Source: a virus
Lineage: Duplodnaviria; Caudoviricetes
Direction: 5' to 3' (one strand)
Length of the DNA: 35,400 nucleotides
IMG/VR virus record: IMGVR_UViG_3300038318_000223
Location: 1 to 35,400 of that record
Each line of letters starts with the position of its first letter. The stretch's first letter is position 1. Under the pieces are notes generated by a model. It was given only the letters and a program-made list of their open reading frames with translations, was not told where the DNA came from and did no database searches. Positions 1-35,400 of the stretch are shown here, one piece after another. Made by a program: the position numbers and the translations under genes.

Positions 1-2
1 AC

Positions 3-371
3 CACAAACTATCCAAACATATTGCTGATGCAAGTTGGGGCAATTTCGTTACATTACTTCAATATAAGTGTGATTGGTACGGAAAGGAACTTGTAAAAGT
101 AAGTCGTTTCTATCCTTCGAGTAAATCGTGTGGAGACTGTGGGTGGATAAATCAAGAATTAAAACTTTCAGATAGAGAGTGGACTTGCAATTCTTGTGGA
201 ACTATACACGACAGAGATTTGAATGCAAGTCAGAACATTCTTAAAGAAGGTTTAAAAATACATCGGCAGGGACTGTCGATTACAAAGGTGGAGAGGGAAT
301 CAGACTTTGGTAACAAAGCACACTCTATGAAGCCTGAAGCCCACCCCATCGCCTTTGGCGTGGGTGGGTAG
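3..371 (+). CDS. tnpB: TnpB (IS200/IS605 RNA-guided nuclease), C-terminal part; 5' end lies before the window
   Basis: Frame starting at nt 3 reads HKLSKHIADASWGNFVTLLQYKCDWYG...YPSSKSCGDCG...REWTCNSCGTIHDRDLNASQNIL...GVGG*, i.e. TnpB zinc finger (CxxC...CxxC) and RuvC-III DRDxNA. Absent from the ORF track because it has no start codon in the window. Confidence 0.93.
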   Translation, partial: HKLSKHIADASWGNFVTLLQYKCDWYGKELVKVSRFYPSSKSCGDCGWINQELKLSDREWTCNSCGTIHDRDLNASQNILKEGLKIHRQGLSITKVERESDFGNKAHSMKPEAHPIAFGVGG

Positions 372-376
372 TTCAC
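337..376 (+). mobile_element. IS200/IS605 right end (subterminal hairpin ending in TTCAC)
   Basis: GAAGCCCACCCCATCGCCTTTGGCGTGGGTGGGTAGTTCAC: GC-rich imperfect hairpin followed by TCAC, typical of IS605-group right ends and the omegaRNA scaffold 3' boundary. Confidence 0.8.
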
Positions 377-381
377 TTGAG

Positions 382-408
382 AAGTGGGGCGTTTGCGCTC
401 CGCTTTTC
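382..408 (+). terminator. Probable intrinsic terminator just outside the IS right end
   Basis: AAGTGGGGCG-TTTG-CGCTCCGCTT stem (two G-U pairs) followed by T-rich sequence. Confidence 0.6.
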
Positions 409-530
409 GTTTAACTTTTCCCAAAAAGTCAAAAAATCCTTCCAAAAAAACAGCTATTTTTAGGCTATATTTTTAAGTATTTCGTAATGCTTTAATAATC
501 AAAGAGAATAATTTTAAAAATCTTCAATAA

Positions 531-565
531 ATGCTTGCATCGTATAATATTTTGTTATACATTTG
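531..565 (+). promoter_or_regulatory. Bacteroidota sigmaA-type early promoter
   Basis: TACATTTG (558-565) matches TAnnTTTG; TTG at 535-537; the region is paralogous to 3014-3116. Confidence 0.65.
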
Positions 566-610
566 TAGTAAATAAATAACACATAAAAATAACATTAAAA
601 AATAAAAATC

Positions 611-826
611 ATGGAAGCAGGATTAAAAGTAACACCAAGAACACCGGAAGATTCAAGAGAAATCCATCAAGCAATTGCTAATTCAGATTTTTATACTGAG
701 TACAATTCAACGTACGGATATTACTTCTTTCCGGAAGAAGAAGCAAATTATGATGAATTAGAAGCTCAAATCCATAACCTATTTAGCGGATTGAATGTAA
801 ATTATAGAATTGAAGGAATATTTTAA
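611..826 (+). CDS. Hypothetical early phage protein
   Basis: ORF with A-rich leader directly downstream of the promoter; no recognised motif. Confidence 0.7.
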   Translation: MEAGLKVTPRTPEDSREIHQAIANSDFYTEYNSTYGYYFFPEEEANYDELEAQIHNLFSGLNVNYRIEGIF

Positions 827-845
827 CATTTAAAAAATAAAAGAT

Positions 846-1376
846 ATGTTACAAAAATATTTGAACAAAGACGGATCTCTAAATCTAATCGCTCAAAAAA
901 AATTAATAGACTGCGAAAGTGGCTTTCAAAAATTATCAAATTATTATAATAGTCGCTCAACTAAATGCGCAAACGTGCTATTTAGCGATTTGTTCGTTCG
1001 TATTTACGACAAAGAAATTATTGTCTCTAAAAAATTTGATTGTAGAGTGAAATGTATAATTTCTCCTAATTTTGAAAATCCTTATGTTGTTGAGTTTTTC
1101 AAACAACTCAACATTGAAAGAAAAAAGGAACAAGAATTCAAAAAAGAAGAGGAACGTATTTATAATTTGCAAGTTGAATCTTGCAAGGCACAAATAGAAG
1201 CGAGCGAAATTTTGCAAAACTTCATAAAAAACAAACGTGAAAAAGGCGAAAAAGATAGGACGATCGCTTGGAAACTTTCAAGCTCAACAAGAAAGCCTAA
1301 TCTTTCTAATTTTTCGGTTAAAGTAATTTATAATACAATATATTCATACTGTATCAAGAAATCATTTAATAATTAA
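846..1376 (+). CDS. Hypothetical protein with coiled-coil segment
   Basis: 176-aa ORF, co-oriented with neighbours, A-rich leader. Confidence 0.7.
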   Translation: MLQKYLNKDGSLNLIAQKKLIDCESGFQKLSNYYNSRSTKCANVLFSDLFVRIYDKEIIVSKKFDCRVKCIISPNFENPYVVEFFKQLNIERKKEQEFKKEEERIYNLQVESCKAQIEASEILQNFIKNKREKGEKDRTIAWKLSSSTRKPNLSNFSVKVIYNTIYSYCIKKSFNN

Positions 1377-1394
1377 CATTTAAAATTTAAAAAG

Positions 1395-1565
1395 ATGAAA
1401 GCTAAAATTTATTCAGCAAGCGTAAAAGGAACATTTACACAAATTAAAGCGTACAAGAAAATCAATGCTATTGCAAGATTTAAACAATTAGACGAAACTG
1501 TTAAAGCGTGTAATGTTGTAATTTTAAAAAATGCAAAAAATTCGCATCAAGTCCCTGTTGAATAA
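1395..1565 (+). CDS. Small basic hypothetical protein (56 aa)
   Basis: Manual translation MKAKIYSASVKGTFTQIKAYKK...HQVPVE*; fills the gap, A-rich leader; below the ORF-track cutoff. Confidence 0.6.
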   Translation: MKAKIYSASVKGTFTQIKAYKKINAIARFKQLDETVKACNVVILKNAKNSHQVPVE

Positions 1566-1608
1566 TTATATCCTGAAATTTGTAAATAACAATTAAAGAA
1601 TAAAAGTA

Positions 1609-2253
1609 ATGAATCAATACAGTAAGTACACGGCAAACGTTTTTCTTGCAAAATGCGAAGAAAAACACGAAAAGGGTGAAGTAATCACCTTGCAAACAAA
1701 ATATGGTAATGAACACGAATGTATAGTATTTAATCTTATCTTTGAGAAAGAAGGTTATTACTATTATTCAATCGTCAGAGAGGACGGCTTTAACGTTCAA
1801 GAATGGGCAAGACGAAAAGCAGAAAGATTGCAAGGATATGCAAGTAATGCCAAACAAAAGTCAGATAGCCACTATCAAGATTCCCATAATTTAGTTAAGG
1901 ATATTCCACTTGGCCAACCTATTTTGGTCGGACATCACAGCGAAAAAGCTCACCGTAATGTTTTAGAAAAATCATGGAACGCTATGGGAAAGTGTGTAGA
2001 AGAATCAAAGAAAGAAGAAAGCTACAAGGAACGAGCAGCCTACTGGGAAAAGAAGGCAGATACGATTAATCTTTCAATGCCGGAAAGCATAGAATATTTT
2101 GAATTTGAACTTGAAAAGGCAAAAGTCGAACATGAAGGAATAAAAAACGGTAGCATCCAACGACTTCACAACTATTCATTAACTTATGCAAAAAAACGAG
2201 TTAATGAAATGGAAGATAAGTATAAATTAGCACAAAAACTTTGGGGGGAATAA
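1609..2253 (+). CDS. DUF3560-family protein
   Basis: Signature IPLGQPILVGHHSE..HR within a helical domain, typical of DUF3560 proteins of phages and conjugative elements. Confidence 0.85.
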   Translation: MNQYSKYTANVFLAKCEEKHEKGEVITLQTKYGNEHECIVFNLIFEKEGYYYYSIVREDGFNVQEWARRKAERLQGYASNAKQKSDSHYQDSHNLVKDIPLGQPILVGHHSEKAHRNVLEKSWNAMGKCVEESKKEESYKERAAYWEKKADTINLSMPESIEYFEFELEKAKVEHEGIKNGSIQRLHNYSLTYAKKRVNEMEDKYKLAQKLWGE

Positions 2254-2257
2254 AATA

Positions 2258-2312
2258 TCCCGATGAAATATACATTAAATATGTCGAAATTTAATTTTAA
2301 TTAATCGGGGGA
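2258..2312 (+). ncRNA. Hammerhead-like three-way-junction RNA element
   Basis: TCCCGAT/ATCGGGG closing stem enclosing CCGATGA-[ATATA/TATGT]-CGAAA-[TTAATT/AATTAA]; the core deviates from CUGANGA. Confidence 0.35.
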
Positions 2313-2334
2313 CAGCGTGCTGAACATAAATATT

Positions 2335-2466
2335 ATGAATAACAAAATTGATAAGAAATATTTTGCCAGAAAAAGACAAATTAAAAAAATTAAAGAAGCA
2401 ATAAAAATAATCTCTTTGATGATTGCTTCGGCAGGGATAACGTATTTAATTTTGAAATGTTGCTAA
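2335..2466 (+). CDS. Small protein with C-terminal hydrophobic helix (43 aa)
   Basis: Manual translation MNNKIDKKYFARKRQIKKIKEAIKIISLMIASAGITYLILKCC*. Confidence 0.5.
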   Translation: MNNKIDKKYFARKRQIKKIKEAIKIISLMIASAGITYLILKCC

Positions 2467-2468
2467 AT

Positions 2469-2759
2469 ATGAAACTAAAAGAGTATTTAACAGAGTCGGC
2501 TTTGCAGGAAGAAAAAACATTGCCGGAAGCTAAAAACAAGGTAATATTTAACAAGATATTTCTTGCTTACGTTCACGAAGATGAATCGATTATATTGCCG
2601 TCGAGGATAAATAAAGGAACGAAATTATATCATTGTCCGCACTCCGATACTTGCGTAAATGGAAGCAAAATAAGAGGTATATGCAAGATAGGATTATGTT
2701 TCGGGAAGAAATGTAAAGCCTATGATGAAAGAACGAGCTACTCTGAAACACTTTATTAA
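2469..2759 (+). CDS. Hypothetical protein with Cys-rich C-terminus
   Basis: ORF 2457..2759; the ATG at 2469 follows the upstream stop; four to five Cys suggest metal binding. Confidence 0.6.
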   Translation: MKLKEYLTESALQEEKTLPEAKNKVIFNKIFLAYVHEDESIILPSRINKGTKLYHCPHSDTCVNGSKIRGICKIGLCFGKKCKAYDERTSYSETLY

Positions 2760-2775
2760 CATAAAAATAAAATAC

Positions 2776-3000
2776 ATGAAAGAAATATTGTTAAAAATTA
2801 TGGAAAGTCCTTTATGGTATAAAGGCATTAAAACTAAAAAAGGTAAACAAATCAATAGACAGCATGCGCATACAATTAAAATGAAAGTGCAAAAAGACAT
2901 GTTCAGCGAAGGAACGTTATTAAAATATTTGCGCATCTTAGGCGAAGATGTACAAATAAACATCGGAAATTATGCCAAAAAAACGGGTAAAAATCAATGA
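2776..3000 (+). CDS. Small basic hypothetical protein, possibly DNA-binding
   Basis: ORF 2722..3000; the ATG at 2776 has an A-rich leader and avoids overlap. Confidence 0.55.
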   Translation: MKEILLKIMESPLWYKGIKTKKGKQINRQHAHTIKMKVQKDMFSEGTLLKYLRILGEDVQINIGNYAKKTGKNQ

Positions 3001-3013
3001 AAAATTTAATAGT

Positions 3014-3110
3014 TTTGTAATATACTAAAAATCAATGAGAATAATTTAAAATAATTTATAAAAACACTTGTATAGTATAATAATATATTATACTTTTACA
3101 TAAAGAAATT
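3014..3110 (+). promoter_or_regulatory. Second copy of the early promoter region
   Basis: Aligns with about 481-584 (GTAAT..AATCAA.GAGAATAATTT..CTTG.AT.GTATAATA..TTATAC.TTT); -7 box variant TACTTTTA. Confidence 0.55.
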
Positions 3111-3115
3111 AACAC

Positions 3116-3526
3116 ATGGAAACGTTAAATAAAATATTAATAGGAGGTCAAGCACTAAGAAATTTAGGGAGCGACCGTTTTACAAATGATTTAGATTATT
3201 TGGTAAATGATACTTCGACAAAAGAAGCATTTATATGTTCTGAAAGTGTTGATTATTTAAACGCAAACGGGAATAGATTGTTTGCGGAAATTTTTGAAAT
3301 TGAAAATGGCAACGAAATTGCAACTCCTCAATCTCTTTTAGAATTAAAATGTTATGCTTTTGTTCAACATTGTCAAAATTTCAATTTTGCAAAAGCAGAT
3401 TCATGCGAATATGATATAAAATTTTTGGTTAGGAAATTTAATTGCGTACCAAAAATTGTTAAAAAATATATCAGTTTAGGAGAATTTCAAGAAATCGAAA
3501 AAATAATTAAAAATATAAAATACTAA
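3116..3526 (+). CDS. Minimal nucleotidyltransferase (Pol-beta superfamily, AbiEii/MenT/DUF6036-like)
   Basis: LIGGQAL...RFTNDLD (GG plus DxD), later LLELK and K..S.EYD motifs matching the AbiEii-like NTase layout. Confidence 0.75.
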   Translation: METLNKILIGGQALRNLGSDRFTNDLDYLVNDTSTKEAFICSESVDYLNANGNRLFAEIFEIENGNEIATPQSLLELKCYAFVQHCQNFNFAKADSCEYDIKFLVRKFNCVPKIVKKYISLGEFQEIEKIIKNIKY

Positions 3527-3549
3527 AAAATGAGAATGCAAAAGTAAAC

Positions 3550-3560
3550 GTTCTTTGAAA
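3550..3560 (+). promoter_or_regulatory. boxA-like antitermination motif before the tRNA-like RNA
   Basis: GTTCTTTGAAA immediately upstream of the tRNA-like element, resembling boxA of stable-RNA operons. Confidence 0.45.
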
Positions 3561-3563
3561 AAT

Positions 3564-3684
3564 GATGCTGTGGCGGAGTGGTAGACGCTATCGGTACGGA
3601 GGGTTATTTAAATAAGTAAACCTCCTTGATATCGTAGGTTCTTAAAAAGGTAAATCCACGCAGGTTCGATTCCTGTCAGCATCA
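3564..3684 (+). tRNA. Atypical tRNA-like RNA (121 nt) with elongated anticodon and variable arms; no encoded CCA
   Basis: Acceptor GATGCTG/CAGCATC, discriminator A, class II-like D arm GCG-GAGTGGTAGA-CGC, T arm GCAGG-TTCGATT-CCTGT; about 35 extra nt in the central arms. Confidence 0.8.
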
Positions 3685-3725
3685 CAAATAACTAATAAAT
3701 AAAATATTAATTAAATAACTTAAAA

Positions 3726-4490
3726 ATGGAAACAAAGAGAATATCGGAAAAAGAAATCGAAGGCATGCCTGTCTTAGCAACAGGCTATAAGATGTTCAAA
3801 AATGATTGGACGACAAAACACGGGAAATATGACTATAAAGATGAGAAAGGTAATGTATTAGGTTCTATTCACAAAGTTGAAGGAGATTTGGAAGAATGTG
3901 CTTGTGGCTTACATTTTAGTAAATTACCTCATGATTGTTTTAATTTTTACGAATCGGTTCAGTGGAACAAATTCGCTAAAGTAGAAGCATATAAGGAATG
4001 TATTGATTCCGAAGACGGCGAAAAATCAGTCGCCTCGATAATTAAAATTGTGGAGATATACTCTTTTGATGAGTTTATTAATCTAATTCAAGAAGAGTTG
4101 CAAAATTCATACGGCGTTAATGATTCATACGGCGTTTATTATTCAAAAGGCGTTAATGATTCATTTTTTTGTAAAAATATAACAGGGGTATCAAAATGTA
4201 TTTTATGTAGTAATTTAGAAGGAGCAAAATTAAAATTATTTAATAAAAAGACTACAGAAAGCCGATTTAACGAAGTTAAAAATAAGTTAATTGGCTTCGG
4301 CTGGTATCCTAAATTCAACAATGCTGAAGAATTGAGAGGGAATCTCGAATGGTACGAGGCTAACATTCCTGCCATTGTAAAAGTAGAAAACAAAACAGCA
4401 TATAGCTTTATGCCGAAAGATATGGTAGATTATATTAAAAATCTGCCCGAATTTAACGAAAAAATATTTGACGAAATATTTAATAAATAA
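3726..4490 (+). CDS. Phage protein with CxxGLHF N-terminal domain and short hexapeptide repeats
   Basis: GYKMF...CACGLHFS...CFNFY N-domain common in repeat-containing phage proteins; SxGVNx repeats. Confidence 0.7.
   Translation: METKRISEKEIEGMPVLATGYKMFKNDWTTKHGKYDYKDEKGNVLGSIHKVEGDLEECACGLHFSKLPHDCFNFYESVQWNKFAKVEAYKECIDSEDGEKSVASIIKIVEIYSFDEFINLIQEELQNSYGVNDSYGVYYSKGVNDSFFCKNITGVSKCILCSNLEGAKLKLFNKKTTESRFNEVKNKLIGFGWYPKFNNAEELRGNLEWYEANIPAIVKVENKTAYSFMPKDMVDYIKNLPEFNEKIFDEIFNK
4105..4163 (+). repeat. 18-bp in-frame tandem repeat (3.3 copies)
   Basis: ATTCATACGGCGTTAATG / ATTCATACGGCGTTTATT / ATTCAAAAGGCGTTAATG / ATTCA. Confidence 0.9.
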
Positions 4491-4491
4491 T

Positions 4492-4875
4492 ATGGAAGCC
4501 TTTAAAAAAATAATCGAAAATTGGAACGATGATTTAATCCCTTGTTACGAAGAGATTGCAGAAAATATTTATAGCGACTTTGGAAAAAGCATTTTAAGTT
4601 ATGATTTTAATTTACCTTTTGGACAAATTAAAAGGATAACCTATCAAATTATAGGAAATGAAGTTGGCACTGTTACAATTAAGTATATAGATAGGTTCAA
4701 AGGGGAAGATGGTTGTAAAACAGTTGATGATGAGGACATATGCCTATTTTATATTGACAAAGCAAATGAATATATTCATGAATATCTTAATAAAATGACG
4801 CCAATTTGGGATAAAGAAAAGGAGGAGTGGAATAAACAGCTCGAAAGAATGCGTACAAATCCAATTTACAGATAA
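4492..4875 (+). CDS. Hypothetical protein
   Basis: ORF 4468..4875; the ATG at 4492 directly follows the upstream stop. Confidence 0.65.
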   Translation: MEAFKKIIENWNDDLIPCYEEIAENIYSDFGKSILSYDFNLPFGQIKRITYQIIGNEVGTVTIKYIDRFKGEDGCKTVDDEDICLFYIDKANEYIHEYLNKMTPIWDKEKEEWNKQLERMRTNPIYR

Positions 4876-4905
4876 CTAATTAATAAATAAAAAAATAACA
4901 TTAAG

Positions 4906-5841
4906 ATGAGTAATTTAATTAAAAAACCTCAAGAGCTAAATTTACAAGCCAAGTTAAAAATATTGTTATACGGGCAGGCAGGGGTCGGTAAATCGACACT
5001 TTCATTATCAGCACCGAACCCGTTATTAATCGACTGCGACGGAGGGATACACCGTGTAAACTTCGGACACGTCAAAGACACCGTTCAAGTCGAATCATAC
5101 GACGATGTTTTAAACTTGCTAAAAGAAGACTTGCGCCCTTATGAATCAATTATAATTGACACAGGCGGAAAGCTATTAGACTTTATGGGCGAATACATTA
5201 TCAGCCGAAACTCAAAAATGGGAAAATTAAACGGAATGCTAACCTTACAAGGCTATGGAGAACGCAAAGCCGAGTTTTCAAATTTCTGTAAGAAAATAAG
5301 TTTGCTCAATAAGCATTTGATTTTTGTCGCACATAGGCAAACACAGCAAGAGGGAGACGAATACCGTTATGTTCCGTTATTTGGCGGTTCAAATTACGAT
5401 GCTTTGGTAACAGAATTAGACCTTGTTGGATACATGGAAGCACAAGGAAAGAAACGAACAATAACTTTCGACCCTACGAGCCGTAACGACGGTAAAAACA
5501 CATGCAATTTGCCTTCTATTGTCGAAGTGCCTAATACGGTAGATGACAAAGGAAATGCACTTGACAATACATTTATAACCGAAAAAGTTATAAAAGTGTA
5601 TAACGAACGCTTGCAAAAAAACAAAGAGATGAAAAAAGAGTATGATGATTTGATTGAGTTTATAAGTAACGAATTATCAGCAATTGAGACCCCTGAAAAC
5701 TTGACCGAATTTATGACTAAAATACCCTCTTTAAAGCATGTTGGAAGCAGTTTATTAAAAGCTAAGAAACTGTTAAACAAAAGGGCTGTTGAATTGAACG
5801 TAAAGTTTAACAAAGAAACATCAAGTTATGAAACGATATAA
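4906..5841 (+). CDS. Sak4-like AAA ATPase (phage ssDNA-annealing recombinase)
   Basis: Walker A YGQAGVGKST, LLIDCDGG, Walker B IIIDT, LIFVAH, DLVGY; next to an exonuclease. Confidence 0.85.
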   Translation: MSNLIKKPQELNLQAKLKILLYGQAGVGKSTLSLSAPNPLLIDCDGGIHRVNFGHVKDTVQVESYDDVLNLLKEDLRPYESIIIDTGGKLLDFMGEYIISRNSKMGKLNGMLTLQGYGERKAEFSNFCKKISLLNKHLIFVAHRQTQQEGDEYRYVPLFGGSNYDALVTELDLVGYMEAQGKKRTITFDPTSRNDGKNTCNLPSIVEVPNTVDDKGNALDNTFITEKVIKVYNERLQKNKEMKKEYDDLIEFISNELSAIETPENLTEFMTKIPSLKHVGSSLLKAKKLLNKRAVELNVKFNKETSSYETI

Positions 5842-6553
5842 TTTCTATGCTACTTTATTAGATGCCTTTCAGCGTTACCTTGACGCTGAAAGTATCTATG
5901 AAAAGTATTTCAACGAAAAAATGAGCTTTGCGGAATACGAAGCGCAAGCAAAACAGGAACTTATTGATAAAATTAACCGTGTGCCATTTGACAGCGACGC
6001 AGCGGACAAAGGAACAGCATTTAATGAGTTGGTTGATGTATTAGCCCACAAGATTACATCCGATAAAATTACATTTACGGAAGAAAAAGAAATCTATACG
6101 GTAAAGTACAAAGACAGGGAATTTACATTTGACAAAGCTATATGCGAAGCTATATCCGAAAAGATTAAAGGAGCAATCCCACAATATTTTTGCAGTGCCG
6201 ATTTAAAGGTAAATGATAACATTGTAAATTTATATGGTTATATTGACGAGGTAAAAGAATTTACGATAATTGACATAAAGACTACTGCAAAATATCAAGC
6301 GTTCAAATACCTTAAGAATTGGCAGCATGTGGTTTATCCATTTTGTCTAAGCAAAAGTGGAATAAATATTGAAACATTCGTTTATTTAGTGGTCGAAATG
6401 AGTGGAAAAAACGTAAATATACACGAGGAACTATACAATTACAATTTCAGCAATGATATATCACGGTTATATGCCATGTGTGAAAATTTAATCTTGTTTT
6501 TAGAGACTAATCGCAGCTTAATAACCGATAAAAAGATTTTCAATGAAAAATGA
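5828..6553 (+). CDS. PD-(D/E)XK exonuclease (Cas4/RecE-like partner of Sak4)
   Basis: KGTAFNE...LYGYID...IIDIKTT...WQHVVY motifs. Confidence 0.8.
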   Translation: MKRYNFYATLLDAFQRYLDAESIYEKYFNEKMSFAEYEAQAKQELIDKINRVPFDSDAADKGTAFNELVDVLAHKITSDKITFTEEKEIYTVKYKDREFTFDKAICEAISEKIKGAIPQYFCSADLKVNDNIVNLYGYIDEVKEFTIIDIKTTAKYQAFKYLKNWQHVVYPFCLSKSGINIETFVYLVVEMSGKNVNIHEELYNYNFSNDISRLYAMCENLILFLETNRSLITDKKIFNEK

Positions 6554-6881
6554 AGAACATAATTTGCAAGTAGCTTGTGTGAGGTGGTTCGATATGCAAT
6601 ACCCCTCTTACAAAAACATGTTATTTGCAGTACCGAACGGCGGCCAAAGAAATGTTGTTGTAGCATCAAAACTGAAAGCCGAGGGAGTGCGGGCAGGTGT
6701 TGCCGATTTGATTCTAATGTGTGGCTTAGGTCAAGTTTTATTCATAGAAATGAAAACAAAGAAGGGCACACAAAATGAATCACAAAAAGCCTTTGAAAAA
6801 ATATGTCTTGAAAACGGATATATTTATAAAATCGCCCGCAGTTTTGAAGACTTTAAAAAACTAATTGAAATGTATTTCTAA
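6543..6881 (+). CDS. VRR-NUC domain nuclease (Holliday-junction resolvase-like)
   Basis: EHNLQ...FAVPNGG.R...EGVRAGVADL...FIEMK...Q..Q. Confidence 0.9.
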   Translation: MKNEEHNLQVACVRWFDMQYPSYKNMLFAVPNGGQRNVVVASKLKAEGVRAGVADLILMCGLGQVLFIEMKTKKGTQNESQKAFEKICLENGYIYKIARSFEDFKKLIEMYF

Positions 6882-7318
6882 TGAAAATAACAGCAAAAGG
6901 ACATATTAAAAACGGAAGGCTCGTAATTAACAAAAGCGAGCTTCCCGTCTTTTTGCATAAAATTTCAACACAGAAAAACAAGCCTGTTAATATAACGGTA
7001 GAAGCAGGCAGCAAAAGAAGCGACCAACAAAATAAATATTATTGGGGTGTGGTTGTCGAGCTGATCCGTTTAGCAATAAATAAAATTAACGGCGAAAACT
7101 TCACAGCAGAAAACATACATGATTTCTTAAAAGAGCGATTTTTGGAAGGTTTAGAAATTCATGCAGCGACCGGAGAATTATTAAACATCCGAAAATCTAC
7201 AACCGACAATACAACCACAAAACAAGAGGAATATCACGAACAATGCCGACAATTTGCAGCCGAATATTTGAATATTGAAATACCATTACCGAACGAAAAA
7301 TTAACGTTAAATTTATGA
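6881..7318 (+). CDS. NinB/Orf-like recombination protein
   Basis: KRSDQQNKYYWG, H..LK..FL and ST..T...Y.E.C motifs; located in the recombination module. Confidence 0.7.
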   Translation: MKITAKGHIKNGRLVINKSELPVFLHKISTQKNKPVNITVEAGSKRSDQQNKYYWGVVVELIRLAINKINGENFTAENIHDFLKERFLEGLEIHAATGELLNIRKSTTDNTTTKQEEYHEQCRQFAAEYLNIEIPLPNEKLTLNL

Positions 7319-7322
7319 ACTT

Positions 7323-7679
7323 ATGACAACATATATCATAAAAGAAAAATTATTAAAAGATAGGCATATAGATGTAATCAGGGCTATGGCTCACTTCTTA
7401 GCAAGTTCACATAAAAACACCTATATTGTCTACAGATGCACCCCTATAATCGAAGTTAAAAAGGATAATGAAACTCAGTATAGTTCATTAAACTATGAAG
7501 ACTTGTATGCTAAGTTGACCATCGAACTTAATAAGTCAGAAAAACAAGTAGAGTATCTTAAAAGTGAACTGAAAAAGAAAAAAGAGGAATTGACAACAGC
7601 AAATGAAATTATAACGAAACGTACATTAAAGGATTATATTTTATTAACGATTAAAAATTTACTAACATGGAAACACTAA
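7323..7679 (+). CDS. Hypothetical coiled-coil protein
   Basis: ORF with heptad-rich C-terminal half. Confidence 0.6.
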   Translation: MTTYIIKEKLLKDRHIDVIRAMAHFLASSHKNTYIVYRCTPIIEVKKDNETQYSSLNYEDLYAKLTIELNKSEKQVEYLKSELKKKKEELTTANEIITKRTLKDYILLTIKNLLTWKH

Positions 7680-7804
7680 AAATCGTATTATCAGCAGTTT
7701 GGATTGTGTTTTTTGCAATCGTTATAATCGTAACAGTTTGCAGCATAATCGGATGCAAAGTTGGAAAAGAACAGGATAAAATAATTAAAAAAAGTTTAAA
7801 ATAG
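7667..7804 (+). CDS. Small single-TM membrane protein (45 aa)
   Basis: Manual translation METLKIVLSAVWIVFFAIVIIVTVCSIIGCKVGKEQDKIIKKSLK*. Confidence 0.6.
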   Translation: METLKIVLSAVWIVFFAIVIIVTVCSIIGCKVGKEQDKIIKKSLK

Positions 7805-7892
7805 TATAAACCTAATTAAATAAATAATCAAAAACTTAAATAATTATCGGCTGCCTTTTATCAATCGAATCATTAACTTAAAATTAAATAAA

Positions 7893-8210
7893 ATGGGATT
7901 AGATTTTTCACATACTTGTTCAAAAATAGACAAGGCAATATCGGAAGCAAAAGATACTATAATCGACTATTTGAAAGATTGCATTACAGACTTATGCCCT
8001 TATATTACCGATGAAAAGGCAAGTGAGTTATCAAAAGATTTGGGAACTGATTTATATGATAAAATTTCAGATGGATTTGAAGCAACAAGAGAAACAAATG
8101 AGGATATGAGAAAGCAAGCAGACTATCAAATTGAAAAACTTGAATCCGAAATTGATGACTTAAATTCTGAAATCAAAGAACTCGAAAGCCAATTAGATGC
8201 TGTTTCTTAG
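7893..8210 (+). CDS. Hypothetical coiled-coil protein in a cassette-like unit
   Basis: ORF bracketed by inverted TTATCGGCTGCC (7844-7855) and GGTTGCCGATAAC (8210-8222). Confidence 0.75.
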   Translation: MGLDFSHTCSKIDKAISEAKDTIIDYLKDCITDLCPYITDEKASELSKDLGTDLYDKISDGFEATRETNEDMRKQADYQIEKLESEIDDLNSEIKELESQLDAVS

Positions 8211-8213
8211 GTT

Positions 8214-8420
8214 GCCGATAACGTTTCGCAGGTATGGAATCGGTTTTTACGGAATTGAAACACTAAACTTAATAATATGAATGCAAGAGAAAAATTAGAT
8301 GAATTTGCCGAAATAAACGGTATGAACAAGAACCAACTTATAGGATGGTCAATAGCAGCAGACTTTGCTGAATGGTACGTAGAGCAAGTAAAAAACTGTT
8401 CTACACCTGATGTTGTAGGG
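8214..8420. repeat. attC-like site with a long ORF-containing loop
   Basis: GCCGATAAC, then arm CAGGTATGGAATCGGTTTTTAC (8229-8250) ... arm GTAAAAAACTGTTCTACACCTG (8388-8409), then ATGTTGTAGGG. Confidence 0.6.
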
Positions 8421-8531
8421 CGAAGCGAACAGTTGTGCGACCATGAGTGGCTAAACCATTCATTCGACCATTTCGGATTCCTACAAGAGCAAATATGTGA
8501 TAAGTGTGGAGCAAAGCAATCTGTTTCATAA
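8277..8531 (+). CDS. Chimeric small protein with C-terminal CxH...CxxC module
   Basis: Starts inside the hairpin loop and reads through the GTT site as KNCSTPDVVGRSEQL into CDHEW...CDKCG. Confidence 0.7.
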   Translation: MNAREKLDEFAEINGMNKNQLIGWSIAADFAEWYVEQVKNCSTPDVVGRSEQLCDHEWLNHSFDHFGFLQEQICDKCGAKQSVS

Positions 8532-8599
8532 CATCGGAATAACCGCTGTTTAAATTGCGTTTATGGAGTGTTATCGTGCGTTTCAATGCACGAAATAAA
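8529..8599. repeat. About 70-bp attC-like repeat, copy 1
   Basis: TAACATCGGAATAACCGC-loop-GCGTTTATGGAGTGTTA followed by the hairpin TCGTGC...GCACGA; near-identical copy at 10278-10351. Confidence 0.85.
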
Positions 8600-8651
8600 C
8601 TAAATAGAAAATTAAAAACAAAAACACATTTAAAATATCAAAAAATATTAT

Positions 8652-8807
8652 ATGGAAACGATAAAATTAAACACAAAAGCCTCTAAAAAACACGGATATT
8701 GTCCATACTGCAAGAGATATATCGGAAGTGGATATATCGGAACGGAACACAAAAAACTATGCAAAAATGTATCCGTAGAAGTTCGTAAAATACATGGAGG
8801 AGAATAA
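8652..8807 (+). CDS. Small zinc-finger-like protein (51 aa)
   Basis: Manual translation METIKLNTKASKKHGYCPYCKRYIGSGYIGTEHKKLC...; CxxC...HxxxC. Confidence 0.6.
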   Translation: METIKLNTKASKKHGYCPYCKRYIGSGYIGTEHKKLCKNVSVEVRKIHGGE

Positions 8808-8810
8808 AAT

Positions 8811-9050
8811 ATGGAAACGATAAAATTCACAAAAGGTGAATTAAACCACCTTGCTAATCTGATAGCAGATAATGAGCGAAATGGTACTTATTATGGAAAC
8901 AGGAAGCAGTATTGGAAACGCTCATTTGAGCTAAAACAGAAATTGCTTTTATTTGCTTGTAGTAGTTCGTATTGTCCTCAATGTGGTGTTGAGCATAGTA
9001 CGACTGCTTATATAGGGTTTTGTAGTGAAAAATGCCTTAACAAGTATTAG
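8811..9050 (+). CDS. Chimeric small protein with C-terminal CxxC...CxxxC zinc ribbon
   Basis: CPQCG...FCSEKC module bracketed by an 18-bp imperfect inverted repeat (8960-8978 / 9049-9066). Confidence 0.7.
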   Translation: METIKFTKGELNHLANLIADNERNGTYYGNRKQYWKRSFELKQKLLLFACSSSYCPQCGVEHSTTAYIGFCSEKCLNKY

Positions 9051-9097
9051 GGCAATATGACTGCTAATATGGAATTAACAACTAAAATAAATAAAAA

Positions 9098-9370
9098 ATG
9101 AAAAGTAAATTACAACTACTGAAAGAGGCTAATGACATTTTGCGGTCAGTTAACTCGATAATTGAACGAAAAGGTAATATTACAAATTGGGAAGGAATTG
9201 ATAAAAAAGTGAAAATGGCATTAGCCGAGCAACATGAACTGCTGTTAGCAAAAAACTGCTATATATCCGATGTTACAAATCAGGTTTGCGGTGATTGCCT
9301 ATATTACCTTACTTGCAATAACGAAAGCCGAGATAAACAGATATGCGACAATTATGATAATGAACCATAG
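9098..9370 (+). CDS. Chimeric small protein with C-terminal Cys-rich module
   Basis: Linker KNCYISDVTNQV is encoded by AAAAAACTG-N10-GATGTT, homologous to 8390-8414; then CGDC...C...C. Confidence 0.7.
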   Translation: MKSKLQLLKEANDILRSVNSIIERKGNITNWEGIDKKVKMALAEQHELLLAKNCYISDVTNQVCGDCLYYLTCNNESRDKQICDNYDNEP

Positions 9371-9374
9371 CAAA

Positions 9375-9434
9375 TATAAATTTAAAAAATCTTTACAAAA
9401 ACTGCAAAACGTATTAAATTTTTGTGTATTTTTG
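9375..9434 (+). promoter_or_regulatory. Promoter (copy 1 of a 60-bp near-identical repeat)
   Basis: -7 box TATTTTTG 9427-9434; matches 11307-11366 with about three substitutions. Confidence 0.75.
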
Positions 9435-9448
9435 CAGTAGATTTTAAA

Positions 9449-9578
9449 AGCATACTTGAACATGAATAATTTTTTTAAGGAAATAAAAAGCACTAAGGAA
9501 GCCGTAAACCGAAAGGAGCGGAAGGGAAACAATCTTACCGATGTATGCTCCCTAATCTCTTCCTTTGTGCTTTTTTTT
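9449..9578 (+). ncRNA. Structured leader RNA, copy 1 (C4/CI-antisense-like topology)
   Basis: Outer stem AAAAGCACTAAGGAAG/CTTCCTTTGTGCTTTT, GAAA-capped hairpin, AGGGA/TCCCT helix; loop GTATGCT complementary to upstream AGCATAC; covaries with copy 2. Confidence 0.6.
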
Positions 9579-9622
9579 AATGGGATGAAAAACAAAATTA
9601 ATAACAATTAAAATTTACAACG

Positions 9623-9865
9623 ATGAAAACTTTAGCAACATTTAATTTAGAAAACATCCTTGCATCAGACGGGATTACAGAAATGAAAATTTGGGAAAAC
9701 AACGGTATTTACACATTAACAACTGGAAATAAAACTCCTGATTTTGACTTAGACAATTACGGGTGTGAAAATAAAGAGGATTTACTTTATTTAGCAAAAA
9801 GAAGCCTGAAAAGAGTGAAAGAAAATTCAGCAAACGAAGTAATTAATTTTATTGAAACCCTATAA
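9623..9865 (+). CDS. Hypothetical protein
   Basis: 80-aa ORF with A-rich leader downstream of the structured leader. Confidence 0.7.
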   Translation: MKTLATFNLENILASDGITEMKIWENNGIYTLTTGNKTPDFDLDNYGCENKEDLLYLAKRSLKRVKENSANEVINFIETL

Positions 9866-9876
9866 TAACTACCACG

Positions 9877-10269
9877 ATGAGAGCAATATCTAAAACACAA
9901 ATCGAAGCAATTGAAAAACTTGGTGGAACTATTCACGATGATTATATCACGTTTGAAGTTGAAAATCAAGAATACGGTGAACATTGTGATGATGAAGATA
10001 AAATATGGAATGAAATTCAAAAAATTATTCCTGGTGTAGATGGAGCAATGCAAGGACATCCGCTTGATGAAAGTGACTTGAATTACATCTACTTTAAAAT
10101 AGACTTTATACCATACCCAAAAGACTTTATTAATTGGGCTGAATTAAGCAGAACACTTGCAGGAGATAGGTCTGCAATTACAAGAAATAGAATTTCAGCA
10201 AAACATGAAGAAACTATTCAAACATTAATTAATTCAGTCGGTGAATGGTTAATTTCTTTGCGCTCTTAA
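9877..10269 (+). CDS. Two-domain protein with C-terminal HTH-like motif
   Basis: Acidic N-domain plus INWAELSRTLAGDRSAI, resembling an HTH. Confidence 0.6.
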   Translation: MRAISKTQIEAIEKLGGTIHDDYITFEVENQEYGEHCDDEDKIWNEIQKIIPGVDGAMQGHPLDESDLNYIYFKIDFIPYPKDFINWAELSRTLAGDRSAITRNRISAKHEETIQTLINSVGEWLISLRS

Positions 10270-10277
10270 ATGGGCGG

Positions 10278-10351
10278 TAACATCGTAATAAACGCTGTTT
10301 TAAGAATTGCGTTTATGGAGTGTTATCATGCGTTTCGATGCACGAAATAAA
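10278..10351. repeat. About 70-bp attC-like repeat, copy 2
   Basis: TAACATCGTAATAAACGC-loop-GCGTTTATGGAGTGTTATCATGCGTTTCGATGCACGAAATAAA. Confidence 0.85.
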
Positions 10352-10402
10352 TCCAAACTATTGTCGGTTAGCTAACGAAACTTTAAATGGAGGGCTTTTT
10401 AT

Positions 10403-11179
10403 ATGATTTTAAGAAGATTAGGAAATAAACAAAAAATTGCAAAGGAAATACAAAAGCATTTCCCACAGCATAGAATTTATATTGAACCTTTTTTTGGTGC
10501 TGGTGGTATGTTTTTTAATAAACCAAAAGCAAACTATAATTTAGTTAATGATATTGATAACGATGTTTTTAATTTATTTCAAGTTGCTACGAATAACAAA
10601 AACGAATTGAAAGAAGCGTTTAAATTAATGCCAATACACGCTGGATTATTAGAACACTGGAAGAAAAATAATGAAACAGACCCTATAAAAAAGGCTTTAA
10701 GGTTTATATTTTTAAGCAACTTTACATTTTTGGGAACTGGACAGCAAATGAGGTTTACAGCAACTAAAAATGAATATCCTGAAAACTTTGAATATTTGCT
10801 TGATGCAACTGCAAAATATCTTTTTGGTGTGCAGTTTGGCAATACTGATTTTAGAAAGTTTATAAAGGATATTTCTTTTCAAACTGATGGAAGAAATGAT
10901 GAGGCAAAAACTCTAATTTATGCAGACCCCCCATACATTGCAACAAATGATAATTACAGCCATTCATTTACCGAACAGGATAGCGTTGATTTATTTGATA
11001 CACTACAAAATAGCAAGTGTATGTTTGCAATGAGTGAATTTGACAATGAGTTTATTTTAAACCAAGCAAAAGAACGCAAATTGAATATAATTTACATTGG
11101 AGAAAGAACCAATTTAAAAAATAAACGAACTGAAATATTAATAACGAACTATGAGAACGCACCGACTTTATTTTCCTAA
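10403..11179 (+). CDS. DNA adenine methyltransferase (Dam/D12 class, orphan)
   Basis: GNK, YIEPFFGAGG, NDID, YADPPY, EILITNY. Confidence 0.93.
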   Translation: MILRRLGNKQKIAKEIQKHFPQHRIYIEPFFGAGGMFFNKPKANYNLVNDIDNDVFNLFQVATNNKNELKEAFKLMPIHAGLLEHWKKNNETDPIKKALRFIFLSNFTFLGTGQQMRFTATKNEYPENFEYLLDATAKYLFGVQFGNTDFRKFIKDISFQTDGRNDEAKTLIYADPPYIATNDNYSHSFTEQDSVDLFDTLQNSKCMFAMSEFDNEFILNQAKERKLNIIYIGERTNLKNKRTEILITNYENAPTLFS

Positions 11180-11306
11180 TGGTTTTGAAAAAACAATGGA
11201 ATTTACGAAAACCGTTCTCACGTTGGAAGCGGAAGCGAAAGAATATCCGATAATAGACTTTCCAACAATGTAAAAATATTATACTTACAATGAAATTTAA
11301 AACGAT

Positions 11307-11366
11307 TATAAATTTAAAAAATCTTTACAAAAGCTGCAAAACGTATTAAAATTTTGTGTACTTTTG
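11307..11366 (+). promoter_or_regulatory. Promoter (copy 2) upstream of the replication operon
   Basis: -7 box TACTTTTG 11359-11366; duplicate of 9375-9434. Confidence 0.75.
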
Positions 11367-11378
11367 TATTGAAATTAA

Positions 11379-11515
11379 TCAGAGTTAAAAATGTATATTA
11401 TTTTTTTAAAACATATTAAAAGCATAAAGGAAGCCGTAACCTGTAAAGAACGGAAAGCTAAACTTTCTACCCTAAACTCTGAGCTTATTTCCTTCCTTTT
11501 TGCTTTTATTTTTTT
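11379..11515 (+). ncRNA. Structured leader RNA, copy 2
   Basis: Outer stem AAAAGCATAAAGGAAG/CTTCCTTTTTGCTTTT, GTAA-capped hairpin, AAGCT/AGCTT helix; loop AACTCTGA complementary to upstream TCAGAGTT. Confidence 0.6.
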
Positions 11516-11527
11516 AGGAGAATTACT

Positions 11528-12007
11528 ATGAAAGAGTTTTTTGAAAAAACACTTGAAGACATTATTTTTAATACAGATAATGAATTGTTATGTGAACATG
11601 GATTGATAATTTCAGGCAAAAAATTAAGACAAGTAAAAATAGGAAATTACGGGATTGCTGATTTAATAACATACAATATTGAAAGGGATTATATATATGA
11701 TAATTACTTAAATATAGCATTGTATGAATTAAAAAGAAAAGAAATAAATAATAATTCTTTTATGCAAGCTATTGGATATATTAAGGGGATAATAGAGTAT
11801 TTAAATAAAAGACAATTTTCAAATTATAAATTAGAAATAATTAATTTATCTGATAATTTTGTTTATTTACCTTCTTTATATACCGATAAAATAGAATATC
11901 CTTTACAATCTATATGTAATATAGAATATTATACTTATGATTATAATTTTAATGGAATAACGTTTATAGATTGTAATGATTATAATTTAGTAGATAAAGG
12001 TTTTTAA
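11528..12007 (+). CDS. PD-(D/E)XK restriction-endonuclease-like protein (NucS C-domain-like)
   Basis: EKTLED...RQVKIG.YGIADL...YELK...QAIGY. Confidence 0.7.
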   Translation: MKEFFEKTLEDIIFNTDNELLCEHGLIISGKKLRQVKIGNYGIADLITYNIERDYIYDNYLNIALYELKRKEINNNSFMQAIGYIKGIIEYLNKRQFSNYKLEIINLSDNFVYLPSLYTDKIEYPLQSICNIEYYTYDYNFNGITFIDCNDYNLVDKGF

Positions 12008-12008
12008 T

Positions 12009-12878
12009 ATGAGCGAATATAGAATTAACGGTTTTGAGCAAATAAAGGCATTTTATTCGTGGGTGTTTAATAATGCAAAAGAAAGAGTAACGCCTCAACA
12101 TATTAGTTTATACTTATTCCTTATCAATCAAAATAATAGAAGTAATTGGATAGAGTGGTTTAAGGTTCCGTTTGATTTAGGTATGGCTGGTGCTTGTATT
12201 GGTAATAAGAAAACATACTATTCATGTTTAAATGATTTAGTTTCATGGAATCTTATAGAATATGAGAAAGGAACTAACGAATACAAGGCACCGTTAATAA
12301 AAATAGCGGTACTAAAAAGTACCTCACATGATACCGCTGCTGTACCTCTACCAGAACCGCTACTGCAACCGCTGCCTACTACTCTACCTATACCGCTACC
12401 TACCCATATATATAAACTAATAACAGATAACATAAAACTAATAACAGATAACGAAGTAAAATTTGAAAAATTCATTGAATCATTAAAAGAAAATATTAAT
12501 AAAGAAAATAAAAGTAAAGAAAATAATAAAGAAGATGAAATTCCAATCGATGAAAAACCATTTAATTATTTAGAATATCATACTTATTATGATTTGGTAG
12601 AACATGCTAAAAAAGAAGAATCATGGTTTAATTCATTACTGCGACTTTTAAAATTAGAAAAAGAAACAATTTTAAGTGAATTAGAAAATTTTCCTATAGT
12701 ACAAGAAGCCAAAGGAAACAAAATAACTAATTTAAAAGAATTTAAAAATCATTTTTTTAATTACATGAATTTAAGAAAAGACGATTTAAGAAAAGTAGAG
12801 CGCAAAAAATCTGAAATCAGCATTGTAGACCGTTTAGAAATTGAACGACAAAAATATTTTGAAATATTAAAAAAATAA
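12009..12878 (+). CDS. Phage replication initiator protein
   Basis: N-terminal wHTH-like domain, Pro-rich linker with DNA repeats, position directly before dnaB. Confidence 0.75.
   Translation: MSEYRINGFEQIKAFYSWVFNNAKERVTPQHISLYLFLINQNNRSNWIEWFKVPFDLGMAGACIGNKKTYYSCLNDLVSWNLIEYEKGTNEYKAPLIKIAVLKSTSHDTAAVPLPEPLLQPLPTTLPIPLPTHIYKLITDNIKLITDNEVKFEKFIESLKENINKENKSKENNKEDEIPIDEKPFNYLEYHTYYDLVEHAKKEESWFNSLLRLLKLEKETILSELENFPIVQEAKGNKITNLKEFKNHFFNYMNLRKDDLRKVERKKSEISIVDRLEIERQKYFEILKK
12345..12452. repeat. Iteron-like repeats (putative origin) inside the initiator gene
   Basis: Five 12-bp units resembling CCGCTACCTAnn (12345-12404), AAACTAATAACAGATAAC twice (12414-12431, 12435-12452), then an A-rich tract. 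Confidence 0.6.
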
Positions 12879-12882
12879 CAAA

Positions 12883-14247
12883 ATGGAATTAGCAAAAGTA
12901 CTGCCGTATAATTTAGATTTTGAAAAAGCATTATTGGGAATATGCATTTTAGAAGGAAAATCAATTTATGAAATAGTTGATATTATAAATACAGATATGT
13001 TTTACGACATTAAACATCAAACTATTTATAAGCACCTTGTAAGAATGTTTCGGGAAGGGGTACAAATAGATTTGCTTTCATTAGGAAAATCAATAATCCA
13101 AAGAAATGAAAAGGAAGTCATCGGGGGGTTTGAGTATTTATCCGAACTAACGAACCGAATAAGTTCATCAGCTAATATTGAGTATTACGCTGTTATGATT
13201 AAAGAATACTATATAAAGCGTAGTATAATAACATTCAGTGCGGAACTAAATACAAAAGCATATTTCGAAGCCGAAACGCTTGATAGTTTGGTGGAGTACA
13301 TTGATAAACGTATATTTGAAATAACAAATTATTGCTATGGAAAATCAACGATTGAACATGTAAGCGTTCCAGTTACCAAAGCATTAGAAGAAATACACGA
13401 AAGAATACAAGCAAATAAAAGCGGTAAACCTCTTGGCATTCCTACACCGATAACTAAATTAAATAACATATTAAACGGTGGATATAAGACAGGATTACAC
13501 ATATTAGCAGCACGACCAGCAATGGGGAAAACGTCTTTTATGCTATCAATTGCAAAAATGTCAGTCCATTTTGATAAAATTCCTTTGATATTTTCTCTTG
13601 AAATGACAAACAAACAATTAGCCGACAGGTTGATATTATCTGAATTGGATGATTCGGTACAAACAGATAGGTATAGAAACGGATGGATGGATGATCTTGA
13701 ATTCAAAAAAGTTGTCGATGCATCGTTATTGGCTAAGAACATGAATATGTATTTTGATGACAACAGCTGCGTTTCATTTAGTTATATAAAATCAACGTCT
13801 TATAAGAAAAAAAAACAAGGCGCTTGTGATATTATATTTATTGACTATTTGCAACTTATGGATATAAAACAGGAAAAAGGACAAACGAGGGATATGGCAA
13901 TTGGAAACATTACAAGACAATTAAAAGCATTGTCAAAAGAATTAGACGTGCCTATTATTCTTTTAAGTCAATTGAATCGGAGCAGCGAAGAGAACAGAGG
14001 GAAAATACCGACATTATCAAACCTTAGGGAAAGCGGGAACATCGAACAGGATGCCGACAGCGTGCTTTTCATTCATCGTCCTGAGTATTATGATAACACA
14101 GAAGAAAAAGGGCATGGAAAATTGATAATGGCAAAACACAGGAACGGAGCCACGACCGGAGAGATAGATTTCTATTACAATGAAAGTTTAACTAAAATAT
14201 TTAATGAACCGATAATTGAAATATTTGATTATAATGCAACATTTTAA
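12883..14247 (+). CDS. dnaB: Replicative DNA helicase DnaB
   Basis: ILAARPAMGKT, FSLEM, IFIDYLQL, LSQLNR, LRESGNIEQDAD, AKHRNG. Confidence 0.97.
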   Translation: MELAKVLPYNLDFEKALLGICILEGKSIYEIVDIINTDMFYDIKHQTIYKHLVRMFREGVQIDLLSLGKSIIQRNEKEVIGGFEYLSELTNRISSSANIEYYAVMIKEYYIKRSIITFSAELNTKAYFEAETLDSLVEYIDKRIFEITNYCYGKSTIEHVSVPVTKALEEIHERIQANKSGKPLGIPTPITKLNNILNGGYKTGLHILAARPAMGKTSFMLSIAKMSVHFDKIPLIFSLEMTNKQLADRLILSELDDSVQTDRYRNGWMDDLEFKKVVDASLLAKNMNMYFDDNSCVSFSYIKSTSYKKKKQGACDIIFIDYLQLMDIKQEKGQTRDMAIGNITRQLKALSKELDVPIILLSQLNRSSEENRGKIPTLSNLRESGNIEQDADSVLFIHRPEYYDNTEEKGHGKLIMAKHRNGATTGEIDFYYNESLTKIFNEPIIEIFDYNATF

Positions 14248-14902
14248 CATATTAAAAGAATACGAAAATATTAAACTTTATCACGGCGACTGCATGGATT
14301 TGATGCGGGAAACTCCCGATAAATACTATGATATTGCAATTGTAGACCCGCCGTATGGATTAGAAAGATTTAAAAAAGGTGGTAGTCATGTAAATAAATA
14401 TGGTAGCGAAAACGGACAATGGAATAACGAAAAACCAACAAAAGAATACTTTGACGAGTTATTTCGGGTGTCTAAAAATCAAATCATTTGGGGGGCAAAT
14501 AATTTTGAATTACCAACAAGTGAATATTTTATAATTTGGCAGAAATCAAGTGCAGAAGATTTTAGTTTTGCAATGTGTGAAATGGCTTGGACTAACTGTA
14601 AGGTTCCCGCAAAAATTTACAGAAAACTTCATGTATCAGTTGAAGATAAAAGAAAAATACACCCAACACAAAAACCAATTGAACTGTATAAATGGCTTTT
14701 ACATAATTACACAAGCGAAGGAGATTTGATTTTAGATACTCATTTAGGAAGTGGCAGTATTGCAATAGCAATAGACAAAGCAAATAAAATCAATAACATG
14801 AATCTACGCTTTACAGGAATAGAACTTGACGTGGATTATTATAATTCAATGATAAAACGATTTGAAGCCTACATAAGTCAATTAACCTTAAATTTAATAT
14901 AA
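14216..14902 (+). CDS. DNA amino-methyltransferase (N6A/N4C, beta class)
   Basis: GDCMD, VDPPYG, HPTQKP, ILDTHLGSGS; start may be the ATG at 14234. Confidence 0.93.
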   Translation: MKYLIIMQHFNILKEYENIKLYHGDCMDLMRETPDKYYDIAIVDPPYGLERFKKGGSHVNKYGSENGQWNNEKPTKEYFDELFRVSKNQIIWGANNFELPTSEYFIIWQKSSAEDFSFAMCEMAWTNCKVPAKIYRKLHVSVEDKRKIHPTQKPIELYKWLLHNYTSEGDLILDTHLGSGSIAIAIDKANKINNMNLRFTGIELDVDYYNSMIKRFEAYISQLTLNLI

Positions 14903-14903
14903 T

Positions 14904-15128
14904 ATGGCAACTTATCTAAAAAGCGAATACGATAAAAAAACAGGAAGTATTCAACAAACACGTATGCAATGCGAGGTGCTTTCAGAGTGCGGGAGTTGGC
15001 TTAAAATACGGATAACATCGCACATTGTAAAAGGAGTGCCAAACTGTGTTTTAAAGGTAAAGAGACGGAATGTGATTGGGTATGTAAGTCCGAATGTGAA
15101 TGTTGATTTTAAACAATATAAAGATTAA
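14904..15128 (+). CDS. Hypothetical protein
   Basis: Tightly coupled ORF. Confidence 0.6.
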   Translation: MATYLKSEYDKKTGSIQQTRMQCEVLSECGSWLKIRITSHIVKGVPNCVLKVKRRNVIGYVSPNVNVDFKQYKD

Positions 15129-15218
15129 TACAAGATTTAAGAAAGGAGAATAACGATGAAAATAATTGATAGAATTTTATATTGCAGAGATAAATAACTA
15201 TTTTAAAAATAAATAATC

Positions 15219-15518
15219 ATGGAATCATTAATTGAAAAAATAATTGAATCTTTAGAAAAAAGACGTGATGCTGTATTTTTTTGCGAAAATACAGAAAATG
15301 AATTTAGTGCAATTGCATTTAAGGAAGGAATCACTGTTGCAATTGAAGAAATAAAAGAGATAGAAAAGCACTGTAATTTTGAGGAGGCGGCACGTGTGTT
15401 AATTAAATATATGAACAGATTACATCCTCATCATAATGCGATTGTAACATCTACAAGCGCTGAGCTATTCGAAGGGAAAGAAAGCAGAAATAAAATATAC
15501 GATTATTTAACAGATTAG
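15219..15518 (+). CDS. Hypothetical protein
   Basis: ORF with A-rich leader; HPHH motif. Confidence 0.7.
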   Translation: MESLIEKIIESLEKRRDAVFFCENTENEFSAIAFKEGITVAIEEIKEIEKHCNFEEAARVLIKYMNRLHPHHNAIVTSTSAELFEGKESRNKIYDYLTD

Positions 15519-15604
15519 ATAAAGACTAAATACATGAAAGTAACAGATTTAAGAATTGGAAATTATATTTATTGTAATAATGGAAACAATTAAAAAGCAA
15601 TAAT

Positions 15605-16021
15605 ATGACTAAGCAAGAATTTTTGTCAATGAGTTATACAAGTGATTTAATAATACATTGTACTCGGAGCATATACACATATAAAGGAGAGTTAAAAAAT
15701 ACTAATTTATGTTACAATTCAACAGCACCAGAATTTTATATAAGCAAAAATGGGACTACTTTCAGAATTGATAATATTAAGCCTATTTTACATCCACTTT
15801 CCGATTTAACAAAAGAAATTGAACACAAAGGAGAAAAATTCGTACCAAAACTTAAATTATTGTATCTTGGATATAGAGAATTAACATATAATTTTCAATT
15901 GTATGTTTTAGAGTTCGGACTTATTCAACACCTTGTAAAATGGCATTTTGATATTGCGGGTTTGATTGAAAAAGGAGAAGCAATCGACATAAATACATTA
16001 GAAATAAACCATTATAAATAA
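15605..16021 (+). CDS. Hypothetical phage protein
   Basis: IKPILHPLSDLTKEI and WHFDIAGLIE motifs, which I recognise from Bacteroidota phage proteins. Confidence 0.7.
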   Translation: MTKQEFLSMSYTSDLIIHCTRSIYTYKGELKNTNLCYNSTAPEFYISKNGTTFRIDNIKPILHPLSDLTKEIEHKGEKFVPKLKLLYLGYRELTYNFQLYVLEFGLIQHLVKWHFDIAGLIEKGEAIDINTLEINHYK

Positions 16022-16027
16022 TTTGTT

Positions 16028-16510
16028 ATGAAAGAATTAAAATTATTTTTACTTATAATATGGATAAGCATTATAATACTTTTATGCAGTATCCTTGTAG
16101 TGTCGGTTAAAATTATTCCCGAAAAACAATCCGTCAAAACCGAAAAACAATTTGTTCCATTGACCGACTTCGAACTTATTGAATTGGCTATTATATGGCA
16201 GGAATCGAAAGCAAATCCAAATCCGAAATACTCGGACGGGAAAAGTGAAGGTATATTACAACTAACCCCTATTTACGTAAAAGAAGCAAATCGAATCTTA
16301 GGGAGGAGCGAATATACCCTCCACGACCGCAGGAACCCGCTAAAATCGCACGAAATGTTCATTGTGGTACAAAATTATCATAATTCCAAAAAAGACGTAA
16401 AAAAAGCCGTTATTTTACATAATAAGGGCAAGCGGTATTTTGACGAAGTTATGGATAGATACAATTGTTTGAAATTATATCAAGAAATATTAACTTTTAA
16501 AAATAAATAA
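16028..16510 (+). CDS. Membrane-anchored lytic transglycosylase (lysozyme-like fold)
   Basis: N-terminal TM helix; AIIWQES (catalytic Glu), GILQL, HN.G motifs. Confidence 0.75.
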   Translation: MKELKLFLLIIWISIIILLCSILVVSVKIIPEKQSVKTEKQFVPLTDFELIELAIIWQESKANPNPKYSDGKSEGILQLTPIYVKEANRILGRSEYTLHDRRNPLKSHEMFIVVQNYHNSKKDVKKAVILHNKGKRYFDEVMDRYNCLKLYQEILTFKNK

Positions 16511-16512
16511 TC

Positions 16513-17343
16513 ATGGGAAAAATAATTTATGAATCAAAAGGGAAAGCACAAGAGTATGGTAAATACGGAGTAAGTGCATATATTGGATGTTCCAACAAAT
16601 GTGAATATTGTTATCTAAAAACAGGAAGGTTTAAATCTGTATTAGGTGGTAATATACCAAAATTAAAGAAATGTCTCAGAGATGAAGAACATGCTTACAC
16701 AATGTTTGCAAAAGAGTTAAGAAACAATTTAGGAGAGTATCAAAAGTATGGATTATTTATTGCATTTTCGTCCGATCCTATGTTACCTAAAACATTCAGA
16801 TTGACAAGAAATATTGCATGGGAATGTGTTACAAATAAAGTACCAATAAAAATACTATCAAAAGACGCAGATATAGGAAATATAAATTCTATTGTATTTA
16901 ACACATTTTATGATATGTTTGTATTAAATTTAAATGAATGTAGAAAATATGTAGCTTTTGGATTTACCTTGACAGGACACGACGAACTTGAACCAAAAGC
17001 AAGCCCGAACACTGAAAGAATAGAAGCAATGAAATTACTTCACAATGAAGGATTTCTAACATTTGCAAGTATTGAACCTATAATTGATTTTACGGCAAGC
17101 ATGGATATGATTGATAAATCGTTAGAATTTTGCGACCTATATTTAATCGGTTTAAAATCTGGTCAACAATTTGACAAATATTCAGAACTTAATTTAATTA
17201 AATTTTTTAATACAGTTTGGAAGCGAGTGCAAAAATACAATAAAAAAGTCTATTTTAAAGATTCGTTATTAAAAGCAGCAGGAATAGATCGTAAGAACTT
17301 ACCGGAATGTTGTGTTGATAGAGACTATAATTTATTTAAATAG
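16513..17343 (+). CDS. Radical SAM protein (spore-photoproduct-lyase-like clade)
   Basis: GCSNKCEYCY (CxxxCxxC), SSDP, ILSK, EP.AS...RI, SIEP. Confidence 0.85.
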   Translation: MGKIIYESKGKAQEYGKYGVSAYIGCSNKCEYCYLKTGRFKSVLGGNIPKLKKCLRDEEHAYTMFAKELRNNLGEYQKYGLFIAFSSDPMLPKTFRLTRNIAWECVTNKVPIKILSKDADIGNINSIVFNTFYDMFVLNLNECRKYVAFGFTLTGHDELEPKASPNTERIEAMKLLHNEGFLTFASIEPIIDFTASMDMIDKSLEFCDLYLIGLKSGQQFDKYSELNLIKFFNTVWKRVQKYNKKVYFKDSLLKAAGIDRKNLPECCVDRDYNLFK

Positions 17344-17350
17344 AAATATC

Positions 17351-18036
17351 TATGAAATATATCCTTGTAACAAAAAAACTACAATTCGAGATGATAAAAC
17401 TAACCGATGATACGAGTAATTAACTTTAATATTAATCACAATCCCTATACGGGGTTATAAAACGGCTTTTTTATGAAAACATATGTACTATTAGTCAGCA
17501 GAACGTTTCCGAAAGGGCATAAAATGGAAGGAGAACCCACATTCTTTGTAGAAAAGATATTAGCTGCATTAGGATTTCCCTATTTAAATGATGAGAATAT
17601 TAAAAAGTTTCACACATGCCGAAAAAATTATGAATTATGGGCAAAACGCATCAAGGAAGTACAAGAAGGTAAAGCTATATTAAGTTTACGCTATTGGAGT
17701 GATAAACCATATCGAAGCAAGCAAGTTGAATTTGCATGTTTAGATAAGGATTCGGGCGTGGGAGTGCAAAAACTTTTATTCGGAATTAATGATTTGCTTT
17801 ACCCAATTGCAGGGGAAGGAATTTGGCTTAGAGGATTAAATCTTGAAAATTTAGCCAAAAACGACGGTCTCTCAATTGACGATTTTAAAGACTGGTTTAA
17901 AAATTATGATTTGAGCAAACCTATGGCAATTATACAATTCACGGAGTTTCGCTATTAATAATTAAATATAAATATAATAAATAAAAATGGAAGAAAATAA
18001 TAAAATCATATGAAATATATCCTTGTAACAAAAAAA
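17351..18036 (+). repeat. 28-bp perfect direct repeat of a gene start, flanking an inserted gene
   Basis: TATGAAATATATCCTTGTAACAAAAAAA at 17351-17378 and 18009-18036. Confidence 0.9.
17473..17958 (+). CDS. ASCH/PUA-like domain protein
   Basis: KFHTCR, and LAKNDGLS..DF..WF near the C-terminus. Confidence 0.6.
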   Translation: MKTYVLLVSRTFPKGHKMEGEPTFFVEKILAALGFPYLNDENIKKFHTCRKNYELWAKRIKEVQEGKAILSLRYWSDKPYRSKQVEFACLDKDSGVGVQKLLFGINDLLYPIAGEGIWLRGLNLENLAKNDGLSIDDFKDWFKNYDLSKPMAIIQFTEFRY

Positions 18037-19098
18037 GCAACAAGCAAAGAAGGAAATTTAACTTACTATCCGAACGAAGTAATTATTGCAAGGAATAATA
18101 TAAGTCAAAATAAGTGGTATAAAATAATAACAGATAAAGAGTTATTGGCATTCTACTACGATAAAATTGATAAAAAATGCAATAACGTTTTGATAATTTG
18201 CGGAGGTGGAATCGGCGATATAATCGCTTATTCGGCACTGTGTAAATATTTACATGAAAAAGGCAAAAATGTACATTTTGCAACACAAAAAAAGTATTTT
18301 GACATATTGAAATGGTTCCAAACTCCGGTTGAAATTTTGGACGTAGAAAAGCCAATTTTTAGAGATTTTTCATTGAGTAATAGAATTTCAAAGTACAACA
18401 CATGGAGAAGAATATTTACGGAATTGATTATTCCGAATCATAACGAAAGCGATTGGTTTGAAGTGATATTTGCCTATGCAGGAATAGAAAAGATTGAAGA
18501 TAGTTATTTTAGGCCTCAGCTAAAAACAAACAGACTAACAAGAAAGAAATCAAATATTGATAAAAAACAAAAGTCGCTTCTTATCTGCAACCAATCGAGC
18601 TGCATGATGCGAAATATTGAGTTTGATGAAATCTACCGAGCAATCCCTGAAGATGTAAAAAAAGACTACAAAATATATGCTTATATGAATAATTTATCTG
18701 TTTCGGATAAAATTCATAGAGAGAATAAAAAATATAAGGATGTTGAGTTTATCAATTCCCCTACCCTTTCCGACTTTCTCAACGACCTCTATGATGTTAC
18801 GGATGTAATAACAGTTGATAGTGCAGCGGTACATTTCCGTGAAGGGATAAATAAACGCTGCCTTGCTTTGTATAATTCCTTTGATAAAGATTGTAGAACA
18901 AAGTATTACAAGTATATAACAGCCGTAAATATAAAATCTGAATGCGATAAACAGCCTTGCTTCAAACATGAACTTAATAAGGGTGATTTATGCGAAAAAG
19001 TCAAAGAATGGCAGTATTCTGCTCCTTGCTTCCGGAGTGAATCAAACAAATTCTTACAGCCGGAATTTAAAAGAATTTTTAATGAGTATTTTAAATAA
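18010..19098 (+). CDS. Glycosyltransferase family 9 (heptosyltransferase-like)
   Basis: GGGIGDII, VITVDSAAVH and Cys-rich C-terminus (C..QPC). Confidence 0.8.
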   Translation: MKYILVTKKATSKEGNLTYYPNEVIIARNNISQNKWYKIITDKELLAFYYDKIDKKCNNVLIICGGGIGDIIAYSALCKYLHEKGKNVHFATQKKYFDILKWFQTPVEILDVEKPIFRDFSLSNRISKYNTWRRIFTELIIPNHNESDWFEVIFAYAGIEKIEDSYFRPQLKTNRLTRKKSNIDKKQKSLLICNQSSCMMRNIEFDEIYRAIPEDVKKDYKIYAYMNNLSVSDKIHRENKKYKDVEFINSPTLSDFLNDLYDVTDVITVDSAAVHFREGINKRCLALYNSFDKDCRTKYYKYITAVNIKSECDKQPCFKHELNKGDLCEKVKEWQYSAPCFRSESNKFLQPEFKRIFNEYFK

Positions 19099-19115
19099 CA
19101 ATAAAAAATAACACT

Positions 19116-19799
19116 ATGTTTACAAGATGTCCAATTTGCGAAAGTAGAACAAATCATTTTTTCAATGTTCCTTTTATCAAAGAAATTAACGTACCTAAAA
19201 AATACGATATACTGATTCAATATAATCGCTGCCCTGAATGCGATTATATCTTTGCTCCTATGTTCAATGCTTGGACTGAAAAGGATTTCAAAGAGCATAT
19301 CTATAACGAAGATTATATAAAATATGACCCTGAATTCCTCAAAATACGCCCGCACACGAACGCAAAACAGTTTTATGATATATTGAAAGGGAAAAGGCAT
19401 TTAGACTACGGAGGAGGCTCCGGAAGGATGAGCAACACCTTAAAAGCTTCCGGAATTGATTCGCATTCGTATGATGTTTTTTATAGTAAAGCAAGACCAA
19501 CCGGACAATTTGATGTAGTTACCTGTATTGAAGTATTGGAGCATAGCATTGACCCTTTGAAAATATTTTCTGATATATTTTCCCTGTTAAAACAAAAAGG
19601 AACTTTAATTCTTAAAACTTCAATTGTTGATTTTTGGAATTGTAAAAACGATTATGAATTTTCACAGCATTGGTACGTGGCTCCTCGAAATGGACATATC
19701 GGTTTTTATTCCATAAAAACATTACAGCTTATTGCAGATAAAACCGGTTTCAATTATAGCCAAAACTCCCCTGCAGAAAATATCTTTATCAAATTATAG
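19116..19799 (+). CDS. Class I SAM-dependent methyltransferase with N-terminal Zn ribbon
   Basis: CPIC...CPEC, LDYGGGSG, FDVVTCIEVLEH, PRNGHI. Confidence 0.88.
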   Translation: MFTRCPICESRTNHFFNVPFIKEINVPKKYDILIQYNRCPECDYIFAPMFNAWTEKDFKEHIYNEDYIKYDPEFLKIRPHTNAKQFYDILKGKRHLDYGGGSGRMSNTLKASGIDSHSYDVFYSKARPTGQFDVVTCIEVLEHSIDPLKIFSDIFSLLKQKGTLILKTSIVDFWNCKNDYEFSQHWYVAPRNGHIGFYSIKTLQLIADKTGFNYSQNSPAENIFIKL

Positions 19800-19903
19800 T
19801 TAATTATATTATAATAGATGTTATAGTTTAATACTCTTTATTCGTTATTCTTTAGTTTTTTCTTAAATTTCAAAAATCCTTCCAAAAATCTACATGCTGA
19901 AAA

Positions 19904-19945
19904 CGTAACTGCTTGATAAATTAAAACCATTATCAATGAGTTACG
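19904..19945. repeat. Inverted repeat made of two IHF-consensus-like sites
   Basis: CGTAACTgcTTGATAA-N10-TTATCAAtgAGTTACG; each half matches WATCAAnnnnTTR. Confidence 0.7.
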
Positions 19946-20013
19946 AGAGTTGATGTAAATTAATTTAATTGTATTACAATAATTTTCTAATTCTATTTAA
20001 GTATTTACTAATG

Positions 20014-20047
20014 GAGGGCAGCTTTAAAAGTTGCTCTCTTTTTTTTT
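20014..20047 (+). terminator. Intrinsic terminator at the early/late boundary
   Basis: GAGGGCAGCTT...AAGTTGCTCTC followed by T9. Confidence 0.85.
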
Positions 20048-20109
20048 CTACAAAAACAACCTCTTTTCCGTATTATAGAAATATTTTTAAAAAAAAATCA
20101 AAAAAATAA

Positions 20110-20139
20110 CAAATTGTATTTAGATAATGCTTATATTTG
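20110..20139 (+). promoter_or_regulatory. Promoter of the modification/packaging operon
   Basis: TATATTTG at 20132-20139 (TAnnTTTG). Confidence 0.6.
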
Positions 20140-20156
20140 CGGAAAATTATGAAAAA

Positions 20157-20537
20157 ATGCATTACGTATCAAAGAAGTTGGAAATATCGGCATCTCATAA
20201 ACTGCATTTAGACTATGAAAGCAAATGCTCTAACTTACATGGACACAATTGGAAAGTAACTGTGCATTGTAAAGCAAAAGAACTTAATAATAACGGAATG
20301 GTAGTTTATTTTACCGAAATCAAGAAACTGATTCACGATAAACTTGACCATCAAAGTTTAAATTACATTCTTCCTTTCAATCCTACAGCGGAAAACATTG
20401 CAAAATGGATTTACGATAAGTGGAAATTGCAAAACGATGCGTGGAGCCAAGAAAAACGGCAAAATGACATCGAGTTATCTTACAGGAGTATTCAAAGAAG
20501 ATTCCCTTGCAAGAAGCGAATTTATGAACTTAATTAA
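20157..20537 (+). pseudogene. queD: 6-carboxytetrahydropterin synthase QueD, 3'-truncated and fused out of frame to folE sequence
   Basis: SASH...C.NLHGHNW...GMVV.F...LDH..LN...PTAENIA; similarity stops at AKWIYD and the last strands (V.E) are missing. Confidence 0.8.
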
Positions 20538-20544
20538 AAAATAA
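20428..20544 (+). pseudogene. folE: C-terminal remnant of GTP cyclohydrolase I (FolE)
   Basis: Alternative frame reads CKTMRGAKKNGKMTSSYLTGVFKEDSLARSEFMNLIKK*, matching the FolE C..MRG...TS...G.F.....R.EF signature. Confidence 0.8.
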
Positions 20545-20545
20545 A

Positions 20546-21229
20546 ATGGCAAAAGTTAAAAACGCAAAGATATCCGACTTGATTCCGGATGATAAAAATG
20601 CAAACAAAGGAACGGAATATGGTAAACATTTAATGGATAAATCATTCCGACAATTCGGGGCAGGACGTTCAATTTTGCTTGACAAAAATAATAAAATAAT
20701 TGCAGGAAATAAAAGTACAGAACAGTGTGCCGAAATAGGCATTGAAGATGTAATCATTGTTGAAAGCGATGGCACCAAGTTAATAGCAGTTAAACGAACT
20801 GATATTGATATTGACACAAAACAAGGAAGAGATTTATGTTTGGCTGACAACGCTACTCAAAAAGCTAATCTTGAATGGGATAAAGATATTGTGCAATCAT
20901 TAGCTTCTACTTTTGATATTGAAGTAAAAGAGTGGGGTATTGATATCCCGGAAACAATTGAAACATTAGAAAAAATAAATTTAAACGATGCTGAATTTGA
21001 AACAGGAATAAATAAATATAACGACAAAAATTGCCAACTACCAATTGTTAAAGAGTTTTTTGAAACACATGAATGTTTTATAATTCCAATACACAACGAA
21101 ATTGATGAAAAATTCATAAGAGAGATATTTTGTTTAAATGAAAATTATATTTCAGATTGTGGAGATGGAAAAATTAGAAAAACAAATGTTATAGATATTC
21201 AAAAGATAAAATCATGTCTGTTAAAATAA
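20546..21229 (+). CDS. ParB/Srx N-terminal domain protein
   Basis: KISDLIPD.KNAN...S..QFG.GRSILLD.NN.IIAGN...ADN; typical of terminase-proximal DNA-modification loci. Confidence 0.8.
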   Translation: MAKVKNAKISDLIPDDKNANKGTEYGKHLMDKSFRQFGAGRSILLDKNNKIIAGNKSTEQCAEIGIEDVIIVESDGTKLIAVKRTDIDIDTKQGRDLCLADNATQKANLEWDKDIVQSLASTFDIEVKEWGIDIPETIETLEKINLNDAEFETGINKYNDKNCQLPIVKEFFETHECFIIPIHNEIDEKFIREIFCLNENYISDCGDGKIRKTNVIDIQKIKSCLLK

Positions 21230-21942
21230 TAGTACCTTCAAAAGGCAGGGCTTCAAATGTTCTAACTAAAATCGATTCACAAATTTTGTGTGTTGATATA
21301 ACGGAATTAGATGAATATAAAAAATTTAACGATTGTGAAATTATAACACACAATTCATTAAAAAATCTATCATCAATAAGGCAATTTTTGTATGAAAATT
21401 ACAAAGATTTATTTATGGTTGATGATGATATTGTAAGTGTTGAAAGACTTTATAATGTAAATAATCAAAAATTAACAGAAATAGAAATAAAAAATATTAT
21501 TGACGATTGCTATTACAATACAAAAAATATCGGAGCTAAATTATTTGGATTCAATAATGATCCAAAACCAGTTCATTATAATCAACATAAACCTTTCATG
21601 TTAAACGGATATATAAATGGTTGTGCAATTGGCTTAATTCAAGATAAGCATTTATTCTTTAATGAAAATACAACAGCCTGTGAATCACATTGGATTAATT
21701 TATTAAATGCTTATTATAATAGATTTTGTTTTATTGATAAGAGATTTCATTTTAGACAAAAAGCAAATTCAACATTTCTACTCGAAGGAGGACAAGCCGG
21801 GAAACGCACTATGCAGACAGAAAAATACGATACTATTTTATTAAAAAAAATATTCGGCGATTCAGTTGTAGTTAAAAAAGAAAAAAATAAAATAAAACAA
21901 CTACATGAGTATCAAAGACAATTAAATATAAGATTATGGTAG
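21214..21942 (+). CDS. GT-A fold glycosyltransferase (GREB1/TET-associated-like)
   Basis: IIVPSKGR, R, FMVDDDI (DxD) and a late GG motif. Confidence 0.65.
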   Translation: MSVKIIVPSKGRASNVLTKIDSQILCVDITELDEYKKFNDCEIITHNSLKNLSSIRQFLYENYKDLFMVDDDIVSVERLYNVNNQKLTEIEIKNIIDDCYYNTKNIGAKLFGFNNDPKPVHYNQHKPFMLNGYINGCAIGLIQDKHLFFNENTTACESHWINLLNAYYNRFCFIDKRFHFRQKANSTFLLEGGQAGKRTMQTEKYDTILLKKIFGDSVVVKKEKNKIKQLHEYQRQLNIRLW

Positions 21943-22268
21943 AATATATATATTACTTGATTTGTCCAATCGAAAAAACAGTCAAATATGTTGGAAAGTC
22001 AAAAAATCCTAAAACAAGATATAAACAGCACATTTCTAAATTAGATAGATTGAACACAGAGAAAAAGCAATGGCTTTTAAATTTGTTTGCTAAAAATTTA
22101 TTGCCTGAAATAATCATTGTTGAAAAATGTGTAGAAAATGGAAGAGAAAGAGAACAATTTTATGTGGATAAGAATAAAAATACTATATTAAATATACATA
22201 ATCCAAAAAAAGGAGAGAAATCAATCCCGAATAGGTATCCAAAAAATGTAAGTTATGGCAAAGTATAA
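21936..22268 (+). CDS. GIY-YIG nuclease
   Basis: YIYYL...KYVGKS.NP..R..QH...E...LN. Confidence 0.85.
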   Translation: MVEYIYYLICPIEKTVKYVGKSKNPKTRYKQHISKLDRLNTEKKQWLLNLFAKNLLPEIIIVEKCVENGREREQFYVDKNKNTILNIHNPKKGEKSIPNRYPKNVSYGKV

Positions 22269-22782
22269 TAAAAGGATAGTTAAAAATATTTGTTCCTTAA
22301 TAAAGAAGGATAGTTATACTATTGCTGAAATATGCTCACAGATAGGCATTAACATAGATACTTATTACGATTGGCTAAAAAACAAACCCGAATTTTCCGA
22401 AGCAATTAAAAATGCTAAAGGTGAATACGATGAATTTATTGCAGCGGAAGCGAAAAAATCTTTACTTAAAAAAATACAAGGCTATACGGTTCAAGAAAAG
22501 AAAGTTGTAATGGTTGAAAGTAAAGACAAAGATGAAAGCGGAAAGTTTAAACCTAAAATCAAGGAGCAAACAATTATAGATAAGCACTATCAACCGGACA
22601 CAGCAGCAATAATATTTACATTAACAAACAAAGTTCCGGAAGAATATCAAAATAAATACAATACTGAACTAACCGGAAAAGATGGCAAGGACTTAGTTCC
22701 TGAACCTATTACGGTAAGAATAATTGACGATAAAGAACAGCTAAATGGAAATACTGACAACAAAGATATATCGGGAGGTTGA
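22255..22782 (+). CDS. terS: Terminase small subunit
   Basis: N-terminal HTH (IAEIC..IGI..DTYYDW), PDTAAIIF.L.N, ELTGKDG; directly before terL. Confidence 0.85.
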   Translation: MAKYNKRIVKNICSLIKKDSYTIAEICSQIGINIDTYYDWLKNKPEFSEAIKNAKGEYDEFIAAEAKKSLLKKIQGYTVQEKKVVMVESKDKDESGKFKPKIKEQTIIDKHYQPDTAAIIFTLTNKVPEEYQNKYNTELTGKDGKDLVPEPITVRIIDDKEQLNGNTDNKDISGG

Positions 22783-25033
22783 GCAGGCATATAGAGAAGG
22801 CTACACAACGTTATCCGCTCAAGGTTCAGCTCGATGCTTTGCAGAGGGAACTCTTGTGCGTATGTATGATGGCAGATTAAAGGCAGTTCAACTCATAGAG
22901 ATTGGGGATAAAGTAATGAATATACAGGGAGATGGGTATAATACTGTTATCTCTACACATAAAGGAAATAGCAAGCTGTATAAAGTTAAGCAGAAAAGAG
23001 GGGTTGATTATATTGTAAATGAAAATCATATACTTTCATTAAAGCAAACAAGGACACAGGGTCGAAAAATAGCTATTGAGGGCTACAAGAGTGCCGAAAA
23101 AAGGAAATGGGTATATGAGCCATTTGATAAAGAAAAAATACACGACTTCGATGTTAAGTATTTTACACAGCAAAGCGAAAAGTTTAGATTAAAATATACG
23201 GGATTTAAAAATACAATGTGCCATTTGCCAGAAAAGGAGACAATGATTGATCCTTATTATCTTGGAATGTGGCTTGGCGATGGGTGTTCGATAAGACCTC
23301 ATGAAATAACAAATATTGATAACGAAATTAAAGAATGGTTTTATGACTTTGCTAAAACACTCGATACATATGCCTATAAAGTTGATGCAGTTACTCACAG
23401 ATTTATGATTTGTGAAGAGGGTACTAAAAATAAATCTTTAAAAGGGAAAACAAGAGAATTTAGAGATAGTTTCAGAGACTATGATTTGATAAAAAATAAA
23501 CATATACCTGAAGACTACATATACAATTCATATGAAAATAGATTGAAGTTATTGGCAGGTTTAATAGATAGTGATTGGTGTAGCACAGGAAGAAAAACAA
23601 TATCTATTTCCCAAAAAAATAGAAGAATACTTGAGGGAGTTTTAGAAATATGCAGAATTAGCGGTTTTTACACGAATGGAATTATAGAGGTAAATGCCAA
23701 TATGAAAAGAGCCAACGGAACTTTATACAAAAGCAAGGCGTATTCCATTGAAATAAACCATTCTAACTTCAAAGACTTAAACAAATATATTAAAGTGCCA
23801 AGAAAACGAATAGAGGGCAAAGATTGCAATAGAAATTATTTCAGCACAACTATATCAATAGAAAATGCAGGAGTTGGAGATTACTTTGGCTTTGAGTTAG
23901 ACAATTCTCCATATTTCACGATAGAAGATGGCACGGTTTGTCATAATAGTTCAAAAACTTATAACATTGTTATTTGGATAATTACATTTTGTTTGCTTAA
24001 TCAAGGCACAAGAATATCTATCGTGCGTGGAACACTTCCGGCATTGAAAGGCTCCGTTTTGGTAGACTTCAAAGAAATAATGATGAACATGCTGTTGTGG
24101 GACAGCAAGCAATTTAATAAATCTGAGTTAGTTTATACATTTCCAAACGGCTCGTGGATTGAATTTTTCAGCACCGATAACGAACAAAAGCTAAGGGGCA
24201 GGAAGAGGGATATATTATTTGCAAACGAAGCTAACGAACTTACGGCCTTAGAATTTCAGCAATTAAAACTTAGGACAACAAAATTTTCGATAATTGACTA
24301 TAATCCCTCTTTTACGGATGAACATTGGATAAACAAACTCAACAAAGACCAACGAACAAAACACGTCTTATCTACTTATAAAGACAATCCTTTCCTTGAA
24401 CAGACCATTATAGATGAAATTGAAAGTTTGCGTACAAAGAATGACAGCCTTTGGAAGATTTATGGGTTAGGAATACAAGCAGCCATTGAAGGATTGATAT
24501 TTAAAAATATAGAGATTATTGATGAATATCCGTTTGTTAAGAATAACTTATACGGGATGGATTTCGGCTTCACAAATGACCCTTCGACTGCTGTAAAATT
24601 ATCAATTGACGGATCGAGAAAAAATGTTTATGTGGATGAAGTATTCTATCGAACTCACATGCTTACATCAGATATTATCAAAGAATTAAAAATAAACAAT
24701 ATCAATAGAATAATAAGTGAAAGTGCAGACCCGAGAATGATTCAAGAAATCAAAAATGCAGGTATAAACGCTATTCCTGTAGATAAATATCAAGGCTCTG
24801 TGAAAGCAGGAATCACAAAAATGCTTGAATATAGATTTTGTATCACAAGACGAAGTACAAATATAATCAAAGAATTTAGAAACTACACCTATCAGCAAGA
24901 TAAAGAAGGGAAATGGTTGAATTTGCCAATAGATGCCTTCAATCATGCTATTGATGCTATAAGATACATATTCCTTACCGAAATACTCGGCAAAGGAAAG
25001 AGAATAAAAGACTTAACCGGAATATTTTATTAA
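22745..25033 (+). CDS. terL: Terminase large subunit (PBSX-like) containing an intein
   Basis: Spliced Walker A QGSAR|SSKT, NEANE, DYNP, GMDFG..NDP, NHAIDAIRY. Confidence 0.95.
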   Translation: MEILTTKIYREVEQAYREGYTTLSAQGSARCFAEGTLVRMYDGRLKAVQLIEIGDKVMNIQGDGYNTVISTHKGNSKLYKVKQKRGVDYIVNENHILSLKQTRTQGRKIAIEGYKSAEKRKWVYEPFDKEKIHDFDVKYFTQQSEKFRLKYTGFKNTMCHLPEKETMIDPYYLGMWLGDGCSIRPHEITNIDNEIKEWFYDFAKTLDTYAYKVDAVTHRFMICEEGTKNKSLKGKTREFRDSFRDYDLIKNKHIPEDYIYNSYENRLKLLAGLIDSDWCSTGRKTISISQKNRRILEGVLEICRISGFYTNGIIEVNANMKRANGTLYKSKAYSIEINHSNFKDLNKYIKVPRKRIEGKDCNRNYFSTTISIENAGVGDYFGFELDNSPYFTIEDGTVCHNSSKTYNIVIWIITFCLLNQGTRISIVRGTLPALKGSVLVDFKEIMMNMLLWDSKQFNKSELVYTFPNGSWIEFFSTDNEQKLRGRKRDILFANEANELTALEFQQLKLRTTKFSIIDYNPSFTDEHWINKLNKDQRTKHVLSTYKDNPFLEQTIIDEIESLRTKNDSLWKIYGLGIQAAIEGLIFKNIEIIDEYPFVKNNLYGMDFGFTNDPSTAVKLSIDGSRKNVYVDEVFYRTHMLTSDIIKELKINNINRIISESADPRMIQEIKNAGINAIPVDKYQGSVKAGITKMLEYRFCITRRSTNIIKEFRNYTYQQDKEGKWLNLPIDAFNHAIDAIRYIFLTEILGKGKRIKDLTGIFY
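22835..23947 (+). mobile_element. Intein (371 aa) with LAGLIDADG homing-endonuclease domain
   Basis: Begins CFAEGTLV, block B NENH, ends VCHN followed by Ser; LGMWLGDG and LAGLIDSDW motifs. Confidence 0.93.
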
Positions 25034-25035
25034 CT

Positions 25036-26496
25036 ATGAATACAGAAGAATTAAAACTACTACTTACAAGCAATGATGTTACCGAATTGGTAGACAAAAT
25101 CAAAAAATCACGTCCTGATCCGTTGCCGGATATAACGACAATTAAAAATCAGCTCGAACCTAAGAATCATGATGTAATGGACGAGACTAAACGTCCGAAT
25201 AAAAAAGTAAAAGTCGATATGGATAGCGGAACGGAAACAGCAACTTATTCTGATGGCAGCGAAACGGCAGAAAAAGGTACCAAAATTGAGCAGGTTGCGA
25301 GAATAGCCATTGCGATTCAAAAACTCATCGTAAAAAGGGCTGTTTCGTTTTCTTTTGGTAATCCAATCAGCCTTAACTACGAACCGCTATCAGAAGCGGA
25401 AAAAACCGTATTAAACGGCATAAAAAAGATTCTTATTAAGAACAAAGAAACCTCTCTTAATAGAAAAATAGCAAGAGTGATGTACTCTACAACGGAAGTG
25501 GCAGAGTATTGGTACCCGATTGAAGACAAAAATACAAAAGCATTATACGGCTTTGATAGCAATTACAAGTTAAGAGCAGCAGTATTTTCAACACTGAAAG
25601 GTGATAAGCTATTTCCTACATTTGATGATTTTGGCGATATGATAGCCTTTTCACGTGAATTCACTAAAAAAGTGGATGATAAAGATATTATTTTTTTTGA
25701 GACTTATACAGATAGTCAGCATTTCATGTGGAATATAACCGACAAAAAGGCTGTAGAAGGATTTCCAAAGAAGATTGAACTCGGCAAGATACCTATTGTG
25801 TACGGCAAGCAGGAACAAACCGAATGGGAAGATGTTCAAAGTTTGATTGACAGATTAGAGAAATTACTATCTAATTTCGCAGACACGAACGACTATCATG
25901 CTTCACCTAAAATCTTTATCAAAGGTCAATTAGTGGGTTTCGGAAGAAAAGGCGAAGCAGGTTCAATTATCGAAGGAGATAGAGACAGCGATGCAAAATA
26001 TCTTTCATGGCAGCAGGCACCGGAAGCAGTAAAACTTGAGATTGAAACGTTGTTAAATCTTATCTATTCGCTTACCCAAACTCCTAATTTATCTTTTGAA
26101 TCTGTCAAAGGGTTAGGAAATATTTCAGGTCGTGCCTTAAAACTATTATTTCTTGATGCACACCTAAAAGTGCAGGAAAAGCAAGAAGTTTTATCTGAAT
26201 ATCTCACAAGAAGATTAAATCTCATTAAAGCATTCATCGGAATGTTTAATAGTGGATTAAAAGCGACTTGCGATTCAATGGATATAGAACCGGAAATCGT
26301 TCCATTTATGATTGATGATGAAGAAACAAAGGTTGATATATTAGTTGCAGCGACAGGTGGAAAACCAATACTTTCACAAAAAACTGCAGTCGGACAATTG
26401 AACTATACAAATGATTCCGAAAGGGAATATGAGCTTATCAAAGAGGAAGAACAAGGAATGAATGTATTAGAAACATTAGAACCTACAGTATTATGA
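25036..26496 (+). CDS. Portal protein (SPP1 gp6-like)
   Basis: 486 aa directly after terL; LGKIPIVY, LIDRLE...S..AD, ISG.ALK motifs. Confidence 0.9.
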   Translation: MNTEELKLLLTSNDVTELVDKIKKSRPDPLPDITTIKNQLEPKNHDVMDETKRPNKKVKVDMDSGTETATYSDGSETAEKGTKIEQVARIAIAIQKLIVKRAVSFSFGNPISLNYEPLSEAEKTVLNGIKKILIKNKETSLNRKIARVMYSTTEVAEYWYPIEDKNTKALYGFDSNYKLRAAVFSTLKGDKLFPTFDDFGDMIAFSREFTKKVDDKDIIFFETYTDSQHFMWNITDKKAVEGFPKKIELGKIPIVYGKQEQTEWEDVQSLIDRLEKLLSNFADTNDYHASPKIFIKGQLVGFGRKGEAGSIIEGDRDSDAKYLSWQQAPEAVKLEIETLLNLIYSLTQTPNLSFESVKGLGNISGRALKLLFLDAHLKVQEKQEVLSEYLTRRLNLIKAFIGMFNSGLKATCDSMDIEPEIVPFMIDDEETKVDILVAATGGKPILSQKTAVGQLNYTNDSEREYELIKEEEQGMNVLETLEPTVL

Positions 26497-26720
26497 AAGT
26501 ATATGAATGTGGAATAATGGTAATTATTAAAGTTAGCGGCATATCGGCTATGATAACGGGAGTAAATATTAAATTTGATAATGTTACTTATGAAGCTACT
26601 TATTATTATGATGGCGAACATAGAACAGTATGGTTAAAAGAACAAGAATTTACAACCGAAGAAATAAATAAAATCGGATATAAAACTATTAAAAATCAAA
26701 ACTATGGCAAAAAAAATTGA
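26493..26720 (+). CDS. Small hypothetical protein
   Basis: ATGA overlap with the portal stop. Confidence 0.6.
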   Translation: MKVYECGIMVIIKVSGISAMITGVNIKFDNVTYEATYYYDGEHRTVWLKEQEFTTEEINKIGYKTIKNQNYGKKN

Positions 26721-26886
26721 AACTAAAACAGAACATAAAGAAGTTAAAGAACTTAAAAAAGGAGTGCAATGTGTGCATTGTAAGAATAGTAATCATATGA
26801 TTGTAGAACGGAAAGTTTATTGTATTTTGAAGCAAAAATGGATGTCTGCATTCGCAGTTGATTGTTTTAAATATGTAAAATTATGA
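26704..26886 (+). CDS. Small Cys-rich hypothetical protein
   Basis: CVHC...YC...C pattern. Confidence 0.55.
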   Translation: MAKKIETKTEHKEVKELKKGVQCVHCKNSNHMIVERKVYCILKQKWMSAFAVDCFKYVKL

Positions 26887-27224
26887 AAAAGTTATTTATC
26901 TTATTATTATTTCTATCCAGTTGCACAAAAGACAAATCTTATTCATTTACAAGTACGGCTGAATCTGACTTTAAGTATGATGTTTGTTTGATTGAGTATA
27001 GCGAAACAGACGACGTTGTTAATAGTGTTATTATTAACGATGTAGTAAAGTATAAAAAGTATACATTTATAGCAGTTGAGAGAACAGAGAAAGTTAAGAT
27101 ACAATTAAAAGTATACCGTCCAGACGAGGATATTATTTGTTGGGTTAATAAAGTCTATTTCATAGAAGACGACAATAAAATAATCTTTACAAACGATAAT
27201 ACATTCAGTTATCAAGAGCCGTAA
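26883..27224 (+). CDS. Lipoprotein (moron-like)
   Basis: MKKLFILLLFLSSC: signal peptide II with lipobox, followed by charged KDK. Confidence 0.75.
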   Translation: MKKLFILLLFLSSCTKDKSYSFTSTAESDFKYDVCLIEYSETDDVVNSVIINDVVKYKKYTFIAVERTEKVKIQLKVYRPDEDIICWVNKVYFIEDDNKIIFTNDNTFSYQEP

Positions 27225-27330
27225 ATATACAGGGTGTCTTAATACCGTAAAATTTAAGACTTGGCATTGATAATCAAATGTTTATAAATTCATAAAGTGC
27301 TGAAAATCAATAAATGAAATTCAATAAGTT

Positions 27331-27774
27331 ATGTCTATAAAATGCACAACTGATATAAGCAAATTGTTTGCTAAGATTGATGCAAAAACGGAAGAAGCAA
27401 AAGCATCATATACGGAAGCTTTTGAAATGGCTTGTCGTGATATTGTCAACCTTGCGAAGAGAACAAATACCTACAAGGACAAAACAAACAACCTCCGCTC
27501 CTCTATTGGCTTTATTTTATACGATAGAGGTGAATTTGTTACAGAAAAATTTGATATGGCAGGTATAGGGGTTGAAGGTGATGGTTCAAAAGGCATTGTT
27601 GAAGGAAAACGAATTGCAGAAGAAGCAGCAAAAACTCATCCCGAAGCTTTAATAGGTGTTATCGTTGCAGGAATGGAATATGCTCTTTATGTTGAAGCAA
27701 AAGGTTATGATGTTCTGACAGGTTCATGCTTGCAAGCTAAAACAGTACTTGAGAAATATATCAAAGCATTATAA
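27331..27774 (+). CDS. HK97 gp10-like tail completion protein
   Basis: YKD.T.NLRSSIG and VAGMEYA.YVE motifs. Confidence 0.75.
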   Translation: MSIKCTTDISKLFAKIDAKTEEAKASYTEAFEMACRDIVNLAKRTNTYKDKTNNLRSSIGFILYDRGEFVTEKFDMAGIGVEGDGSKGIVEGKRIAEEAAKTHPEALIGVIVAGMEYALYVEAKGYDVLTGSCLQAKTVLEKYIKAL

Positions 27775-29462
27775 TGAACGAGAAGGAACTGCAAGTATAT
27801 ATTGAAAGAATAAATAAGAGATTAAAATATTACTACGGTGATGCTTATAAACGTATGCTTAACCTTCCGGAAGTACAAGCAGCAATTAAAAAAGGAACTG
27901 AAGATTTTAAGTTTTCCAATTATACAACTAAAAAGGTTGATAAGATAATTGCTGAATTAACACAAATCATCAATACTAATCTTCAAAAAGGAATTGCAAA
28001 CGCTTGGAATTATGGAATTGATAATACAACAAATCATTTAAGTAATGCTTTTGGCAGATTGAATGAAGATTATAAAACAGAGATTGATAAAACGGTTCTA
28101 CAAGCTACAAAGGATATAAGAAATAAAACAAAAGAATCGTATCGAATTGTAAACGAAAAGAAAGGTGGTTTGAATATTTCCGATAGGGTTTGGAATTACA
28201 ACGACCAAATTAAAAAAGAAATGGAAATTGCAATTCAGAATGGAATAAAACAAGGCAAATCAGCTGATGATATTGCAAGAGATATGCAAAAATATCTAAA
28301 TAATCCTGAATCGCTATTTCGTCGTGTAAGGGATAAAAACAGCGGTAATTTAAGTTTGAGCAAAGCAGCAAAGGAATACCATCCCGGACAGGGAGTGTAT
28401 CGAAGTGCCTACAAAAACGCTATGCGATTAATTACAACAGAAGTCAATGCAGCTTATCGAGAGGCGGAATGGCAAAGTTATCAAAACAATCCTCTTATCA
28501 AAGGATATGAAATAAGGCTTTCAAACAATCATACAATATTAAGAAACGGCAAAAGAGTGCCGTTTTATGACATTTGCGACGAATTGCAAGGCATTTATCC
28601 TAAGACGTTTAAATGGACTATGTGGCATCCCCAGTGTCGTTGCCGTATGATTCCTATCCTACTCACAGAAAAGGAATTCGCATCACGAGTAAAAGCACGC
28701 AAAGAGGGAACGCTCGATGAGTGGAAAGCAAAAGAAATTGAAGGGATGCCTGATAATTACAATAAATATATAAATGACAATAAAGAACGTTTCGATAAAT
28801 TAAAAAACAAACCAAGTTGGTTGTTAGATAAAACACAAGATATAGAAAATAAGATAAATCCTATATTTAAGGATGTTACAACAATATACGATAAAGAAAC
28901 ATTGTATAGAGGAGATATAAAAGATAAAGGAGAAGTATTTTCCGATACAGAAATATCGAGCGATTATATTGATAGAGGGCGTGTAAAAAATAAAGCAGGA
29001 TTTCATTGGTTTACTCGAGAAAAAAAATATGCTGAAATGTACGCAAAAGAACAAGTAAGTGAAAAAAGGGGAGAAATAAAATCAAACATTTTAACGACAG
29101 TAGAAACAAAAAAAATAAAGTTACTTGATTTTACAAAATTCTCATTAAAAGAAGAAATAGAATTTACAAAATCAATTATAAAATTTGGAATTACGGAAAA
29201 TATGTATAAAGAAGAATTGCTTTTCACGTATAAAGGAGATTATTCACAGGAATCATTAAATAAGCATTTTGGAAGTAAAATTAATGTTAGCGTTATGAAT
29301 TCCGGTCAAGTATATTCAGATTTTGAAAGAGGAGTAATGTTTAAGCAATGGCTGATTGATAATGGATTTGATGGTTATAGATTTAAAATGTTCGTATATG
29401 GAGATGAAATAGGAATAGTAAATAGTAAAATGTTTAGTGTAAAAAGTAGAAAAAAACTATGA
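27774..29462 (+). CDS. MuF/SPP1 gp7-like minor head protein with C-terminal ART-like extension
   Basis: RL..TE...AY, CD.L.G.YP, HPQCRC; the extension has LYRG...FT...YA..YA...GFDG...EI. Confidence 0.85.
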   Translation: MNEKELQVYIERINKRLKYYYGDAYKRMLNLPEVQAAIKKGTEDFKFSNYTTKKVDKIIAELTQIINTNLQKGIANAWNYGIDNTTNHLSNAFGRLNEDYKTEIDKTVLQATKDIRNKTKESYRIVNEKKGGLNISDRVWNYNDQIKKEMEIAIQNGIKQGKSADDIARDMQKYLNNPESLFRRVRDKNSGNLSLSKAAKEYHPGQGVYRSAYKNAMRLITTEVNAAYREAEWQSYQNNPLIKGYEIRLSNNHTILRNGKRVPFYDICDELQGIYPKTFKWTMWHPQCRCRMIPILLTEKEFASRVKARKEGTLDEWKAKEIEGMPDNYNKYINDNKERFDKLKNKPSWLLDKTQDIENKINPIFKDVTTIYDKETLYRGDIKDKGEVFSDTEISSDYIDRGRVKNKAGFHWFTREKKYAEMYAKEQVSEKRGEIKSNILTTVETKKIKLLDFTKFSLKEEIEFTKSIIKFGITENMYKEELLFTYKGDYSQESLNKHFGSKINVSVMNSGQVYSDFERGVMFKQWLIDNGFDGYRFKMFVYGDEIGIVNSKMFSVKSRKKL

Positions 29463-29547
29463 AACAAATTCCAACAAAACAAGAACAACGCAATAAAGAA
29501 TTTCAAAAAATAAAGAACTTTCATTTCAATAAAAAAATATAAAAACT

Positions 29548-30168
29548 ATGTATTACTCACAATTTCAAGAGGATAAATTTATAGTAGAATATTGTCAAAG
29601 ATACAATATTAACCTTATCCCTGTATGTGTCGAAATCGGTGCAAGTGATGGGAAAGATATTTCAAATATCAGGCATTTTTGCTTGAAGGGATGTAAAGGT
29701 ATTTATGTTGAGCCTATCCCGATAAGGTTTGAGCAATTGAAAAAAAATACTATCGGTCAAGATGTTATACTGTATAATAGTGCATGTATACCGGAAGGAG
29801 CGAATAAAGAGGTTAAATTCAAGATAGAATCATGCTTCGATTTTAGCCATATTTCCGAAGAAAATTATAATTTGATTGCACGAGGAATCTATTGGAGCGA
29901 AATCACGAAGGATATTACAGATGTAGGGGTACTTTCTATTGATGTAGAAGGCTATGAAACGCCTATTCTTAAAGATGTGTTGAAATCACGGATAAGGCCG
30001 CAATTCATCATTATTGAAAGCAACCTTACAACCGAGAGACACGCTCAAATGAAAATGCTTTTACGCTCTAACTACTATTTAATGAAAATGAAAAGCAAAA
30101 ATAATGTTTGGATGGATTCAAGAATATTCACTCAAGAACAAGATAATGCTATTTATAATACGTTATGA
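29548..30168 (+). CDS. FkbM-family methyltransferase
   Basis: YSQ..ED, VEIGA.DG...SN, G..VEP, LSIDVEG.E, IIIE. Confidence 0.88.
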   Translation: MYYSQFQEDKFIVEYCQRYNINLIPVCVEIGASDGKDISNIRHFCLKGCKGIYVEPIPIRFEQLKKNTIGQDVILYNSACIPEGANKEVKFKIESCFDFSHISEENYNLIARGIYWSEITKDITDVGVLSIDVEGYETPILKDVLKSRIRPQFIIIESNLTTERHAQMKMLLRSNYYLMKMKSKNNVWMDSRIFTQEQDNAIYNTL

Positions 30169-30461
30169 GAATAATATCAAAGAAGCAGCAACAAAAGAAT
30201 AATATCCTGGCAAAGATTAAAAGCAATCTTGAAAAGAAATGTTTTTTGTGTGGAAAGCCTGCTAATGACTTGGCTCATATCCTTCCGAAGTCATTATTTC
30301 CGGAATATTACACAGAAATAAGAAACTTGATAATACTTTGTAGGCAATGTCATGATAAATTTGATAATAATATCGATTTTAGACAACAAAAAAAAGAATT
30401 ATATAATATTGCTAAACAGATAAATAAACAAGCAGCAATGAAATATTTCAAAAAATATTAA
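30165..30461 (+). CDS. HNH endonuclease
   Basis: CFLCG...AHI.P...NL..LCRQCH. Confidence 0.85.
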   Translation: MRIISKKQQQKNNILAKIKSNLEKKCFLCGKPANDLAHILPKSLFPEYYTEIRNLIILCRQCHDKFDNNIDFRQQKKELYNIAKQINKQAAMKYFKKY

Positions 30462-30469
30462 AAAAAATG

Positions 30470-30499
30470 ATTTTTATATTATTATAATATATATATTTG
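30470..30499 (+). promoter_or_regulatory. Promoter of the capsid operon
   Basis: TATATTTG at 30492-30499, upstream of the scaffold gene. Confidence 0.6.
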
Positions 30500-30530
30500 C
30501 ATCGTAAATAACTACTAAAAAACAAAAATT

Positions 30531-31211
30531 ATGAAAGAGAAATTACTTGCATTACTGCAGACGAAGTTTGCAGGCGTGCGTAAAGACGGGCTAAATCAGT
30601 TAGCTACAATTATGGCGCTGACTGTAACGACCGATGAAGAAGCAACCTCAATTGTAGAAAAACTTACCGAGCAATCAGTCGGGCAGTTTGTTACAGATTG
30701 GCGAAAAGATGTTGATTCAGAAATCTCAAAAGCAAATAAAACTTACGAAGACGGGCTTAAAAAGAAGTACGACTTCAAAGAAAAAGGAATTCCGAACCCT
30801 CCTACTCATCCGAACCCTCCTACTCCTCAAACAGAATTAAACGCTGATGCTATCGCTGCAATTGTACAAAAAGCAATTGAACCTTTTGCATCGGAATTAA
30901 ATTCAATTAAAACTAATAAAGTGGTTGAAACAAGAAAACAGCTACTTACAAAGGAATTGGAAGTGTTGGACGAAGGATTTAGAACTCCTTACCTTAATGC
31001 TTTTGACAGAATGAATTTCAAAGATGATGAAGATTTTAATACTCATATTTCCAACGTCAAAACCGAAGTTGCTAAAATTCAACAATCTCTCATTGACAAA
31101 GGGCTTTCACAACAATCAAAACCCATGTTTGGAAGTGGTTCAGCAAAAACTGATGAAGATGTTTTCGTGCAAAATATGAAAGCAATCAACACAGTAGAAG
31201 AAAAAAAATAA
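30531..31211 (+). CDS. Capsid scaffolding protein
   Basis: Helical and charged with a Pro-rich linker (17-bp repeat TCCGAACCCTCCTACTC twice); position before the capsid genes. Confidence 0.7.
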   Translation: MKEKLLALLQTKFAGVRKDGLNQLATIMALTVTTDEEATSIVEKLTEQSVGQFVTDWRKDVDSEISKANKTYEDGLKKKYDFKEKGIPNPPTHPNPPTPQTELNADAIAAIVQKAIEPFASELNSIKTNKVVETRKQLLTKELEVLDEGFRTPYLNAFDRMNFKDDEDFNTHISNVKTEVAKIQQSLIDKGLSQQSKPMFGSGSAKTDEDVFVQNMKAINTVEEKK

Positions 31212-31234
31212 ATCAACCCTTTAATTATTAAAAA

Positions 31235-32068
31235 ATGCAACAGAAAATAACTGAACAAAGCGGGAACAGCTACACTCACATGTGGGATGTGGCAACCATG
31301 AAGCAGTTCGATGGTGGATTTCTTTTAGATAAAACTTGCTTACCTACAGGCACGGAAAAACTTCCGAAAGGTGCCTTGTTAAAAGCAAATTTCACAACGA
31401 GAAAAGCCGTTATGGTTAAAACTGCAATTCTGCAAGCTAATTTAGCCGCAGACGGAACAACCGTAAAAATCCTCAAAGGACATAATCTATTGGCAACTGA
31501 TATTATCGGTATTAACGGTAATTCAGTACTTGTCGGCACAATCACAACTTCAAATGCAGCTTATGATAGCTTTACTATTTTAGCAGGTGCTTTAGGTGGT
31601 GCATTGACAAAAGGAGCCGTATTACAGCAATATACTGATGATGGAGCAACAACTCCGGAAATAAAAAAATTAGCTATATTATATGAAGCTATTACAAGTG
31701 CTTCGGAAGCAATTAAAATAAACAAAGGTTCCGGTATTGCCGAAGGAGACACTATTGAGTACGGTGGTACTACATTAGTGCTTGGCGAAGTAACCGAAGG
31801 TGATGACTATGACAGCTTCGTAATTACTGCAAATAAGTTCGGAGCAATAAGTGCCGGTGCAGTTATGCAAGTATACACCGAAGGCTCAACAAATGCCGGT
31901 ATGCCTGTGAATCCTGACGGATTAAACCCCTTTGAAGTCTTAATTGACGATGAACCTACATGCTCTATCATGTTTCGTGCTGATGGAGTAGTTACAAGTC
32001 TTTTACCTCAAGGTGTAACAGCCGAGATAAAAGCAAGTTTACCTAATATTCAATTTTTAAACGAATAA
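31235..32068 (+). CDS. Head decoration/fiber protein with internal duplication
   Basis: Between scaffold and MCP; G/A/T-rich beta repeats, two copies of AIL...KG...YDSF.I.A...GAV.Q.YT. Confidence 0.65.
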   Translation: MQQKITEQSGNSYTHMWDVATMKQFDGGFLLDKTCLPTGTEKLPKGALLKANFTTRKAVMVKTAILQANLAADGTTVKILKGHNLLATDIIGINGNSVLVGTITTSNAAYDSFTILAGALGGALTKGAVLQQYTDDGATTPEIKKLAILYEAITSASEAIKINKGSGIAEGDTIEYGGTTLVLGEVTEGDDYDSFVITANKFGAISAGAVMQVYTEGSTNAGMPVNPDGLNPFEVLIDDEPTCSIMFRADGVVTSLLPQGVTAEIKASLPNIQFLNE

Positions 32069-32072
32069 CGCT

Positions 32073-33176
32073 ATGACTATATTAGAAACTATTCAAAATA
32101 AAAAAGCTTTCGATGCTTTCATTAACGAAAACATGAAAACCTCCACTTATAAAGTAGGTTGGGACAATGAAATGCCCGTTGAGTATGAAGCATCAAAGAC
32201 TTATCAGGCAATGACAGCTGATTATGCTGCTGCTATGTTGGGAACAGTAATTGACAAGAATGCCGGAAGACCAAAACGCAATATGCCTAATATTGGTGAT
32301 TTGATTGGTTCAATTGCTCGTATGGGTGATGAATGGCAAATTGATAATGACCGTCTTGAACGTTATTATTATATGGAAAATCGTTTCCGTTCTAAAATGA
32401 AAGACCTTACAGAAGAGCAACAAAAGGCTCAATTTAAGGCTATCATTAAGTATTTATTTGACCCTTATGAAAAAGCAGCTATCGCACCTCATAGACGTAT
32501 TTTAGCACAATACTGGGAAGGTTTATCCGATGGACAAATAACGTTAACAGTTACTAACAACAAAGGTGGCGTTGTATGGAGCGGAGGATTATCAACAGGT
32601 ATTTCAGTAAGCAAATTAGCATCCGGCTCGGTATTATGGGATACTTCAAAACTTGAAACAATGGACGTTCTTGGTACAATTCAATACCTTGAAAACATTG
32701 CCGATACAGCAGGAAAGACAGTTCAAAAATTCAGAGTGTCAAAAGCTACTGCATCCCTTATCTGTCAATCTAAACAGATGACAAATCTTATCGGCGTTAC
32801 GCTTGGAAAGATTAAAACAGCTACAACTCCTATCCTATCAATTGACCTTGTCAACGAATATCTAACAGGTATGAGCCATGCTCCTATTGAAGTTATTAAC
32901 GATAAAGGAATACTTCAAACAGGTTCAGCAATGTCAATGTTCAAAGATGGGCGTTTAGTTGCTCAATGTGCTGATAAAGTTGCTGTTTTAAAAGTATCAG
33001 ACCCACTTGAAACCGTTGACCCTGTTCCAAATAAGGTTTATACTTCGTACTTCGATAATTTAGTATCGCAGTGGAGAAACGAGCAAGGACGTTACGTTGC
33101 TTACGAAATGTTTGGATTTCCAGTATTCACAGGGAGAAAAGATGTTTTTATTCTTGATGTAACCCAAACTGACTAA
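32073..33176 (+). CDS. Major capsid protein (lambda gpE-like HK97 fold)
   Basis: 367 aa, synteny, C-terminal G.PV motif. Confidence 0.75.
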   Translation: MTILETIQNKKAFDAFINENMKTSTYKVGWDNEMPVEYEASKTYQAMTADYAAAMLGTVIDKNAGRPKRNMPNIGDLIGSIARMGDEWQIDNDRLERYYYMENRFRSKMKDLTEEQQKAQFKAIIKYLFDPYEKAAIAPHRRILAQYWEGLSDGQITLTVTNNKGGVVWSGGLSTGISVSKLASGSVLWDTSKLETMDVLGTIQYLENIADTAGKTVQKFRVSKATASLICQSKQMTNLIGVTLGKIKTATTPILSIDLVNEYLTGMSHAPIEVINDKGILQTGSAMSMFKDGRLVAQCADKVAVLKVSDPLETVDPVPNKVYTSYFDNLVSQWRNEQGRYVAYEMFGFPVFTGRKDVFILDVTQTD

Positions 33177-33199
33177 ACCCCTGAAAACTATTATTGACA

Positions 33200-33511
33200 A
33201 TGGCAATTAATACTAATTCAGAATATCTTTTTGCTTCCCTTTCGAGATTCAATGTAAACTCGAATGATATTGACGTTATGTTACTCGAAGCAGGGCTTGA
33301 CGGCTCTGCTTCAGTTGACATAGCAGCTTGTAAAGAAGCTATCTATAATGGCATTTCAAAGGTTATACCACTTTCAAATGTTTCCGAAGGTGGCTATTCT
33401 ATTACATGGAACATGGAAGCAGTTAAAATATACTATGCTCAACTCTGTAAAGAGTTAGGCAAAGAGAATGTTTTACAGCCAATTGTACGCGATAAATCAA
33501 ATCTTTGGTAA
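33200..33511 (+). CDS. Head-tail adaptor protein
   Basis: NVSEGGYSITW and D.SNLW motifs; follows MCP. Confidence 0.7.
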   Translation: MAINTNSEYLFASLSRFNVNSNDIDVMLLEAGLDGSASVDIAACKEAIYNGISKVIPLSNVSEGGYSITWNMEAVKIYYAQLCKELGKENVLQPIVRDKSNLW

Positions 33512-33513
33512 TC

Positions 33514-33837
33514 ATGAAACAATATCCTCATTTTCTTTTTATGGTAAGTGCAATCGAAACCGGAAGGGATTCAAAAGGGAACTATATTGAACCTACTAAA
33601 TCTACTGTTTTTTTGTCTGAATGTCGCGAGGAAACAAACGGCAAAGGACGGCAGATAACAAAAGGTGGGCAATTCATTATATTTTCCTCTTTAATTCAAT
33701 TACCGATTTCCTGTACTCCTATAAAAGAAGGTACTAAAGTGTTTGTTTCAAATGATTCCATAGGGATTGATAAAAGAATTGAAGGAATAGTATTGAAATT
33801 CGATAAAGGACAACTACATAATCGTTTATGGATATGA
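33514..33837 (+). CDS. Head closure (stopper) protein
   Basis: RDSKGNY, CR.E, RLWI; synteny. Confidence 0.65.
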   Translation: MKQYPHFLFMVSAIETGRDSKGNYIEPTKSTVFLSECREETNGKGRQITKGGQFIIFSSLIQLPISCTPIKEGTKVFVSNDSIGIDKRIEGIVLKFDKGQLHNRLWI

Positions 33838-34247
33838 TAAGCACTTTTGATATAGAAACAATTATTTATGATGTTTTAAATGTAGCATCATTGAAAAATA
33901 TTATATCGGGAGACGTTTATAAATCTGATGATAGACCTTTGAATTCCGATAAAGAGGATATTGAAATCAATACTATTGCTTTAACGCAAGAACCATATCC
34001 ACAACAAGGAATAAGTAATATCAATATTTATGTTCCGGATATGGAAGTATCAATTGACGGCAAACAGCAGTTAAAAGCCAATAAAGCGAGATTGAAAACA
34101 ATATCTGATAAGGTAAAAGAATTGATTTTATCATATAGAAAAGTATGTTTTATGATTGACCTTGAAAATATTGTAAATGATACTGATATTAAACAGCACT
34201 TTGTCAATATAAGATTATCTTATAGTTATTACGAAAAAACAATTTAG
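33828..34247 (+). CDS. Tail terminator protein
   Basis: GDVY...RP..S.KEDI, NINIYVPD; precedes the tail tube gene. Confidence 0.65.
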   Translation: MDMISTFDIETIIYDVLNVASLKNIISGDVYKSDDRPLNSDKEDIEINTIALTQEPYPQQGISNINIYVPDMEVSIDGKQQLKANKARLKTISDKVKELILSYRKVCFMIDLENIVNDTDIKQHFVNIRLSYSYYEKTI

Positions 34248-34269
34248 AAATTTTTAAAAAAAACTACTT

Positions 34270-34785
34270 ATGGCAGCAAAATTAATTACACTTGGTTTAA
34301 CCAAGATTGAAATTGGAGATATACTCACTGATGGCAGTATGGGAACCTCTTTAACACAAATAGGATATACCGATAGAGATTCATGCGTATTTGCTTCTGA
34401 AGACCCGCAGGAAACGGAAATTGAAGTGGAGGAAGTGGATGATGCAATTGATATTATCATTAGAGGAGGAAAGAAGACGTTGAAATTCACGTTAGCAGAC
34501 CCTGATGAAGCCGCATTGGCTTTGTTAATGGGAGGTACAGCAGTTACAACGACCGGATCAGAATCTTATACTGCTCCTGATACATTTCCTATCCTCGAAA
34601 AGAGTATAAAAGTAACTCCAAGCAAAGGCCTTATTTTAAGCATTCCGAGAGCAAGAATAGTCGCTAAATGGAATGGAGCCTTCTCCAAGTCAACTAACTT
34701 TAAGGTAGATGTTGTAGCTACTGTTATGACACCTACTAAATCAGGATTAGCACCATTCTCGACTACGCGAGTTTCTACTACTTAG
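34270..34785 (+). CDS. Major tail tube protein
   Basis: 171 aa, GL..IEIG, IGYT, L.GG, IPRA; followed by a terminator and chaperone gene. Confidence 0.8.
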   Translation: MAAKLITLGLTKIEIGDILTDGSMGTSLTQIGYTDRDSCVFASEDPQETEIEVEEVDDAIDIIIRGGKKTLKFTLADPDEAALALLMGGTAVTTTGSESYTAPDTFPILEKSIKVTPSKGLILSIPRARIVAKWNGAFSKSTNFKVDVVATVMTPTKSGLAPFSTTRVSTT

Positions 34786-34819
34786 GCTTTCATTATTTTA
34801 CTTTACTTAATTGATGATG

Positions 34820-34850
34820 GTAGGCTGTTTTAAACGGCAGCCTACTTTTT
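34820..34850 (+). terminator. Intrinsic terminator after the tail tube gene
   Basis: GTAGGCTGTT-N6-GGCAGCCTAC-TTTTT. Confidence 0.85.
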
Positions 34851-34865
34851 AAAAAAGATAAAATT

Positions 34866-35381
34866 ATGGGAAAAAAATTAGAACAGGAAATAAATGAGCT
34901 AAACGTTTTAATTGATAAAGGAGTTGAATTTTCAGTTGCTTATAAAGTAATGGAAAGAAAACTTTTTAAAACTATCACTAAAAACGTATCAAAAATATTC
35001 ACGATAAAAGAACCTACTTTAGCCGTATTGGACTTGATTTCTTCTGAAAGCATTTTATTTGCCATTGATGAAAAAAAACTAAAATCTGATACAATTTCAG
35101 AAGGTAAAAGATTGATTATAAAGCACACAAAAGCAATGGCAAGAATAGTTGCTATTGCGGTACTTAATGAATCTTGTTTTGTTATGAAAAATAATAGATT
35201 CTCTATTGATAAAAAGAGTATTGACAAGCTTCAACACCTTTTTTATCATGCTATCAAACCAAGCGACTTATTTAAACTTTGCAATATAATTTATACTGTA
35301 GGGAACATCGGGGATTTTTTGAACTCTATGCGATTAGCGAGTGGAGCAGTAACGACGAAGAAAATCGACATAGAGGATTAG
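34866..35381 (+). CDS. Tail assembly chaperone (probable -1 frameshift extension)
   Basis: Position after the tail tube gene; T-TTT-TTG heptamer at 35315-35321 with the -1 frame open to the window end. Confidence 0.7.
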   Translation: MGKKLEQEINELNVLIDKGVEFSVAYKVMERKLFKTITKNVSKIFTIKEPTLAVLDLISSESILFAIDEKKLKSDTISEGKRLIIKHTKAMARIVAIAVLNESCFVMKNNRFSIDKKSIDKLQHLFYHAIKPSDLFKLCNIIYTVGNIGDFLNSMRLASGAVTTKKIDIED

Positions 35382-35400
35382 TAAGTCCTTTCGGACGGCG

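Follow-up and report, generated by a model that had tools for sequence, protein, structure and literature searches.

What built the run of small genes near the left third of a Bacteroidota phage fragment, and what moves them? The window analysed here is the whole 35,400-nucleotide stretch of IMG/VR record IMGVR_UViG_3300038318_000223 (Caudoviricetes), which makes up 35.4 kb of a contig that is at least 46 kb long. The original prediction was that small genes with complementary GTT and AAC ends, separated by imperfect hairpins, form an integron-like array with no integrase in the window. Every string that it quoted is present at its position, and this central proposal is supported. We think it likely that the array is a decayed, recombinase-less and integron-like one in which hairpins precede genes, probably fold on the coding strand and are recombined by a tyrosine recombinase that does not possess the IntI insertion.

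A decayed cassette array in a phage fragment

The region from 7844 to 11179 is a decayed integron-like cassette array, mostly a relic, inside a Bacteroidota phage fragment; that several sites are degenerate had been anticipated. It contains three hairpin sites, one intact (8220-8414) and two short (8530 and 10279), as well as several half-sites, and no recombinase gene is found in the window. When 70,742 positions were scored as right halves, the top four all fell inside the region on the + strand. Two cassette bodies of the window recur in intact arrays of other genomes, and the homology of one recurring body stops at its GTT and AAC. A generic hairpin-site detector (score at least 24) caught only 8220-8414 in the region and missed both short sites, and Rfam covariance models applied to 6500-12500 gave a single chance-level match (E = 5) and no known RNA. 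No attI-like site is found in the window, where the best score is 11.6 against a training median of 20.2; a candidate attI-like relic at 11264 ranked 15,360th and was rejected. The contigs of run X1, possibly the source run, include no excised form. Genes for a Sak4-like annealing protein, NinB and a resolvase-like protein are located directly upstream of the array. As most sites are eroded, little of the array would remain mobile in this phage.

Body A (7844-8222, + strand) has lost the G of its GTT and its upstream hairpin and carries a 105-amino-acid gene of phrog_32976 (7893-8210). The proposed pairing of the sequence at 7844 with that at 8210 holds: end complementarity has p~0.003 against 4000 random GTT/AAC pairs, and none of 200 shuffles is equally stable. 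Body A is 89% identical to an intact cassette of the unrelated phage L024, with homology beginning exactly at 7844, where a contig of run X4 also diverges from the window. Among three relatives of the gene, cassette ends are found in L024 only; they are absent in L025, and the relative in L026 (37%) has a different cassette context. The intact hairpin site (8220-8414, +, AAC-G...T-GTT) follows, with arms at about 8230-8250 and 8388-8409 and a loop in which ORF 8277-8531 starts and which encodes its front half. Its left and right halves rank first and fourth among the 70,742 positions. The hairpin predicted from 8229-8250 and 8388-8409 has an arm score of 25.5, compared with 22.0 for the best of 40 region shuffles, and as an arms-only duplex the arms pair better than 197 of 200 shuffles; the whole-hairpin fold (8215-8420, 206 nt) is not significant (z -1.06). 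The same arms recur around different loops in runs X4 and X6.

Body B (8412-8532, +) is a hybrid. Its 5' box, which has a GCGAAGC bulge, belongs to the VGRSEQL family, but from about 8435 the body continues as a module that normally has a 5' box encoding VMESD, and the 3' end of the body matches this module; the ends of body B pair no better than shuffles (49/200). The two short hairpins of the original prediction, copy 1 (8530-8572, +) and copy 2 (10279-10324, +), stood as right halves, ranking first and second; as folds, copy 2 reached z -4.1 (10276-10327) and copy 1 only z -1.2 (8527-8575, + strand). Both carry A, not G, after AAC. Many different bodies terminate at copy 1 in other samples, and seven contigs in X4 and two in X6 diverge before 8529. 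After its GTT lies a small stem-loop (8570-8600, +; fold z -2.65), an empty body or terminator-like element, that belongs to the 96% repeat D7 and is repeated at 10322-10351. The left half of copy 2 ranks 49th, and an orphan body end (10270-10281; 10270-10324 with the hairpin) precedes it with no partner 5' end within the window.

Body C (8958-9068, +) has two decayed cores, TGT and AAT; the TGT, at 8958-8960, corresponds to GTT in contigs of other runs. It corresponds to the earlier pairing of 8960 with 9049, which is upheld by the pairing of the body ends (p<=0.0005 against random GTT/AAC pairs; 0/200 shuffles as good). The decayed site before it keeps its right arm (8940-8957), while its left arm, lost in the window, is visible in run X3 before position 8808. 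Previously missed was a right half-site at 9272, which ranks third of 70,742, with a right arm at 9250-9271 and an unrecognisable left arm. Body D (9272-9374, +) has lost its 3' box and adjoins a promoter repeat; run X5 shows more box-like letters past 9374. The Dam-family methyltransferase gene (10403-11179, in 10395-11179, +) is a former cassette passenger with eroded ends, 10395-11174 being 88% identical to a complete cassette of the intact array L103. Two other proposed sites were not sustained. The palindrome GTTAGCTAAC at 10367 ranks 375th as a right half and 210th as a left half. The GTT at 11222, read as a recurrence of the site motif, and the AAC at 11264 rank 4042nd and 3780th with weak end pairing (p~0.02); the surrounding 11215-11236 (+) matches the DSHVGSGS methyltransferase motif of the related phage L207 at 21 of 22 positions and is likely a relic of that motif and not a site. 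Searches of viral sequences for exact copies of the ORF 8277 front half, of the short hairpin or of the 11222 motif returned no matches.

Hairpin arms covary and the coding strand carries the bottom-strand signature

Across unrelated phages the hairpin arms covary, as the original prediction expected. Among sites chosen by body motif only, a choice that keeps the test from being circular, arm scores average 25.0 for own arms versus 12.6 for crossed arms, with own scores of at least 23.5 in 13/17 and crossed scores of at least 24 in 2/210; inner body arms pair at 6.9/8 when own versus 3.1/8 when crossed. The sites have the AAC-GTT cores, L boxes and unpaired central spacer of attC sites and a modal length of 121-127 nt. 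They are also found, on the gene-coding strand, in the cultured Polaribacter phage P12002L; the cultured phages phi10:1 and Harreka_1 have no sites around the same methyltransferase family. Chance palindromes, terminators or assembly chimeras are a largely refuted and extremely improbable explanation. The AT-rich window does yield 1646 inverted pairs, two of the originally proposed sites failed and many homologues of the re-paired genes described below come from short contigs, but this account does not fit the location and strand of the four best right-half matches, the covarying arms, the same sites in cultured P12002L or junctions that mostly have far fewer bases in common than an assembly word.

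In a set of 234 sites, selected for complementarity so that its pairing counts are circular, the inner pair is G..T in 217 and G.T wobbles number 378 versus 105. The coding strand is the more stable fold in 198/217 sites, and phage bodies show the G..T polarity with + genes in 93/101. Class 1 attC controls (n=8), read on the gene strand, have A..C in five cases and A..T in three. The polarity of inner pair and wobbles agrees with bottom-strand features of integrons (PMC2727003, PMC5027507). The gene-coding strand therefore bears the integron 'bottom' strand signature and a hairpin moves together with the gene that follows it, the reverse of the polarity first proposed. Unpaired bases number 71 on the 5' (R'-L') arm versus 25 on the other, the spacer is longer on the R'-L' arm, and the two ends of a body form a duplex of about 12 bp, in which position +8 is a fixed wobble in 80/104.

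Breaks between relatives fall on AAC and GTT, as anticipated, and are commonest at AAC. Of 36 pairs of near-identical hairpins, 13 agree in the 7 nt that follow GTT and 2 in the 7 nt that precede AAC (random ~3%), and one back-half module keeps its AAC end in 13 of 14 metagenome loci while the sequence beyond differs in all 13. These patterns suggest that the main crossover would lie at AA|C. Body sharing among recombinase loci (1 of 109 bodies) is uninformative.

Small ORFs read through sites and join halves found with other partners

Three small ORFs in the window run across a site with GTT as a Val codon, a feature that had escaped the original prediction. The front halves of all three occur with other partners elsewhere, as do the back halves of two. 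The chimeric ORF 8277-8531 (+, 84 amino acids) reads GTT as Val in DVVGRSEQL and has Cys in its back half; among its 98 homologues 25 match the front only, 73 the back only and none both. ORF 8811-9050 (+, 79 amino acids) crosses the decayed GTT, TGT at 8958-8960, where its homologues read FAVSSS; 10/12 match over the whole length and 2/12 have a different back half. For the chimeric ORF 9098-9370 (+, 90 amino acids), which crosses the GTT at 9272, the 48 homologues divide into 13 front-only, 30 back-only, four with both halves and one with neither. ORFs through phage sites favour one frame (45 versus 17 and 7 of 173 sites; 0/51 at chromosomal sites), and at about a quarter of phage sites an ORF begins in the loop and reads GTT as Val.

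Some junctions could be produced by the Sak4-like annealing protein and NinB. It is unlikely, in our judgement, that a recombinase moves whole cassettes only and the halves are re-paired by homology-tolerant Sak4/NinB recombination at similar arms or boxes. The genes directly upstream would supply such an activity, arms group into families, the inner-box hybrids of the window and L203 have mismatched ends, and IntI recombines the top strand about 1000-10,000 times less readily (PMC5027507). Set against this are junctions confined to a single codon across dozens of unrelated partners, with only about T-GTT-A in common, and a 5' box (VMESD, VIKSV) that mostly stays with the back half as the front half changes. 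Clearly less probable again is that re-pairing represents cassette creation, in which hairpins are copied onto new passengers and the 3' box is regenerated with no swap between finished cassettes. One and the same back half, boxes included, is found behind about 40 unrelated front halves, which would need repeated transfer of finished bodies, even if near-identical hairpins often retain GTT and 10-25 nt before passengers that are unrelated and whose 3' ends match, inner arms and passenger covary and the same arms enclose different loops, all as cassette creation would have it.

Intact related arrays end before a small tyrosine recombinase gene

Intact related arrays stop about 52 nt before the gene for a 266-amino-acid tyrosine recombinase. 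In 35/49 loci the last AAC is 50-60 nt ahead of the recombinase match, and a conserved non-hairpin TAYTATATRTA comes after it. Among the best 80 of 220 loci, which are phylogenetically non-independent and were retrieved with a query from a locus picked by site motif, sites number 179 in 239 kb upstream versus 6 in 353 kb downstream, and 53 of the 54 loci with at least 1 kb upstream have one. The link between recombinase and array is thus a genomic association. The equivalent of IntI1 residues 197-227 is absent in more than 90% of 145 sequences, and the recombinase scores 145 bits with the integron-integrase model TIGR02249 (cut-off 265). Residues R132, K157, H216, R219, H242 and Y251 of the L006 recombinase are invariant in 63 sequences; L058, which has a stop codon, was left out of the alignment. 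The L006 structure model (pLDDT 88.7; single-sequence model poor, pLDDT 46) matches XerA and IntI4, and comparison with VchIntIA (PDB 2A3V; TM 0.71) indicates a tyrosine-recombinase fold. The shuffler is likely a small non-integron recombinase encoded outside this fragment. An integrase elsewhere in the phage or host had been proposed; none is indeed present in the window, but the enzyme to which the arrays are linked is no IntI, and its gene occurs in related phages and not in hosts alone.

Comparison with integrons and related arrays

The phage family resembles class 1 and other integrons (IntI/attI/attC) in its AAC/GTT core, two boxes flanking an unpaired spacer, G after AAC, G.T bias on one strand and self-complementary cassette ends. 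Its arrays likewise terminate in an attI-like site ahead of the start of the recombinase gene, and the polarity of the sites is as at intI1. In contrast, IntI has an insertion of about 35 residues near patch III (PMC4889954) that the phage-linked enzyme does not have; attC lies downstream of the gene, with the gene on the top strand, and both are reversed here; and extrahelical bases occupy the R''-L'' arm (PMC2727003) and not mainly the R'-L' arm. Loop-started ORFs, hairpin/body reassortment and body-end pairing over about 12 bp also set the phage family apart. Phage genes face attI, and a classical Pc promoter would therefore be unlikely.

A CALIN is a cluster of two or more attC sites that lacks a neighbouring intI. 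In the accessible part of Qi et al. (2023; PMC9892861), phage CALINs are likewise integrase-less attC-like clusters near methyltransferase genes, and that part mentions no cognate recombinase, reversed gene polarity or read-through or chimeric proteins; it covers the sole aspect of this system that we found in print. Very improbable is that the present array is an ordinary CALIN, with attC sites of the classical type that are mobilised by a genuine IntI of the host. Its cores, unpaired spacer and modal length would be in keeping with this, and IntI1 recombined 5/6 phage attC sites, according to the same part of that study. The one site on which it failed (n=1) was P12002L_attC1, however, which is family-typical with AAC-G on the gene strand, and the bias of unpaired bases to the R'-L' arm, the adjoining recombinase without the IntI insertion and the near absence of Bacteroidetes integrons in IntegronFinder results (PMC9024848) also speak against a true IntI.

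Synthetic attC sites in coding sequence (Nivina et al., 2020; PMC7439510) are likewise translated and were proposed for module shuffling; those were engineered for IntI1, whereas the sites here are natural and phage-borne, with re-paired halves in public data. Bacteroidota chromosomal arrays beside XerA-like genes annotated 'site-specific tyrosine recombinase/integron integrase' have the same site geometry. Their recombinases are mostly 39-47% identical to the phage-linked enzyme, and 67 of 80 records have Bacteroidota names. Unlike the phage arrays, they follow the recombinase gene, on whose downstream side 67 sites occur in 219 kb versus 3 in 374 kb upstream, with genes in the classical direction (A..C 57/67), attC downstream of the gene and no read-through. 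We found no paper describing these chromosomal arrays, and the open-access literature contained no description of reversed arrays, the small recombinase or re-paired halves.

A proposed two-step scheme for cassette and module exchange

The established sites, covariation, breakpoints, polarity, array-recombinase linkage and re-paired protein halves are combined here in a scheme of two steps. The strand bias is consistent with single-strand recombination of folded sites, a process that in integrons ends in replicative resolution. The folds would likely form on the strand that encodes the genes, and the small recombinase would likely come from related phages or from the host. In the first step, the usual exchange at AA|C on the 5' arm would move hairpin and body as a whole, and the unit would insert at the attI-like AAC about 52 nt before the recombinase gene. 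In the second, a rarer exchange at G|TT with the opposite strand folded, or rarer still at the inner box just past GTT, would uncouple hairpin from body. As a loop-started ORF reads GTT as Val, such an exchange would join front and back halves in frame and yield new small proteins.

Implications for Bacteroidota phages

The window itself is a degraded example, and its value is that it preserves, in position, an inner-box hybrid and three genes that read through a site. The recombinase, attI-like site and hairpins are now defined, and sites are present in the cultured phage P12002L. The family would be a natural instance in which proteins are joined at translated recombination sites; in print we found this only as a proposal for engineering (PMC7439510). 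The findings point to recombination of the attC type by an enzyme that does not have the insertion deemed essential for integron function (PMC8138268, PMC4889954), and to arrays in a phylum where IntegronFinder detects almost none. The broadest interpretation is, in our estimation, evenly poised between right and wrong: Bacteroidota phages may possess a system of integron type, served by a minimal recombinase of their own, in which hairpins, bodies and inner passengers are separately exchangeable in one frame, amounting to exon shuffling at the DNA level for small early proteins. The chromosomal counterpart would then be a large integron class overlooked by standard surveys, and the self-matching body ends would provide a handle on cassette creation. 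If true, this would give the mosaic small-gene regions of Bacteroidota phages a site-specific mechanism.

Half-sites and homologies identify a real, mostly eroded array

All strings quoted in the original prediction of an integron-like cassette array are present in the window. Scoring 70,742 positions with a position model derived from 217 sites of other genomes, we found the four top right halves at 8570, 10322, 9272 and 8412 and the top-ranked left half at 8220. A cassette of phage L024 shares 89% identity with the body at 7844-8222. Homology begins at TT, and past the AAC of this body the two carry different hairpins of the same family. L103, whose regular array runs up to a recombinase gene, has a full cassette with 88% identity to the window methyltransferase. 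Contigs of other metagenome runs restore the GTT at 8958-8960 and reveal the left arm before 8808. Among the matches listed, contig loose ends include 8414, 8435-8436, 8529-8533 and 8574 as well as 8521, 8554, 8562 and 8595-8624. With its close relative L207 the window has 4455-7347 and a promoter repeat in common, and nothing of the array. The further sites proposed at 10367 and 11222 find no support in the position model. Taken together, these results show a genuine array, most of which has eroded.

The stretch 11215-11236, tried as the site at 11222 and rejected, corresponds to a methyltransferase motif; in L207 this motif stands before the same promoter repeat. Two adjacent ORFs have nearly identical 17-nt starts (8652-8668 and 8811-8827), and recombination between these may have led to the loss of the left arm before ORF 8811. 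Across 8170-8640 the window agrees at every position with a 46-kb contig from run X1, which may be its source.

Hairpin arms covary and protein halves are re-paired at the sites

The 26-nt junction motif starting at 8409, used as query, is present in 23 viral loci. These yield 17 distinct right arms, the window's included, with a pairing of 25.0 between own left and right arms versus 12.6 for crossed arms. The inner body ends also match each other (6.9 versus 3.1 of 8; 16 bodies). At the VGRSEQL box (8420-8426 in the window and in loci L001-L023), GCGAAGC, a very stable DNA mini-hairpin, bulges out on the coding strand; GCGAAG is also present in the loop of class 1 attC bottom strands.

With loci chosen via the read-through motif excluded, a loop-started ORF reads GTT as valine at 45 of 173 phage sites, whereas the remaining two frames give 17 and 7. 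Valine read-through is found in all seven hairpins of at least 160 nt. The window contains three such ORFs, for which we carried out length-limited homologue searches, the one for ORF 8277-8531 giving at least 100 candidates. Among the matches listed for this ORF, 25 of 98 homologues cover only the front half before GTT, 73 only the back half and none both, the front-only group having 20 tail clusters among 24 tails and the back-only group 40 head clusters. ORF 9098-9370 has 48 homologues (13 front-only, 30 back-only, 4 both, 1 neither), while 10 of the 12 homologues of ORF 8811-9050 are whole and two front-only. The back half of ORF 8277 usually starts with a VMESD-coding box paired with its own 3' end. 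The window's module retains a VMESD-type 3' end with the VGRSEQL box in front, and in locus L203 a left arm is joined directly to the back-half module, which points to exchange at the inner box as well. Both 120-nt flanks differ in 39 of 58 near-identical hairpin pairs; the 18 pairs with both flanks in common represent overlapping or near-identical contigs.

Site polarity points to a probable main crossover at AA|C

On the gene-coding strand, 217 of 234 phage sites read AAC-G...T-GTT. The class 1 attC controls read AAC-A...Y-GTT in eight sites, with no site at 2 of 10 control positions. G is reported as the base after the R' AAC in most attC sites (PMC2727003), and the bottom strand is described as having more G:T pairs and being cleaved in its 5' AAC (PMC5027507). 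Wobbles in the phage sites favour the coding strand (378 versus 105), as does duplex energy in 198 of 217. On this polarity the main crossover would be expected at AA|C, and each hairpin would travel ahead of its gene. Hairpin-sharing and breakpoint data agree with this assignment. The window's two short hairpins share sequence from AAC through GTT and further, near-identical hairpin pairs keep the post-GTT box in 13 of 36 cases and the pre-AAC box in 2 of 36, and six different upstream ends are seen among seven loci that have loop and body in common.

Related arrays are linked to a small tyrosine recombinase

L006, one of the 23 junction-motif loci, ends at a 266-aa tyrosine recombinase. Around the best 80 of 220 viral relatives of this enzyme, 179 hairpin sites lie upstream and 6 downstream. 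In 35 of 49 loci the last AAC is located 50-60 nt before the recombinase match and is followed by conserved non-hairpin sequence, and we read the two as a putative attI equivalent. The L006-type enzyme keeps the catalytic residues and is predicted to fold like XerA and IntI4. It is without IntI1 residues 197-227, a region whose insertion is described as the mark of integron integrases (PMC4889954, PMC8138268). A six-frame search of the window with a profile built from 145 recombinases and IntI1 gave no match, upholding the earlier claim that no integrase is encoded there.

Of the 80 genome contigs obtained in a chromosomal scan covering 6 of 64 database parts, 67 have Bacteroidota names. Here the recombinase gene is followed downstream by sites of the same family, and genes run in the classical direction; a site is present at 35 of the 80 loci. 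Arrays downstream of a ca. 263-aa recombinase occur in many Bacteroidota (genome contigs L116-L191), and many of these contigs break just past the recombinase gene. The chromosomal arrays possibly represent a large integron class overlooked by standard surveys; almost no integrons are reported in Bacteroidetes by Neron 2022 (PMC9024848).

Genomic context points to a Bacteroidota host

The window has genes for recombination, replication, terminase, portal, head and tail, every one of them on the + strand, and the array is located in the early region with NinB on one side and replication genes on the other. We infer a Bacteroidota host from methyltransferase matches (75-77% at the DNA level in Cellulophaga and Olleya phages), the presence of the site family in Bacteroidota chromosomes and the TAnnTTTG motif in the repeats at 9375 and 11307, which we take to be a consensus pointing to such a host. 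Metagenomes holding parts of the array region come from bioreactor, wastewater, landfill and soil.

A promoter-like element, together with a predicted three-way-junction RNA of ca. 100 nt behind it, is repeated at 9375-9582 and 11307-11512 and at about 9850-10060 of L207. The RNA closes with a U-run and has z-scores of -3.6 and -3.7, with 4 of 25 pairs changed on both sides and no Rfam match. A gapped viral scan with the repeat element gave 65 stretches, the only true member being in L207's contig. Repeat and RNA could possibly form an attenuator ahead of the replication genes. A second promoter-like pair (472-589 and 3005-3122; 71% over 118 nt) is partly common to L207. The contig starts with the 3' end of an IS200/IS605 TnpB (3-371), a further copy of which occupies the place of the array in L207. 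The large terminase (22745-25033) is split by an intein-like insert of ca. 370 aa, apparently containing an endonuclease domain and with CF...HN|S at its ends. The minor head (head morphogenesis) protein (27774-29462) carries a ca. 200-aa C-terminal extension, and its one PHROG match annotated as ADP-ribosyltransferase is limited to residues 198-364. Glycosyltransferase-like, methyltransferase, QueD-like and ParB-like genes cluster at 18010-22268, the QueD-like frame apparently losing similarity beyond about residue 78-105.

An integron-like system in Bacteroidota and their phages

Our comparisons establish site anatomy, covariation, breakpoints, recombinase linkage and the re-pairing of protein halves. 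Mechanistically, the coding strand would fold during phage replication and the small recombinase would exchange at AA|C, with rarer exchange at G|TT and at the inner box; phage annealing proteins as makers of the rarer exchanges remain a rival explanation. Removing or moving extrahelical bases is reported to relax strand choice (PMC2727003, PMC5027507), and it is plausible that sites with extra bases on the other arm, served by an enzyme that lacks the IntI insertion, could be used on either strand.

CALINs in phages have been described, 17 of them by Qi et al. 2023 (PMC9892861). P12002L_attC1 of that study belongs to the window's site family, on the gene-coding strand, and is reported there as the sole site of six without recombination by IntI1. 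Coding attC sites were proposed as a tool by Nivina 2020 (PMC7439510). The openly accessible literature searched holds no published account of this array system. On the minus (gene-coding) strand of Polaribacter phage P12002L, the region 30000-40800 around methyltransferase genes has nine strong right-half matches, compared with two sites tested in print, and this phage represents a cultured test system for the site family. The window system works like an integron but departs from one in IntI, extrahelical bases and gene direction. Overall, the window array is a genuine though decayed member of an apparently undescribed integron-like system found in Bacteroidota and their phages.

Follow-up and report, generated by a model that had tools for sequence, protein, structure and literature searches.

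The window analysed here is a stretch of 35,400 nt that makes up a tailed-phage record (35.4 kb, 31.7% GC, 67% complete). It contains two gene clusters, each headed by one copy of a leader with a predicted fold, and copy 2 precedes DNA-replication genes (Table 1). The sequencing runs that contain DNA of this phage come from fermentation, wastewater and bioreactor samples. Two RNA-labelled runs, X15 and X19, provided no coverage of copy 2, an outcome that carries no weight either way. The host is likely a member of the Bacteroidota, judging from the ends of the promoter repeats, which carry the TAnnTTTG box that we take to be the promoter motif of this phylum, and from relatives of the gene starting at position 11528 (hereafter gene 11528), which are present in Cellulophaga and Bacteroides phages.

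Table 1. Features of the two leader copies and of the genes that follow them (positions in the window)
Feature	Position	Strand	Remarks
Copy 1 promoter repeat	9375..9434	+	Putative promoter; ends in TAnnTTTG box 9427-9434
Copy 1 target a (AGATT)	9439..9443	+	Complementary to junction strand 9554-9558 (AATCT, 9554)
Copy 1 target b (AGCATAC)	9449..9455	+	Complementary to 9543-9549 (GTATGCT); uORF start 6 nt further
Copy 1 uORF	9462..9611	+	49 codons; spans whole fold; stop 11 nt short of gene 9623
Copy 1 predicted three-way junction	9485..9578	+	Helix P1 9485-9501/9559-9575; P2 9502-9521, GAAA loop; P3 9523-9527/9549-9553 (AGGGA/TCCCT); b' 9543-9549; a' 9554-9558; U-tract 9571-9578
Genes after copy 1	9623..10269	+	80 aa (no family) and 130 aa (C-terminal phrog_34662 match, function unknown)
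Copy 2 promoter repeat	11307..11366	+	Putative promoter; TAnnTTTG box 11359-11366
Copy 2 target a (GAAAT)	11371..11375	+	Complementary to 11487-11491 (ATTTC)
Copy 2 target b (TCAGAGTT)	11379..11386	+	Complementary to 11475-11482 (AACTCTGA); uORF start 4 nt further
Copy 2 uORF	11391..11531	+	46 codons; spans fold; stop overlaps start of gene 11528 by 4 nt (ATGA)
Copy 2 predicted three-way junction	11417..11515	+	Helix P1 11417-11433/11492-11508; P2 11434-11453, GTAA loop; P3 11455-11459/11482-11486 (AAGCT/AGCTT); b' 11475-11482; a' 11487-11491; U-rich tail to 11515
159-aa phage protein	11528..12007	+	Likely PD-(D/E)XK/NucS-like nuclease fold, weak leads only
289-aa protein, likely replication initiator	12009..12878	+	No family itself; same-position genes of relatives match initiator/DnaD-like PHROGs
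DnaB-like replicative helicase	12883..14247	+	

A sequence-only reading of this DNA had described a near-identical 60-nt promoter repeat at both loci; between 9375-9434 and 11307-11366 the identity is 95%, and the motif positions given for both leaders (9449, 9543, 11379, 11475, 9523/9549 and 11455/11482) are all correct. The common three-way-junction fold that it proposed is indeed predicted for both cores, with z-scores of -4.01 for copy 1 and -3.57 for copy 2, and equally stable shuffles numbered 0/200 and 1/200, respectively. With the 5' leader added, the z-scores were weaker (-1.4 for copy 1 and -1.7 for copy 2). As to covariation between the copies, 53 of 55 pair cells are standard and four of 28 pairs are changed on both sides, but with two sequences this is not significant alone (43/500 shuffles). 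A terminator scan across 9300-11700 called 0 canonical terminators, because the loop enclosed by the U-tract stems is multibranched.

The P2 hairpin is GNRA-capped and its GGAAGCCGTA...CGGAA core is invariant across three sequences. This core resembles domain V of group II introns and c-di-GMP-I; both identities were rejected, neither being returned by Rfam. Searches against Rfam left the window and both copies nowhere near the gathering score, and over each copy, at E up to 10, only chance matches of 19 bits or less appeared. Single-model searches with RF01695 (C4) and RF02944 (c4-2) gave no match at the leaders, and a search with RF01051 (c-di-GMP-I) scored three candidates, none at E up to 10. 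On the minus strand, a TAnnTTTG box at 9593-9600 points toward copy 1.

Complementarity between the third loop and the 5' leader had been noticed in each copy. This pairing of the tag (target b) with an anti-tag in the P3 loop (b') is present in each copy with its own letters, at shuffle probabilities of 0.053 for copy 1 and 0.008 for copy 2. Since the pairing of copy 1 alone is borderline, the weight of the loop/leader match is carried by the relatives. A second pairing of 5 nt, absent from the first reading, joins the junction strand that links P3 to the 3' arm of P1 (a') with the 5' end of the leader (target a); target a lies upstream of target b in both copies, and the chance probability of this pairing is 0.07 in copy 1 and 0.06 in copy 2, each alone. 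Promoter and core are common to the two window copies and the pairing letters, here called the key, differ between them. The two orthogonal specificities that had been suspected are supported by computed energies of -12.0 and -14.2 kcal/mol for the cognate a-b duplexes versus -4.3 and -4.0 kcal/mol for the swapped ones. Two leaders of one locus with different keys occur also at L231 and L157. Cellulophaga phage Nekkels_1 carries a leader (L194/L374) of a related, two-part kind.

Direct scans for the core yielded only chance matches, and relatives were therefore gathered through the downstream gene 11528. The top 80 were taken from 89 viral loci and the top 80 from 219 metagenomic ones; in the resulting set of 160, a TAnnTTTG box was located 85-230 nt upstream in 130 and was lacking in 18, while 12 loci were incomplete. 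The 130 boxed loci were reduced to 84 distinct leaders. A match was defined as perfect complementarity of at least 6 nt with at least 3 G/C between the first 40 nt and the remainder of the leader. By this rule the complementarity is kept in the homologues, as 70/84 distinct leaders contain a match compared with 914/6972 mismatched pairs (13%), and at 7 nt the respective values are 66/84 and 5.4%. When leader partners were permuted, the highest of 10,000 permutations reached 24. There are 68 different keys among 74 leaders, and a downstream 6-nt partner is present in 10/74 leaders versus 4% by chance. A U-run was found in 65 of 77 leaders examined, and in 51 of these 65 the distance from the end of the anti-tag to the U-run is 16-22 nt.

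The 77 tagged leaders, window copies included, fall into 42 with the tag in the loop of a 5' hairpin, 12 with the tag unpaired before an AUG and 23 with neither layout. Hairpin-type leaders mostly have no AUG after the tag, yet retain the geometry of anti-tag and U-run. Together with four leaders in which the tag was chosen by eye, these 12 make up 16 AUG-type leaders. Target b lies 0-6 nt before the AUG of a small upstream open reading frame (uORF). In the window, this uORF was overlooked at first; its AUG follows the tag by 6 nt in copy 1 and by 4 nt in copy 2. With layout classes and test windows that were set after the data had been seen, a second upstream pairing of at least 5 nt was found in 5/10 non-window AUG-class leaders (permutation p 0.0005) versus 1/42 hairpin-type leaders, and in 1/10 AUG-class leaders at a threshold of 6 nt, which is not significant. 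Under the same reservation, the uORF reaches the base of the hairpin in 16/16 AUG-type leaders versus 18/32 other frames (Fisher p 0.0016). In 11/16 AUG-type leaders it continues beyond the 3' end of the hairpin; in 5/16 its stop codon lies within the hairpin or at the hairpin base, a long way from the next gene. An ATGA stop/start overlap exists in three leaders (copy 2, L225 and L241), which suggests that translation of the uORF is coupled to that of the next gene. The uORF peptide as a functional product was ruled out, as L225 reads the core in another frame.

In the relatives, the gene after the nuclease-like gene is almost always 190-310 aa long and only a few bases away. Among 30 sampled proteins encoded by these next genes, 20 match initiator, DnaD-like or primosomal PHROGs belonging to several unrelated families; hence the leader and the nuclease-like gene keep their place before replication genes when the initiator is swapped. 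This agrees with the earlier suggestion that one of the leaders gates the replication operon insofar as position is concerned: copy 2 precedes the nuclease-like gene, the likely initiator and DnaB, and the relatives share this setting. Homologue searches with the genes behind copy 1 recovered no leader.

The exact three-helix form was seen four times, in the two window copies, in L225 and in a 234-nt contig of run X2. L225 scored 53 bits with a covariance model built from the two copies and has a third GNRA loop and, by hand count, the same distance of 62 nt from box to core. Its a:a' match comprises 6 bp and its ATGA overlap is reached in a different frame through the core; it has only four b:b' pairs, and the a/b state is never dominant in folding. 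The X2 relative has 18 differences over 199 positions (91% identical). As read by hand, three of its eight b:b' pairs are changed on both sides with all eight kept, and a:a' is down to about 3 bp; there is no net frame change, and the frame from uORF to gene is kept. Because of these two comparisons, we consider the b pairing and the uORF well supported at the level of sequence, and the a pairing supported in the AUG class but not constant. Pattern scans for the exact core in viral contigs returned 120, 22 and 19 loci, of which the inspected ones look like chance, and in species genomes 48 loci, of which the seven viewed after a filter for GC and closing stem were chance-like. A blastn search against 50,697 phage records found short AT-rich matches only. 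The two-copy covariance model found only L225 among 166 sources, and nothing but repeat-like hairpins when 5 and then 151 Bacteroidota genomes were searched.

The proposed analogy to the C4 and CI RNAs stands with regard to the three-stem layout, the two antisense stretches in a-b order, the small ORF, the orthogonal keys and the position, and falls with regard to a downstream box and a match to the C4 or c4-2 models. The three-stem junction P1-P2-P3 is predicted in both copies and in L225, and C4 of phage P1 is predicted to fold alike. In the immI region of phage P1 the order is a1 b1, C4 RNA, a2 b2, icd and ant1 (RF01695; annotation of NC_005856.1). There, the 7-nt a1 is the partner of the junction strand and the 8-nt b1 that of the P3 loop; b2 precedes icd by 10 nt, and icd and ant1 share 4 nt. 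The accessible text of PMC5320573 describes C4 as an RNA with three stems that is processed by RNase P and blocks ribosome binding; the a'/b' labels used in that text differ from those of the phage P1 record. Shared with immI of phages P1 and P7 are the tetraloop-capped P2, the location of a' in the strand after P3 and of b' in the P3 loop, the target order, a and then b with few nucleotides in between (7 for a1/b1; 5 and 3 here), a small ORF that begins soon after the b box and whose stop shares 4 nt with the start of the following gene (copy 2), and a specificity set by exchangeable letters. Unlike in immI, there is a single target box, which is upstream, the small ORF begins before the RNA and runs through it, helix P1 ends in a U-tract whereas the end is processed in phage P1, and the genes encode a nuclease-like protein, an initiator and DnaB, with no antirepressor. 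Downstream of copy 1 no second a-b box was found, and downstream of copy 2 a 7-nt partner of the P3 loop lies within the first codons of gene 11528, with no clear a partner.

According to the available part of PMC4825925, P4 CI stops the transcription of replication genes via seqA and seqC. The present leaders share with it (seqA/seqC, NC_001609.1) two-part targets and a leader RNA that would pair with its own transcript before replication genes, termination being proposed here; in P4, targets flank the RNA on either side and the action takes place in the lysogen. In guanidine-IV (GGAM-1), according to the accessible text of PMC7736828, the loop of a terminator-type stem is paired by an element from the 5' side, and the ligand contacts are conserved. 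The present leaders share this arrangement of loop and 5' element, but their pairing letters are free to vary and Rfam returned no match. The window copies resemble the two-hairpin kissing-loop leaders (42/77 here) in promoter type, position relative to the gene family and spacing of anti-tag and U-run, and differ from them in that their two-part target is unpaired, a uORF is present and the three-way junction carries a GNRA hairpin. In the freely accessible literature, no account of the element was found. Judged by these comparisons, it is a real, uncatalogued, covarying leader with a C4/CI-like wiring that appears reduced to one target box and a through-running uORF.

The leader parts, the covarying keys, the uORF and the position before replication genes are established by sequence or comparison; for their joint action we favor, at somewhat less than an even chance, an attenuator that is coupled to the uORF and silenced in trans by the terminated transcripts that it produces. 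A ribosome that enters the uORF on a fresh transcript would stop helix P1 from closing and thereby permit read-through into the operon; in P4, translation across the leader prevents termination. Pairing of a/b with a'/b' in cis before the 3' arm of P1 emerges would equally prevent closure of P1. In copy 2, the ribosome would also pass to gene 11528 at the ATGA overlap. Stopped transcripts would fold P1 and expose b' and a', and the accumulating RNAs of about 140 nt would bind a/b of new transcripts. Such binding in trans would block both the start of the uORF and the cis pairing, so that P1 closes and transcription stops. In this way a timer or copy counter would exert negative feedback on the replication genes, and the differing keys would separate two circuits within one genome. 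A terminated RNA might, in turn, mask its own a'/b'. About 14 nt of a transcript are held inside RNA polymerase, thus 9564 and 11499 are the transcript lengths with the polymerase on the U-tract. In length-by-length folding with a program that forbids pseudoknots, so that the competition between a/b and P1 is partly imposed by the model, the a/b state stays at 0.93 or higher once b' is out and until the 3' arm of P1 is partly out, is 0.72 at 9564 (copy 1) and 1.0 at 11499 (copy 2), and is replaced by a P1 state of 1.0 at full length.

The same prediction that the cis pairing holds with the polymerase at the U-tract would also suit a simpler device, doubtful in our view and yet a real contender, in which tag and anti-tag pair within one transcript only and impede the terminator stem from closing, so that read-through is held at a fraction that is fixed or tuned by a protein; a steric model of this sort has been put forward for guanidine-IV (accessible text of PMC7736828). 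The constant spacing between anti-tag and U-run points in this direction, and cis covariation would explain every alignment. A gate in cis needs no new key per copy, yet the keys differ between the window copies and across the 74 leaders, an argument that is weak given that drift of a free pairing could give the same. If the U-tailed stem were not a terminator but a stabilising or processing structure, the cis pairing could instead hide the start of the uORF and so keep low the coupled translation of a nuclease-like gene that may be harmful. The short distance from b to the uORF AUG, the three ATGA overlaps and the lack of a called canonical terminator fit this idea; we nevertheless regard it as quite improbable, since the 42/77 hairpin-type leaders keep the anti-tag/U-run geometry mostly without an AUG after the tag, and 5/16 uORFs extend no further than the hairpin, well short of the next gene.

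A true immunity RNA of the C4/CI type, processed from the leader and used by a prophage for silencing lytic genes and blocking superinfection, would account for the topology and target order as in phage P1 C4 and for the resemblance of the hairpin-type tags to the loops of c4-a1b1, and P4 CI also governs replication genes by premature termination (available part of PMC4825925). We give this reading little chance. Besides the missing matches to RF01695 and RF02944 and the missing downstream a2/b2 box, a tyrosine integrase, resolvase or ParA was found in 0/26 carrier records and an S24 repressor in 1/26; 16 of these records are at least 90% complete, the window record is 67% complete and three uORF-type records are 42-59% complete. 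A search of 401 Bacteroidota genomes, which had no positive control, recovered no member of the neighbouring gene family. Hardly to be expected, finally, is a riboswitch that senses a ligand, like c-di-GMP-I or guanidine-IV, or an attenuator governed by a counter-transcript, as in pT181. The invariant core of the GNRA-capped P2 would suit a riboswitch, but neither RF01051 nor, beyond chance (at most 19 bits), any other Rfam family matched and the pairing letters vary from relative to relative; the minus-strand box facing copy 1 would suit a counter-transcript, but a downstream TAnnTTTG box on the opposite strand exists in only 2/77 leaders, with this promoter type alone searched for.

Beyond the window, the two-hairpin leaders, those with the tag before a uORF and those with a three-way junction might all belong to one large, uncatalogued family related to C4 and CI that serves non-integrating Bacteroidota phages as re-keyable RNA counters, a view that we consider unlikely though worth stating. 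If it were true, the stopped leader RNA would gauge time or genome copy number and throttle DNA replication, and every circuit and every phage would have its own key. Table 1 of PMC2864571 lists RNAs of the C4/CI type as regulators of lysogeny in Proteobacteria and the phages of these bacteria. A leader of this kind that stands before replication genes in Bacteroidota phages, themselves showing no sign of integration, would extend the C4/CI logic to another phylum and to a new use, namely feedback on replication during infection. Moreover, it would offer sets of naturally occurring RNA switches, orthogonal to one another, for Bacteroidota and would link the many two-hairpin leaders to a mechanism that can be tested.

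Among the relatives' loci collected through the nuclease-like gene (L145-L304), 42 leaders carry the tag, a 5′ stretch complementary to an anti-tag further 3′ in the same leader, in a 5′ hairpin loop. In 23 of these 42, one strand of the loop-loop pairing begins with [G/U/C]-U-R-R, compared with a mean of 7.4 and a maximum of 16 for shuffled tags. This start resembles the a1 loops of C4 target boxes. The likeness may reflect homology, or it may reflect a general U-turn preference of kissing loops, which a passage in PMC4485353 describes.

Another two-part form, recognised by eye in L164, L166, L249, L194, L150 and L176, combines a 5′ hairpin loop with an unpaired tag, the two being complementary to two stretches within a branched terminator stem; the 5′ hairpins of L150 and L194 resemble c4-a1b1 target hairpins. 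A second occurrence of the tag directly upstream of the main start codon was observed in L155, L231 and L261, and also in a second leader of L231 near 1718. Such a repeat before the main start corresponds to the two-target layout of P1/P4.

In L148, L152-L154, L156, L157 and many others of these loci, the motif ATACG-GAA-YGTATG recurs in the 16 nt that immediately precede the nuclease-like gene's start codon. It could form a mini hairpin covering that codon. The motif is not present in the window.

Further features of the window are compiled in the table. The Hint and homing-endonuclease part of the terminase large subunit is likely an intein, and the two groups of genes from radical SAM to QueD-like likely constitute a DNA or surface modification cluster. 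For the tRNA-like stretch, ARAGORN returned no call.

Coordinates of additional features in the window
Feature	Position	Details
tRNA-like stretch	3564-3687	T-arm; weak tmRNA match, E 0.008, 16 bits
47-nt repeat	8553-8599 and 10305-10351	96% identity
TAnnTTTG box	9593-9600	minus strand, oriented towards copy 1
Imperfect DNA hairpin	10275-10352	predicted; holds second 47-nt repeat copy
Radical SAM, glycosyltransferases, methyltransferases, QueD-like gene	16513-21942 and 29548-30168	
Terminase large subunit	22745-25033	Hint and homing-endonuclease domains in N-terminal half

An equivalent of the opposite-strand box at the first leader RNA (copy 1) was not found at the second (copy 2). Copy 1 and its two genes, encoding 80 aa and 130 aa, may be held in a cassette region.
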